From Octopus sinensis (lineage: Eukaryota), in assembly GCF_006345805.1 (NCBI RefSeq), contig NC_043019.1:4959360-5023359 (forward strand): 64,000 nucleotides of DNA, written 5' to 3'. The translations under genes were made by a program, and so were the position numbers. Positions 1 through 64,000 of the stretch are shown one piece after another (the first letter of the stretch is position 1; the number at the start of each line of letters is the position of its first letter). The notes beneath the pieces are model-generated. The model searched no databases. It saw only the letters and a program-made list of their open reading frames with translations, and had not been told where the DNA came from.

Positions 1-2890
1 TTGTTCAGTTTGGGTATCCTGCACGAGATCAATAGCAAATTTTTTGCTTTCCTTTATGATAGAATGAAGCTTCTTTCGTCTCTCGTGATTTTCCACGAGC
101 TTTAGCATCCAGTCATTCGTTATATCGAGATATTTGGCCAGTCCAATTGTAGTTGTTTTGTAAGCTAGTTCAAATTGGATCAGGCCTCGACCTCCTTGGG
201 CTCTGGGAAGGTAAAGGCGATCTACGTCTGCCTTTGGGTGGTGCATCCTATTACAACTCAGCAGCTTGCGTATTTTCCTATCTATATTCTTTACTTCACT
301 CATGTTCCAGTTCAACACATTGTAGCTATAAGTAACAACTGGAACTGCTAAGGAATTTATAGCTAACACCTTGTTACGTGCATTAAGTTCAGATTTCAGG
401 ACTTCACGAACTCTCCTATAACATTCCTTCCTGATCTTCTCTTTCATGCTTGCATGCTGAATACCAGAGCCTTCATTTATCCCTAACTATTTGTATGTTT
501 GTTCTTGCTCAAGCTCTCTTATGACTGTGTCAACATCTAACACGACTGAATTTGTGGTCTTCACTTTCCCTTTCTGGAAAGTGGCCTTGGCACACTTCTC
601 AAGTCCAAACTCCATCCCGATGTCATCGCTGAATGCTTTCACAGTGCGCAATAGGCCTTCAAGTTCATTATTGTCTTTACCATAAAGTTTTAAGTCATCC
701 ATATAAAATAGATGGCTTATTTTTTTATTGGCAATTTTATACCCATACCCTGTTCTGTTTAATTCACTTGTAAGGGGTATTAGGGCTATGCAGAATATTA
801 AAGGTGAAAGTGAGTCACCTTGAAAAATTCCACAGTTGATGTTTATATTTTCTGAGGCAAGTACTCCATTAGAGTGGTATAATTGGAGATTCGTATTCCA
901 CAACAACATATTGTGCTTCAGGAAGTTTGAAATCACGGGGGAAATTTTGAAGATGTCCAGCGATTTCAAGATCCATGGATGCGGTATACTGTCGAAGGCC
1001 TTTTTATAGTCAATCCATGCGGAGCTGAGATTTCTGCGCTTGTTGTGACAGTTCTCAAGGATCATACGATTAATTAGCAGTTGATCTTTGCATCCGTAAG
1101 AGCCTCGGCGGCACCCTTTTTGTTCAATGGGGAAAATATCGTTCTTCTCCATGAATGCATATGTTTTCTCCGCCAGGATAGATGTTATACATGGTGGATA
1201 GACAGGTTATAGGCCGATAGTTTTTTGGAAGGTTAGTTTCGTTATTCTTTGGGAGTAGGTAAGTAATACCACTTGCTAACCATTCAGGTGTTTTCTTTGG
1301 GTCTCTCATAATTCCATTGAGCAGCTGAACTAGCTTACCGTGTGCGCATGGGAGCGATGCGAGCCAGAAATTCGGCACCCTATCTTTACCGGGGGATTTC
1401 CAATTATGGGCCTTCGTGCGTGCCTTTCTTAGGTCTGCTATTGTGATGTCTTCCCATGCTTGTTGTTGTAAATTTTGGTAGGATCCTTCAGTTTGTATAA
1501 TCCAGTCTGCATTTATGTTGTACGTCTTCTTGTCACTCCAAATCCTTCTCCAAAAGTTTTGAACTTCTTCCATGGGAGGGCGGTCTTTAACGGTTACTTT
1601 CTCCTTCCCTATTTCTCTGTAGAATTTTTTGGCATTGGATGTGAACAGCTTATTTTGCTTGTAAAACTTGTTTCTCTTCTCAAATCTTCGTATTCTTTGG
1701 GCTTTTGCTTGGACTTTTTGTTTCAGCGTTTCTTTTATTGATATCAGTTCTTCTCTTGGTGAGGATCCAAATTTTCTCTTCATCTTTCTTCCTGTTCTGG
1801 ATCTTACATCATTTCCACATATTAGTTCATTTAATATTGATATTTCCCCTCTCATAAATTCAATCTCTTTTTCAATTTTACTTCTCCAGGTTTGATTTCT
1901 TCCCAGGTTTGGTTTTCTTTGTTTCTTCGGGGGCATACAGCTGGTTTCAATTGCCCTAGCAGAAGCGTAAATAATTTCATTTAACTCAGTAAAATCAGGT
2001 TTTAATTCTTGTATTATTTCATTTGTTACATAGTTGCCAATTTGAATTTGTTTTTTATTTTGGTTTGTATTTGAGAGTTTATGAAGTGGTTCTCTATCAT
2101 TCATACTTGTATGTCTTACAACTTCAAGCGTATTCAGGATTTTCTGCCTCATTTCTGCCATAGACTCTCTGTGTTCTTCAGCAAATGCGAGATCTTCAGT
2201 TACTGTTGTTTTATCATTTTCCTGGCTATCTTTAACAGGTACAATAGAATTTCTTGTATCTTCAGGCCTTTGCGTACTTTGGTCAGATGGCAGTCTTTCA
2301 ACTATACTGTTCATCTGATTCTTCATTTCCTTTGTGTCTTATATTTATGTCATTTTCCATTGCGTGCTTGATCGCACTTATTTCACTGTCTGTGAGTCTG
2401 TTATTTCTAAGGATATCCCTCCTCACATTTGCTAATTTGTTCTCGTCCAAATAGGGCCTACTGTCTTGATTCCATGTTCTCCATATACTGTAAGAGATTG
2501 CGGTGTGTCTCTCTTGAGATGGCCTACCTAATGCATAGTAATAAGCGTATATTACTTCTTTATACTCTTCTCGGGTCCATTTGTTCTGCTTACATTTTTC
2601 TTTCTGTGGTGGTTGTGGTGGTGAACTTGGAGGGCTCGAGTTGGGGGATTTCCCGTTCAAGTGACCATCCATGTCCGTATTCGGAGAAGAGTTTGTGCCA
2701 GTTGATGACTTTTCGATCCCAGGCTGGCTCTTCCCTGGGGGACGCGCTTCCAGATTAACCATAGGACAAGCGATTTGGTATACTGATTTAGTTTTCCTTT
2801 TAGTTTCCAAAAACATTTTGGTGCTACGATAATGTTATCATTTTTGAGCTCTGATTGGCTCGTGGGGAGACGGCCATCATTGCCGTTACA
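1..2890 (-). mobile_element. Decayed R4/Dong-clade (RLE-type) non-LTR retrotransposon; 5' end in window, 3' end beyond position 1
   Basis: Overlapping minus ORFs 2298-2816, 1124-2326 and 487-1152 join across two frameshifts. They give an R4-like N-terminus (WTREEYKEVIYAYY...LTDSEI) and RT motifs KSPGKDRVPNFW, NYRPITCLSTMY, WIDYKKAFDSIPH, GIFQGDSLSPLIF and LFYMDDLKLY. YK*LG (normally YKYLG) has a nonsense codon at 487-489, and homologous sequence continues to position 1. Confidence 0.9.
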
Positions 2891-3153
2891 ATTATATCTT
2901 ATTATTATTACTATTATTATTATTACTATTATTATTATTATTGTTATTGTTATTGTTATTATTGTTATTGTTATTATTATTATTATTATTATTATCATTA
3001 TTATTACTATTATTATTATTATTGTTATTGTTATTATTGTTATTGTTATTATTATTATTATTACTATTATTATTATTATTATTATTACTATTATTATTAT
3101 TATTGTTATTGTTATTATTGTTATTGTTATTATTATTATTATTACTATTGTTA

Positions 3154-3196
<43 letters not shown>

Positions 3197-3258
3197 TATT
3201 ATTATTATTGTTATTGTTATTATTGTTATTGTTATTATCATTATTATTACTATTGTTA

Positions 3259-3289
<31 letters not shown>

Positions 3290-3330
3290 CATCATTATTA
3301 TTATTACTATTATTATTATCATTATTACTA
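2891..3330. repeat. (ATT)n microsatellite with patterned GTT/ACT/ATC variant units
   Basis: Seen directly; explains the poly-I/Y/L/N ORFs. Confidence 0.98.
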
Positions 3331-3338
3331 TTTTGCAG

Positions 3339-3422
3339 GTGCAACCCAACTCAAGCAGTCTGTTGTACAATACCCTTTTGGAACTCTACCTCCAAAATAC
3401 TGGACATGAAACAGAACCTGTG
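3339..3422 (+). CDS. VPS11: VPS11 exon (first in window): VQPNSSSLLYNTLLELYLQNTGHETEPV
   Basis: ttttgcag acceptor, gtttgt donor, phase 0/0; resembles human VPS11 segment ...QGIYDTLLELRLQNWAHEKDPQ (recalled). Confidence 0.92.
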
Positions 3423-4173
3423 GTTTGTTTAAAACTTTCTTAACCTCTTTCTCTGATTTGCACTTCCCTAGTCTTATTTAAATCAGAAGAAATATATATA
3501 TTGGCTTGAAAAAAAACTACTTATCTTAGATGTTGTGAAACGGGTTGACATGTTCCTGAATATGAATCACAGCTATAATAATGTTGGTCTACCTACCAAC
3601 TAAACTGTTCCCTGTTTTTAACCTAGCATTTGTGTTGTGCTCTGTCCTTAATCAAGACACTCAACTTCAATATGTCAGTGATATAAAGAAGCATGCATTT
3701 TGCACTAAAAGCCAATATGAGAGTGTCTCTCGCGGTTTCTACCACAGTATAGTTTGTTCTAACAGAACACCCATGTTTATGTGGGGATAAATATTACCTC
3801 TCGGTATTAATACTGCCTCTGTCACTAATATGTATTTATTATTATCGTTATTTTTAAAACGAATGTAATTTGAGAGAGATTTGCCTACTATTTCTAGCAG
3901 GTCAAACAACTATGTACTAAAGACTTCGTTAGTAGGTCAAATTAATGTGTAATTAGTTTGTTGATTTCATTATTAATTTCAAATACTTCCATTAGCAAAA
4001 CTTATGTGATATATAATTAGAAGGCAATTTTGATTAATTGTTCTGTTTATAATAACAGAAATGTCTCGCCATAATAGGAGAAAAATATTAGTAATTAGTA
4101 ATTAATTAACATAATTGCCAAGCTGATCAAACAAGAAAACAGCTCTGAGTGTTTCTGGTTTCCTTTATACACC

Positions 4174-4359
4174 ATTGTCATCTTTCACGCTAAGAGTTGC
4201 TGAAGCATGGAACAAACTGCCGGCATCAGTTGTTAGTTGTCGGAGCACTGCATCCTTCAAAACTTCCATGCTTCCTGAGATTCGCCAACACTACACCTGA
4301 TTTTCTCCCCTCCATACACACGCAAGCATGTATCTGACTCATACATTGTTTGCTTCCCA
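4174..4359 (+). mobile_element. CR1-like LINE 3' fragment (FTLRVAEAWNKLPASVVSCRSTASFK)
   Basis: RT C-terminal RV..WN.LP motif; same family as 57345-58739. Confidence 0.75.
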
Positions 4360-4527
4360 GACTGTGGCCATGCTGGAGCACCACTTTTTTTAGTCGAGCA
4401 AATCAACCCCAGGACTTATTCTTTGTAAGCATAGTACTTATTCTATCGGTCTCTTTTACCGAACTGCATCGGTTGTCAAGCGATGTTGGGGGGACAAACA
4501 CAGACGCACAAATATACACACACACAC

Positions 4528-4590
<63 letters not shown>

Positions 4591-4750
4591 TATACATGAC
4601 GGGCTTCTTTCAGTTTCCGTCTACCAAATCCACTCACAAGGCTTTGGTCTGCCCGAGGCTATAGTAGAAGACACTTGCCCAAGGTGCCACGAAGTAGGAC
4701 TGAACCCAGAACCATGTGGTTTGTAAGCAAGCTACTTACCACACAGCCAT
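4360..4750 (-). mobile_element. tRNA-derived SINE family A (internal (CA)n(TA)n tract)
   Basis: Minus-strand head has A box TGGCTGTGTGG and B box GGTTCAGTCC; multicopy in window. Confidence 0.9.
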
Positions 4751-4971
4751 TATTATTATTTATTATCTTGTATCCTGAAATACATGGTCTTATTTCTACC
4801 ACTGAGAAATTAGACCAAGTGATGCCATATATGTTGGCATATATATATAAATGTGTGGATGTAGATGTAAGTAGTTACCAAAGTAGGGATTAGCCATCTT
4901 CAACGCTAATCATTTATGCTACTCCCTAAGATTTGACCCTTTAGCATTCAGATCACTCTGTTAAATATAAT

Positions 4972-5374
4972 ACTCTTTACTCTTTTACTTGTTTCAATCA
5001 TTTGACTGCAGCCATGCTGGAGCACCTCCTTTAATCGAGCAACTCGACCCCGGGACTTATTCTTTTGTAAGCCCAGTACTTATTCTATCGGTCTCTTTTG
5101 CCGAACCGCTAAGTAACGGAGACATAAACACACCAGCATTGGTTGTCAAGCAATGCTAGGGGGACAAACACAGACACACAAACACACACACACATACATG
5201 TACATATATACGACGGGCTTCTTTCAGTTTCCGTCTACCAAATCCACTCACAAGGCTTTGGTCGGCCCGAGGCTATAGTAGAAGACACTTGCCCAAGGTG
5301 CCATGCAGTGGGACTGAACCCGGAACCATGTGGTTGGTAAGCAAGCTACTTACCACACAGCCACTCCTGTGCCT
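4972..5374 (-). mobile_element. SINE family A nested in a piggyBac-type MITE (about 4934-5566)
   Basis: Full copy; flanks carry ccctttagcatt... and ...aaagggttaa MITE ends. Confidence 0.85.
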
Positions 5375-5867
5375 AATGTGTATTAATTCACATTATTTTG
5401 AATTGACCTGCATCATCTTGTAGCTTCAAGATTTCGATGATGTGATTGTTTAGTTTTAGATTACCATGTAGGATAGGTGTGAGGGGCTGGATCTGGCCAG
5501 TCCAAACATGAAGCAGGTAGAATATTTAGGCCAGATGTGACCAGTTTAAAAACGCTAAAGGGTTAAAGTTCTCATGCCCAGAGTATAAAATACCTCTCCC
5601 TCTCCCCTATTTTGGGTGGTGGGAGAGAAATTTTCTTTAGGCTAAAAAGTCTTTTATGCTGGTGTATATGGTCATTCATTTATAAAGGGCCATTGGCTGT
5701 TTATGTTTTAAGGATAAAATGGTTGGAAACATTGTAAGCGATCAAAACACACCTTATAGTGTTCCTTTATTAAATTATCAATTAACCTTATTTCTTGGGA
5801 CCATTCAGTGTTTTTACAAGCATTTTGGTCTAATACACTGCTTATTGTAGACCACCAAGCAATAATC

Positions 5868-6195
5868 TATATATATAAACGACAAAATGTCTGTGTGTCC
5901 TTTATACAAATTCACAATTTTTCAGTTAGAGGGCTCGCACTTTCTATGGTCATTCAAAACCGTCCAAGGGTGGTCGTGCACATCGTTACATTTCCCCAGT
6001 CACCCCACAAAGCAATTAAAAAATCAATAGAAGTGACCCTTTTGTGAATTTTCTATCCAAAACCCAATCAAAATGCCCAAAACTTGATACGCCAATTGAA
6101 TGCCAGCTAGCCGTATGTGATTGGTCAGAGATTTGGACAGTACTCGCGTGTATGTGCGCACGCACGCAGCTGTATATGCATGCACTAGCACTATA
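5868..6195 (+). mobile_element. Non-autonomous Helitron-like element, family 2 (3' hairpin deleted)
   Basis: 5' TCTATATATAAAC start; homologous to the inverted copy at 32870-33214. Confidence 0.65.
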
Positions 6196-6417
6196 TCTCT
6201 ACTGATGACAGCAAAGAAACCAGAGACACCTGGAGTTGTCTCCTTTGGTCTTGCTTACCTCAAAACGACCCTATTTAAGTCTACTTTGATTAATTTTGAT
6301 GTTTAAAAAAAACATTGGTAATAGTTAATCCACAATTATGTTACTAAAATAGGAAGTCGGTGGCCCCTTTTCTGCAATGTACATTAAACATTAGAGCTGT
6401 ACTTTGTGATATTTCTA

Positions 6418-6461
6418 TATTATTATTATTATTATATTATTATTATTATTATTATTATTAC

Positions 6462-6539
<78 letters not shown>

Positions 6540-6632
6540 TATTATTATTACTATTACTATTATTATTACTATTATTATTATTATTATCATTATTATTATT
6601 ATTATTATTATTATTAATAATGATAATAATTT
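6418..6632. repeat. (ATT)n microsatellite
   Basis: Seen directly. Confidence 0.98.
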
Positions 6633-6756
6633 ATAAAAATCAATGTAACTCTTCCACAGAGGTAAATAGACAATAAGGGAGAGCATGAAGGGATTTGTAA
6701 TAGAGATTGTTTATTGAACAGATTAATATTTCAACAGATCATCTGTCTTCCTCAAG

Positions 6757-6990
6757 TTCATCATCATCATCATCATCGTTTAACATCCGTTTTCCATGCT
6801 AGCATGGGTTGGACGGTTCAACTGGGGTCTGGGAAGCCAGGAGGCTGCACCAGGCCCAGTCTGATCTGGCAGAGTTTCTACAGCTGGATGCCCTTCCTAA
6901 CGCCAACCACTCCGAGAGTGTAATGGGCGCTTTTTACGTGCCACCGGCACGGAGACCAGTCGGAGGGGGGGGGGGCTGGCTACGGCCACA
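6757..6990 (-). mobile_element. SINE family C with RTE-type (GAT)n tail
   Basis: catcatcatcgtttaac...ggatgcccttcctaacgccaacc; multicopy. Confidence 0.8.
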
Positions 6991-8506
6991 TTCAGATGGT
7001 TCTTTTAACCAAAATGTAAAATGAACCCGAAGAAGACAGACAATCTGTTGAAATATTAATCTCTTCAATAAACAATCTCTATAATTTTTTATTTATTTAT
7101 TGTTGTTATTATTATCATTATCATTATCATTATTATTTGTAATATTATTATTATTATTAAGGCAGTGAGCTGGCAGAATCGTTAACATGCCAGGCAAAAT
7201 GCTTCAGGCATTTCATCCGTCTTTACAGTCTGAATTTCATTGAGGCCAACTTTGCCTTTCATCCTCTTGGATTGATAAAATAAGTACCAACTTAATCAAC
7301 TTACTCTTCCTCTGACCTTGCTGGCTTTGTGCCAAAATTTGAAATTATTATTTGAGAGATGCAGCATGAAGTTTTGTCAGTGAACAGGTCGTGGTCTCAA
7401 AGCGACGAAAACATTTTGACAAATTAAACTTAAATGTTGAAGCGAATCAAACGGCTTTTGTGTGTTTCTTAAATGGCTTATAAACACCTTCCACGCTGCA
7501 ATTATTATTATTGTTATTATTATCATTGGTAGATGTGTTGTAGGGTTTATATGCCCTTTTGTGTTCTGAGCACAAGTTGATAAAATAAGCATTAAGTATT
7601 GGAAGGGGGAGCTCAACTGCTCACCCCTTCTTTAATCCATTGCCTTGTGCCTGTTCTTACCTTATTATCCTACCTTATTGTATAAAACAATATATAATAA
7701 AATAAATTGTTAGTATTATCATTTTCCTTAATCACATCCGTTTGGTAATAATTTTTATTGCTGACCTCGGTAGGTTGAAATCTTCTTTTAATAGTCAACA
7801 AATTGGAAATTATCATCTTTACCATTATTTATCTATTTTGTTTCTTTACATGTGATGATGGCACTTTTGCGCTTTGATTCTGGATTTTTTTAAGGCCAAG
7901 TCAAAAACGGTATAATTTTTAAGAATGAATCTTTTCTGATACCTTATTTTCTTCCTTCCTCTCTAACATCTAGCCTCCCTCTTTACCATCATTAAAAGCT
8001 ACATCATCATCATTATCACCATCAGCTTCCCTTTTTCTCTGCTTTTCCCTGCTGGCAAGGGATGGATGGGTTGCTATACTAAGCAGGTTGAGGGACCACA
8101 TCTCACTTATGCATTTTTGGGGTTTTTTTGGTGGGGGACATTGTTTCTACAGCTGGGGGTTTCTTTGTAACATATCCCAGTTTGCAGTTTGCTCTGTATG
8201 CATTTTGTGGCTCCTACACCAGAGGGATTGCTTCGACGACCATGAAGAACTGAAGAACATACACTGGAAATAGTTGTGTCCAAATTCCTGGATACAAGCA
8301 TGAAACCATGGTACAGAAACAATTCTAAGCACTTCACTCATACATACTCTATGCTCTTTGGGATTCTTTGAGTCCATGTGAGCACTTTGCTATTTTACAA
8401 GAAAATCAAAAGCTCCAACATGTGTGTATGGTGTGTGTCTGTATATATTGAATTAGTGTTTAAGCACTGGAGATTATATATATATATATATAACAAACAC
8501 ATAACA

Positions 8507-9889
8507 AATACCATCCGATCGTGGCCGTCCGCCAGCCTCATCTGGCACCTGTGTCGGTGGCACATAAAAACACCAACCGAAGACCCGGCAAGACTAGTCA
8601 GGCCATAACCCGTGGCCCCTACTTGGGACGTAGTCAGTCCACCTTTGCATACCTTCCTTCCTTCTTGTGACACTTGTGAAGACCTGTGAAGACCTGTTGA
8701 GGCAAGTTAAAATCAAATCAAATCAAATCAAAATAGATGAACATCAATGGAATTTGTATCTTTGTGGTACCAGTGCCGGTGGCACACAAGAAAATCATCC
8801 GAACGTGGCCGTAGCCAGTACCGCATCGACTGGCCTCCGTGCTGTGGGCACGCAACAAACACCATCCGATCGTGGCCGTTCGCCAGCCTCATCTGGCACC
8901 TGTGTCGGTGGCACATAAAAACACCATCCGAAGACCCGGCAAGACTAGTCAGGCCATAACCCGTGGCCCCTACCTGGGACGTAGTCAGTCCACCTGTGCA
9001 TACCTTCCTTCTTGTGACACTTGTGAAGACCTGTTGAGGCAAGTGAAAATCAAATCAAATCAAAACAAATCAAAATAGATGAACATCAATGGAATTTGTA
9101 TCTTTGTGGTACCAGTGCCGTGGCACACAAGAAAATCATCCGAACGTGGCCGTAGCCAGTACCGCATCGACTGGCCTCCGTGCTGTGGGCACGCAACAAA
9201 CACCATCCGATCGTGGCCGTTCGCCAGCCTCATCTGGCACCTGTGTCGGTGGCACATAAAAACACCATCCGAAGACCCGCAAGACTAGTCAGGCCATAAC
9301 CCGTGGCCCCTACCTGGGACGTAGTCAGTCCACCTGTGCATACCTTCCTTCTTGTGACACTTGTGAAGACCTGTTGAGGCAAGTGAAAATCAAATCAAAT
9401 CAAAACAATCAAAATAGATGAACATCAATGGAATTTGTATCTTTGTGGTACCAGTGCCGGTGGCACACAAGAAAATCATCCGAACGTGGCCGTAGCCAGT
9501 ACCGCATAGACTGGCCTCCGTGCTTTGGGGACGTAACAACACCATCCGATCGTGGCCGTCCGCCAGCCTCATCTGGCACCTGTGTCGGTGGCACATAAAA
9601 ACACCATCCGAGCGTGGCCGTCTGCCAGCCTCGTCTGGCACCTGTGTCAGTGGCACATAAAAACACCATCCGAGCGTGGCCGTTCGCCAGCCTCGTCTGG
9701 CACCTGTGTCGGTGGCACATAAAATCACCCACTACACTCTCGGAGTGGTTGGCGTTAGGAAGGGCATCCAGCTGTAGAAACACTGCCAGATCTGACTGGC
9801 CTGGTGCAGCCTTCGGGCTCCCCAGACCCCAGTTGAACCGTCCAACCCATGCTAGCATGGAAAACGGACGCTAAATGATGATGATGATA
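8507..9889 (+). repeat. Tandem array (about 340-bp period) of a chimeric SINE-C body with two alternative RTE-type tails
   Basis: Unit start aaatagatgaacatc at 8731, 9073 and 9412; three units end in (AAATC)n, the last in (GAT)n. Confidence 0.85.
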
Positions 9890-10569
9890 TATATATATAG
9901 AACTCACATAAAGAATCTTGCAAACCAAATCCAAAAACGAAATATATATGTATTAAATTAGTGCTTAAGCAGTGGGAAAATATATGCATTGAATTGAAGC
10001 ATTCAGTTCTATGACATACCATTAAACTCCAACCCCTAACAGGAATGGATTTGCAAAACTGAGAAAAACAAATGTTCGGAGAATATTTGGAAGAATCGAA
10101 AACAAAGGATTAGGCAGACAGGTTCTACGTTGTTGCTGAATTTATTTGGATTAACATCCAAATCTCTTCCCAAGTTGCACGTAACTGTCTTAAGGGGAAG
10201 TTACACACTTTTGTTGTCTTAATCCTTTTGATACCAATCCGGCTGAAACCGCCTCTGGCTCTGTAGTACAAATGTTTTGTTTTTATAAGTTTTAAATTAA
10301 AATCTTCCACCAAACTTTAGTCACGATTTATGTTCCTATCACTAGCTTAATGATAACTAAGTTAATTTGCTAAATTTTTTGTTATATTTAAAATTAAAAT
10401 TAAAGAAAAACAGAGCATCTCAAAATAAATACGGTAACGAAAGGGTTAATACATATCTAACTTGGTGGCAGTGGAGCAGAGATTGTTACTGCAAAGTCTC
10501 AAGCAGACATGGGATTAGTAGCATTCCACCTCTGACAATCTCAACCTTTTTTTTTATTTTTTTTATTGT

Positions 10570-10680
10570 TAGGCCTAGTGGTTAGAGCAGCGGTCGAGGG
10601 ATCGCGGGTTCGAATCTCAGACCGGGCGATGTGTGTGTTTATGAGCGAAACACCTAAGCTCCATGCGGCTCCAGCAGAAG
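10570..10680 (+). mobile_element. tRNA-derived SINE family D, 5' fragment
   Basis: ggcctagtggttagagc...ggttcgaatctcagac; matches the copy at 11098. Confidence 0.75.
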
Positions 10681-11097
10681 TGCTTAGTGCTTTGGGCTCA
10701 TGATGATAAGATTATAGTTTCAATTCCTGGACCAGGCAATGCATTGTGTTAGTTCACTCAAAAATGAGTAACCCTGCAATGGGCTGGTGTCCCATCCAGG
10801 GGTAAATATATGTGCCAAAGAAACAAGGAAACTAGCCCCAACAAATCTATATGACTTGGCAAAGATAGTGTATTACAGGCTACTTTATCCTATGTGTTAT
10901 TCCCTTTTTAAGACATGGGGATTGAAGGAGATTTATATGCTGTTTCTATCTGGTCAATCAACAACATAGAAACCCCATCCCTGTGGCTTGTTGTTCTAGG
11001 AGTATAAAAGGCACAGATCGCCATGTGTCAGTGGGGTAACAGTTATCGTATATTGGTGAGTGGATGGAGGTTTGTCTCTCAGCCAGATACCCTCTTG

Positions 11098-11383
11098 TGG
11101 AGGCACATGGCCTAATAGTTAGAGCAACGGACTCGCGGTCGAGGAATCGCAGGTTCGAATCTCAGACTGGACGATGTATGTGTTTAAGAGCGAAACACCT
11201 AAGCTCCACGTGGCTCCGGCAGAAGGTAATGGCGAAACTTCTGCTGACTCTTTCGCCACAACTTTCTCTCACTCTTTCCTCCTGCATCTTGCAGCTCACC
11301 AGGTGGGGAACCTATACGCCAAGGAAACCGGGAAACCGGCCCTTATGAGCCAGGCATGACTCGAGAAGGAACAAACAACAACA
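11098..11383 (+). mobile_element. tRNA-derived SINE family D with (AAC)n tail
   Basis: A box TGGCCTAATAGTTAG, B box GGTTCGAATC, tail aacaaacaacaaca. Confidence 0.8.
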
Positions 11384-11636
11384 GATACCCTCTTCATGAA
11401 TGCAATCAGTGTATCTTTGCCTCAGAACAAGGCTTCCAGAATAATCAACATGATCCAACAGCATGAAAATGTTTTCATCTTCTTAAGAAACAGCATGCAC
11501 TCCACCTCGCATCACCCTATAACACACCCTGTTAAACCTTCAACTAAACTTCTTCAATATCAATACTAAAAAAAAAAGTCTGTATTTTATTCTTTTCTCT
11601 TTTTTATTTGCATATCTTTTGTTTTTTGTTTTTAAG

Positions 11637-11687
11637 AGCAAAGAAGATAAAGAGAGAAAAACTCTTGAATTACTTCAAGGATCAAAG
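11637..11687 (+). CDS. VPS11: VPS11 exon: SKEDKERKTLELLQGSK
   Basis: Long pyrimidine tract plus tttaag acceptor, gtgagg donor, phase 0/0; fills the gap equivalent to human VKEKLHAEAISLLKS. Confidence 0.85.
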
Positions 11688-12237
11688 GTGAGGCACCCTA
11701 AAATACCTTTCTTTTCCTGCCACTACCATCAATATTACTTGACAATTACCGTATCTTCATATGTTGTTTCTGTTGTTGTCCAATACTAACTCAGTCCCAA
11801 TTGAGCAAACCTATGTTCAAAGGTATCCCATCTGACCATGCCCATCCTATCTTATTTTCAGACATAAGGTATTAGGGACTACATCCCATCTTTCTAAGAT
11901 GGTGTCTTGTGAGTTGAAGATTTGGTTGCTATTTTTAGCAGATCAAGCATCCACAGAGAGGCAATTTGTTGATTCATATCTTTACATATAATGTCATTTG
12001 CTTGTCTGGCCTAACCCTAGTGTTCACAGTGACAGCCATGTAAACCTGTGATTTCTCAAAATAGACTGTAACACCCACACTAAACAAAACTTATCCCATG
12101 CATTGAATAGTGAACTTTACTCAGTCAGCTGTTTGACGTGAACTGCGTTCAAGATATAAAAACGAATCGCCGTAAACATTGTAGAAATTTGGCAAAGAAA
12201 TGAATTTTCAGGATGTAGCCTGGAGGGTTTTTTCGTA

Positions 12238-12239
<2 letters not shown>

Positions 12240-12275
<36 letters not shown>

Positions 12276-12283
12276 TATGTATG

Positions 12284-12316
<33 letters not shown>

Positions 12317-13185
12317 GAGAGTATGATAGAAGGCTAACTCTTCTTTCCGTAGAAGAAAAAATTCAAATCAGGCCATGTTAACTCCAAAAATTATTTACAT
12401 CAAAAAGGTGCCTTTTTTCTATGAAAATCCCTATTTTTTACGATGTTTTGACTGCTGTGTCGCCATTTTTCGGTGTATTTCACTTAAAGAGAATAACAAG
12501 CTACATACTGCCAAATTTTTACTGTTCAAAAATTCCAATTCTAAAGGGTCTAAACAAACCGCAACACCGGGCGATACTGCTAGTATATATATATGTGTGT
12601 GTGTGTGTAATTAATAATATCAGGGTAATAAAGATTTTAGAAATTTTTACTACCTGTGGCCTAGCGTGTAGAAAAATTTAGTCAATAGACTATTATTCAT
12701 ATAAATACAGCATACATTTAAACACATAAGAGGTATCCGTCAAAGGATTCCTTTCATGCTAGAAGGAACAGCTAAAGTCCAAACCACTATTAGGAATAAA
12801 AAAAACTCGAAGGGAATGAAAAATAAAAAACATTTACCATCTGGAAAATTGTTCGAAGAAATGCCAGTACTTTCTTGCTGCCAACAAAAGACTGCACTTG
12901 CGCAGTAGATCTGAAAATATATAATGTATAAGCAAGAGGCACAAGCTGGATTTGCCTCGTACTTATATGTTTAATCTAGGCATACCTGTTGATGAAGACT
13001 TCGCCTAGCAAATTATTTTATTTTATTTGCTAAAAAAAGTCAGAAACCATGGTCCAGGAAATAGATGATAAATGTTTTTATTTTTCATTCCCTTCGAGTT
13101 TTTATCCCTAATAGTTGTTTGGACTTTAACTGTTCCTTCTAGCGTGAAAGGAATCCTATGTTTAAATGTACACTGTATGTATATA

Positions 13186-13226
<41 letters not shown>

Positions 13227-13234
13227 TATGTATG

Positions 13235-13267
<33 letters not shown>

Positions 13268-14130
13268 GAGAGTATGATAGAAGGCTAACTCTTCTTTCCG
13301 TAGAAGAAAAAATTCAAATCAGGCCATGTTAACTCCAAAAATTATTTACATCAAAAAGGTGCCTTTTTTCTATGAAAATCCCTATTTTTTACGATGTTTT
13401 GACTGCTGTGTCGCCATTTTTCGGTGTATTTCACTTAAAGAGAATAACAAGCTACATACTGCCAAATTTTTACTTTTCAAAAATTCCAATTCTAAAGGGT
13501 CTAAACAAACCGCAACACCGGGCGATACTGCTAGTATATATATATGTGTGTGTGTGTGTGTAATTAATAATATCAGGGTAATAAAGATTTTAGAAATTTT
13601 TACTACCTGTGGCCTAGCGTGTAGAAAAATTTAGTCAATAGACTATTATTCATATAAATACAGTGTACATTTAAACACATAAGAGGTATCCGTCAAAGGA
13701 TTCCTTTCATGCTAGAAGGAACAGCTAAAGTCCAAACCACTATTAGGAATAAAAAAAACTCGAAGGGAATGAAAAATAAAAAAAACATTTACCATCTGGA
13801 AAATTGTTCGAAGAAATGCCAGTACCTTCTTGCTGCCAACAAAAGACTGCACTTGCGAGGCAGATTTGAAAATATATAATGTATAAGCAAGAGGCACAAG
13901 CTGGATTTGCCTCGTACTTATATGTTTAATCTAGGCATACCTGTTGATGAAGACTTCGCCTAGCAAATTATTTTATTTTATTTGCTAAAAAAAGTCAGAA
14001 ACCATGGTCCAGGAAATAGATGATAAATGTTTTTATTTTTCATTCCCTTCGAGTTTTTATCCCTAATAGTTGTTTGGACTTTAACTGTTCCTTCTAGCGT
14101 GAAAGGAATCCTATGTTTAAATGTACACTG

Positions 14131-14166
<36 letters not shown>

Positions 14167-14180
14167 CACATACATATATA
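12240..14180. repeat. Tandem duplication of about 950 bp bounded by (TA)n tracts
   Basis: Units begin gagagtatgatagaagg at about 12317 and 13268; a few substitutions between copies. Confidence 0.93.
12708..13175. mobile_element. Tc1/mariner-type MITE with long TIRs (second copy 13661-14130)
   Basis: TA|CAGTGTACATTTAAACA ... TGTTTAAATGTACACTG|TA (perfect in the second copy); related end near 40030. Confidence 0.75.
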
Positions 14181-14589
14181 TATACATACACATATATATT
14201 CCCTTTGATGAGTGCAGGGTTACATAATCGGACTATTACCTAACACTATTGAATCCCTGGTGAAAACTATTTGGTAAGGTCAGCTGTAATAGATATATAA
14301 TTCTGTGCACTTCGATTAATAAATATATATAGAGAGAGAGAGACCAAAAGGCTGTATATATATATATATATATATTTGTTGAAATGGAAAGATGAATTTT
14401 CTTGTTACGGATTATTCAAAAGTTTAACCGATACCTGGGTGGCAAAAATCACAGCAGAAAAAACACGGTTGGAGATAAGACCATATGGTGTTGCCACCGT
14501 GCGTTGGTGCGGATAATTGAAGTTTAATATTATTAGTGAATGGAAGAAATGGAGTTGAACGAAGATTGTACAGAATTCCTTTTATTACA

Positions 14590-14669
14590 TTCTACACATG
14601 TTTCAAAGGCCACAATTTTCCAAATTCTGATTAAATAAGGATTCCATATTGCAGCTTTCTCTTCAGGAA
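14590..14669 (-). ncRNA. Degenerate type I hammerhead ribozyme motif (antisense arm)
   Basis: Reverse complement of the 16132-16211 motif. Confidence 0.5.
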
Positions 14670-16131
14670 AAACCAGGAATTACGTTGTCAGAACAAAACA
14701 AAACAGAGGCGCAGCAAAGCAATTCGAACGAGGACGCTCCTAAAGAGCCCATGGGTGGGGGCCGACAAAAGGTCCGTTGGAATAAATCCAGGTCAGGCCG
14801 CGGTCAAATCTAGTAGGTGAGGAATTAATGAGAACAAGGGGTGTGGAGATGTTCTGTGTGACCAAAACTAATGTTCTGAATATTTCAAGAATACAGGTTG
14901 TATTTTTTAGGTGTGAGACAAAACCTACCTAAAAGCATGTATGTGTATACTAGCCTATGTGTGCGCCGCCGTATGTTGGCGAGGGGTGCTAGATAATGAG
15001 CACTGCTGAAAAAACCTGTCAGGCGGCTGAAATAATTCTGTGTTCGTCTGTGGCCTGCTTGTCTAAAAATTATCATCGTCAAAGCATCAGGAGGGTATAT
15101 AATTCCAGCGTTTGCTTCTAAAAAACCGACCAATCGCCTAAGGGGAGTAATTTCCCCTTGCAAGAGTTATTCAGAGATTTTTTAAAAAGTTTTTTCAAAA
15201 ATGATTTCCAAAAGTTATTTTCATTTTAATAGGGTAACAAGGTGTTAATTGTCTTAGGTATCATTTATATGTAAGATAAGTATGACGCCGCCAATGGGGA
15301 CATCGAAAAGCCGTCTGTAAAAGCCCGTTTACCAAACAGCCTCTGGCGAACAATATGTGGAAAAACTCAGAGGTGTAATCTTTGTAACTCTGAGTTTTTC
15401 CACATATTGTTCGCCAGAGGCTGTTTGGTAAACGGGCTTTTGCAGACGGCTTTTCGATGTCCCCATTGGCGGCGTCATACTTATCTTACATATAAATGAT
15501 ACCTAAGACAATTAACACCTTGTTACCCTATTAAAATGAAAATAATTTTTGGAAATAATTTTTGAAAAAACTTTTTAAAAAATCTCTGAATAACTCTTGC
15601 AAGGGGAAATTACTCCCCTTAGGCGATTGGTCGGTTTTTTAGAAGCAAACGCTGGAATTATATATACCCTTATGATTCTTTGACGATGATAATTTTTAGA
15701 CAAGCAGGCCACAGACGAACACAGAATTATTTCAGCCGCCTGACAGGTTTTTTCAGCAGTGCTCATTATCTAGCACCCCTCGCCAACATATGGCGGCGCA
15801 CACATAGGCTAGTATACACATACATGCTTTTAGGTAGGTTTTGTCTCGCACCTAAAAAATACTCCCTGTATTCTTGAAATATTCAGAACATTAGTTTTGG
15901 TCACACAGAACATCTCCACACCCCTTGTTCTCATTAATTCCTCACCTACTAGATTTGACCGCGGCCTGACCTGGATTTATTCCAACGGACCTTTTGTCGG
16001 CCCCCACCAACCCCCCGATTTCAACGTGCATTGATAAACAGTTTACCCATGGGCTCTTAAGGAGCGTCCTCATTCGAATTGCTTTGCTGCGCCTCTGTTT
16101 TGTTTTGTTCTGACAACGTAATTCCTGGTTT

Positions 16132-16211
16132 TTCCTGAAGAGAAAGCTGCAATATGGTATCCTTATTTAATCAGAATTTGGAAAATTGTGGCCTTTGAAA
16201 CATGTGTAGAA
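16132..16211 (+). ncRNA. Degenerate type I hammerhead ribozyme motif
   Basis: ttc-CTGAAGA-gaaag...cttt-GAAA-catgtg-TA-gaa; core intact, stem I only 3 bp, stem II imperfect. Confidence 0.55.
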
Positions 16212-16265
16212 TGTAATAAAAGGAATTCTGTACAATCTTCGTTCAACTCCATTTCTTCCATTCAC

Positions 16266-16296
<31 letters not shown>

Positions 16297-17030
16297 TTAA
16301 AATTTATAAGTTTAATTTATTAATTTAAATACTTTTTTAAAATTTTAACTTTAATTTAAATATTTTAATTAGATTTTTGTATTTTATATTTTTTATATAT
16401 TTATTAATTAATTTTATTTCTATGTATTGGCTTATGATTTTCACTGTTTAATTTGCCTAATAGTGGTTTTATCTCTAATTTAATATAATATATATTTATA
16501 CTATAAAATTAGATTTAATCCTAAATCTAATTTTTGCCTGTAAGTTTGGATTTACTCCCTAATATTTTATTATTATATATATATATATATATATATATAA
16601 GCACACATACATAAGGTACTTATGTGTTCTTTGGACATTTGCCCAGCAAACCCAGTCCCCAAAATATGCTACATATATTAGTACTACTGCCAGAACTAGC
16701 CTTTCACATCAACCCTACAGTATCATTCTAAAGATAAACAATCATATCATTGGAATCTTGAAGTGACATGATATTGCATAAATAATTCAAAACAATGTGA
16801 ATAAATATTCGTTACACTTAACAAAATAGTGTGAATGCTAAAGGGTTAAGGGGTCGTATTTACCTTACACCAACTTCTCCTCCTTAACACCATATAATAA
16901 TCCCCCTAGCCACATCCTTTGAGATCATTATATCGTGATTTCCCTGATCCCCTTATTTCTTGACCCTTCTTTCAGTTTTCTTTTGCCCTCCTTCTCCTTT
17001 TAACCCGTATCTTTTTTGGTTCTTCTGCAG

Positions 17031-17119
17031 GCTGGCTATGATATCAACCAAGCCCTTGTTCTCTGTCAGATGCACAACTTTACTGCTGGTATACTCTACC
17101 TTTACGAAAAGGCTGAGCT
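17031..17119 (+). CDS. VPS11: VPS11 exon: AGYDINQALVLCQMHNFTAGILYLYEKAEL
   Basis: ttctgcag acceptor, gtatgt donor, phase 0/2; matches human DKALVLCQMHDFQDGVLYLYEQGKL. Confidence 0.96.
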
Positions 17120-17533
17120 GTATGTATTACATGTGTCTTTTACTACAATTTCTCTCTCTCCCTGTATATATATATATATATATATGGAAAAAATAGTCAG
17201 GATAGAAAATGCTAAAATTATTTTATAAAAAACATTTCAGTACTGGTTTCAGTCATTGAGACTTTTCAACTGTAACAATTAAATAATTAAATTAGGGAGA
17301 CAGAGACAGGCAGAAACAAGGAAAATGCCCCTTGTATATAAACACTATACAAATATTCTTTTAAAAAAAACTTTTCTTTTAATTTTTCTAAATTTAATTA
17401 TTTAATTGCTACAGTTGAAAAAGTCTCAAATGTCCGAAACCGGTACTGAAATGTTCTTTATAAAATTATTTTAGCATTTTCTCTCTTGACTATTTTTTCC
17501 ATATATATCAACTCGTGTGTCCCTTTTCATCCT

Positions 17534-17564
<31 letters not shown>

Positions 17565-17721
17565 GTGCAAATATATAAAATGTGTATATATGCAATGTAA
17601 AACCAAAAAGGAAAAATTCAATTGTATTCACTATACTATGTACCCATTTAGATAATGGCCATTGTGTATGTATGTATGTGTGTTTATGTGTGTGTCTATA
17701 TATGTTTATGTGTATATATAT

Positions 17722-18046
17722 ATCATCATCATTTAACGTCCGCTTTCCATGCTAGCATGGGTTGGACGGTTCAACTGGGGTCTGGGGAGCCCGAAAGCTG
17801 CACCAGTCCAGTCAGATCTGGCAGTGTTTCTACAGCTGGATGCCCTTCCTAACACCAACCACTCCGAGAGTGTAGTGGGTGCTTTTATGTGCCACCGACA
17901 CAGGTGCCAGACGAGGCTGGCAAACGGCCACGCTCGGATGGTGTTTTTTATGTGCCACCGACACAGGTGCCAGACGAGGCTGGCAGACGGCCACGCTCGG
18001 ATGGTGTTTTTATGTGCCACCGACACAGGTGCCAGACGAGGCTGGC
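17722..18046 (-). mobile_element. SINE family C with internal roughly 60-bp repeats
   Basis: (CAT)n end plus repeated gccaccgacacaggtgccagacgaggc units. Confidence 0.8.
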
Positions 18047-18999
18047 GTGCACACACACACACACATACATGCAGATGTGGTCTCAAGTTCAGTTCCATAG
18101 TACAGCACCTCGGGCAACTATAACCTTGGGCCAACCAAAGCCTTGTGTGTGCATTTGGTAGACAGAAACTGAAAGAAGCCCATTGAAGATATATATATGC
18201 ATATATTTATGTGTGTGTCTGTGTTTGTACCCCCACTATTGCTTGACAATATTGACTATTGCTGGTGTGTTTATATCCCCAAAACTTAGTGGTTCAGCAA
18301 AAGAGCCCAATAGAATAAGTACTAGGCTTACAAAGAATAAGTCCTGGGGTCGATTTCTTCAATTAAAACCCTTTAAGGTGGTGCTCCAGCTTGGCTGCAG
18401 CCAAATGACTGAAACAACTAAAAGAAAAAGAAAATTCTAATACCACAACAAATTGTTTGGTAACTTAAAAACACAAATGATTTATTTTATTATATTTAAC
18501 GAAGACAGTTTTTCACCTGAAGATGTAAAATCCTTAAAAATGTTTTAGCCCAAAGGCTTCGGCCATGCTGGGGCACCACTGCTGAAAAGAAAGCTTTCCT
18601 ATCTGCGTGGGAGTCGAACCCACATCCCTTTGTTCATGCAACTAAGTGTACTACTGTTACACCAGCAAATCAGCCTGTAACTTAAATTCTGCATAATTTT
18701 GAAGGATTTCTTGCATTTTGCATTAATGCAGACATGAAAGTAATTTATTTATTATTAAATATAATAATATAAATTATTTACATGTTTTAAGCTACGAAAC
18801 AATTTGTCATGATACTAGAATTTTCTTATTGTTAAATAAAATTCCATGAAACTATTTCTCTGTCATTTATAACTTTATGCATATATATATAGTATATATA
18901 TTCTATGTTTTGTAGAATGATACATTAAGGAGCATTTTTTTTATGAGTACTGCCAGATTAGTTGAATCCATATATTGTGACTTAGATTTATATATATAC

Positions 19000-19230
19000 G
19001 AGCAGCGAGCTGGCAGAAACGTTAGCACGCCGGGCGAAATGTGTAGCCGTATTTCGTCTGTCGTTACATTCCGAGTTCAAATTCCGCCAAGGTCGACTTT
19101 GCCTATCATCCTTTCGGGGTCAATAAATTAATTATCAGTTACGCACTAGGGTCGATGTAATCGACTTAATCCCTTTGTCTGTCCTTGTTTGTCGCCTCTG
19201 TGTTTAGCCCCTTGTGGGTAGTAAAGAAAT
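19000..19230 (+). mobile_element. tRNA-derived SINE family B
   Basis: gcgagctggcagaaacgttagc...gagttcaaattcc...tagtaaagaaata. Other copies at about 7155, 24230(-), 26762-27210(- two in tandem), 31524(-), 44975(-), 45207, 49490, 49790, 52048. Confidence 0.88.
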
Positions 19231-19686
19231 ATATATATGAGCAAAATGCCCCCATGTCCAATGGATGTTGCTATGTTGTCAAACATTTAAACCAAATTTT
19301 CTCAAAACAACTTGTCCGACCGTCCCATAGATTTAACCTAAATTTGAGACACCAGCAAAAGAACAAATAAAGATAGACTTTTTTTTCTATTCCAAAGAAA
19401 AACGGTTTCCCACGGCTTTATCGATCGCATTCTTACCTGGAATCGATTTTTGTAATTTTTTCAAATTTATACAAGCCTGATACCGTCAGTATCTACATAT
19501 CAAATTTGTGCGCAATCAGATGGAGGATGCCTGAGATCCAAGAACAAACACACACACACACACATACACATACATAGAACAGATTTTATATAAGAGATAT
19601 ATGTGTGTGTGTGTGTGTGTGTGTAGATTACTATTTTTAGTGTGTTATGATGTTCCTATTGACAGCATTGTAATATTTTTTTGCAG

Positions 19687-19761
19687 TTATGAACAAATTC
19701 TACGCTATCACATGGACCATGATGAATATGGACAGGTTATTAACACATGTAAACGGTTTGG
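19687..19761 (+). CDS. VPS11: VPS11 exon: (L)YEQILRYHMDHDEYGQVINTCKRF(G)
   Basis: ttgcag acceptor, gtaagt donor, phase 2/2. Confidence 0.96.
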
Positions 19762-20059
19762 GTAAGTACAAATTTATAATTTTTCTACTGCTGAGAAGAT
19801 TCTCAGTTGAAGGTGGGTAAATATGAATGTCTTATTGCCACACATCCACAACATGGGTGATACATGTTATTGTCATGTATATATCATCATTATTATCATC
19901 ATCATCATTTAATGTCCGTTTTCCATGCTGATATGGGTTGGATGGTTTGGCAAGAGCTGGCAAGCCAAAGGGCTGCACCAGGATCCAATAGTCTGTTTTG
20001 GCTTGGTTTCTACAGCTGGATGCCCTTCCTAATGCCAACCACTTAACAGAGTGTGCCAT

Positions 20060-20580
20060 GGAGGCTTCAACACCTGGAAATGTGGTGTTGTGCATCGAGA
20101 ATTTGTCCCCTCCAGGGCCAGATCATCAATCAACAGTTCTACTGCAATCTCTTTGAAGTGTTTGAGGAAGGACATTTGGCAAAAGGGACCAGATCTGTGG
20201 AACATGAAGAATTGGGTTCTTCACCAAGCTCTCTTCACTCATGAGTTTCTCACCAAATCAACAAGGTACCACTTCCGCATCCACCCTATTCACACCAAAT
20301 TTAGCACCTGTGGACTTTCATCTCTTCCCCCAAGATGAAAATGTAGCTAAAGGTCGCTATTTTAACACCATTGTTGAGATCCGAAGCAAATCACAGGTCT
20401 TTGACTCACTTACAGAAAATGACTTTCAGGCCAGATTCCAAACCTGGCAGTAATGCTGGGACTGGTGTATTGCTGTGCAAGGTAACTATTTTGAAGGAGA
20501 TGACGTTAAAACTTAGGTGTATAAGTTTATTTTTTTTATTAAACGTAACTAGTCCTAAAGCTTTTTGATCCACCTTCGTC
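20060..20580 (+). mobile_element. mariner (DD34D) transposase 3' relic
   Basis: Frameshifted GVVHREFVP.GQ.INQQFY and HPPYS.PNLAPVDFHLFP motifs; TIR-like end ctttttgatccacc. Confidence 0.8.
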
Positions 20581-20753
20581 ATCATCATCATCATTATCAG
20601 TATCGTTTAACGTCCATTTTCCATGGTGGCATGGGTTGGACGGTAAAAATACTAACAATATAGGATGAAATCCCTTTCTCTACAGAAAAGGAATCCATCA
20701 GGAAGCGTGGCAGTGTATTAAAAAAACCTTTACGGTTGAAGTATAAACATCAT

Positions 20754-21202
20754 ATAATTAAGGGCTAAAGAAGGTTATTCAATAGCCAATGCACTGATTT
20801 ATCCACTTATAATCCACTTGCTACAGGAAAATTGAACTGAAAGCGGGCAACTAACCTTTAGAAAATTTAAATTTCGTTATCTCTATATTGAATCAATTTC
20901 GGAATTAATCTTATTTTTAGATATAAGTGATGTACTCAAGTGTAGTTATGTTTTTAGCTTGTGCTTTTTCCATGATCACACGTGAGTATTTTATTTATAT
21001 CCCATCGAAAGCTCTACTGAAGAAAGAATATATCTTTTTATAAGATTAATTCCGAAATTGATTCAATATAGAGATAACGAAATTTTAATTTTCTAAAGGT
21101 TAGTTGCCTGTTTTCAGTTTCAATTTTCCTGTAACAAGTGGATTATAAGTGGATAAATCAGTGTATTGGCTTTAGAATAACCCTCTTTAGCCCTTAATTA
21201 TA
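20754..21202. repeat. Fold-back element (about 160-bp arms, about 125-bp spacer)
   Basis: 20754-20914 is the reverse complement of 21040-21202. Confidence 0.9.
21012..21073 (+). ncRNA. Minimal type I hammerhead ribozyme motif
   Basis: CTCTA-CTGAAGA-a.gaat...attc.c-GAAA-TTGATTCAA-TA-TAGAG; 5-bp stem I, palindromic stem III, AUA cleavage triplet, A-C mismatch at the base of stem II. Confidence 0.7.
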
Positions 21203-21277
21203 AGATATAAATATATGCATATGCATGTATATCTGTTATATATATCTATTATATATATGCATGTATATCTGTTATAT

Positions 21278-21330
<53 letters not shown>

Positions 21331-21432
21331 GTATGTATATCTGTTTTATACATTAAGTTAAATTCAACATTATCAGCATTATCCTGTGTTTGATAAAATT
21401 CTTATCTATCTATCTATATTGTGTATATATAT

Positions 21433-21463
<31 letters not shown>

Positions 21464-21686
21464 ATATATAGTTTATATAAGTTATATAAGTTTCATCAGA
21501 ATCGGTTGAAAGCCGTGGTCAGAGTGAGGGTACAAGCAAACAGACACACAGAAACACGCACAGACAAACTGCCATTATATAGAGAGAGATAACAGATATA
21601 CATACAAATAAATATATATATATATATATCATCATCGTCGTCGTGATGATATATATATATATATTTATTTGTATGTATATCTGTTA

Positions 21687-22073
21687 TCTCTCTCTATATA
21701 AATGGCAGTTTGTCTGTGCGTGTTTCTGTGTGTCTGTTTGCTTGTACCCTCACTCTGACCACGGCTTTCAACCGATTCTGATGAAACTTGACACACACAT
21801 AGCCCAATGTCATAATTCAAAACTAACGCAGCGAAAATTTTGAAAAGTTCCCCCAGTTCTGAAAAAAATCGATAAATTCGACATGGGGTCGAGAATCAAA
21901 AAAAATAAACCACAGACTGTCTAGGGGACGCAACTCAACCTTTTTTTACTCTCAAAAAAAAATTTACCATCATTTTTTTTCCATTTTTTTGCTATTTTTT
22001 GGCTATAACTCTCTAAAAATGCTTTATAGTTATTTCCCTTACAAACCTGAGCAACGCCGGGCGATACTGCTAG
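21687..22073 (+). mobile_element. Non-autonomous Helitron-like element, family 3, with an inverted partial copy of its 5' end at about 21485-21590
   Basis: TC start, subterminal gcaacgccgggcgatactgc, CTAG|T end. Confidence 0.75.
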
Positions 22074-22213
22074 TATATATATATATGTGTGTGTGTATAT
22101 CTGGGAGTGTGTCACTGTGTATTAACTATGTGTTTCCCAGTTTGTAAAAACCCACTGTTGTATCGAAAATTCAATAAATATAGCTTGATTCTTTTTTTTT
22201 TCTTTCTTTCCAG

Positions 22214-22305
22214 AATTCAAGAACCAAATCTCTGGGTTCAGTCCTTGTCGTATTTTGCAATGAAAGAAGACAACTGTAAAACTTTCCTCATGGAAGTTCT
22301 TTCTC
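22214..22305 (+). CDS. VPS11: VPS11 exon: (G)IQEPNLWVQSLSYFAMKEDNCKTFLMEVLS(H)
   Basis: ttccag acceptor; ends at U12-type donor ATATCCTTT; matches human EQDPSLWEQALSYFARKEEDCKEYVAAVLKH. Confidence 0.95.
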
Positions 22306-22534
22306 ATATCCTTTGCAGATTTCATGCCTTTAATAAGTGTTTTTATTTGACACCGTCAGAAATGTGCAGAAGCATGTTTCCCTGTTGATAGCAGACTACA
22401 GCTGCTTTGGGGATGAGGATAATGCAGAGGGAGGCCAATATGCTTTATGAGACACAGTGGCTGTGAGGTATGAAGGGTGGATTACTGGACACATAACCAG
22501 AAGTTCAAATTTTACTGCAACCACTATATATGCA

Positions 22535-23565
22535 GTTGCCATGATAGGTCGTTAGCCACTACACACATTTTTTCTCTCTCCTTGTTTCATTCTGTGTTCC
22601 TTTCTGTAGAAGAGCATAGGCTCAAAACGTAAAAGACTTTTTCTATTCCTGGGCGTTATACTAATACATCTGTTTGTTTTGTACACCACCTATCTTCGTC
22701 TTTTGTTTTTTTCATAAATTCTCCCTCTTTATATATATATATATATATTAACAATTGAGGATAAAATCTTTAAAAGAAATTATCAGTAGTCAGCGTGAAA
22801 AACCCCGTAAGAGAAAAAATCCGTAAATTCTTCCTCTTTGAAAATATTCATTTATATTATATTGAGGGTACTACTATTCGTAGATACCAACACGCTAAGA
22901 GGGACCAATGCGGTCAAAACTACTAAAAATAAACAAAATTTTACCGAATGCAAAACTTCAAAACACATCACTTTAAAAAAGAATTCAGTTACATATCACA
23001 TGTGATTTCGCATTTAATACAGAATATGCATTTCATGTTCATCAGTGCAACAAACTCAAGAAATATAAGAGAAAACATAACATATATATCATAACATATA
23101 TATATATATATACATATACTTGAGTGTATACCTGAGTATTTATTTAGTGTGTTTTCTATGTTTGTTTTCTTATCTCTCTCTCTCTTTCTCATACACACAC
23201 ACACACAGACAGACATGTGTAGGTTGAAACAATCGTAGTTAAATAACATAAAACTCTACATATGTATTTCATGCTTTGATTATTAAATCTGAAAGAAGTC
23301 TTTGATGAAACCTAATTGAACAGATAGCATCATCATCACTCTATCTATCTATCTATCTATCTATATCCATCTACTTCTATCTATAGGGAGAGTTTACGAA
23401 AAAAACAAAAGACGAAGACAGGTTGTGTATAAAACAAACGGATGTATTAGTATAACGCTCAGGAATAGAAAAAGTCTTTTACGTTTCGAGCCTACGCTCT
23501 TCTACAGAAAGGGACACAGAAAAAAAGTGTGTGTAGTGGCTAACGATCTATCATGGCAACTATAT

Positions 23566-23603
<38 letters not shown>

Positions 23604-23790
23604 GGGAGAGTTTACGAAAAAAAGACGAAGACAGGTGGTGTACAAAACAAACAGATGTATTAGTATAACGCTCAGTAATAGAAAAAGTCTTTTACGTTTC
23701 GAGCCTACGCTCTTCTACAGAAAGGGACACAGAAGGAAATAAGAAGTGAAAATAAAGAATGTGTAGTGGCTAACGATCTATCATGACGAC
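22535..23790. mobile_element. Three copies of a roughly 190-bp (TA)n-flanked element (22535-22730 +, 23383-23560 -, 23600-23790 -) carrying a hammerhead-like motif
   Basis: Shared sequence gagagtttacgaaaaaa...gtggctaacgatctatcatg. Confidence 0.85.
23476..23511 (-). ncRNA. Variant ultra-minimal hammerhead-like motif (also 23689-23724 -; mutated copy 22600-22635 +)
   Basis: CTTT-CTGTAGA-A-GAGC(GTAG)GCTC-GAAA-CG-TA-AAAG; stems I and II perfect, core A6 replaced by U plus one extra A. Confidence 0.45.
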
Positions 23791-24707
23791 TGCCAGACAG
23801 AAGGGTCTCTCTATCTATCTATCTATCTGCATCTGTTTATCTCTCTATCTATCTATCTATCTATCTGTATCTGTCTGTCTGTCTCTATTCAGTTTCTCAC
23901 CTGTTAATTGCCTTACTCACTTCCATCCTTTGTCTTATTTCAATTCTTCTCTCATACTGGATACATCACCATTTTCCTCATCTCCATTTCTCTCTCACCA
24001 TACAGCATCCAAGTACATCCACTTATCAACTTCTTTTGTTTTGAATATTCTATTTCATTGCCTTTTTTTGATATTAGAAACGTTCTTCCTGTATCATAGG
24101 ATGGAATATTTTGCAATCTTCCTCGCTTTGTTGGGTTAATACTTATAAAGCTTCACCGTTTACATTACATACTGGAAAGTAAATTATGTTGGCTGGACAT
24201 TTCCCTCTCCATGTTGCTAACTAATCTTTCTTATTTCTTTACTACCCACAAGGGGCTAAACACAGGGGGGACAAACAAGGACAGACGAACAGATTAAGTC
24301 GATTATATCAACCACAGTGTGTAACTGGTACTTATTTAATCGACCCTGAAAGGATAAAAGGCAAAGTCGACCTCGGCGGAATTTGAACTCAGAACGTAGC
24401 GGTAGACAAAATACCGCTAAGCATTTCGTCCGGCGTGCTAACGTTTCTGCCAGCTTGTCGCCTTGTTGCTAACTAATGTTGGCTATTTCGGGTTGTTTAG
24501 ACCTAGGCCACATTTGATTGAAGAAGACCTTTAATTAAATGCTTTCCAGCCACGACCATCCCATATTTTCTGTGAGAGAGTATATTGTCCAATATGTCCT
24601 ATTTTTAAGATTGTAGGCTCTGATCTGAGTGAGATTTGGCTGCTATTACTGGTAAGTTAAACGACTGCAGAGAGAAGCTCTCACTGATTTGGATTATCAG
24701 ATATTCT

Positions 24708-24928
24708 CTCTTTTACTTGTTTCTGTCATTTGACTGTGGCCATGCTGGAGCACTGCCTTTAGTCGAGCAAATCGACCCCAAAACTTACTCTTTGTAAGCC
24801 TAGTACTTGTTTTATCGGTCTATTTTGCCGAACCGCTAAGTTACAGGGACGTAAACACACCAGCATTAGTTGTCAAGCAATGTTGGGGGTACAAACACAG
24901 ACACACAAACATATACATACACACATAC

Positions 24929-24959
<31 letters not shown>

Positions 24960-25130
24960 CATACATATATACGACAGGCTTCTTTCAGTTTCCGTCTACC
25001 AAATCCACTCACAAGGCTTTGGTCAGCTCGTGGCTATAGTAGATAAATACTTGTCCAAGGTGCCATGCAGTGGGACTGAACCCGGAACCATGTGGTTGGT
25101 AAGCAAGCTACTTACCACACAGTCACTCCT
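24708..25130 (-). mobile_element. SINE family A
   Basis: Full copy. Further copies: 27508-27920(-), 37792-38158(+), 41946-42338(+), 45463-45872(-), 53588-53976(-), 59688-60080(-), 61143-61482(+), 63360-63780(-). Confidence 0.9.
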
Positions 25131-25382
25131 GATAAGTAAGTAAAATGAAAAATGGCTTGACTGGAATCTGAACTCGTATCGTGTACTCGGCTGTTCAGAG
25201 ACGGCCTTTACCTTTTATCTCTCTTGCGCCAAACATAGTATGCTGCCAGATTTTTGAAAACCTGTGATGCACTTTGACGTCCCTCACAGAGCATTGCTGC
25301 ACCACTCTACCTCTGCATTGAAGTATATCTTTGTTCTTAGTGACCCTTGTTATCAAGAAAAACCTTCCTTAACACTCTTCAA

Positions 25383-25468
25383 ATATCGACAAGAAGAACC
25401 TGTTGCCTCCGTTACTCGTCATCCAGACATTGGCCAACAACTCTGCTGCTACACTGTCAGTTGTAAAG
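25383..25468 (+). CDS. VPS11: VPS11 exon: (H)IDKKNLLPPLLVIQTLANNSAATLSVVK
   Basis: Matches human HIENKNLMPPLLVVQTLAHNSTATLSVIR; gtaaat donor. Confidence 0.95.
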
Positions 25469-25637
25469 GTAAATTCCTTCATGAAAGGGGTCATTTAAGG
25501 GAGTATTTGTTGTTATTGTTTAGCTAAATGGTTCTCTACCAGGATCCATAAGGCCCTTGAGGGTCCTTATAAGATTTTGCTGTTAAAATTTATTACCAAT
25601 AAATTGCTTTTAGTTCTGAATACAATCCCTAATAATA

Positions 25638-26033
25638 TCTTTATATATAAAAGTGAGGTTGTGTGCTGTCTGTCTCCTACGATTTAGATTCCTAACTACT
25701 CCCACATTTTGCGGTGCAGTTTAACCAAAACCGGGTATCTTATAGTCGTGATTCATATCGAGCCCTTCTGGGTATTAGCGCGTGTCTACGATGAGTCTAC
25801 GATTTAAAAAAAATTTACCATCAATTTTTCCCATTTTTAATGCATTTTTGGCATATATAAGGGAAGTAACTCTCTAAAAATTTATTATTAAATCTCAGAA
25901 CATAAAAAGCTACAGTGACACCCCCCCCTTTGTGGTTAGCCATATTGAGATGGCTATTATACTTTACATCTCTAAAAATGCTTATTTAGTTATTTCCCTT
26001 ACAAACCCAAGCAACGCCGGGCGATACTGCTAG
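25638..26033 (+). mobile_element. Non-autonomous Helitron-like element, family 1
   Basis: A|TCTTTATATATAAAAG ... gcaacgccgggcgatactgCTAG|T, no TSD; other copies at 43515-43910(-) and 60236-60627(+). Confidence 0.82.
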
Positions 26034-26074
26034 TTTAATAATAAAACAATAATAGAATTTTTTTTTTTACACAT

Positions 26075-26365
26075 TGGCCCACAGCTCTTCAATATCATCC
26101 CGAAGGACTTGAGAGACCTGCATTTGGTGGATGCAGATGTCTTTAAAATAAAACTGGATCTCTTCCTGTCAGGTGTCCCAGATGAACCAACTTCACGGCA
26201 GGAGGTGCAGATGAGGGCAGCTGCATCAAACTCTCTCATGCACCAAATGGCAATTGCTAAAAAGCATTCGTGAAGTAAAATCATGTAGCAACACCAAATG
26301 GTGGTGCCCCAGCATGGCCACAGCTTGTGAGCTGAAACTAGATAAAATAAAATAAAATAAAAATA
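26075..26365 (+). mobile_element. CR1/Jockey-group LINE 3' end with (AAAAT)n tail
   Basis: IGPQLFNIIPKDLRDL...FKIKLDLFLSGVPDEP, followed by a 3' UTR and tail. Confidence 0.75.
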
Positions 26366-27468
26366 AATTGGGGTCCATAGATAAAAAAATAATTGAGAAC
26401 CACTGGTTTGGGCAACGGTCAATTCTAGTCAAGTAGACATTATCAAAGACGTTCCAACTTTGACCATCCCATCTGTTATTTTCAGATATTGTATATCTAA
26501 GACAACATTAACCAAAGTGCCCTTTTGTTTTATAACAACAGTATGTAATACAAAGTGTGTTTGGCTGCTCCTTTTAGCAGATTTTGTGATTGCTTTTGTT
26601 AGCTCAATATATATCCTGTTGTTTAGATCCAGGACATCTCTGACGAAGCAGACACATTCAAAAGCCTTCTAGCCATGACTGTCACTTTTACTCATATGAC
26701 GTATGCAGGACTACGTTAGCCGTGTCCCTCAGACATAGCACATCTCAAGTCATGGTGTTCTTATTTCTTTATTGCCCACAAGGGGCTAAACACAGAGGGG
26801 ACAGACAAAGGGATTAAGTCGACTGTATTGACCCCAGTGCGTAACTGGTACTTAATTTATTGACCTCGAAGGGACAAAAGGCAAAGTCGACCTCAGCAGA
26901 ATTTGAACTCAGAACGTAAAGACAGACGAAATACCACTAAGCATTTCGCCCGGTGTGCTAACGTTTCTGCCAACTCGCCGCCTTGCTATTTCTTTTACTA
27001 CCCACAAGGGGTTAAACATAGAGGGGACAAACAAGGACAGACAAAGGGATTAAGTTGATTACATCGACCTAAGTGTGTAACTGGTACTTAATTTATCGAC
27101 CCCGAAAGGACGAAAGGCAAAGTCGTCCTCGGCGGAATTTGAACTCAGAACGCAAAGACAGACCGCTAAGCATTTCGCCTGGTGTGCTAACGTTTCTGCC
27201 AACTCGCTGTTCTTATCTACTGCCATCTTGAGTTACCAGTTAGCAATTTGTTGCTATATTCTATCAAGACAAAATTACAGAAAAGGTTTTATAACGTAGG
27301 AGCTGTTCTTTTTATCTCCAGATACAGTTTTGTGTCATTTGGGAAAGAAATCATTAAGAAGGAAAATCTCTTATAACCCACTCACTATGAATTTCATCTT
27401 CTTCTAAGGGACTCCTTGTAGTCTCCAAGCCCATGAAAGGATTTAAATCCACTTTCTGTGGAACAGAC

Positions 27469-28113
27469 TTAACCCTTTTGTTACTGCATTTATTTTGAGA
27501 TGCTCTCTTTTACTCTTTTACTTGTTTCAGTCATTTGACTGCGGCCATGCTGGAGCACCGCCTTTAGTCGAGCAAATCGACCCTGGGACTTATTCTTTGT
27601 AAGCCCAGTACTTATTCTATCGGTCTCTTTTGCCGAACCGCTAAGTGACGGGGATGTAAACACACCAGCATCGGTTGTCAAGCAATGCTAGGGGGACAAA
27701 CACAGACACACAAACACACACACACACACACACATATATATACATATACATATATACGATGGGCTTCTTTCAGTTTCCGTCTACCAAATCCACTCACAAG
27801 GCATTGGTTGGCCTGGGGCTATAGCAGAAGACACTTGCCCAACATGCCACACAGTGGGACTGAACCCGGAACCATGTGGTTGGTAAGCAAGCTACTTACC
27901 ACACAGCCACTCCTGCGCCTATGTGTTTCTTTCAATTAATTTTGGATATAACAAAGAATTTAGTAAAATAACTTAGTTATCATTCAGCTAGTGTTAGGAA
28001 CATAAATTGTAACTAAGGTTTGGTGGAAGATTTTAATTCAGAACTTCTGAAAACAAGACATTTGTACTCAGAGCCAGAGCTGGTTTCAGCCGGGTTGGTA
28101 ACGAAAGGGTTAA
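27469..28113. mobile_element. piggyBac-type MITE interrupted by SINE A
   Basis: TTAA|CCCTTT ... AAAGGG|TTAA; related copies at about 10190-10449, 31069-31299, 46225-46949, 54509-54737. Confidence 0.82.
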
Positions 28114-28450
28114 GCTGTTGCCTGGTTTGACAACACCAACACCTCAACCAGAACTGTGGGTGCTCTTAGTATAGTCCACTCTCTCACAAACATTCAGATT
28201 AGGTATTTGGCCTGGGTATGTCTTCCTCGCATCAGTCTTGGAAGCTCTGCAAGAAGGTCATGGCCATTTCCCTTTCTCTTCTCACGAAGCCTTTAAAAAT
28301 TAAAATACAAAATATCAATTATGCACTGATCCCAGCTGCGGCCCACAGCAATAAATTGCATGGTTCCTATTTGTAATTAGATGGACTGAGCCAGTGAAAA
28401 TTAATTTTTTTTCTTTTCTGTATTTTTTATCACATAATCAGCTTAGTTTC

Positions 28451-28488
<38 letters not shown>

Positions 28489-28517
28489 GTAAGTTTACAT
28501 GAGGTTAGTGTGTGTGC

Positions 28518-28557
<40 letters not shown>

Positions 28558-28631
28558 TTGAGGTAGCTTCTGCAAGATCCGTATGCTTCTGTGCCTGCAA
28601 TGATGTGAGTTTGTTTTCTCTTCCACCGAAG

Positions 28632-28753
28632 GACTATATTGTCAAGCGCCTGCAGCAAGAAAATGATCAGATAACTGAAGACGAACGGCTTATCCAACAA
28701 TATAGGGAAGACACTCTGAAGAAAAAAAACCAAATTGAAGAATTAAAGACTTC
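28632..28753 (+). CDS. VPS11: VPS11 exon: DYIVKRLQQENDQITEDERLIQQYREDTLKKKNQIEELKT(S)
   Basis: gaag acceptor, gtaagt donor, phase 0/2; coiled coil preceding the RING. Confidence 0.96.
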
Positions 28754-28831
28754 GTAAGTTCCATTTGCTTTGCTTTTTCTTTTTTCTTTTTACCTTCTGT
28801 TTCATCTCCCTCTGATTTGCAAATTAACAAA

Positions 28832-30310
28832 GGCACGTAAAAAGCACCATCCGACCGTGGCCGTTTGCCAGCCTCGCCTGGCCTCCATGCCAGTGGCACG
28901 TAAAAAGCACCATCCAATCGTGGCCGTTTGCCAGCCTCGCCTGGCCTCCATGCCAGTGGCACGTAAAAAGCACCATCCGATCGTGGCCGTTTGCCAGCCT
29001 CGCCTGGCCTCCATGCCAGTGGCACGTAAAAAGCACCATCCAATCGTGGCCGTTTGCCAGCCTCGCCTGGCCTCCATGCCAGTGGCACGTAAAAAGCACC
29101 ATCCGATCGTGGCCGTTTGCCAGCCTCGCCTGGCCTCCATGCCAGTGGCACGTAAAAAGCACCATCCAATCGTGGCCGTTTGCCAGCCTCGCCTGGCCTC
29201 CATGCAGTGGCACGTAAAAAGCACCATCCGATCGTGGCCGTTTGCCAGCCTCGCCTGGCCTCCATGCCAGTGGCACGTAAAAAGCACCATCCGATCGTGG
29301 CCGTTTGCCAGCCTCGCCTGGCCTCCATGCCAGTGGCACGTAAAAAGCACCATCCAATCGTGGCCGTTTGCCAGCCTCGTGTGGCACGTAAAAAGCACCA
29401 TCCGATCGTGGCCGTTTGCCAGCCTCGCCTGGCCTCCATGCCAGTGGCACGTAAAAAGCACCATCCGATCGTGGCCGTTTGCCAGCCTCGCCTGGCCTCC
29501 ATGCCAGTGGCACGTAAAAAGCACCATCCGATCGTGGCCGTTTGCCAGCCTCGCCTGGCCTCCATGCCAGTGGCACGTAAAAAGCACCATCCAATCGTGG
29601 CCGTTTGCCAGCCTCGCCTGGCCTCCATGCCAGTGGCACGTAAAAAGCACCATCCAATCGTGGCCGTTTGCCAGCCTCGCCTGGCCTCCATGCCAGTGGC
29701 ACGTAAAAAGCACCATCCGATCGTGCCGTTTGCCAGCCTCGCCTGGCCTCCATGCCAGTGGCACGTAAAAAGCACCATCCAATTGTGCCGTTTGCCAGCT
29801 CGCCTGGCCTCCATGCCAGTGGCACGTAAAAAGCACCATCCAACCGTGGCCGTTTGCCAGCCTCGCCTGGCCTCCATGCCAGTGGCACGTAAAAAGCACC
29901 ATCCAATCGTGGCCGTTTGCCAGCCTCGTGTGGCACGTAAAAAGCACCATCCGATCGTGGCCGTTGCCATCCTCACCTGGCCTCCGTTTTGGTGGCACGT
30001 AAAAAGCACCATCTGATCGTGGCCGTTTGCCAGCTCCGTCTGGCACCTGTGCAGGTGGCACGTAAAAAGCACCATCTGATTGTAGCCGTTTGCCAGCCTC
30101 GTCTGGCGCCTGTACCGGTGGCACGTAAAAGGCACCCACTACACACATGGAGAGGTTGGCATTAGGAAGGGCATCCAGCCATAGAAACATTGCCAGATCA
30201 GACTGGGCCTGGTGCAGCCTTCTGGCTTCCCAGACCCCAGTTGAACCGTCCAACCCATGCCAGTATGGAAAGCGGATGCTAAACGACGATGATGATGATG
30301 ATGATGATGA
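28832..30310 (+). repeat. 63-bp minisatellite (about 21 copies, to about 30130) expanded inside a SINE-C element ending in (GAT)n
   Basis: Unit ggcacgtaaaaagcaccatccgatcgtggccgtttgccagcctcgcctggcctccatgccagt. Confidence 0.95.
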
Positions 30311-30879
30311 AAACCATTGAAACCATCCCAAAGATGATATCAGAGTTCAACATAGCCCTGCAGCTCACTAGTTCCGTGTCAGACCATCCTACCCATGGAA
30401 ACATATGATGATAGTAGTGGCAGCAGCAGTGCCGTCATCATCCTGAAAGATTATCCCCACCTCGCTCTCTCTCTCTGTCTCTCAATTGGCACAAAGAAAA
30501 TCCAGAAATATATACCACAATTTCTCACCTGAATTTAGTGCTTGGTTGTCAAAAATCAAGCCTCTTTCTTATATTTTCATTTTATTTCTCTTCCATCTTG
30601 TAAGAAATTCTTCAAAAATTGGTTCATCTGTTAAACAGTCTTCTTGTAATGAAGTATTGTATTACCTATGTAAATCAGATACCACCCCCCCTTTCTGTCC
30701 TTTTTTTAATAGTCTTTAGCAAGGATATACTGCACGTTAGCATTTGTGGGATTACTGTTCTGATACAAATTGCTAGAAACAACTGAAAATACTATTCTTA
30801 TAATGGCCATTAATGAAGGCCTGTCTTTAGTCATAAAGTCATATGCCTTGTTTAACCTGCTTAATTTCCAATTTTCCAG

Positions 30880-30978
30880 CGCAAAGATCTTCCAAGCCCC
30901 TAAATGCAGTATTTGTAACCATCCTTTGGAAATCCCTTCGGTACATTTTCTCTGTGAACCTCACTCTTACCATCAACA
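30880..30978 (+). CDS. VPS11: VPS11 exon, RING-H2 first half: AKIFQAPKCSICNHPLEIPSVHFLCEPHSYHQ(H)
   Basis: ttccag acceptor, gtaagt donor, phase 2/2. Confidence 0.97.
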
Positions 30979-32869
30979 GTAAGTAACACAGAATTTATTA
31001 TTTGCTGTATTTACATAAAAAAAGAAACTGTGTGAATCTTGTGGTCTCATATCTTGTATGTAACATACTTAACCCTTTACTGTTCAAATATTTGGGCAAT
31101 ATCAGGGCCCAAATATTCTATCCTTTTTACAATAAAACCAGCCAGGTCTGGCTTCTCATACCTACCCTACAATGTCATTCTAAAAATAAACAATCACATC
31201 TTTGAAATCTCAAAGCTACAAGATAATGTGTGATTAATTCAAAACAATGTGAATAAATATGCATTACACTTGACAATAGTTTGTATGTTAAAGGGTTAAA
31301 ATAAGAAACTCTGGCAAAACTGTGGCTTTCAACGGTTTGAGTACTCACCTGGAAAGCACCTGGTAACATCGTTCGATACAAAGTTGAATAAAGGAACTAA
31401 TGTCAGTCATTAACCATCCAAGTTTAAATTTTCATTTCCAACATGTACCATGTTCACATCATTTACATGGTAAATGTTTGTGGCAAAGGCATGAATGCTA
31501 CATTATTGACTCTCAATACCTATTTCTTTACTACCCCCAAGGGGCTAAACACAGAGGGGACAAACAAGGACAGACAAACAGATTAAGTCGATTACATCGA
31601 TCTCAGTGCGTAACTGGTACTTAATTTATTGACCACGAAATGATGAAAGGCAAAGTCGACCTCGGCGGAATTTGAACTCAGTACGTAATGGCAGACGAAA
31701 TACCGCTAAGCATTTCACCTGGCGTGCTAACGATTCTACCAGCTCGCTGCCTTAATATCATATGTACCGTGCAATAATATAAGTGTTAAAATACCAGAAA
31801 TAGATTAGATTAATTTATTTTCAAGATCAATATCAAAATTTGCAAAAAACAAATGTGTCAGTGGTTTCCAACCAGAGATTCAGAGACAGTGGCTAAAGAT
31901 GTGGTGAGGTTTATTCTGGAGTTTATTTTATCTCTGTTGGGACAAAACAAGAATTGTCATGGGGCTTAAGCATAAGAAAAAAGAATGATGAGCTCACAAA
32001 AATGTTGGACACCACTTATGAAGTTCACTTATTGGTTAACCCTCTGGCATTTCATCTAGCCATATCCAGTCTAAATACTCTACCTGTTTTATGTTTAAAA
32101 AAATGATACGGCCAGTTTGAATTCTATAGGGTTAAGTCAGTCATAATATCTCGATTCCAGAAGGTAGAAAGGCAAATTTGACCGTGACAAGATTTCAAAA
32201 TGCAAAAGACATAACAAAATGCATAAGGAATTTTGTTGATGCTGTACCATGTTTCTAATGGAGGCAAAAGGCCTGAAATTGGTGCGAGGTGTTTCACCAT
32301 CGTCTGGTTGAGCTTCCTCGGACACTTTTAACCTACACACATCATCACGCACTTTGGTCTTGCATTGGTCGAGGGAAGTCTTCAGGGGAGGCATCCAGTG
32401 TCTCTGCTGAATTGATGTCTGTTGTGTCCTGATGACCTGCTTCAGTACAGCCACACTTTGGCTTCTGTAGCAGTAAGTCATTTTCCAACTCTTGTTTAGC
32501 TTGCTGGCAATGTCCCACAAAGTGCAAACGCCCTTACCCTATAATGGTGAAGATAGACACATTTAATTTCATAGAAAGAAACTGCAAGGAAGCCCATCTT
32601 TTTATATATGTCTTTGTGTATGTTGTATGAGCATTTTCACATTAACACCACTTGGACAGTCGTGATGCTACATAAATAGTCCAGTTATTTGGAAGGCCAA
32701 CATACAAAAGTGTCAGAGTATCCTACTTGAAAACAAGAGTTGCCATCAGGAAGGGCATCTAGTTGTGGCAATACTGGCCTCTAGAACCTTTCTTCAACTC
32801 ATGCATGGGTTGTAAAAACAATATATATATATATATATATAGACATAATCAAAATTTTATATAAATACA

Positions 32870-33214
32870 CTAGCACTATGACCCGGCAACGTCAGGTCAT
32901 AATGCTAGTGCATGCATATACAGCTGTGTGCATGCGCACATACACGCGAGTACTGTCCAAATCTCCGACCAATCACATACAGCTAGCTGGCATTCAATTG
33001 GCATATCAAGTTTCAGGCATTTTGATTGGGTTTTCAATAGAAAATTCTATTGATTTTTTAATGGCTTTGCGGGGTGGCTGGGGAAATGTAAAGATGTGCA
33101 CAACCACCCTTGGACGGTTTTGAATGACCATAGAAAGTGCGAGCCCTCTAACTGAAAAATTGTGGATTTTTTAAAGGACACGCACACAGACATTTTGCTG
33201 TTTGTATATATAGA
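32870..33214 (-). mobile_element. Non-autonomous Helitron-like element, family 2
   Basis: Minus strand: TCTATATATAC start, hairpin tatgacc...ggtcata, CTAG|T end. Confidence 0.8.
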
Positions 33215-33629
33215 TATGCATGATAGACAATAGGAGCTGCTAATTATGAACACTTTGAAATGAATCTTTTAATAATTACTGGCTGATAAGGTGAGGCAAA
33301 TAAAGAATTCAAGGACCACAAATTTGGTGACAATAACTAATTGGTAATATTATTTGTAATTGTAATAAACATCTTCTACAGCTTGAACACAAATAAGTAC
33401 AAATACCGTAGATAAGGGAAACTAAGGGAGTGGGGGGTTGTCACCTTGGTTTGCAATAGTAATATAAAGCCAGATAATTTATAATAGGAATGATATTTAA
33501 GCAAATTACTTCATCTGCACAATAATTCTATAGCCATTAATTACAAAAGTCATTCCTAAATTCAATAAAATAGTTGTTTTTTTTAATAGAATCTAACAAT
33601 TTCTTTTTTCCTCTCTCTCTCTTTACTAG

Positions 33630-33683
33630 CTGTTTTGAATGTTATGGTGAAAATGAATGCCCTGTTTGTATGCAAGAAAACAG
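33630..33683 (+). CDS. VPS11: VPS11 exon, RING-H2 second half: CFECYGENECPVCMQEN(R)
   Basis: tactag acceptor, gtaaga donor, phase 2/2. Confidence 0.96.
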
Positions 33684-33809
33684 GTAAGATCTTTATTTAT
33701 TTTATCTTATCATTTAAGACAAGATACCTTCTTTTGTATGTCACTTTCTTCCTTTTCCCTTGCTCATCAACCAAACAGCTTTACCATAGAGGACGTGCTC
33801 CCTTTTCCT

Positions 33810-34745
33810 GTAAGTTACAAGACTTTAGGGCTGCAGCAATAAATATAGGCATAATGATAGGTAGGTTTAGTGAGTTTGTGGAAATGCTGGAACAGAGACA
33901 AGTGGTTGTGTGTTGTGTGCAAGAGGAAAGATGGAAGGAATCCTCAATCACACTCTTCACAGGCAAGAGACAGCAGTACAAATTTTTCTGGCTGAGTAAT
34001 AGAGACAAGGCATACTCTTACCTGAGAAATAGCTAAAGTAATTGAGGTAGTCAGTGTTTCTAATTATAGGCAACTTAATAACAACATTCATCTTGGCAGA
34101 AGTCATTAAGTGGATATTAAAAATGACTCCCCACTGCAGACAGGACAGAAGAACCACTTCTGTGAGACCCTGACAGTAACCTCATTATTGTGGCCAGCAA
34201 CATCAATGGATGTTGGCCAAAACAGTGATGATTTCAGCAGTATACATGGAGGCTATGGTTTATGGTTCAAGAAATGAGGAGGGTGTATGATACCTGGAGT
34301 TCTGTGATGCAAGTGATCTAACAATTTGCAAGACATTTTAGGAAGCCAAATAAACACCCACCCGTCTGGCGAGCACCAGTTGGACAGGTTACACTCTCAA
34401 CAGTAGTGCTATTGTAAATACCAAAACCTTTCTTGAAAAAGAATATATTATGCAACATAGATTAGTGACCATTGACTGAAATGAAAGACAACATGGAAAA
34501 GGAAAATATGGAAACTAAAAGAGCTTGCGATTAAGAATAGATTTAGAGAAATTCTAACTGACCCTAAGATGGCAGAGGGGAAGATTTAGATATCTGTAGC
34601 ATAGATGACACCTGAAAATTCCTATGAAGTCACCTACTTAGGGTTATTGAAGCAAAGACCCAGCCCAGCCAGAACTAACATGGTGGTGGAATGATGATGT
34701 AGGTGGTGGATGGTAAAGGCTAAGTGAGAGGCTTGGGAAACCTAG
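33810..34745 (+). mobile_element. Decayed RTE-clade LINE, AP-endonuclease region
   Basis: INIGIMIGR...VCCVQEERWK...YKFFW and GGYG..RNEEG...LEFCDA motifs. Confidence 0.7.
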
Positions 34746-35589
34746 AAGGTAACAACCTTCATCCACTCACTCCTGGTCTCTCTGACCCACTTGTATCTAC
34801 CCACCTTGTACCTTGAAGGTCCACCTAATCACTCCCACCCCTCTTCTTAAATGTGAGTAGTCATGTGACTCCCCTACTGAAAGAAACCTGTTCTGCAGTG
34901 ACCCCATTTCTCATATTTTTACCTCCTTCCCATAAAACAGCCCCCTTCAAGGTTCGTTGTCTGTCTTACAAGCTACATGACAACGTCACCAGTGCTGGTA
35001 CCTTGAAAATAGCTCCCAGTGCACATTGTGATGTGGTTGGCCTTAGGAAAGGTATTCAACCATAGAAACCATGCCAAAGCAGATATCAAAGCACAATCCA
35101 ACCATTGGGCCCATCACATCCTATCCAACCCTGCCAACATCATCATCATAAATGCTGGCATGGGGCTAGATGGTTTGACAGTTGCTGAGAAGCCCAGGGA
35201 GCTGCACCAGGCTCCATTCTCTATTCTGGCATGGTTTCTACAGCTAGATACCCATCCTAACACCAACCACTTTACAGTGTGTAATGGGTGCTTTTTTTTT
35301 CCGTGGGACCAACACCAATGCTTTTCATGTGGCACTATATCAGTACTTTTTACATCAATTTTGTTGATGATGATGATTTTTTTTTTAAAGACAATAGGAT
35401 GGAGTTTGCAGGGAATTTGACTGCTATTTTTAGTAGCCATTCAGATTTTTTATAGAACCTTTCTCATGGCTAAACCTAATTTCAAGTATGTTGTGTACAT
35501 ATGATTGTTGCATAAACTGTTGTAGCTGACTATTATATATATATATATATTTATATAAATGTAATATGTAACAATTATTCGGTAGCCAT

Positions 35590-35650
35590 GATAAAACTCC
35601 GAGTTTCGGATGCCGAGGTGGAAATCCATGCCACCATCTCTTCAGTTATC
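35590..35650 (-). ncRNA. Minimal type I hammerhead ribozyme motif
   Basis: Minus: GATAA-CTGAAGA-GATG GTGG..CCAC..CATC c-GAAA-CTCGGAG-TT-TTATC. Confidence 0.75.
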
Positions 35651-35713
35651 CGGCCATCGGAAACATGCTATGAAAATGCTATGATTTTTTTCATGGCATT
35701 TTTCCGATGGCTG

Positions 35714-35774
35714 GATAACTGAAGAGATGGCAGCATGGATTTCCACCTCGGCATCCGAAACTCGGAGTTTTATC
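35714..35774 (+). ncRNA. Minimal type I hammerhead ribozyme motif
   Basis: GATAA-CTGAAGA-GATG...CATC c-GAAA-CTCGGAG-TT-TTATC; 5-bp stem I, near-palindromic stem III, GUU triplet. Confidence 0.75.
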
Positions 35775-36270
35775 ATGGCTACCGAATAATTGTCACATAT
35801 TACATTTACAGATAAATTCCTCTATTTACATAATATCAAGGTCTCTTTCTCTCTTCTGTTGTCTTACTATTTTTATCAATATATATATATATTATATTTC
35901 TTTATCTTTTATTAAACTTTTAATACTTTTGATATTTAAAAAAAAAAATGTAAATAAATAAATAAATAAAAGAATATATAAATATAAAAATATACATACA
36001 TACATATAGATATATTTGTATATATATATAAAATTTATAAGTTTAAATTATTTAAATAATTTTTTATTTTTTACTTTTATATTTTTAAATTAATTTTATG
36101 TATTGGCTTATGTTTTTCACTGTTTGATTTGCCTAATAGTGATTTTATCTCTAATATAATATAATATAATATATTTATACTATAAAATTGGATTTAATTC
36201 TAAATCTAATTTTTCCCTGTAAGTTTGGATTTATTCCCTAATATTATTATAATATATATATATATATAAT

Positions 36271-36796
36271 AATTTAATAAATAAAACATATGCATACATA
36301 CATGTACATACCTACATTTATATGTATATATACATGCATATATGGGTACAGGACACCCCAAAAAAAAAACGTATAACACAACAGGAAACGGAAACATAAA
36401 AACAAAACAAGGAAAGGGACTTTTTTTAACAACGAAAAAAACAGAGTACAAGACAACAACACAAGGAACACTCCCCTTCTTCAGCTGCCCCTGTTTTGAC
36501 TCAATGCGTGTTTCGAAGGTAAGGGCAATTTCGAAACACGCATGGAGTCAAAACAGGGACAGCTGAAGAATGGGAATGTTCCTTCTGTTGTTTGTCTTGT
36601 ACTCTGTTTTTTCGTTGTTAAAAAGAGTCCGTTTCCTTGTTTGGTTTTATGTTTTCGTTTCTCGTTGTGTTCTACGTTTATTTGTGGTGTCCTGTACTCA
36701 TATATATATATATATATATATATATGCATGTATATATACATATAGATGTAGGTATGTACATATATGTATGTATGCATATGTTTTATTTATTAAATT
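36271..36796. repeat. Fold-back element (about 245-bp arms, about 11-nt spacer near 36518-36529)
   Basis: Arms are reverse complements, e.g. cgtgtttcgaa / ttcgaaacacg at the centre. Confidence 0.92.
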
Positions 36797-37016
36797 GTTA
36801 TTATATGATCAAACGCCACGCGTCGTCTTCTTCCAAGTAAGTTTTATATATATATATATATATATTCGGTTAAGTAATTGAGATTCTGGTGAATTCTAAA
36901 GAATTCACATGAATATGGTCCTTAATTAGGATGCACCGGAAATCTATATGGTGTTAACCATACGACAAGTGGGGTGATTACAAATAGGAAAAAAGCAACA
37001 AGAATGGATTAAAATC

Positions 37017-37100
37017 TCGGTACGATCGTTTCGTACGAGGACATCTTTAATAAGCTACAAAAAATGCAGTGAATACAGATGGCTCGTACTCGTCAGCCGA
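37017..37100 (-). ncRNA. Canonical minimal type I hammerhead ribozyme (antisense arm)
   Basis: Reverse complement of 37169-37252. Confidence 0.85.
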
Positions 37101-37168
37101 AAAAACATCAGAGAATTCCCAAACATGTATCTACCCCTTTTGATGTTTGGGAATTCTCTGATGTTTTT

Positions 37169-37252
37169 TCGGCTGACGAGTACGAGCCATCTGTATTCAC
37201 TGCATTTTTTGTAGCTTATTAAAGATGTCCTCGTACGAAACGATCGTACCGA
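37169..37252 (+). ncRNA. Canonical minimal type I hammerhead ribozyme
   Basis: TCGG-CTGACGA-GTACGAG[loop]CTCGTAC-GAAA-CGATCG-TA-CCGA; all core nucleotides present, 7-bp stem II, palindromic stem III, GUA triplet. Confidence 0.88.
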
Positions 37253-37280
37253 GATTTTAATCCATTCTTGTTGCTTTTTT

Positions 37281-37319
<39 letters not shown>

Positions 37320-37331
37320 ATTTCTCTGCAG

Positions 37332-37398
37332 GAAAGTGATGGAAGTGATCCGAGCCCAAGAACAGAACAAGGATATTCATGAACATTTCCACAATGAG
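37332..37398 (+). CDS. VPS11: VPS11 exon: (R)KVMEVIRAQEQNKDIHEHFHNE
   Basis: ctgcag acceptor, gtacag donor, phase 2/0; human RKVMDMIRAQEQKRDLHDQF. Confidence 0.96.
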
Positions 37399-37762
37399 GT
37401 ACAGTAGTTTTTTTTTCTTCTCCCCTTGCTTTCCTTCAATTCCTTATTCTCTAAATATGACTTCTGTCAGTTCTGTAGTTACAAAGATCAAGTACCAGGC
37501 TTCAAAGACATAAGCACTGAGGTCAATTTGTTCAGCTGAACCCTTGAGGACAGTGCTCCAGCATGGCTACAGTCCTATGACTGAAACAAGCAAAAGATAT
37601 ATGGGTGCAGGAGTGGCTGTGTACTAAGTAGCTTGCTAACCAACCACATGGTTCCGGGTTCAGTCCCACTGCGTGGCACCATGGACTAGTGTCTTCTATA
37701 GCCTCAGACTGATCAAGGCCTTGTGAGTGGATTCGGTGGACGGAAACTGAAAGAAGCCCGTC

Positions 37763-37795
<33 letters not shown>

Positions 37796-38371
37796 TGCAA
37801 GAGTGGCTGTGTGGTAAGCAGCTTGCTTACCAACCACATGGTTCCGGGTTCAGTCCCACTGCGTGGCACCTTGGGCAAGTGTCTTCTACTATAGCCTCGG
37901 GCCAACCAAAGCCTTGTGAGTGGATTTGGTAGACGGAAACTGAAAGAAGCATATATGTATGTGTCTGTGTTTGTCCCCCTTGCATTGCTTGACAACTGAT
38001 GCTGGTGTGTTTATGTCCCCCGTCATTTAGCGGTTCGGCAAAAAGAGACCGATAGAATAAGTACTGGGCTTACAAAGAATAAGTCCCAGGGTCGATTAGC
38101 TCGACTAAAGGTGGTGCTCCAGCATTGCCACAGTCAAATGACTCAAAGAAGTAAAAGAGTATATATGTGTGTGTCACCCAACCATCATTTGACAACCGAT
38201 GTTGGTGTGTTTACGTCCCCTGTAACTTAGCAGTTCAGCAAAAGAGGCCGATAGAATAAGTACTAGGCTTGCAAAGAACAAGTCCTGGAGTCGGTTTGTT
38301 CGACTAAAGGCAGTGTTTCCAGCATGGCCACAGTCAAATGACTGAAACAAATAAAAGAATAAAAACATGTA

Positions 38372-38446
38372 CTCTGTACTCTGAGTTATGTCATACCTCT
38401 GTACTCTGAGTTATGTCATACCTCTGTACTCTGAGTTATGTCATAC
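38372..38446. repeat. 25-bp tandem repeat x3
   Basis: ctctgtactctgagttatgtcatac. Confidence 0.9.
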
Positions 38447-38742
38447 TGATGACAGCAAAGGGTGTTACATCCCCAAGCTAGAAATTGATCTGTGACTAAA
38501 CCTTTTAAAAAGAAATCTGTTTTTGTTCTTTTCCCTTGCTTTCAGCCCATTGTCTGTGTGATAAATAAGGAAGTTTTAGAGCCATTTGGCATCTACTTCC
38601 AGCATGTGGCACTACTCAGTACTTGCTTTTGTTATATTTATAAAATTATGTACTTTGTGTTAATTTTTATCTAAATGGCTTGTTTCATGCTAGCTACTTG
38701 ATAAAATCCTAAATTTTATCCTTGATTATAATGATATATATA

Positions 38743-39994
38743 CAGGGGTTGGACAAAATAATGGAAACACCTTAAAATTTCAAACAAATTTATTTTAATA
38801 TGGGGCAGGACTGTTTGAATTCTACGAGGTATAGACTCGTACAAAGTTTGAATTGTTCCCAAAGGAATTTTTGTCCATTCTTCAGCTAAAACAGTCTCCA
38901 GTTCTTGTAGAGATGATGATGGTGGAGGATATCGACTCCTTACTTGCTTTTCTTAAATGTATCATAAATGTTCAACAATATTGAGTTCTGGGGACTGTGG
39001 TGGCCAGATAAGATGTTCAACTTCACTAGAATGTTCCTCGTGCCGTTCAGTAACAACTTTAGCTGTGTGAATTGGTGCAATATCATCCTGAAAGATAGCA
39101 TTTCCCCCCAGAAACAGTTCTGCAACCATAGGATGAATTTGATCAGATAAAATGCTTAAATAGTCTTGACTATTAATTCTGCCATGAAGAGAGACCATTG
39201 GGCCAGCGGATTTCCAAGATATAGCCCCCTAGATCATCACAGATCCTCCCCGCTGTTCAATAGTTGGAAGAAGGCAGTCTGGGTCAAATGCTTCTTTTGG
39301 CTCTCTTCACATTTATACTCGGCCGGTGGTTGGAAAAAAAAGTAAAGGATGACTAATCCAAGAAAATAACATTCTTCCACTTCTCTAGGGACCAATTCTG
39401 TAGGTTTTTACTCCACTCTAAACGCTTTGCACTGTTTTTGAAAGTAGTGGTTTTCTGATTGCAGCCCTCCTGTGAAATCCAGCTTTGTGCAGCTCCTGGC
39501 AAAGTGAACAGTTTTTGTGGAAACTGGGTTCTGGAGGTGGTCATTAAGCTCTGCAGTAATTTTGGGAGTTACACTTTTCTGATCCTTTCTAACAATTTGT
39601 GTAAGAGTCCAACAGTCCCTATCTGAAAGTTTTGGTTTTCTTCTGGAGTTCTCTTTCAACGAGGAGAGTTTTTCCCTCTTTCTCAAAGGCTGCCATTACT
39701 TTCGAGACAGTACTTCTTGATACACCAAACATTTCAGCTGTTTCCATCATGCTAACACTTGCCATACAAGCACCAAGAATTTGACCTCTTTGAAAGTCCG
39801 ACAGATCTGTCATTTTAATGAATTTTAATTTCCTTTCTCTGGTGATATCTGCAAAGAAAGAGCAATTTTAGCAAAGCATATTAAGCAACACTAATAATAA
39901 ATCAAAAAACATGAAAATAAACAAGCTTTTCATGGTTTTATAGATATTTCAAAATTATGATGCTAGGTATTTCCTTTATTTTGTCCAACCCTTG
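38743..39994 (-). mobile_element. Decayed near-full-length Tc1-family transposon
   Basis: TIRs TA|CAGGGGTTGGACAAAATA and TTTTGTCCAACCCTTG; fragmented transposase with LSDFQRGQILG, VSRSTVSKV, WKNVIFLD, AIFQDDIAPIH, WPPQSPELNIVEHL. Confidence 0.92.
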
Positions 39995-40254
39995 TGTGTA
40001 TGTATATATATATATATATATATATACGATATAGTGTATATTTAAACACATAAGGAATCCACTTATAGGAATTCTACATGCTAGAAAGAACAGCTAGGTT
40101 CTATAACCACAAAATTTAGAGATAAAATTCGACAGGAACAAATTGAAAAATTATAAACATTTTACCATCTAGTTTCCTGGACCAATTGGTTTCTGATCTT
40201 ATTTTAGTGAGTCAAGGAACTCGTGTGATCTTAGCCGCAGTCCTTTGCTGGCTA

Positions 40255-40410
40255 TATATATACATATACACACACACACATACACACATACATATACACA
40301 TACACATACCTATATACATATACATACATACGTACACATACATACATACACATACATACATACACACACACACATACACACACATATGCACATATATATA
40401 TATATATATA
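40255..40410. repeat. Compound (TA/CA/TACA)n microsatellite
   Basis: Seen directly. Confidence 0.9.
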
Positions 40411-40754
40411 TCATCATCATTCATCGTTTTAAATCCGAGTTTTATCCCTGTTAACAGGGGTGGCTAGATCTACCTCAATGCCATAGCAACTGAGGTAGGT
40501 AGGTACAGCCCACCCCAAACTTTGGGCTGGCTGGTGTCCATTCTCCCTTGCTGTCGTGAGGTTTTTTTGGAGCTGTATTTTCTATGGGGAGCATGCCCTT
40601 GCTTACCCCCAACCTCAGTTTGTATACATGAGTGGCCCCGAGACCAAGGCCTCTACCACAATTATTAAGAAATGTAATGGAAAACTACCTCAGGAAGGCA
40701 GAGACGCTACTCCCTGAGACCCCTTTCGGAGCCCCCCTATCTATATATATATAT

Positions 40755-41255
40755 CATCATCATCATCATCATTTAACGTCCGTTTTCCATGCTAGCATGG
40801 GTTGGACGGTTCAACTGGGGTCTGAGAAGCCAGAAGGCTGCATCAGGCCCAGTCTGATCTGGCAGTGTTTCCTAACGCCAACCACTCCGTGAGTGTAGTG
40901 GGTGCTTTTTACGTGCCACCCGCACAGGTGCCAGACAGAGCTGGCAAACGGCCACGAACGGACGGTGCTTTTACGTGTCACCGGCACGGGGGCCAGGCGA
41001 GGCTGGCAACGGACACGAACGGATGGTGCTTTTACGTGCCACCAACACGGGGGCCAGACAGAGCTGGCAAACGGCCACGAAACGGATGGTGCTTTTACGT
41101 GTCACCGGCACGGGGGCCAGGCGAGGCTGGCAACGGACATGAACGGATGGTGCTTTTACATGCCACCGACACGGGGGCCAGACAGGGCTGGCAAACGGCC
41201 ACGAACGGATGGTGCTTTTACGTGTCACCGGCACGGGGGCCAGACAGAGCTGGCA
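40755..41255 (-). mobile_element. SINE family C with about 5 diverged internal 60-bp repeats
   Basis: (CAT)n end and repeated ggtgcttttacgtg units. Confidence 0.82.
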
Positions 41256-41363
41256 TATTTATGGGGTAATAGAACTTAATATATGTATGTGTGAGTCTGT
41301 ATATATGTGTTTACCTGAAACATGCAACTGGTTCAATCATTATTTTTGTCTCTCTTATTATAG

Positions 41364-41429
41364 CTTGACCGTGTCCAGGATGGATTCTCTTTGATTGCTG
41401 ATTACTTTGGCCGTGGTATTTTTAGTAAG
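41364..41429 (+). CDS. VPS11: VPS11 exon: LDRVQDGFSLIADYFGRGIFSK
   Basis: tatag acceptor, gtttgt donor; conserved VPS11 C-terminal ADYFGRG motif. Confidence 0.95.
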
Positions 41430-42117
41430 GTTTGTAGTACTCACCTTTCTCAATAATTTCACCTTTGTCCATTTGTACACATTATTCCCTGCTGACATGA
41501 CCAAGTACACTTCTTTGGGCTCAAAGTTGTGTTCTTGAACAAGACACTTTATTTCACGTTGTTCCAGTTCACTCAGCTGTAGAATTGAGTTGCGGCAACA
41601 CTGGTGCCGAGCCCTATCGGTGTTTGCCTTTCCTTTGGAAACATCAGTGGTATGGAAGAGGGGAGGCTGGTATGCATGGGCAACTTCTAGTTTTCTAGAA
41701 AACAACCGCTAGCCTCCTGAAGAAGGTCTTTACCCTTTAGTGTAACTGAATGCTAAAGGGTTTGTTCTTGGGTGTCTGTAGCAGAGTTCATTCCGTTGCA
41801 AGCATTCAGACCATATCTGAGGATAACTCAAAGTGCTGTGGCTTCTTGTCTTTTATGCACAAGTTCCAGAGATCCTGAAAAACTCACTGGCACAGCCCTT
41901 ACGTCTCTTGAGTAAGACATAAAAAAGAAAAAGAAATTACAATATAGGCACAGGAGTGGCTGTGTGGTAAGTAGCTTGCTAACCAACCACATGGTTCCGG
42001 GTTCAGTCCCACTGCGTGGCATCTTGGGCAAGTGTCTTCTGCTATAGCCCTGGTCCGACCAATGCCTTGTGAGTGGATTTGGTAGATGGAAACTGAAAGA
42101 AGCCCGTCGTATATATG

Positions 42118-42148
<31 letters not shown>

Positions 42149-42404
42149 TTGTCCCCCTAGCATTGCTTGACAACCGATGCTGGTGTGTTTACATCCCCGT
42201 CACTTAGCGGTTCGGCAAAAGAGACCGATAGAATAAGTACTGGGCTTACAAAGAATAAGTGCCGGGGTCGATTTGCTCGACTAAAGGCGGTGCTCCAGCA
42301 TGGCCGCAGTCAAATGACTGAAACGAGTAAAAGAGTAATAAAAATAATATCTTTTTATTTGTTTATTAATTTGTTTTTTCTCATTTCTTTTTATTTTTAC
42401 CTAG

Positions 42405-42437
42405 AAATCTCCAATGAAAGAATATATTCAGCCTTGA
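42405..42437 (+). CDS. VPS11: Probable VPS11 terminal coding exon: KSPMKEYIQP*
   Basis: Long pyrimidine tract plus cctag acceptor; phase 0 compatible; TGA at 42435-42437; sequence not conserved enough to confirm. Confidence 0.65.
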   Translation, partial: KSPMKEYIQP

Positions 42438-43046
42438 AAGATTTCAATCAACCCAGTATGAATTCTGAACATGTCACCTGTCCCCTCTGGTGCTCTGGCC
42501 TTGAAACCGTATTTTAAGATGACACTTTGATGTCATATACCAGATTGACATATGTACCATATATCTGTACAGTTATGTGATAAACCGCTTCCACCACCAT
42601 GACCCTATTTGAGGCAAAGATAATGGTACCACTGAGAATTTCCTCCCCCTACTCCACCACCTTCTCTCGGGCAGTACAGGGTTCTTTATCTTAATTCTTG
42701 CAAGTCTCAAAAGCTAGCTATTAGCATAATCAATCTGTGATCCCTAAATTGGAAATGAATAAGGAATGTTTCTTGACATTCCCTATTCATTTCCATTGCA
42801 TTGTACCTTAAACATTCCCTGGTTGCACTTCATGAAACCACAAGACCACTTCTTCGTTAATTCTCAAATTCTAGTCAATTTCTATCAAATTAATTAAGGC
42901 CATCAATGTATTGTATTTATTCCGTTTTCTTTTTCTTGTTACCAATTATTGTTTTCAAACTTTTTGCTAAATTTAACGATATTTTAAGTTTTATGCATCC
43001 ATGATTAAGTTTTTTTTGGTTTTTGGAAAAGTCTTATGGTTTAAAT

Positions 43047-43363
43047 CAGTGGTTCTCAAACCAGGACCCCACATGGCCCCTGAGGGTCCACATAACAAAA
43101 TAGTAAACCAGGGATCCTCAATGATATTCTAAGAGCCCCTACAAAAAATGTTGCTTTAGATGTTTATATGTATTGCAAGAAACAGCCAGGTTGCTTCTTT
43201 CTCTAACATTTTAAATAGTTCAACCTACACAAGTGTATGTGCGAAAAACAAAATTGCAATTTTAAAAGAAGCTTCTATAAAACTAGTTTTTAAACATCGA
43301 ATAGCAGTGAAGCTCCACCAGAATAAAATAATCAAAGGGATAAAATATGATTGAGAACCCCTG
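43047..43363. mobile_element. hAT/Charlie-type MITE
   Basis: CAGTGGTTCTCAA ... TTGAGAACCCCTG with near-8-bp TSD gtttaaat/gtttacat; relatives at about 25525-26404 (interrupted) and 56557-56815. Confidence 0.75.
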
Positions 43364-46224
43364 GTTTACATAGTTAATCATTTAACATACACATATACAC
43401 TATTAGTAAATAATATATCAAATAATCGGAAACACAATAGGTCTGTACATTGTAATAAATCCAACAGAAATTTGAAGCTTGTTTTTTTTCTTTAGAATTG
43501 TGTTTTATAAATGACTAGCAGTATCGCCTGGCGTTGCTCGGGTTTGTAAGGGAAATAACTATATAAGCATTTTTAGAGAGTTACTTCCCTTATATAATAG
43601 CAAAAAAATGCATTAAAAATGGGAAAAAATGATGGTAAATTTTTTTTTAAATCGTTGACTCATCGTAGACATTTTTAGATAGTTACTTCCCTTATATAAT
43701 AGCGAAAAAAATGCAATAAAAATGGGATGGTAAATTTTTTTTTAAATCGTAGACTCATTGTAGATGCGCGCTAATACCCAGAAGGGCTCGATATGAATCA
43801 CGACCATAAGATACCCGGTTTTGGTTAAACTGCACTGCAAAATGTGGGAGTAGTTAGGAATCTAAATCGTAGGAGACAGACAGACACACAACCTCACTTT
43901 ACAATAAAGAAGATATAGTAATAACAATTGTCAATACTTTCACTTTTTTTTTTTTACTGTATTTCTAAACATGGTGTACCATAATTTGAAACATGTGGTA
44001 ATTAATAGAAAGCACAATGTATACGACATTAAATCTGAATGTAATTAACAATCAATGAAGATAATTTATGACTATTGACATAGTGTTAATAACTGAAACA
44101 GTACAATTACTGAACATTACGATTCATGTAACCATATTTCTTGATAATAAATCTATCATGTGGTTGATTATCAGTAAATTGAGTTTATTGATACTGTGAC
44201 ATAGATAGAAATAATAAAGTATACTAAGGGCATATATATATGTGTATATATATATATATCTAATATAGGATACAATTTTTCGAAAAAAATTCTCTCAATG
44301 GTCAGCATATTAAAAAAAATACCTTTAAAAGTTAAATTTATGTTTATATGTGTGTGTGTGTATATATATGTGTGTGATTTCGGAAAGAGTAGAATATAAA
44401 AGCTTTCACTTTGATATTAATAACTATGGAAGACTGATGGGAATATAATCTGCATGGACTTCGAGGGCTAGGTTGCTATTTAGTTAGATAATTTCGAAGT
44501 TAGTTATAGGTTTACTAATTAAATTTATTTACCGATACTGTTTTCGTACATAGGGTAAATGTGCTCCTTTGTTGTAATTTAATTAATGTTAGTTTATATT
44601 CCTTCCTAGAATTAAGATTGTATGGATGTGGTTATATCTGAGGTCTGTTTGTTCCCAAACAACACATATTTTAGTGCTGTTGACACTACCAGATTGAATG
44701 GTATTGCCCAGGTGTCAAAACCATAGTGATATCCATGAGGCAGCTGATGATGGGGGTATGTTGGGTTGTTGGTATGGCTGTTATTGTATGTGCAGAATAG
44801 TTTTATAAGACTATTTGATTATATATATAATGTTTCCCTTTTAGTTTGTGTATAACAAACCAAATGTGAATATCTGTATATAAGGATATATGCAGAGAAA
44901 TTAGTGTATATATATATATATGCAAGACTTGCACTAAAAAAATAATCCCAACTAGTTTTTCAATATGCCTAGAATTATTAGCACTCTGGGCAAAATGCTT
45001 AGTGGCATTTCATCTGTCTCCATGCTCTGAGCTCAAATTCCGTTGAGATTGACTTTGCCTTTCATCCTTCCAGGGTCAATAAAATAAAATAAGTACCAGC
45101 TGACCACTGGGATTGATGTAATCAACCTACCACCCACTTCCCCTGAAATTGCTGGCATTATGCCAAAACGTGAAGCATTATTATTATTATTATTATTATT
45201 ATTATAAGGTGGCAAGCTGGCAGAATCATTAGCACACCTGGGAAAATACTTAGTGTCATTTGTTCTCTCTTTATATGCTGAATTCAAATTCCACCAAGGT
45301 CAACTTTGCTTTCATCCTTTCAGGGTCAATAAAGTACCAGTTGAGCACTGGAGTCAATGTAATAGACTAGTCCCACCCCCATCCCAAATTTCTGGCCTTG
45401 TACCTTTAGTAGAAAGGATTACTATTACGATACAAAATTCGTTCATAGTTTAGGTGGTATACTCTTTTACTTGTTTCAGTCATTTGACTGCGGCCATGCT
45501 GGAGCACCGCCTTTAATCGAGCAACTTGACCCCGGGGCTTATTCTTTTGTAAGCCCAGTACTTATTCTATCGATCTCTTTTGCCAAACCGCTAAGTAACG
45601 GGGACATAAACACACCAGCATCGGTTGTCAAGCAATGCTAGGGGGACAAACACAGACACACAAACAAACACACATACATACATATATAAATATATATATG
45701 TATATGTACGACAGGCTTCTTTCAGTTTCCGTCTACCAAATCCACTCACAAGGCTTTGGTCGGCCCGAGGCTATAGCAGAAGACACTTGCCCAAGATGCC
45801 ACGCAGCGGGACTGAACCCGGAACCATGTGGTTGGTTAGCAAGCTACTTACCACACAACTACTCCTGCGCCTATTTGAGTATAAATCTGAATCTTTTAGC
45901 CATATATGGGTGGTGTAAATGCTGAAGGGTGAAAAGATGTTAAAGGGTTGAACAATGAAGAGGGAGAATGAAAAGTGAATCCATTTTTTTCAACGTATTC
46001 TGAAAAAATATGTATAAATTATGTTTCGTTTTTTAGTGTGTATTTATGTATGTATATATAACATAAACCAGAAGGCATGTAAATAATTAGGATATATAAT
46101 TAGTGTTACTGTAAAATAAACCCAGCATTATTTTTGAACAGGATTAAATATGTGTGTGTGTGTGTGTGTGTGTCTTGTTGTGCAGAATCGATTCATAGCT
46201 CTGCTGCGTATGTAAAGAATGTAA

Positions 46225-46949
46225 TTAACCCTTTCGTTATTGTATTTATTTTGAGATGCATTGTGTTTCTTTCAATTACTTTAAATATAACAAAGAATTT
46301 ATTAAAATAACTCAGTTATCATTCAGCTAGTGTTGGGAATATAAATTGGGATTAAGGTTTGGTGGAAGATTTTAATTGAAAACTTATGAAAGCAAGACAT
46401 TTGTACTACTGAGCCAGACTCGGTTCTGGCCGGGTTGGTAACGAAAGGGTTAAATATAACAAAGAATTTATTAAAATAACTTAGTTATCATTCAGCTAGT
46501 GTTGGGAATATAAATTGGGATTAAGGTTTCGTGGAAGATTTTAATTGAAAACTTATGAAAGCAAGACATTTGTACTACTGAGCCAGAGTCGGTTCTGGCC
46601 GGGTTGGTAACGAAAGGGTTAAATATAACAAAGAATTTATTAAAATAACTTAGTTATCATTCAGCTAGTGTTGGGAATATAAATTGGGATTAAGGTTTCG
46701 TGGAAGATTTTAATTGAAAACTTATGAAAGCAAGACATTTGTACTACTGAGCCACAGTCGGTTCTGGCCGGGTTGGTAACGAAAGGGTTAAATATAACAA
46801 AGAATTTATTAAAATAACTTAGTTATCATTCAGCTAGTGTTGGGAATATAAATTGGGATTAAGGTTTGGTGGAAGATTTTAATTCAAAACTTATGAAAAC
46901 AAGACATTTGTACTCAGAGCCAGAGCCGGGTTGGTAACGAAAGGGTTAA
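46225..46949. repeat. piggyBac-type MITE whose right 169 bp (including TIR and TTAA) is repeated 4 times
   Basis: gggttaa ends at 46453, 46622, 46791 and 46949. Confidence 0.9.
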
Positions 46950-49900
46950 TGTCCAACATAGTGTTGACAATTGTGCATATATCACTACATAAAAACACAC
47001 TATACTACACAACCATACAATGAATGCTGGGGACATTTGGATTAAAATTGTAATAAACTAGTTTAGTTTCAAGATACTTCTCACAGGCGTTCTAGGATTG
47101 GTGATATTCAAATTCTCTCACTCGGTTGATCGAGTCACAGATTGAATCCCAGCAGCATCATGCCACAATTCTGCCCCCTTTTTTTTTTTATCTTGTGTAG
47201 TATTCTTTGCATCTTCTGTAATGAATGCATGCCTTGCTCTCTCTCTTTCCTGGAAAACCAATCGGAACTTTGCAAACCAACCCCCCAATAAATTCCTAGC
47301 AGCCTACTTCAAATCGATCACAGCATATACTCCCAGCCTTGGCTTCTGCACTGCTCTGCTGATTCCCACTTTTTGGCAAGCTTTCTCTCAAGAGCCTCCT
47401 TCTATGCGTTCTTCCCAAAGCTCAAGTCAGCTTGTCACAGGATCTCGCCTGCTTTAGTGAAATCTAAAAAGATGACTATGTCTAGCTAGGCAGAGTGTCA
47501 TTAGTATGATGTGCTCTGGGAACTTTATGTATGTGTGTATGTATTTATTCACTGTGAGATTTTTTTTTTTTTTTGCATGACTCTTAGTGTTTCTGTCAAG
47601 CGTCATGGAAAAAAAAATTTAATCTTGTGAGTCACTTGAGAGAATTGTGGCTGATAAATAAAGAAATATATATACTTTTGTGAATTGAATTCTATTTTCC
47701 TTGTTTGTACCACCAAAACTTTATATCTATGTCTCTATGAGTGTGCGTGTGTATATATATATATACACACATAAATGATGAAAATGAGTGCTCAACACTG
47801 CATTGGTGGATAGAATTTTTAAATTTGTGTATTAAGGCTACCATTGGTTTCCTTTTAAGAAATATCTTAATTTTTCAAGCCGATCACATGGATCATATAT
47901 ACGTATGTATGTATGTATATATTCTTCAAAAACACACAAATTAACTAACGCAATATTAAAATCAGTGTTTTTAAAACAGCTTTCATTGTTAATACTAACG
48001 ACTGAAATTCAGTTCAATTAATACATAAGAATGCTAATAAAACGACCTTTTGACGAATGTATGTCACCGTTGGTGACAAAGAGAACAACTGAATATTATT
48101 ATTATTATTCAATAAATTGAAATTGATTTATCTCTTTTTTTTTTACTTACTGACTTCAGTTCGTTGCATGTGTGTCACTGGGTGCTCAAATATATTTCAC
48201 TGTGGATGTGAGTGAGTGTAACACTATGCTCTAAAATGTCTTTTTTTTTGTGAGTGTTTGTCAGTTAGTATGAGTGCAGGGGCTGTATCATGGCCTTGAC
48301 AATTAGCGAGAAATATCATTTAATGTATCCTTTTTATTTTTCCATGCTTACCATGGGTCACGTAGAAATTGTTAAGGTATATTTTCTACAGCTGGATGCC
48401 TTTCCTCTCACCAACCCTACGTTTCCTGTGGATCTCTCATCGGTCCCAAATAAGATGGTGATGTTAACTTGAGATCACATGATTCAAAGGGACAGAATGC
48501 AATAACAGAACTATTGCACTGATGAACCCCTGTTGTGAAATCCTACTAAAATCATCTCAAACAGAATAAAAACAAGGCCAGAAGAAATTCGTGAAGAACA
48601 GGTGGGGGTTTGACCCTTTACTGTTTGCATTATTCTGCCAAAATTAATCCTTTTTTATCCACATTGCCTTGAACTAATCAGGCATTAATCTTGTAGCTAT
48701 GAGATTTTGATGAGGTAGCTGTTAATTTTTAAAATGACATTGTAGGGTTGGTGTGAGAGACCAGATCTGGCCCAGTTTGAACATAAAACAGGCCGAATAC
48801 TTTTGGCCGGATATGGCCAGTTTAAATGCTAAAAGGTTAAACCCAGAAGAGGAACAAGAAACCAGATATTGGACATTAAAATGGTAACTGTAAAAAAATC
48901 ATAAATTGAAGAATGATGGATATTAAAATTAAGCATAGACCTATGACGATTATTAGGTAAAGACTGCCTTCAGTCATGAATGACCATGGGATTGCAGCTA
49001 GAAAGTTTCTCTCTGAGACAAAAGTCCAGGCAAGGTTGGAACCTGGTGCATACTTTACACCTTTTGAGCTCTACAAACTTGAAACCAAACAATTGTTGAG
49101 AAAAAGATGGAGGCTACATGTAAATTTAGACCCCTTTCGGTCATACATGACCATGGAATTGCACCTAGAAAGTTCCCTTCCAAAGCATAAGTTCAGGTAA
49201 AGTTGTTTATGGAAAACCAGCAGTTCCCCTCTCCACACCACCAATATTATCCAAGGGAAAGGCTAAGGGGTCGATACAGCTTGGCACCAGAGACATTGCA
49301 ACACATTTCTACAGCTGAATGGAACTGGGACAACATGAAATAAAGTGTCTTGCCCAAGAAATACAACATACAACCCAGTCCAGGAATTGAACTCGCTATC
49401 TCATGGTTGTGAGCCTGATGCTCTCACCACTAAATCAAGTGCCTTCACATATCTATTAGGTAGTAGACAGGTAACTGGTATTTCTAATGTAAGGCGGCGA
49501 GCTGGCAGAAACGTTAGCATGCCGGGTGAAATGCTTAGCGGTATTTCGTCTACTGTTACGTTGTGAGTTCAAATTCCGCCAAGGTCGACTTTGCCTTTCA
49601 TCCTTTCGGGGTGGATAAATTAAGTACCAGTTACGCACTGGGGTCGATGTAATCGACTTAAAACCTATGTCTGTCCTTGTTTGTCCCCTCTATGTTTAGC
49701 CCCTTGTGGGTAGTAAAGAAATAGGTATTTCTAATGTAAGCTCCAATTATAATATTGCACACAACATATGTATGTAAAAGCAAAGGTGGACTGACAGAAT
49801 TGTTAGCTCACCTGTCCAAAAATGCTTAGCGGCATTTCGTCTGTCTTTACATTCAGAGTTCAAATTCTGTCATGGGTGGCTTTGCCTTGGTAAAGTGAGG

Positions 49901-50089
49901 ACCAGTTGAGAACTGGGGTCGCTGTAATCAACTTAATCCCTCCCTTATGCCAAAATTTGAAGCCGATATGTAAAGCATATATCTATGAATATTTAACCCC
50001 CTTAGCCTTCAGATTACTCTGTCAAATGCAATGCTTAAATATTCATGTCATTTTCAATTGATATTGCATTATTTCATACCTTTGGGAAT

Positions 50090-50986
50090 TGGTGTGTGGT
50101 AAGTAGCTTGCTAACCAACCACATGGTTCCGGGTTCAGTCCCACTGCGTGGCATCTTGGGCAAGTGTCTTCTGCTATAGCCCCGGGCCGACCAATGCCTT
50201 GTGAGTGGATTTGGTAGACGGAAACTGAAAGAAGCCTGTCATATATATATACTTATATATATATATATAATAGGCGCAGGAGTGGCTGTGTGGTAAGTAG
50301 CTTGCTAACCAACCACATGGTTCCGGGTTCAGTCCCACTGTGTGGCATCTTGGGCAAGTGTCTTCTGCTATAGCCCCGGGCGACCAATGCCTTGTGAGTG
50401 GATTTGGTAGACGGAAACTGAAAGAAGCCTGTCATATATATACTTATATATATATATAATAGGCGCAGGAGTGGCTGTGTGGTAAGTAGCTTGCTAACCA
50501 ACCACATGGTTCCGGTTCAGTCCCACTGCGTGGCATCTTGGCAAGTGTCTTCTGCTATAGCCCCGGGCCGACCAATGCCTTGTGAGTGGATTTGGTAGAC
50601 GGAAACTGAAAGAAGCCTGTCATATATATATACTTATATATATATATAATAGGCGCAGGAGTGGCTGTGTGGTAAGTAGCTTGCTAACCAACCACATGGT
50701 TCCGGGTTCAGTCCCACTGTGTGGCATCTTGGGCAAGTGTCTTCTGCTATAGCCCCGGGCCGACCAATGCCTTGTGAGTGGATTTGGTAGACGGAAACTG
50801 AAAGAAGCCTGTCATATATATATACTTATATATATATATATAATAGGCGCAGGAGTGGCTGTGTGGTAAGTAGCTTGCTAACCAACCACATGGTTCCGGG
50901 TTCAGTCCCACTGCGTGGCATCTTGGGCAAGTGTCTTCTGCTATAGCCCCGGGCCGACCAATGCCTTGTGAGTGGATTTGGTAGAC
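50090..50986 (+). repeat. Tandem array of five SINE-A 5' halves (about 190-bp period)
   Basis: taggcgcaggagtggctgtgtgg starts at about 50271, 50460, 50648, 50844, plus a partial unit at 50090. Confidence 0.93.
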
Positions 50987-51160
50987 AGTTGCCTCAACAG
51001 GTCTTCACAAGTAGAGTTTTGTGTCCCAAGAAGGAAAGGTATGCATAAGTGGACTGATGCCATGGGTTATGGTCTCACTTGTCCTGCCAGGTCTTCTCAC
51101 GCACAGCATACTTCCAAAGGTCTTGGTCTCCAGTCATTTCCTCGGTGAGACCTGTTTTTA
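50987..51160 (-). mobile_element. RTE LINE 3' end fragment
   Basis: Minus translation LTEEMTGDQDLWKYAVREKTWQDK*, then a 3' UTR homologous to the tail in the 8507-9400 array. Confidence 0.7.
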
Positions 51161-51214
51161 ATAAACAGCTATGAGAGCAGAGGAATAGTGGCCCACTTGT
51201 TTCGTTGCCTAGAA

Positions 51215-51430
51215 CAGTGGCTCCCAAACGTCTTCAGGCTGCCGCCCCATTGACATCCAGGCCACATTCCTAGTGCCCCCACCCCAACTAACCATCACAA
51301 ACATAGACCTCTTTCTGGAGCAAATTCAAAACAACTGTATTTCACAAATAAAACTTAACCTGGAGTGGCTGTGTGGTAAGTAGCTTACTTATGAACCAGA
51401 TGGGAATACTGCCCACTTTGGGAATCACTG
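51215..51430. mobile_element. hAT/Charlie-type MITE containing a SINE-A head fragment
   Basis: CAGTGGCTCCCAAA ... TTTGGGAATCACTG; TSD gcctagaa/gcctagag. Confidence 0.8.
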
Positions 51431-52515
51431 GCCTAGAGGTATAGATACCTGGATACCTATAAGAAAACATCCAGTAAGAAAATATCCAGTAAGAGCAATC
51501 TGAGCTGCTGTAAGTCCACAATTAATCTGTCAACACAAATATTGGATTTTAACAAGAATCCAGATGGAAAGAGGTCTAGAAAGGAGTCATTGGGGTAAGA
51601 ACAACCTCAGGCCTCCACACTGAATAGAGGACCTTACAAGGTATACAAGAACTGCACCAGGATGCTTCACAGACAGGAAAATTCTGAAGGTGATATGGAA
51701 GATAGGCAAGATGGGGCATCTGTGGAGGTGCATTGAAGGAGTGTGGATTCCTAAGAGTTGCTCAACATTGTTCAGTTCAGATCTATGTCACTGCTAAGTG
51801 TTGAGAAGATATTCTTCAAACTCTGTTGCCAGGTGCCTGACAGACTACCTTCTATATCACACCCACATAGTTAGTTTGGCCCAGTAAGGAAGGAATTCCG
51901 AATGTACCAGGGTGTCTGGAGCATGTGCATCACCACCCAGTTGATCAGGAAACCTGAGAGATAAGAGGAAAGCGAGAATACTATAGATGAACCTGGCAAA
52001 CACATTTAGTGGAAGAGGCACCATGTTGCAATCAGGTTTAGGGGTCTCGCTGAGCTGGCAGAAACGTTAGCATGCCAGGCAAAATGCCTAGCAGTATTTC
52101 GTCTGCCATTACGTTCTGAGTTCAAATTCCACCGAGGTCGACTTTGCCTTTCATCCTTTCGGGGTCAATTAAATAAGTACCAGTTACACACTGGGGTCAA
52201 TATAATCGACTTAATCCGTTTGTCTGTCCTTGTTTGTCCTCTCGGTGTTTAGCCCCTTGTGTGTAGTAAAGAAATAGGTTTAGGGGTCTCATTCTGGACT
52301 ACTATAACAGCTCTATTGGATATACCTTTTCCAATTATCCTTTTTTTCCTCTTCACCAGGAATATGTCGGTAAAGTCTGCTGAGATTCAGTACAGAATGC
52401 TCAGTAAATTATAGAGTACTTGGGATGCAGTGTCTCATGGAAGAGCTGGAGTCAGCCTGGGAGAAGTACTAAACTATGTTACAAACTCCATTATTTACAA
52501 TTGATGGATATTTGT

Positions 52516-53186
52516 CCTCATCTAGTTTGTTGTTAACACAGAAGCTTGAGAGGCGGTTGGATGGAACTTACACTCGCCTCCTTATGAGAGCTCAAAATAT
52601 GCCATGGAAGCATTATCCAACCAAAGTACGAATATATGAGAAATTACCACCTGTATAATCTCTTGTGAAAGGTAGGAGAGTCCAGTTTGCTGGACATTGT
52701 TGTAGAGCTGAAAACGAGGTAATTTCTACTCTTCTCCTCTGGAAGCCATCTACTCGCAATACCAGAGGGCGCACACTCTCCTACCCTGATGTAATCTCCA
52801 GGGATACAGGCATCCAGCAACAGGACCTCCGTAATGCTATGATGGACCATGAAGTCTGGTTAACATAGTAAATATGTCGTGGAAGTGTCATCCAACCAAA
52901 GTACAAGTATATGAGAAATTACCACCTGTATCATCTCTTGTGAAAGGTAGAAGAGTCCAGTTTGCTGGACATTGTTGTAGAGCTGAAAACGAGGCAATTT
53001 CTACTCTTCTCCTCTGGAAGCCATCTACTCGCGATACCAGTGGGTGCACACTCTCCTACCCTGATGTAATCTCCAGGGATACAGGTGTCCAGCAATAGGA
53101 CCTCCATAATGCAATGATGGACCATCAGGTCTGGTGTAACATAGTAAATTCCATTGTCTCGACCACGGTCGAACAATGATGATGAT
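52516..53186 (+). mobile_element. RTE LINE 3' end with an internal duplication of about 240 bp and a (GAT)n tail
   Basis: LDGTYTRLL...RRVQFAGHCCR...TLLLWKP...AMMD..VW, with the latter part repeated. Confidence 0.8.
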
Positions 53187-53775
53187 GTTAACACAATGTT
53201 TCAGCTGATATACCTTCCAGCCTTCTTCAGGTGTCTTGGAGAAATTTCGAACCTGGGTTCTCATTCCAAAGGTATTTTCAATGTTGTTGTTATTATTATT
53301 ATTGTTCAGGTCACTGCTTGGAACCGAACTATGGCATGGTGGTTAAGAGCATGGGCTACTAACCCCAAGATTCCAAGTTCGGTTCCAAGCAGTGACCTGA
53401 ACAATAATAATAATATCGAAAATGTCGCTGGTAAACTGGGAAACAAAATCGAGATGTTTCATTTCCCTCGGCGAATATTTTTCAAGCTTAGACCGTAAGG
53501 GGAATGTAAGGGGTTTATGGCCCATGTTGATGGTAAACTGTCTCCCTTCAAGGTAATGACGGAAGTGTTTTACTGCCAGGTAAATATACTCTTTTACTTG
53601 TTTCAGTCATTTGACTGCGGCCATGCTGGAGCACCGCCTTTAGTCGAGCAAATCGACCCCGGGACTTATTCTTTGTAAGCCCAGTACTTATTCTATCGGT
53701 CTCTTTTTCTGAACCACTAAGTGACGGGGATGTAAACACACCAGCATCGGTTGTCAAGCAATGCTAGGGGGACAA

Positions 53776-53806
<31 letters not shown>

Positions 53807-53959
53807 CATATATACGACAGGCTTCTTTCAGTTTCCGTCTAACAGATCCACTCATAAGGCTTTGGTCGGCCTGAGGCTATAGTAGAAGACACTTGCCCAA
53901 GATGCCACACAGTGGGACTGAACCCGGAACCATGTGGTTGGTAAACAAGCTACTTACCA

Positions 53960-55030
53960 CACAGCCGCTCCTGCGCCAATAATTCATGTCCAAAAGTGCT
54001 ATAGTGGGTCTCGGCAGGTTGCAGCTGCCGAGATAAAAATGCCAAAGGTTGCATATGTTCTTGATGGAACTGTTGTAACACAGCACCTACAGCTGTATTT
54101 GATGCGTCCACCATAAGCAAAAGCTTTGTGCCATAAACAGGGTGCACTAACAGTGAAGATTGTGCAAGTTCATGCTTTACCATTTGAAAGGCATCCATTT
54201 AGGAAGATGAAAGTGAAATAGCTTCATTTTTGTTCTTACGATTCTTTAAAAGCTCAGTAAGAGGAGCAAGATGCTCCGCACAGTGAGGGATAAATCGTCT
54301 CTAAAAGTTCAATAATCCCAGGAAATGATGAAGCTGCCGGAGTGAGGCAAGAGGAGGAAGTTCTTGGATAGCCCAGACTTTTCAGGAAGAGGCCTAATAC
54401 CCACTTCATCGATGAGGTGGCCAAGGAAATCAAGTGAAGAGGATCCAAAAACACATTTAGCTGGATTTATTCTAACTCTGAATTGGGTCAGGTGCTGGAA
54501 AAGCAGCTTTAACCCTTTAGCATTTAAACCGGCCATATCCGGCCAAAAGTATTCTGCCTGTTTTATGTCCAAACTGGCCAGATCTGGTCTCTCACACCAG
54601 CCCTACAATATCGTTTTAAAAATTAACAGCTACCTCATCAAAATCTCATAGCTACAAGATAATGCCTGATTAGTTCAAAACAATGTGGATAAAAAAGGAT
54701 TAATTTTGGTAGAATAATGCGAACACTAAAGGGTTAAATGTTGTACGTGCTCGTCCGCACTAGAACTGGTAATCAACAGATCATCGATGTAAGCATAAAC
54801 GAAGACCAGCCCACGAATGACCTGGAATGTACTGGCAGCATTCTGTAACCCAAACAGCATTGTCAGAAATTCAAAAACACCAAATGGTGTTGTCACAGCA
54901 GTTTTAGGGATGTATTCTGGGTGCACAGGAATCTGATGATAGGCCTGAACCAGATGGAGCTTAGAGAACACTGTACACCCCTGTAAGGATGAAGCAAAGT
55001 CCTGGAAATGAGGGATCGAATAACGATCAT
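53960..55030 (-). mobile_element. Ty3/Gypsy pol relic (RT and RNase H) interrupted by a piggyBac-type MITE
   Basis: [71 protein letters not shown]. Confidence 0.92.
54509..54737. mobile_element. piggyBac-type MITE with TTAA target duplication
   Basis: TTAA|CCCTTT...AAAGGG|TTAA; removing it restores the Gypsy frame EHVQHLKLLFQH. Confidence 0.9.
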
Positions 55031-56025
55031 GCATATCCTTAACATAGTTTTTAGGGAGATTCAGCATGACACAGAGTGTGAACAAAGCTGGCCTTTTAAA
55101 GTACAGGTGTCACTCATTTTTGCCAGCTGAGTGGACTGGTGCAACGTAAATAAAATGTCTTGCTCAAGGACACAATGTGCTACAAGGAATTGAACTGATG
55201 ACTTAGTAACCATGAGCTGAATCCCCTAACCACTAAGCCACACACCTTCCCAATACAATCTCATATTAACCCCCAACAACCAATCCTTTCTTCTAACATC
55301 AACCCTCTGCGATTCCCAAACCAACCACATTTTTTGCCAAACCACCACCTCATTATTCTCATCAATCATGGAAGGGCCACGTCATTGTCTTTATATAGGC
55401 TTGGTTGAGATAAGATGGGGGTCATCAAAGCTAATTATCTTAGATATACTTTAACAAAGGTAGGGCCTTCAGCTTTTCCTCAATGGCACGATGGTTATGG
55501 GACCCACCAATTAAATGTCTTTTCAGCATGATATCCAGAACTGGTTGTATCTGTTGATTTCCAGGTAAAATTACTGTTAAACGTGTTAATTCCCGATTAA
55601 AGTGTATGGAACAAGTAAAGAACCCAGTTTCAGATAAAAAAGAAAAAGAAAATGATTATGTTAAAAAAAAAGAAAAAAAAACTAGTTCTTTAGGTCTATT
55701 GTTGAATTGATGAATAATTCTAAATCAGCTGATAGGGTTGTGATGACATTTGTTGCTGGCTGACACAATATCATGTAATCTGAGAATTTTTCACTCAGGT
55801 TATCAGCATGCTTCTGAATATCATAGAAATATTTTTTTCATGAGAGCACTTTTGGGAAGGTCTGGTAGATATATATATATATAAACTCAGAAAACGCAGG
55901 AAAAGAAAATATTGCATATATTTCTTCAAGGACACCACTATACGTTCCCACTATACACAGGCACACAGACGTATGCATACATAAAACCACTCATATAAAA
56001 TTAACTATAAATGTTCTGACTGAAA

Positions 56026-56213
56026 ATGACTAAAAATAGCGAAATTCTTATCCAAGTAGACTTACTAAATACTAAACCAGAAGAAGGGAAGAGAAATCTA
56101 ACAGGTGTTTTTACAGAGACATGTCCCCAGAAAGGTGTGAATCCCGGATTTTGTGAAGATGAGTTCACTAATCGAGAATCAGAACTTAATGTTACAGCTA
56201 ATCAACCTGCAAG
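56026..56213 (+). CDS. SLC16/MCT-family gene, probable first coding exon (hydrophilic N-terminal tail)
   Basis: ATG at 56026 with in-frame TGA upstream at 56017; gtaatt donor at 56214 in phase 2 joins in frame to 59359 (AG+G = Arg, then Met). Confidence 0.65.
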
Positions 56214-57344
56214 GTAATTAGTATATTAATTTTTCTTTATTGTTGTTGATGTTGTTGTGTAGCCACAGAGTAGCTCTTGTAGAACAGATTTATGTTATTA
56301 AGGTAGATAGGTAGATATGAACTGGGTTTGACCTGCAGATGAAGCATTGCAGATATACAAGGTCTCCATTTCCAGAAGACCATACTGCAAACTGTGACAT
56401 GCAGTGAAGAATTAAACAGAATAGTTTGGGAAATATTGTCTCTTCTCTCCAGTCTAATTCTGTCTGGGTAAGCCATGATTTAGCAGCCTTATAATCAAAG
56501 ACATTCCAGCTGTGACCATCTTTGTGTAATGTGACTCCATTCTCCACATTCTAGAGCAGTTGTTCTCAAGCATTTTTGGGCCCCATTTGATTCTTATTTT
56601 CACTCAACTGGACTTCCATAACCACTCGATATATATGAAAAATCCTATCATATTTTTTATAATTAAATATCATCAAAGACTGTAAAAAAAATTTTAATAT
56701 TTTGTGTACTGTAGAAGTATAACCAATTTTTGGCAGATAAATTTTAAAATCTTATATGGACCCTCAAGGGTCATTATGGACTCCTAAGGGACATATGAAA
56801 CCCAGTTGAGAGACTATCCAAGAGTATGAATTGAGAGAATTTAGCTGCTATTTCGCACAGATAAAGTAACAACATACAGGCTCCCTTTCAACTTGTAGAT
56901 TCTGATGGTGGCTGATAAGGTGGACCCAACCAGGGAGTGACATTTGATAATTCTCTACCCTCATCATTGGTAATGTACAAGCAAACTGTTGTGTAGCATT
57001 TAACCCTATCTGGTGTGGTTTTTGGTGGTTACTAGTTAACCTTATGCAATATAGAGAGTTTTTGGTTACTGTTCAACTCTGTGTGATGTAGAATATATTT
57101 GATTGCTAATTAACCTTAAGAGCTTTATTGATTACAAGGAAACTCAGGCAAGGGCTTTGTTAATCCCATCTAATGCAAAGGTTTGCATAATTAACAGCTA
57201 ACCCTGTGCACTTTGAGGGCCTCTCGGTTAGTAATTAATTCTGTGAGGGGTGTTTTGTTGGTTACATATTAAATATTAAACCTGTGCAGTGTGGAAGTTT
57301 TCTTGATTGCCATTTTAATTTCTTTGATATTGGTGCCTTCATAA

Positions 57345-58739
57345 TTAATAATAATAATAATAATGAAATTATTGTATACAGTGCTCAGGTGCACCACAAC
57401 TTGTCAGAAAGTGCGTATAGAGTATATGCAGTAATGTACAAATATCTGGGAAGCGAACAGTGTATGAGTCAGATACATGCTTGTGTGTGTATGGAGGGGA
57501 GAAAATCAGGTGTAGTGTTGGCGAATCTCAGGAAGCATAGAAGTTTTGAAGGATGCAGTGCTCCGACAACTAACAACTGATGCCTGCAGTTTGTTCCATG
57601 CATCAGCGTGTGTATGGAGGGGAGAAAATCAGGTGTAGTGTTGGCGAATCTCAGGAAGCATAGAAGTTTTGAAGGATGCAGTGCTCCGACAACTAACAAC
57701 TGATGCCTGCAGTTTGTTCCATGCATCAGCGTGTGTATGGAGGGGAGAAAATCAGGTGTAGTGTTGGCGAATCTCAGGAAGCATAGAAGTTTTGAAGGAT
57801 GCAGTGCTCCGACAACTAACAACTGATGCCTGCAGTTTGTTCCATGCATCAGCGTGTGTATGGAGGGGAGAAAATCAGGTGTAGTGTTGGCGAATCTCAG
57901 GAAGCATAGAAGTTTTGAAGGATGCAGTGCTCCGACAACTAACAACTGATGCCTGCAGTTTGTTCCATGCATCAGCGTGTGTATGGAGGGGAGAAAATCA
58001 GGTGTAGTGTTGGCGATCTCAGGAAGCATAGAAGTTTTGAAGATGCAGTGCTCCGACAACTAACAACTGATGCCTGCAGTTTGTTCCATGCATCAGCGTG
58101 TGTATGGAGGGGAGAAAATCAGGTGTAGTGTTGGCGAATCTCAGGAAGCATAGAAGTTTTGAAGGATGCAGTGCTCCGACAACTAACAACTGATGCCTGC
58201 AGTTTGTTCCATGCATCAGCGTGTGTATGGAGGGGAGAAAATCAGGTGTAGTGTTGGCGAATCTCAGGAAGCATAGAAGTTTTGAAGGATGCAGTGCTCC
58301 GACAACTAACAACTGATGCCTGCAGTTTGTTCCATGCATCAGCGTGTGTATGGAGGGGAGAAAATCAGGTGTAGTGTTGGCGAATCTCAGGAAGCATAGA
58401 AGTTTTGAAGGATGCAGTGCTCCGACAACTAACAACTGATGCCTGCAGTTTGTTCCATGCATCAGCGTGTGTATGGAGGGGAGAAAATCAGGTGTAGTGT
58501 TGGCGAATCTCAGGAAGCATAGAAGTTTTGAAGGATGCAGTGCTCCGACAACTAACAACTGATGCCTGCAGTTTGTTCCATGCTTCAGCAACTCTTAGTG
58601 TGAATAAATGCTTCCTAAAGTCATGGGAGCTGTGCTGTTTTCTGACTTTGTAAACATGTCCACGGGTGTTAGACGGGTGGAGTTTGAAAAGGTGCTCAGA
58701 GTTATTGTTGGTAAGATGGTTAATAACATCAGCTAACAT
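57345..58739 (-). mobile_element. CR1-like LINE 3' end containing a 123-bp tandem array (9 copies, about 57491-58585) and an (ATT)n tail
   Basis: HPSNTRGHVYKV...FRKHLFTLRVAEAWNKL, then repeated 123-bp units. Confidence 0.9.
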
Positions 58740-58974
58740 TTGGTTGTAAGCTTAAGAACAGGCACGAAAAATCCCATAAATAGGCACACCATAGAAAAAA
58801 TAATGTTAATAGGCACAGCACACTTATTAAGTAGAGTACTTTCCAGTAGAAAACAACAAAGACTAAAAAAAAAAAACAGTACGTACCAAATGCATAAAGC
58901 TTGTCTCAGGTGTAAATCTACTGAAATGATAAAAGTACTTTTTATGTTGCTATACTAATACTGGTGTTTGTACT

Positions 58975-59335
58975 ACTGTCATACTACTACTACTGCTGCT
59001 ACTACAACAACAATTACTACTATTGCTGCTACTACTACTACAACAACAATTACTACTATTGCTGCTACTACTACTACAACAACAATTACTACTATTGCTG
59101 CTACTACTACTACAACAACAATTACTACTATTGCTGCTACTACTACTACTACTACTACTACTGCAACAACAATTACTACTATTGCTACTACTGCTACTAC
59201 TACTACAACAACAATTACTACTATTGCTGCTACTACTACTACTATTACTACTACTGCAACAACAATTACTACTATTGCTGCTACTACTACTACTACAACA
59301 ACAATTACTACTATTGCTGCTACTACTACTACTAC
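58975..59335. repeat. Compound (CTA/CAA/CTG)n microsatellite with higher-order period
   Basis: Seen directly; explains the poly-T/Y/L ORFs. Confidence 0.97.
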
Positions 59336-59358
59336 ATGTTTTTCTTCTCTATTTCCAG

Positions 59359-59576
59359 GATGGTAAAGTGCACACCTGAGGGTCATACATCCAGTAAATG
59401 TTCCTCTTTCCTCAAATACCTGGCTTATGTCTCTATATTATACACCAATCTGTTGAGTTTTGGCATTGCTTCCTCCCTCGGCATTCTATACATCTACCTC
59501 ATCAGAGAATTCAACACCACAAAATCTGAAACAGCCATGATAACATCAGCGTGTGGTGCAACTTTGGGTTGTGGAG
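59359..59576 (+). CDS. SLC16/MCT-family MFS transporter exon (TM1-TM2): MVKC...YLAYVSILYTNLLSFGIASSLGILYIYLIREFNTTKSETAMITSACGATLGCG
   Basis: ttccag acceptor, gtaggt donor in phase 1; SLC16-like G..S.GI.Y..L..EF....SETA.I.S pattern. Confidence 0.88.
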
Positions 59577-59878
59577 GTAGGTGTTTGTTAATTAACAGGT
59601 GTTTGTTAATTAACAGGTGTTGTTTTTTTTTTTGTTTTTTTTAGAATGTTGTTATTTGTGACATCAGGATAATTCTCCCACCTGCCTCAGTCATTCGACT
59701 GCGGCCATGCTGGAGCACCGCCTTTAGTCGAGCAGATCGACCCCGGGACTTATTCTTTGTAAGCCCAGTACTTATTCTATCGGTCTCTTTTGCCGAACCG
59801 CTAAGTGACGGGGACGTAAACACACCAGCATCGGTTGTCAAGCCAATGCTAGGGGGACAAACACAGACACACAAACAT

Positions 59879-59911
<33 letters not shown>

Positions 59912-60680
59912 CATATATACGACAGGCTTCTTTCAGTTTCCATCTACCAAATCCACTCACAAGGCTTTGGTCGGCCTGGGGCTATAGCAGAAGACACTTG
60001 CTCAAGATGCCACGCAGTGGGACTGAACCCGGAACCATGTGGTTGGTTAGCAAGCTACTTACCACACAGCCACTCCTGCGGGACATTGTCTACAGTCTTT
60101 CCCAGGCCTTCCGGGCCCAGTGAGATTGGCGCAGCTAATATTCAGCATCAACTGTTGCATGTCACTGGCACCTGGAAAGATGTGTGCAAGGAGGGAATTT
60201 CAATGTGTAGAAAGTCTGTGGAGTAGGTCTGCTAGTCTTTATATATAAAAGTGAAGTTGTGTGAGTGTCTGTCTCCTACGATTTAGATTCCTAACTACTC
60301 CCACATTTTGCAGTGCAGTTTAACCAAAACCGGGTATCTTATAGTCGTGATTCCTATCGAGCCCTTCTGGGTATTAGTATGAGTCTACGATTTTAAAAAA
60401 AATTTACCACAATTTTTCCACATTTTTAATGCATTTTCGCTCGGTTTATATAAGGGAAGTAACTCTCTAAAAATGTATTATTAAATCTCAGAACGTAAAA
60501 AGCTACAGTAACACCACCCCCCTTTGTGGTTAGCCAAATTGAGATGGCTATTATACTTTACATCTCTAAAAATGCTTATATAGTTATTTCCCTTACAAAC
60601 TCGAGCAACGCCAGGCGATACTGCTAGTTTTATGTAAAGTAAAAAGAATGTCAAGATATAATATAATAATAATAATAATA

Positions 60681-60731
<51 letters not shown>

Positions 60732-61627
60732 ATAATAATTTTCTGAATCCCTTTCACCCACACAAGACTTGCACAAACCATCACTTGTAGACAGACTTAC
60801 AGATTTCTTTTCAAAAAACGAGTTATTAGCTTAGAAGCCTGTTTTACACTTTCTATAAATTTCTCAGTAACACGCAGAAGCATTTAATATGGTACTAGTA
60901 GAAACTTTTGTATTTCATTCAAAATTTGGATCTTGTGCTTGAAAAATGAAACTCGTAAAACCGAGGTCACATTAAGCAGGTCCTCATGAGGTATTACTGT
61001 ATATTGCTTTGTTGTAAGGAAGAGGAAAAAATTTACTTTTTAAATTGATAGCATTTCATTCTTTCAACTTGACATATGTTAGCTTGTGTAAATCACTTAA
61101 ATTTGTTATCTTTCTGCTTTAGAATACATGTGAAGATTTTCACAGGCGCAGGAGTGGCTGTGTGGCAAGTAGCTTGCTAACCAACCACATGGTTCCAGGT
61201 TCAGTCCCACTGCGTGGCATCTTGGGCAAGTGTCTTCTGCTATAGCCCCGGGCCAACCAATGCCTTGTGAGTGGATTTGGTAGACGGAAACTGAAAGAAG
61301 CCTGTCGTATATATGTATATATATATGTGTGTGTTTACGTCCCCGTCACTTAGCGGTTTGGCAAAAGAGACTGATAGAATAAGTACTGGGCTTCCAAAGA
61401 ATAAGTCCCGGGGTTGATTTGCTCGACTAAAGGCGGTGCTCCAGCATGGCCGCAGTCAAATGACTGAAACAAGTAAAAGAGTTAAAGGATAAGAATATTT
61501 TCTTCTATGCATTAATTATTCTAATAAATTCTCTTATCTTATGGCTAACAGAATTTTAAAATACCCTCGCATAATTTCATTATCTTTTGACAGAATCTCA
61601 TTTCAGACTTTCACTTTTCATTTGCAG

Positions 61628-61771
61628 GAATATTCGCAGGAATGTTATACAGAAAAATTGGTGTCAGGCGGTCGTTTATCGTTGCCAGTGCTTTGTGTTC
61701 GATTGGTTTGTTTGCAAGTAGCTTCACACCAAACATTTGGTTCCTGTTTTTCTCACTTGGAATCTTATTTG
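61628..61771 (+). CDS. SLC16/MCT-family exon (TM3-TM4): GIFAGMLYRKIGVRRSFIVASALCSIGLFASSFTPNIWFLFFSLGILFG
   Basis: ttgcag acceptor, gtaagt donor, phase 1/1; MFS motif A-like G.L..K.G.R. Confidence 0.9.
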
Positions 61772-62192
61772 GTAAGTTCAACAAATTATGGCTGAAATAA
61801 TAATAAAGCAATATTTATTCGATTTACTCTGTCAGGCAACAGCTATTACTTGGATATGGCAATATGATTTTGAAAATCCTGTTATGTAGCAGATATTCTC
61901 ATTCAGTGCCATACAAGGGCTCAGTACTAGCTTCGAAACCATTAAATACAATGGTAACATAGTAAATATTTATGTATTTGTTTACCAATGCATCCAAGCG
62001 CCTGTGAGATTTTGTGTAAACTTATTTTAGTCACAGTTGAGAAAATATTTTCTATCCTAACATTCAGAGAAAGAAAAAAATTTTGCAATTGTCACAGAAT
62101 ATTATGAAATATTTGGAGGAATAACGGATCTTTTCCTTCAGATAGACAGAATTCAACCCAATTTCTAGTTAACTAAACAATTTGAAACTTCG

Positions 62193-63170
62193 TATTGTTA
62201 CGGAATCCCACCTGCCGTCGCTCGAACTCGAACCCGGGATCCTAACAAGTCGAGCGACGACGATTGACCAGGCTAGATCGATCGGGAAAGTTCGCCACGG
62301 AAAGAGAGAACTCAGAGAGGAGAGAGATAACAACAACAACAACTGCAGCAGGAAGAGACACAGAGGCAATTGGCTTACATTTAACCTACTAGTTTATATG
62401 ACTATTACAACAAATACAATGTGATACATCAGGTAGATACAAGCAACAGAATCAACAGCATGCAGATGCAATATAACAACAGCATTTAAAGAAAACAACA
62501 AATCAATACATTATACAATGTTCATGTCACAAATAATTCACGTTACAATTAACGTACACATTAACGATACAGTTCAGAGTTCTTTTCAGTCTTTAAAGAC
62601 TATATCAGAGTCTTTCTTTTTCTCTCTTTCTTTTCACATTAATTCTTTAACACAATGTCTTTATACATTTCTTTTCCAGCCTTTTAGCACTGTTCTTTCT
62701 TTTCCACAACAATTCTGAACATAAATACCACAACTCTTTCCTTCTTTTTCTTCACATATCAAAACATAATTAAACACATACCTTACAACAGCCAATGCCT
62801 CACACCGTAGTCCATCTCTATAAGCTGCTTAATCCTATTGTATGTCTTCCTCAACCCCTCATCCTCTCACTCTACTGTCATACTCTCGCCTGTCATCTCT
62901 CATGACTGTGTGTCTGTCTTCCTCTGCGCTTCCTTTGTAATCCTTTTGCTGTCTCTGGCAGAACTACCTGTTGCCAACTCACTCTGTTCCGACTGCCTTG
63001 TCTCTCGCAGAGTTTCCGGCCGACTGTGTTTACAGCTCAAAGTTCCTCCTTTTTAAGGGGTGTTTACAACGAACTTTCGTTCACCTGAAAGGGGTCGCAG
63101 GTCCACCCAGAACCAATCAATCCACCTGAATCTGACAGGACAATGGATTTATTCCAAAGTAGGTCGCAAC
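62193..63170. mobile_element. Possible solo LTR
   Basis: Begins TGTTACGG (TAACA on the minus strand); unique GC-richer non-coding block with CT-rich and T-rich tracts; the other end is not defined. Confidence 0.35.
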
Positions 63171-63582
63171 CAACTGTCCTAAGATTAGAAAGAGTGAAAG
63201 AATTGTATGAAAACCTATATCAATAAAAAAAAAAGCTTCTGGAATAGTAAATTGAAAGGGAATGGTCCTATTTCTGGAGACAAAGTTTGAGAGGTATTAG
63301 TGATAATATTTAGTATTTTGGCAGAATCATTTGGCAGGATGCCAGGCAAAATGTTTACTCTTACTCTTACTCTTTTACTTGTTTCAGTCATTTGACTGCA
63401 GCCATGCTGGAGCACCGCCTTTAATCGAGCAACTTGACCCCGGGACTTATTCTTTTTTTAAGCCCAGTACTTATTCTATCGGTCTCTTTTGCTGAACCGC
63501 TAAGTAACGGGGACATAAACACACCAGCATCGGTTGTCAAGCAATGCTAGAGGGACAAACACAGATACACAAACACACACGC

Positions 63583-63613
<31 letters not shown>

Positions 63614-64000
63614 TACGACGGGCTTCTTTCAGTTTCCGTCTACCAAATCCACTCACAAGGCTTTGGTCGGCCCGAGGCTATAGTATAAGACACTATCCCA
63701 AGGTGCCACGCAGTGGGACTGAACCCGGAACCATGTGGTTGGTAAACAAGCTACTTACCACACAGCCACTCCTGCGCCTGTTTAGTGCTATTTTGTCCAT
63801 CTTTACTACGTTGTGTTTAAATTCTGAGATGGTCAACTTTGCATTTCATCGTTTCAGGGTCAATAAAATAAGTTCCACATGAACACTGGGGTTTGATGCA
63901 ACTGACTTACCCCTTCTCCAAAATTGCTGGCTTTGGGCCAAAATAAGTACTCAACCATTGATCCTAAATTTATGACCAGTAATTCTAATTTTAACATCAC

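What the first reader, a model, noticed from the sequence alone, without database searches (positions are those of the whole stretch)
22306..25382. Minor-spliceosome intron with rare AT-AA ends in VPS11
Seen: the donor reads ATATCCTTTG and a perfect U12 branch point TTCCTTAAC lies at 25365-25373. The only register that both keeps the conserved ...VLSH-IDKKNLLPP... frame and matches the U12 donor consensus ends the intron at AA (25381-25382). The nearby AC at 25389-25390 would frameshift, and the U2-type AG at 25339-25340 runs into an in-frame TAA at 25370. ATATC recurs at both junctions, so aligners may mis-place the intron. Established: U12 introns mostly use GT-AG or AT-AC; AT-AA is a rare variant. 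Inference: at about 3.1 kb and full of TE insertions, this may be a rate-limiting or NMD-coupled step for VPS11.
Basis: partly seen in the sequence, partly recalled or inferred. Interest (0 to 1): 0.75.

Follow-up and report, generated by a model that had tools for sequence, protein, structure and literature searches.

The report
Ancient minor-spliceosome AT-AA intron in VPS11
The 3.1-kb gap in this animal's VPS11 gene is a genuine minor-spliceosome (U12-type) intron with the uncommon AT...AA ends, inherited from before cnidarians and bilaterians split, so it is a well-supported but ordinary example of a known intron class.

Summary
Exon ...TCTC is followed by ATATCCTTT (22306-22314). TTCCTTAAC lies at 25365-25373, and the intron ends in AA (25381-25382), 10 nt after the branch A. 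Six splice registers give the same mRNA, but only 22306-25382 has a U12 donor. No canonical GT/GC-AG pair keeps the invariant residues.

The strongest support comes from other species. An intron at the same codon and phase, with U12 signals, is present in:
- Nematostella (GT-AG);
- the annelid Ridgeia and at least 13 distinct annelid-like metagenome contigs (AT-AC);
- two coral-like contigs that are also AT-AA. A spliced, cDNA-like contig from a close relative of these shows exactly the predicted junction.

The intron is absent from priapulid, sea cucumber, gar and eel, and from several unidentified contigs.

It is not the known human VPS11 U12 intron, which lies near the N-terminus.

"Full of TE insertions" overstates the case: two SINE-like repeats plus microsatellites cover about a quarter of the intron, and its length matches its neighbours. 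The rate-limiting and NMD ideas are plausible but untested.

Verdict: a new member of a known kind, of modest interest.

The parts
22214..22305 (+). VPS11 exon upstream of the intron. It encodes (G)IQEPNLWVQSLSYFAMKEDNCKTFLMEVLS plus the first base of the His codon.
   Evidence: Preceded by the acceptor ...tttccag. tblastn matches relatives. The reading frame runs on from the neighbouring exons.
22306..22314 (+). U12-type 5' splice site ATATCCTTT
   Evidence: Matches RTATCCTTT at 9 of 9 positions. It lies exactly at the frame-preserving exon end. Orthologous donors are C|ATATCCTT in annelids and C|GTATCCTTT in Nematostella.
22306..25382 (+). U12-type intron, 3,077 nt, phase 1, termini AT...AA
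   Evidence: Orthologous introns.
24228..24465 (.). Copy of an interspersed repeat about 230 bp long (SINE-like) inside the intron
   Evidence: Six near-full-length copies at 83-90% identity, plus weaker partial matches, elsewhere in the window.
24708..25131 (.). Copy of an interspersed repeat about 425 bp long (SINE-like, with an internal ACAT/AT microsatellite) inside the intron
   Evidence: At least 12 full or partial copies at 78-94% identity elsewhere in the window. Microsatellite.
25365..25373 (+). U12 branch-point sequence TTCCTTAAC. The presumed branch A is at 25372.
   Evidence: Matches TTCCTTRAC at 9 of 9 positions. The branch A is 10 nt from the intron's last base.
25381..25382 (+). 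3' terminal dinucleotide AA
   Evidence: This is the only 3' end that pairs with the ATATCCTTT donor and reproduces the gapless ...EVLSHIDKK... alignment. The same AA end is seen in L060 and L071.
25383..25468 (+). VPS11 exon downstream of the intron. It encodes (H)IDKKNLLPPLLVIQTLANNSAATLSVVK and is followed by the donor GTAAAT.
25389..25390 (+). Nearby AC, 18 nt from the branch A. It is a possible cryptic U12 acceptor, and its use would shift the frame.
   Evidence: Its use removes 8 extra nt and gives a stop codon in the next exon.
17031..41456 (+). Span of the C-terminal part of VPS11 modelled here. Exons: 17031-17119, 19687-19761, 22214-22305, 25383-25468, 28632-28753, 30880-30978, 33630-33683, 37332-37398, 41364-41456. 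An earlier exon lies near 3339-3422.
   Evidence: tblastn to relatives. Splice-site inspection and continuous translation. Pfam TPR_PEP5_VPS11 and VPS11_C. The end of the last exon is uncertain.

Best explanation
Window 22306-25382 is a U12-type (minor-spliceosome) intron of the A-type AT-AN subclass, with AT-AA termini. It splits the His codon (C|AT, phase 1) of the conserved ...EVLSH|IDKKNLLPP... segment in the C-terminal repeat region of VPS11.

Proposed mechanism (inferred from established minor-spliceosome biology, not tested here). The U11/U12 di-snRNP recognises ATATCCTTT and TTCCTTAAC together. The 3' cleavage site is set mainly by its short distance, about 10-11 nt, from the branch A. 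The last nucleotide is tolerated as A instead of C.

Origin (shown by comparison). The intron is old, not a new insertion. It was already U12-type before cnidarians and bilaterians diverged. It has since changed terminal subtype among lineages (GT-AG, AT-AC, AT-AA) and has been lost several times. The SINE-like repeats and microsatellites are later passengers that lengthened it, as they did its neighbours.
For: Shown directly:
- Donor and branch point each match consensus at 9 of 9 positions, placed at the only frame-preserving register.
- The branch A is 10 nt from the 3' end and there is no pyrimidine tract. The seven other introns in the gene model are GT-AG with pyrimidine tracts.
- Only six in-frame GT/GC-AG combinations exist nearby. 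All delete or replace invariant residues and use weak donors (invariant columns).

Comparative evidence, same codon and phase:
- Nematostella: C|GTATCCTTT...ATTCTTGACCATTGCAAG|AC.
- Ridgeia: C|ATATCCTTT...TACCTTGACAATGTGGCAC|AT.
- At least 13 distinct annelid-like contigs and L063-65: AT-AC.
- L066 and L069: GT-AG U12-type.
- L060 and L071: AT-AA, reading C|ATATCCTTT...TTCCTTAATCACAAGTCAA|ATATCGAT.

Splicing evidence in a relative. L014 is a partly spliced, cDNA-like contig. It is 100% identical to genomic L068 across exon D and 95-96% identical to L060/L071. It joins the exons as ...CTCTCTC|ATATAGATCG, which is the predicted junction.

Literature:
- The consensus motifs are RTATCCTTT and TTCCTTRAY. 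The 3'-most nucleotide is tolerant of substitution in AT- introns, and AT-AA has been observed (PMC1635337).
- AT-AA is the commonest non-canonical minor-intron terminus in animals (PMC10639083).
Against: - No RNA evidence from this species was available, so the junction here is inferred.
- The AA rests on a single assembly. Annelid orthologues have AC at that place.
- An AC lies 8 nt downstream, 18 nt from the branch A, and could compete.
- Each motif alone occurs at chance frequency in the window.
- Presence of the minor spliceosome in this organism was not tested. The Rfam scan of the window found no snRNA genes, as expected for 64 kb.
Confidence: 0.88

Rival explanations
1. It is a U12 intron, but the terminal AA is an assembly or sequencing error, or a minor allele. 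The true end would be AC, making it a plain AT-AC intron.
For: Annelid orthologues end in AC at the equivalent base. Only one sequence of this species is available.
Against: Two independent coral-like contigs have AA at the same intron. A spliced contig from their close relative shows the junction. AT-AA is the commonest non-canonical U12 terminus. The local sequence is not a homopolymer or other obviously error-prone context beyond AAA.
Confidence: 0.06
2. The productive splice uses canonical U2-type sites or an unrecognised extra exon, and the U12-like motifs are coincidental.
For: Each motif alone is at chance frequency in the window.
Against: No GT/GC-AG pair keeps the invariant V, L, I and D residues. 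Any AG acceptor upstream of 25383 meets TAA at 25370. The alignment to relatives with an uninterrupted exon is gapless. Orthologous introns are U12-type.
Confidence: 0.02
3. The intron is a recent lineage-specific gain, for example by insertion of a mobile element, with the ATATC direct repeat as a target-site duplication.
For: ATATC flanks both junctions. The intron is absent from L001/L002, Priapulus, Apostichopus, gar and eel. It contains repeat copies.
Against: The same position, phase and U12 signals occur in a cnidarian, in annelids and in other lineages. The ATAT repeat follows simply from the donor ATATCC meeting the His-Ile codons C|AT ATH, and it is also present in Ridgeia. L001/L002 have also lost another widely conserved intron, the one at 37399-41363 in the window.
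Confidence: 0.01
4. This VPS11 copy is a decaying pseudogene, so the odd 3' end has no consequence.
For: The AA terminus is non-canonical. The RING motif has one extra residue (C-E-P-H).
Against: Nine consecutive exons are open and conserved, with good splice sites, and give Pfam hits above cut-off. The C-E-P-H variant is shared with an expressed-looking relative, P0008.
Confidence: 0.03

Closest known systems
AT-AN ('A-type') U12 introns, specifically AT-AA. Human examples listed as U12 AT-AA are PIGB and MSH3 (supplement of PMC8280824).
   Same: ATATCCTT donor, TCCTTAAC-type branch point close to the 3' end, and a final nucleotide A instead of C. This is a recognised subclass: the commonest non-canonical minor termini and described as a tolerated variant.
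   Different: Different gene and intron. Nothing is mechanistically different as far as the sequence shows.
Human VPS11 U12 AT-AC intron (chr11:119068011-119069195, NM_021729.5). It is strongly retained on CENATAC depletion.
   Same: Same gene family and same intron class (A-type U12). It even has the same ATAT overlap at both junctions: GGAG|ATATCC...CTGCAC|ATATGG.
   Different: Different position. The human intron splits ...VFGD|MEG... in the N-terminal beta-propeller. I placed it by homology to the VPS11_N exon of L001 and from my own recollection of the human protein. The window intron lies in the C-terminal repeat region. Gar and eel have no intron at the window's position. The N-terminal part of the gene lies outside the window.
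Orthologous VPS11 introns in Ridgeia piscesae (AT-AC) and Nematostella vectensis (GT-AG, U12-type)
   Same: Identical codon position and phase 1, U12 donor and branch point, and a branch A 10-12 nt from the 3' end.
   Different: Terminal dinucleotides differ (AC or AG against AA). Lengths differ: 372 nt and 2,544 nt against 3,077 nt.
Coral-like metagenome contigs L060 and L071 (AT-AA), with the spliced contig L014
   Same: Same intron, same AT-AA termini, and an almost identical 3' end: TTCCTTAAT-CACAAGTCAA|ATATCGA against TTCCTTAAC-ACTCTTCAA|ATATCGA.
   Different: Distant lineage. The protein resembles Nematostella (...RGNLMSPLLVLQ...), so the AA end is either an old retained state or arose twice. 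I could not decide which.

Membership tests
U12-type (minor-spliceosome) intron | 5' splice site matching RTATCCTTT from the first intron base | tested here: met
   ATATCCTTT at 22306-22314, 9 of 9 positions. Consensus as given in PMC1635337.
U12-type (minor-spliceosome) intron | Branch-point sequence matching TTCCTTRAY | tested here: met
   TTCCTTAAC at 25365-25373, 9 of 9 positions.
U12-type (minor-spliceosome) intron | Branch point close to the 3' splice site (about 10-15 nt) with no polypyrimidine tract | tested here: met
   The branch A at 25372 is 10 nt from the last intron base. The upstream sequence is TCAAGAAAAACC, and the neighbouring introns have clear pyrimidine tracts. The distance range is from my own knowledge of the field.
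U12-type (minor-spliceosome) intron | Orthologous introns in other lineages are also U12-type | tested here: met
   Nematostella, Ridgeia, at least 13 annelid-like contigs, L060, L063-66, L069 and L071.
U12-type (minor-spliceosome) intron | Exon-exon junction observed in RNA of this species | not testable with these tools
   No protein or contig from this species' transcriptome was returned; the best hits were 70% identical or less over the 251-aa query. The only RNA-like evidence is from a coral-like relative, L014.
U12-type (minor-spliceosome) intron | Splicing depends on the U11, U12, U4atac and U6atac snRNPs | not testable with these tools
   This needs an experiment. The Rfam scan of the window found no snRNA genes, which is uninformative for 64 kb.
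AT-AA subtype of U12 introns | Intron begins AT and ends AA at the junction actually used | tested here: met
   Of the six registers giving the same mRNA, only the AT-AA register has a U12 donor. This depends on the assembly being correct at 25382.
Orthologue of the known human VPS11 U12 intron | Same position in the protein alignment | tested here: not met
   The human intron flanks read GTCTTTGGAG|...|ATATGG (V F G D|M), which is N-terminal (homologous segment in L001). The window intron lies in the C-terminal region. Gar and eel are uninterrupted there.
VPS11 (HOPS/CORVET subunit) | PEP5/VPS11 repeat region, RING-H2 and VPS11_C domains; best hits named VPS11 | tested here: met
   Pfam PF23356 (97 bits) and PF12451 (60 bits). 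NCBI-named VPS11 homologues are 57-69% identical. The N-terminal half lies outside the window.

The most novel reading that the evidence does not exclude
The AA end at the minimal distance from the branch point and the AC 8 nt downstream might form a competing pair of U12 acceptors. In that case part of the VPS11 pre-mRNA would be frameshifted or retained and destroyed by NMD. That would give this lineage (and, in parallel, corals with the same AA end) a minor-spliceosome-dependent control on HOPS/CORVET dosage. A further possibility is that ancestral VPS11 carried two U12 introns, kept differentially in vertebrates (N-terminal) and in lophotrochozoans and cnidarians (C-terminal).
Probability: 0.12. 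Interest if true: 0.45.

Novelty: new member of a known kind. Interest (0 to 1): 0.3.

Why it matters
For annotation, this intron is invisible to GT-AG-only gene finders and ambiguous for aligners. The deposited Ridgeia VPS11 model is visibly broken at this very intron. Fixing the junction restores 30 conserved residues.

For evolution, it is a clean example of one ancient U12 intron that shows all three terminal subtypes across animals. It has been lost repeatedly, and a U2-type intron occupies the same site in an unidentified microbial-mat eukaryote. It is useful material for studying subtype switching and U12 loss or conversion.

It does not reveal a new mechanism.

Tried and rejected
- Literature searches for VPS11 together with 'U12-type intron' or 'minor intron' found nothing in full text. 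The human VPS11 U12 intron turned up only in the supplement of the CENATAC paper. The IAOD paper's stored supplement had no gene list.
- The first protein search, with the 59-aa peptide, gave only two hits. Both proved useful as intron-less genomic relatives.
- Organism identification failed. Rfam and tRNA scans of the window were empty. A reverse-transcriptase fragment gave only unnamed hits and one tapeworm hit. The two SINE-like repeats look to me like octopus SINEs, but that is recollection only.
- The second RTATCCTTT match in the window (48325) has no coding context, and I regard it as chance.
- Recent intron gain with a target-site duplication was considered and rejected on the orthologue evidence.
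- The Homalodisca intron looked like a match at first. It lies 6 nt downstream and is U2-type, so I do not count it as the same intron.
- My automated junction table mis-registered several loci that have indels or read-through. Those were resolved by eye.
Full report
**1. What is in the sequence**

The + strand reads ...ATG GAA GTT CTT TCT C|ATATCCTTTGCAG... with the bar after 22305. It later reads ...AAAAACCTTCCTTAACACTCTTCAA|ATATCGACAAGAAGAACCTG... with the bar after 25382.

Joining 22305 to 25383 gives IQEPNLWVQSLSYFAMKEDNCKTFLMEVLSH-IDKKNLLPPLLVIQTLANNSAATLSVVK. The His codon is split C|AT, so the intron is phase 1.

ATATC occurs at both junctions, so six registers (shift 0 to +5) produce the identical mRNA. 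Their termini are AT-AA, TA-AA, AT-AT, TC-TA, CC-AT and CT-TC. Only shift 0 begins with the U12 donor ATATCCTTT.

TTCCTTAAC is at 25365-25373. Its second A (25372) lies 10 nt from the last intron base.

- The AC at 25389-25390 removes 8 more nt and gives a stop in the next exon.
- The AG at 25339-25340 runs into TAA at 25370-25372.
- Intron retention gives a stop after 27 intronic codons.

**2. Is it more than chance?**

Taken alone, each motif occurs at background frequency in the window. RTATCCTTT has 2 matches against 1.97 expected, and TTCCTTRAC has 2 against 1.25 expected.

The signal lies in the placement. The donor sits at the single frame-preserving position. The branch point sits within the few positions that put it 9-17 nt from the frame-preserving 3' end. 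From the background rates I estimate a joint probability of about 1e-9 (my arithmetic, not a tool output).

**3. The gene**

tblastn with ORFs from two related genomic contigs located ten conserved exons on the + strand. I refined nine of them into a continuous model:

17031-17119, 19687-19761, 22214-22305, 25383-25468, 28632-28753, 30880-30978, 33630-33683, 37332-37398, 41364-41456.

- The spliced 251-aa protein hits Pfam TPR_PEP5_VPS11 (97 bits) and VPS11_C (60 bits).
- It is 57-69% identical to NCBI-named VPS11 homologues.
- The seven other introns are 2.1-4.0 kb, GT-AG, with good pyrimidine tracts. Only this one is AT...AA with a purine-rich stretch where a tract would be.
- So the gene looks functional, and the intron's 3.1-kb size is unremarkable.

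**4. No canonical alternative**

I enumerated every GT or GC donor in 22260-22420 against every AG acceptor in 25300-25440. Only six in-frame, stop-free combinations exist. All use weak donors (GAA|GTTCTT or CAT|GCCTTT). All delete or replace residues that are invariant across 11 aligned relatives.

**5. Comparative evidence (the decisive part)**

The first protein search returned two short ORFs on genomic ENA contigs, L001 and L002. There the two exons form one uninterrupted exon, with the flanking splice sites conserved. Taken alone, this would suggest a lineage-specific intron in the window.

Fetching named genomes settled the direction of change.

| Species or locus | State at this codon |
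|---|---|
| Nematostella vectensis | ...GTC TTG TCC C\|GTATCCTTTTGC ... ATTCTTGACCATTGCAAG\|AC ATC AAC: same codon, same phase, U12-type GT-AG |
| Ridgeia piscesae (annelid) | ...GTC CTT GCT C\|ATATCCTTTCAC ... TACCTTGACAATGTGGCAC\|AT ATA GAC: U12-type AT-AC |
| Priapulus, Apostichopus, gar, eel | Uninterrupted. The two fishes instead have an intron after ...LMPPLL |

One scan of metagenome contigs with an alignment of this segment gave 71 loci. They fall into these groups:
- AT-AC with U12 signals: at least 13 distinct annelid-like sequences and L063-65.
- GT-AG with U12 signals: L066 and L069.
- L062: an AG acceptor 12 nt after AGCCTTAAC.
- AT-AA: L060 and L071, whose protein resembles Nematostella. 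They read C|ATATCCTTT ... TTCCTTAATCACAAGTCAA|ATATCGAT.
- U2-type: L076-78, from an unidentified eukaryote, carry a 72-74-nt intron (A|GTACGT...CAG|) at the same codon and phase.

L014 is a partly spliced, cDNA-like contig. It is 100% identical to genomic L068 over exon D and 95-96% identical to L060/L071. It joins three successive exon pairs that are separated in the genomic contigs. At this junction it reads ...CTCTCTC|ATATAGATCG. That is splicing evidence for the AT-AA form, but in a relative and not in this species.

L001/L002 also lack the widely conserved intron that lies at 37399-41363 in the window. They lack the human-type N-terminal U12 intron too. This fits intron loss in that lineage.

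The most economical reading is this: a U12 intron was present before the cnidarian-bilaterian split, was lost repeatedly, and had its terminal subtype switched.

**6. Relation to what is known**

- U12DB gives the consensus motifs RTATCCTTT and TTCCTTRAY. It states that the 3'-most nucleotide is tolerant of substitution, especially in AT- introns, and that AT-AA has been observed (PMC1635337).
- Larue and Roy report AT-AA as the commonest non-canonical minor terminus in animals. Non-canonical termini make up about 3.8% of conserved animal minor introns. They also report molluscs as relatively rich in minor introns (PMC10639083).
- Human VPS11 is already a known minor-intron gene. Its AT-AC intron (GTCTTTGGAG|ATATCCTTCG...CTCCTTGAC...CTGCAC|ATATGG) splits V-F-G-D|M near the N-terminus (supplement of PMC8280824; positional homology).
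- The window's intron is therefore a different intron of the same gene, and the vertebrates examined lack it.

**7.

Retention, or use of the +8 AC, would create premature stops upstream of several exon junctions. The transcripts would then be NMD candidates. In human cells A-type minor introns show higher basal retention and depend on CENATAC.

That makes a kinetic bottleneck plausible, but nothing here tests it. Nothing distinguishes this intron from any other A-type U12 intron.

On the TE claim, two interspersed repeat copies are visible at 24228-24465 and 24708-25131. Each has many copies elsewhere in the window at 77-94% identity. There are also several microsatellites. Together about a quarter of the intron is repeat-derived. 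The intron is not full of TEs.

**8. Limits**

- There is no RNA from this species.
- The AA rests on one assembly.
- The organism is unidentified.
- The taxonomic labels I give to metagenome contigs rest only on protein similarity to named species.

**9. Verdict**

The feature is a genuine, ancient U12-type AT-AA intron: a new member of a well-described kind.

Its interest is modest. It has practical value for annotation, since the Ridgeia model is broken at this intron. It also has some value as a case of subtype switching and repeated loss.

Noticed in passing
L005 (Ridgeia piscesae JAODUO010000028.1) about 9052-9594: The deposited gene model (P0016) skips the exon encoding ...NLWIQALAYFARKEENCKQQIIEVLA. 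It uses an AG upstream of the U12 branch point and reads TTACCTTGACAATGTGGCAC as coding (YLDNVAH). This looks like an annotation error caused by the AT-AC intron.
   Followed up: partly
L014 (Ga0099814_1224317) 1380-1739: A partly processed transcript-like contig. Its first roughly 1.3 kb looks like a retained upstream intron, while the next three introns, including the U12 one, are removed.
   Followed up: partly
L076-L078 (microbial-mat and metagenome contigs): An unidentified eukaryote has a 72-74-nt U2-type intron (A|GTACGT...CAG|AT) at exactly the same codon and phase as the U12 intron. This could be a U12-to-U2 conversion or an even older intron position.
   Followed up: no
L079 (Homalodisca vitripennis) 3060-3906: The insect has a U2-type, phase-1 intron 6 nt downstream of the U12 position, in the codon after the conserved Ile. 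Whether it is homologous to the U12 intron is unclear.
   Followed up: no
window 37399-41363; L001, L002, L005: This GT-AG intron (...FHNE|LDRVQDGF...) is shared with Nematostella, Priapulus and gar. It is missing in L001/L002 and Ridgeia, so intron loss is common in this gene.
   Followed up: partly
window 30940-30978: The RING-H2 motif reads C-E-P-H-S-Y-H, with one residue more than the C-x-H of the other relatives. Only the Logan transcript-like protein P0008 shares this, which suggests P0008 comes from a nearer relative.
   Followed up: no
window 24228-24465 and 24708-25131, with copies at e.g. 4360-5369, 27513-27915, 45462-45867, 50093-50986, 59687-60078, 63370-63774: Two high-copy SINE-like repeat families are scattered through the window on both strands. 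Some lie in near-tandem clusters around 50.1-51.0 kb. From memory they resemble octopus SINEs (unverified).
   Followed up: partly
window 57485-58589: A very regular tandem array: 9 copies of a 123-bp unit at 99% identity, with long ORFs on the minus strand that are probably meaningless. An adjacent TAC/CAA-rich low-complexity block lies at 58982-59336.
   Followed up: no
window 54726-55085 (-): A reverse-transcriptase fragment with a YIDDLL motif. Relatives carry Pfam PF00078. It is a retroelement remnant downstream of VPS11.
   Followed up: partly
window 48325-48333: The second RTATCCTTT match in the window (GTATCCTTT, + strand) has no recognisable exon upstream. I judge it a chance match.
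   Followed up: partly
L001 273-470: In this relative the segment homologous to the human N-terminal U12 intron site (...QIILSD|HEGALYF...) is uninterrupted. This organism therefore lacks both VPS11 U12 introns.
   Followed up: partly

What the first reader, a model, noticed from the sequence alone, without database searches (positions are those of the whole stretch)
37169..37331. Textbook hammerhead about 80 nt upstream of a VPS11 splice acceptor, on the sense strand
Seen: perfect core (CUGACGA, GAAA, GUA), 7-bp stem II with a long loop, palindromic CGAUCG stem III. Predicted cleavage is after 37248, and the acceptor AG ends at 37331 with only (TA)n and a very short pyrimidine tract in between. 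Inference: cleavage, or the 140-bp hairpin formed with the left arm, could affect branch-point use and inclusion of the post-RING exon.
Basis: partly seen in the sequence, partly recalled or inferred. Interest (0 to 1): 0.72.

Follow-up and report, generated by a model that had tools for sequence, protein, structure and literature searches.

The report
Transposon-borne hammerhead ribozyme in VPS11 intron
A genuine-looking hammerhead ribozyme motif does sit 83 nt upstream of a VPS11 exon, but it is one half of a perfect 302-bp palindromic insertion next to a (TA)n repeat. It looks like the ribozymes carried by Penelope-like retrotransposons, so it is most likely inert mobile-element debris, not a splicing switch.

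Summary
On the + strand at 37167-37254 there is a complete type I hammerhead: 6-bp helix I, CUGACGA, 7-bp helix II with a 43-nt loop, GAAA, palindromic ACGAUCGU helix III, and cleavage after A37248. It lies 83 nt upstream of the acceptor of a real VPS11 exon (37332-37398).

Rfam Hammerhead_1 is the only hit in a narrow search, but it scores below the family threshold (21.4 against 34 bits). No motif this good appeared in 300 simulated windows.

The motif is the right arm of a perfect palindrome at 36984-37285, with 143-nt arms and a 16-nt loop. An identical hammerhead therefore lies on the minus strand. The insert lies between two pure (TA)n tracts in a 3.65-kb, repeat-rich intron.

Four features match published descriptions of hammerheads and insertions of Penelope-like retroelements: long helix II, short palindromic helix III, head-to-head truncated copies and a (TA)n target.

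In the VPS11 pre-mRNA the ribozyme should be silent. The hairpin (-260 kcal/mol) outcompetes the ribozyme fold (-23 kcal/mol), and no second sense copy exists for the favoured dimer.

I found no other copy and no Penelope-like coding sequence, so the Penelope-like origin is inferred. This is a new member of a known kind and of low interest.

The parts
33631..33683 (+). VPS11 exon (CFECYGENECPVCMQENR, second half of the RING). Its donor AG|GTAAGA starts the intron that holds the element.
33684..37331 (+). VPS11 intron of 3,648 nt, rich in microsatellites and palindromic repeats. It contains the element.
36845..36865 (.). Left (TA)10.5 tract, 100% pure
36866..36983 (.). 118-nt unique segment between the left (TA)n and the left arm. 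It may be a one-sided extension ('tail') of the insertion or older intron sequence. Undecided.
36984..37126 (-). Left arm of the palindrome: a minus-strand copy of the element's 3' end
37015..37102 (-). Second, identical hammerhead on the minus strand (CUGACGA at 37096-37090; predicted cleavage after 37021)
37127..37142 (.). 16-nt unpaired centre of the palindrome (GTATCTACCCCTTTTG)
37143..37285 (+). Right arm of the palindrome: a plus-strand copy of the element's 3' end
37167..37254 (+). Type I hammerhead motif. Helix I 37167-72/37249-54; core 37173-79; helix II 37180-86/37230-36; GAAA 37237-40; helix III 37240-47; predicted cleavage 37248|37249.
37255..37285 (+). Element tail after helix I. 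It holds UUAAU (37257-61), the only yUnAy in the AG-free zone, and a pyrimidine-rich run.
37283..37317 (.). Right (TA)17.5 tract, 100% pure. It abuts the right end of the palindrome.
37318..37331 (+). GGATTTCTCTGCAG: short pyrimidine tract and the acceptor AG
37332..37398 (+). 67-nt VPS11 exon (KVMEVIRAQEQNKDIHEHFHNE), start of the VPS11_C domain. Skipping it would shift the reading frame.

Best explanation
The hammerhead is cargo of a mobile element, not a VPS11 device.

The 302-bp palindrome is best read as two head-to-head, severely 5'-truncated copies of the 3' end of a retroelement that carries a hammerhead, of the Penelope-like kind. It went in as one event at a (TA)n microsatellite, 46 nt upstream of the acceptor. 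The identical arms and the single 16-nt centre suggest the copy was made by fold-back (snap-back) copying, or by priming from both target strands. This step is inferred.

In its parent element a ribozyme of this kind acts, if at all, as a two-copy double hammerhead formed through the palindromic helix III.

In the VPS11 pre-mRNA it is expected to be silent. The left arm is transcribed first and zips with the ribozyme strand into a 143-bp duplex, and there is no second sense copy to form a dimer. The intron is then spliced with the insert looped out as a hairpin. Any effect on the gene would come from that hairpin (access to the branch point, RNA editing, small RNAs), not from self-cleavage.
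For: Shown here:
- Complete hammerhead core and three helices. Rfam Hammerhead_1 is the sole, full-length hit in the narrow search.
- Below chance expectation in simulations.
- Perfect 143-nt inverted arms with a 16-nt centre, and an identical ribozyme on the minus strand.
- Pure (TA)n abutting the right end, and another 118 nt from the left end. Removing 36866-37282 leaves one seamless (TA)n.
- Hairpin -259.7 against ribozyme fold -22.8 kcal/mol. The monomer minimum-energy fold (-27.2) is an inactive alternative.
- Two sense copies fold into a double hammerhead with an 8-bp intermolecular helix III (-60.4 against 2 x -27.2). Monomer helix III is +2.4.

From the literature:
- Hammerheads of Penelope-like elements have a long helix II (7-8 bp) and a small palindromic helix III. 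They occur mostly as solitary truncated copies, and also as pairs 100-700 bp apart on opposite strands. Single motifs showed no detectable cleavage in vitro (PMC4209133).
- Insertions of these elements are highly 5'-truncated. They often have an inverted truncated copy adjacent, which forms inverted repeats. They can carry an extension at one end only, have the ribozyme near the 3' end, and prefer (TA)n targets in some clades (PMC8557442).
- The element's protein cuts and extends both target strands in vitro (PMC11167929).
Against: - No second copy of the element was found in the window, in 20 kb of a related species or in the public collections I could scan. Repeat status is therefore inferred from architecture alone.
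- No Penelope-like reverse transcriptase or GIY-YIG endonuclease reading frame is in the window.
- The unpaired nucleotide between A9 and G10.1, which is typical of these ribozymes, is absent.
- The one-sided extension would be 118 nt, against the 30-40 nt described.
- At least five unrelated palindromes in the window show that palindromy here need not come from this kind of element.
- The Rfam score is below the family threshold.
- Silence of the ribozyme rests on thermodynamic prediction, not on an assay.
Confidence: 0.65

Rival explanations
1. Palindromic miniature DNA transposon (foldback or MITE type). It would be inserted at a TA with a TA target duplication and would happen to carry, or have captured, a hammerhead sequence.
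For: The ends can be read as TA[GGAAAAAAGC...GCTTTTTTCC]TA. The whole element is one long terminal inverted repeat. The window holds several other palindromic elements of similar size with 11-21-nt centres, and a Tc1-like transposase remnant.
Against: TA is self-complementary and sits inside a (TA)n tract, so the apparent duplication carries no information. The termini resemble no known transposase-binding end that I can name. None of the papers I read mentions hammerheads in DNA transposons. The hammerhead shape fits the retroelement type.
Confidence: 0.13
2. A solitary hammerhead repeat (solo retrozyme, SINE-like element or Penelope-like tail) inserted first. It was later turned into a palindrome by a local DNA-level inverted duplication, the same process that made the other palindromes in this window.
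For: The palindrome at 21488-21789 carries microsatellites in both arms, which implies duplication of ordinary genomic DNA. The palindrome at 15041-15720 is even larger. The left arm continues into 118 nt of unique sequence that the right arm lacks.
Against: This does not change what the ribozyme is. Identical arms, a short centre and (TA)n at the outer ends are equally what a single retroelement insertion event gives (PMC8557442).
Confidence: 0.12
3. One reading: the ribozyme, or its competition with the hairpin, regulates branch-point use and inclusion of the 67-nt VPS11 exon.
For: Sense orientation. The cleavage site is 83 nt from the acceptor. The only consensus branch-point match in the AG-free zone (UUAAU, 37257-61) lies 12 nt downstream of the cleavage site, inside the hairpin. 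The pyrimidine tract at the acceptor is short.
Against: The hairpin outcompetes the ribozyme fold by more than 230 kcal/mol. The ribozyme is of the dimer type with no sense partner. The arms are 100% identical, as a recent insertion would give. Cleavage upstream of the branch point would mostly destroy the transcript of a housekeeping gene rather than tune it. There is no evidence of conservation.
Confidence: 0.05
4. Artefact or chance: either the motif is a chance match, or the palindrome is an assembly error.
For: Genome-wide, a rate of 0.01 per 64 kb for weaker motifs would still give many chance hits. Rfam is below threshold. Near-perfect palindromes can arise from chimeric long reads.
Against: There were zero hits of this quality in 300 simulations. 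Features not used in my search also fit: the G10.1-C11.1 pair, palindromic helix III, and a double hammerhead as the dimer minimum-energy fold. The palindrome sits between unique flanks with correctly ordered VPS11 exons, and the centres of the different palindromes differ, so they are not adapter sequence.
Confidence: 0.05

Closest known systems
Hammerhead ribozymes of Penelope-like retroelements (Cervera & de la Pena 2014, PMC4209133; Lunse et al. 2016, cited in PMC6765202)
   Same: Type I topology. Full conserved core with the G10.1-C11.1 pair. Long helix II (7 bp). Helix III reduced to 2 bp plus a palindromic loop, so the active form is a double hammerhead. Found as a dispersed copy far from any reading frame. 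A pair of motifs on opposite strands about 75 nt apart, similar to the 100-700 bp pairs described. Variants with a small palindromic helix III were reported in flies, rotifers, shrimps and mosquitoes.
   Different: It lacks the usual unpaired nucleotide between A9 and G10.1. Loop 2 is unusually long (43 nt, with inner stems). No link to a reverse-transcriptase/GIY-YIG element could be shown.
Insertion architecture of Penelope-like elements (Craig et al. 2021, PMC8557442; PMC11167929)
   Same: Extreme 5' truncation. An inverted truncated copy placed head-to-head, which forms an inverted repeat. The ribozyme lies near the 3' end. (TA)n is at the insertion site. An extra segment is present at one end only.
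   Different: The two copies are truncated at exactly the same point, giving a perfect palindrome with a 16-nt centre. The one-sided segment is 118 nt, not 30-40. Among the clades said to prefer (TA)n, the Naiads lack canonical hammerheads.
Animal non-LTR retrozymes and satellite hammerheads (newt, Schistosoma, axolotl, mussel; PMC7229834; bioRxiv 10.64898/2026.07.22.740005)
   Same: Type I hammerhead with a 2-bp helix III capped by a tetraloop, as described for invertebrate motifs. Non-coding. AT-rich unit. Thought to derive from Penelope-like elements.
   Different: Retrozymes are direct tandem repeats of 170-400 bp, with a 4-bp helix II and loop-loop contacts. Here there is no direct repeat and helix II is 7 bp. 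In the two Xenopus species analysed, the preprint reports retrozymes as depleted from introns.
Conserved intronic hammerheads of amniotes (HH9, HH10; de la Pena & Garcia-Robles 2010, cited in PMC7229834)
   Same: A hammerhead on the sense strand inside an intron of a protein-coding gene.
   Different: Those are single-copy, ultraconserved and stable as monomers. This one matched none of those Rfam families, is of the dimer type, sits in a palindromic insert with identical arms, and has no demonstrated conservation.

Membership tests
Hammerhead ribozyme, type I (Rfam RF00163) | Conserved core: C3 U4 G5 A6 N7 G8 A9, G12 A13 A14, A15.1-U16.1 pair, and a non-G at position 17 | tested here: met
   CUGACGA 37173-79; GAA 37237-39; A37240 pairs with U37247; A37248
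Hammerhead ribozyme, type I (Rfam RF00163) | Three helices around the core, with helix I open (5' and 3' ends in helix I) and a G10.1-C11.1 closing pair | tested here: met
   Helix I 6 bp, helix II 7 bp starting G-C, helix III 2 bp plus GAUC loop. Rfam aligns the full model 1-45.
Hammerhead ribozyme, type I (Rfam RF00163) | Score at or above Rfam's gathering threshold (34 bits) | tested here: not met
   21.4 bits, E = 0.0026, in a 103-nt search. Not reported in the whole-window or 901-nt searches. In the alignment, 47 nt sit in loop 2 where the model has 4.
Hammerhead ribozyme, type I (Rfam RF00163) | Compensatory changes in the helices among related copies | tested here: inconclusive
   The only related copy found is the identical inverted arm.
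Hammerhead ribozyme, type I (Rfam RF00163) | Site-specific self-cleavage giving 2',3'-cyclic phosphate and 5'-OH ends | not testable with these tools
   Needs in vitro transcription or RNA end mapping.
Dimer-type hammerhead of Penelope-like elements | Very short helix III with a palindromic sequence, so that two copies form an extended helix III | tested here: met
   ACGAUCGU is self-complementary. The monomer hairpin is +2.4 kcal/mol and the 8-bp duplex is -10.0. The minimum-energy fold of two copies is the double hammerhead, -60.4.
Dimer-type hammerhead of Penelope-like elements | Longer than usual helix II (6-8 bp) | tested here: met
   7 bp; criterion from PMC4209133
Dimer-type hammerhead of Penelope-like elements | Unpaired nucleotide between A9 and G10.1 | tested here: not met
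   G37180 follows A37179 directly and pairs with C37236.
Dimer-type hammerhead of Penelope-like elements | Located in the terminal repeat of an element that encodes a reverse transcriptase plus a GIY-YIG endonuclease | tested here: inconclusive
   No such reading frame is in the 64-kb window. The two reverse-transcriptase-bearing elements present look like LINE-type and LTR-type elements. Most published motifs are likewise solitary (PMC4209133). The source genome could not be searched.
Penelope-like element insertion | 5'-truncated copy with an adjacent inverted truncated copy; (TA)n target; extension at one end | tested here: inconclusive
   The head-to-head arms and (TA)n flanks are met. The one-sided segment is 118 nt, not 30-40. 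The same picture fits a TA-targeting palindromic DNA element.
Non-LTR retrozyme | Direct tandem repeats, each unit carrying a type I hammerhead | tested here: not met
   No direct repeat of the unit. The only other copy is inverted.
Conserved intronic hammerheads (HH9/HH10) | Match to those Rfam families and conservation at the orthologous intron | tested here: not met
   No Rfam match. The orthologous intron of the related species in L001 lies beyond the DNA I could fetch.
Miniature inverted-repeat DNA transposon | Terminal inverted repeats, a target-site duplication and many copies with fixed ends | tested here: inconclusive
   Inverted repeats are met trivially. A TA duplication cannot be told apart from the palindrome or the (TA)n. 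Copy number is not testable.

The most novel reading that the evidence does not exclude
The insert has become part of the working 3' splice region of this VPS11 intron. It supplies the only consensus branch-point sequence (UUAAU, 37257-61) and a pyrimidine run inside the AG-free zone. Competition between the 143-bp hairpin and local folds, including the ribozyme fold, would then set how well the 67-nt exon is recognised. Alternatively, the perfect hairpin could be processed into small RNAs that silence the parent retroelement family, which would make a housekeeping-gene intron a source of transposon defence.
Probability: 0.05. Interest if true: 0.6.

Novelty: new member of a known kind. Interest (0 to 1): 0.22.

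Why it matters
Mostly as a caution. A flawless hammerhead core next to a splice site is not evidence of ribozyme-controlled splicing, because animal genomes carry thousands of such motifs as cargo of Penelope-like elements and their derivatives.

This locus is a clean example of a ribozyme locked in a perfect hairpin, with an identical copy on the other strand. It could serve as a natural test of whether dimer-type hammerheads ever fire as single copies in a host transcript.

It is also a possible case of a transposon insertion that displaced, and perhaps replaced, the branch-point region of an essential gene. If the element is polymorphic, it is a ready-made presence/absence marker.

Tried and rejected
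1. Rfam at gathering thresholds on the whole window, and at E<=10 on 901 nt, gave no hammerhead. The only hits were sub-threshold microRNA-family matches that merely reflect the long hairpin. I rejected the microRNA reading.

2. A second hammerhead-like motif lies in another palindrome: 35719-35769 on the + strand and 35645-35595 on the - strand. It has an extra C between helix II and GAAA, only a 3-4 bp helix II, and no Rfam hit even in a 96-nt search. I treat it as chance or a degenerate relic.

3. A compact motif at 53230-53195 on the - strand has a non-palindromic helix III and lies in a tRNA-like SINE. I treat it as chance.

4. Searches for other copies of the element all found nothing:
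- BLAST of the element against the window.
- Exact and gapped pattern scans of the metagenome, prokaryotic genome and viral collections.
- Six-frame peptides of the element against the protein collection.

5. The orthologous intron could not be reached. VPS11 exon peptides found a 212-kb contig of a related species (ENA ERZ21867824; L001). Four exons are 75-84% identical at DNA level, but the fetched 20 kb ends before the relevant intron.

6. Same-genome contigs via a LINE reading frame from the window: not on record.

7. Supplementary sequence files of the two key papers are not held. The Lunse et al. paper is not held.

8. The GTAAGT at 36837 as a donor of a short intron was rejected. There is no upstream acceptor or open frame, and the true upstream exon is 33631-33683.

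9. The organism was not identified. The microsatellite-rich, SINE-rich sequence suggests an invertebrate with a large genome, but that is a guess.

Full report
**What is there**

The + strand between 37167 and 37254 reads UUUCGG-CUGACGA-GUACGAG-(43 nt)-CUCGUAC-GAAA-CGAUCG-UA-CCGAGA. My own descriptor scan of both strands found this motif with helix I of 6 bp, helix II of 7 bp and helix III of up to 4 bp. It found the identical motif on the minus strand at 37096..37021 (exact-match search).

All positions that define a hammerhead core are present:
- C3 U4 G5 A6 C7 G8 A9.
- The G10.1-C11.1 pair.
- G12 A13 A14.
- The A15.1-U16.1 pair.
- A17, followed by C1.1 paired with G2.1.

The 43-nt loop of helix II folds into two further stems.

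**Is it more than chance?**

I ran 300 first-order Markov simulations of the window and scanned both strands.
- The loosest version of my descriptor hit 0.31 times per window.
- The version with helix I >= 5 bp and helix II >= 6 bp hit 0.01 times per window.
- Nothing reached the observed 6 and 7 bp.

Rfam gave no hit at family thresholds for the whole window, nor at E <= 10 on 901 nt, where only sub-threshold microRNA-family hits to the long hairpin appeared. Given only 103 nt, the single hit in the whole library was Hammerhead_1 (type I). It covered exactly 37167-37254 and the complete model, at 21.4 bits against a threshold of 34, E = 0.0026. In that alignment 47 nt sit in loop 2 where the model has 4, which probably accounts for the shortfall. 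The formal Rfam membership test is not met, but the assignment to the type I hammerhead shape is sound.

**Gene context**

The exon at 37332-37398 encodes KVMEVIRAQEQNKDIHEHFHNE. I joined it to CFECYGENECPVCMQENR (33631-33683), to LDRVQDGFSLIADYFGRGIFSK (41365-41430) and to the RING exon at 30880-30982. The product matches Pfam VPS11_C at 62.5 bits against a cutoff of 25. Upstream exons match the PEP5/VPS11 clathrin-repeat family at 53.6 bits. So the gene is VPS11 on the + strand and the hammerhead is in sense.

The intron that holds it runs from 33684 to 37331 (3,648 nt). The GTAAGT at 36837 is not a donor. The acceptor AG is at 37330-31, 83 nt after the cleavage site.

**The motif is half of a palindrome**

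Positions 36984-37126 and 37143-37285 are 100% complementary, giving 143-nt arms around a 16-nt centre. The right end abuts a pure (TA)17.5 at 37283-37317. A pure (TA)10.5 lies at 36845-36865, 118 nt beyond the left end. Removing 36866-37282 would leave one seamless (TA)n.

No other copy exists in the window. The window does hold at least five other, unrelated long near-perfect palindromes with 11-45-nt centres:
- 15041-15720
- 21488-21789
- 35536-35828
- 36399-36648
- 53284-53422

Three of these, counting the hammerhead palindrome, lie in this one intron. Palindromic inserts are therefore a general feature of this genome region.

**Folding**

- Whole palindrome as RNA: a single hairpin at -259.7 kcal/mol.
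- Ribozyme segment alone: a minimum at -27.2, in which core residues A6-A9 (ACGA) pair with the 3' strand of helix III (UCGU). This is an inactive fold.
- Ribozyme segment forced into the hammerhead fold: -22.8.
- Helix III as a monomer hairpin: +2.4. As an 8-bp duplex between two copies: -10.0.
- Two sense copies folded together: the minimum is the classical double hammerhead at -60.4, against -54.4 for two separate monomers.

This is a dimer-type hammerhead. The pre-mRNA has one sense copy, preceded by its perfect complement.

**Comparison with what is known**

Cervera and de la Pena (PMC4209133) described hammerheads in the terminal repeats of Penelope-like retroelements:
- They occur in thousands of copies in many animal genomes.
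- Helix II is longer than usual (7-8 bp) and G10.1-C11.1 is conserved.
- Helix III is tiny and palindromic.
- Most copies are solitary and presumed to be truncated elements. Some occur as pairs 100-700 bp apart on opposite strands.
- Single motifs showed no detectable cleavage, and dimers only weak cleavage.
- Variants with a small palindromic helix III were reported in flies, rotifers, shrimps and mosquitoes.

Craig et al. (PMC8557442) describe the insertions of these elements:
- They are highly 5'-truncated.
- An inverted truncated copy is often adjacent, which forms inverted repeats.
- An extension can be present at one end only.
- The ribozyme lies near the 3' end.
- Some clades prefer (TA)n targets.

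The anole element's protein cuts and extends both target strands, and its ribozyme is dispensable for insertion in vitro (PMC11167929). A review states that these ribozymes probably act as dimers (PMC6765202).

The locus matches this picture in ribozyme shape, orientation of the two copies, position near the 3' end and (TA)n flanks.

It departs in three ways:
- It lacks the unpaired nucleotide after A9.
- The one-sided extra segment is 118 nt.
- Both copies are truncated at the same point. I take the last as a sign of fold-back copying in one event. That is an inference.

It is not a retrozyme in the strict sense, because there is no direct tandem repeat. It matches none of the conserved amniote intronic hammerhead families.

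**Mechanism and rivals**

The best-supported reading is that this is a dead, non-coding fragment of a retroelement that carries a hammerhead. It inserted at a (TA)n 46 nt from the acceptor. For VPS11 the ribozyme is silent, and the insert is looped out as a 143-bp duplex.

What is shown:
- The motif, the palindrome and the flanks.
- The energy ranking of the folds.
- The dimer preference.

What is inferred:
- The Penelope-like origin.
- The single insertion event.
- The silence of the ribozyme.

The rivals are:
- A TA-targeting palindromic DNA element.
- A solitary hammerhead repeat made palindromic later by a local inverted duplication.
- Chance or an assembly artefact.

The AG-free zone before the acceptor is 37254-37329, and its only yUnAy match (UUAAU, 37257-61) lies in the element tail, inside the hairpin. 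The insertion may therefore have changed which branch point is used. Nothing suggests that self-cleavage is involved.

**What could not be done**

I could not reach the source genome or the orthologous intron.
- Peptides from the element found nothing in the protein collection.
- Pattern scans of three collections found nothing.
- A LINE reading frame from the window is not on record.
- The related-species contig found through a VPS11 exon (L001) ends before the intron.

Copy number, boundaries, covariation, polymorphism and expression all remain open. The steps that would settle them are listed under decisive next steps.

**Verdict**

It is a new member of a known kind and of low interest.

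Noticed in passing
window 35536-35828: A second palindrome in the same VPS11 intron, with about 141-nt arms, 89% complementary, and an 11-nt centre. It abuts a (TA)12 on its left. Each arm carries a hammerhead-like string (CUGAAGA...CGAAA...GUU at 35719-35769 on + and 35645-35595 on -). That string has an extra C before GAAA and a weak helix II, and gets no Rfam hammerhead hit. It shows no sequence similarity to the main element.
   Followed up: partly
window 36399-36648: A third palindrome in the same intron. It has nested arms (63 nt at 92% and 42 nt at 93% complementarity) around a 12-nt centre. It contains CUGAAGA but no further hammerhead features.
   Followed up: no
window 15041-15720: A very large near-perfect palindrome. 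The arms are at least 277 nt and 99% complementary, and continue into the flanks with one TA indel. The centre is 15 nt. It has no hammerhead motif and its origin is unknown.
   Followed up: partly
window 21488-21789: A perfect palindrome whose arms include (GA)n and (TA)n microsatellites, around a CATCATCGTCGTCGTGATGATG centre. It looks like an inverted duplication of ordinary genomic DNA, not a transposon. This suggests a DNA-level process that makes palindromes in this genome.
   Followed up: no
window 1-2816, minus strand: A LINE-type retrotransposon with reverse transcriptase (Pfam RVT_1, 79.7 bits) and upstream reading frames, broken into several frames. No GIY-YIG domain was seen by eye, so it is probably not a Penelope-like element.
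   Followed up: partly
window 54312-55109, minus strand: A reverse-transcriptase fragment with the motif YAYIDDLLI (Pfam RVT_1, 46.9 bits). It looks like an LTR-retrotransposon remnant.
   Followed up: partly
window 38962-39813, minus strand: A Tc1/mariner-like transposase remnant (helix-turn-helix plus DDE_3 domains), broken into several frames. It lies in the VPS11 intron downstream of the 67-nt exon.
   Followed up: partly
window 28690-30346; related arrays at 8398-9870, 17736-18206, 40826-41279: Long minisatellite-like tandem arrays that stay open in several reading frames (repeated peptide GWCFLRATGMEARRGWQTATI and frame variants). One of 1.6 kb lies inside a VPS11 intron.
   Followed up: no
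window 37640-37700, 37795-37932, 4600-4723, 27800-27936, 41831-42000, 45700-45915, 59900-60120, 63600-63800 (approximate): Many copies of a SINE-like repeat containing GGTTCCGGGTTCAGTCCCACTGCGTGGCACC, often next to microsatellites, in both orientations. I did not test whether it is tRNA-derived.
   Followed up: no
window 53195-53230, minus strand: A compact minimal-hammerhead-like string (helix I 5 bp, an extra A after the core, helix II 6 bp with two G-U pairs). Positions 15.2/16.2 are not palindromic. It lies beside a B-box-like GGTTCGAA and is probably a chance match.
   Followed up: partly
window 36837: A consensus-looking donor (CAA|GTAAGT) just before the left (TA)n. It has no matching upstream exon, and it could mislead exon prediction into calling a 495-nt intron.
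   Followed up: yes
L001 (ENA ERZ21867824, contig ctg118753l, 126971-147216): A related species' VPS11 locus. Four exons align at 75-84% DNA identity, with much shorter spacing between some exons than in the window. The introns here are inflated by repeats.
   Followed up: partly
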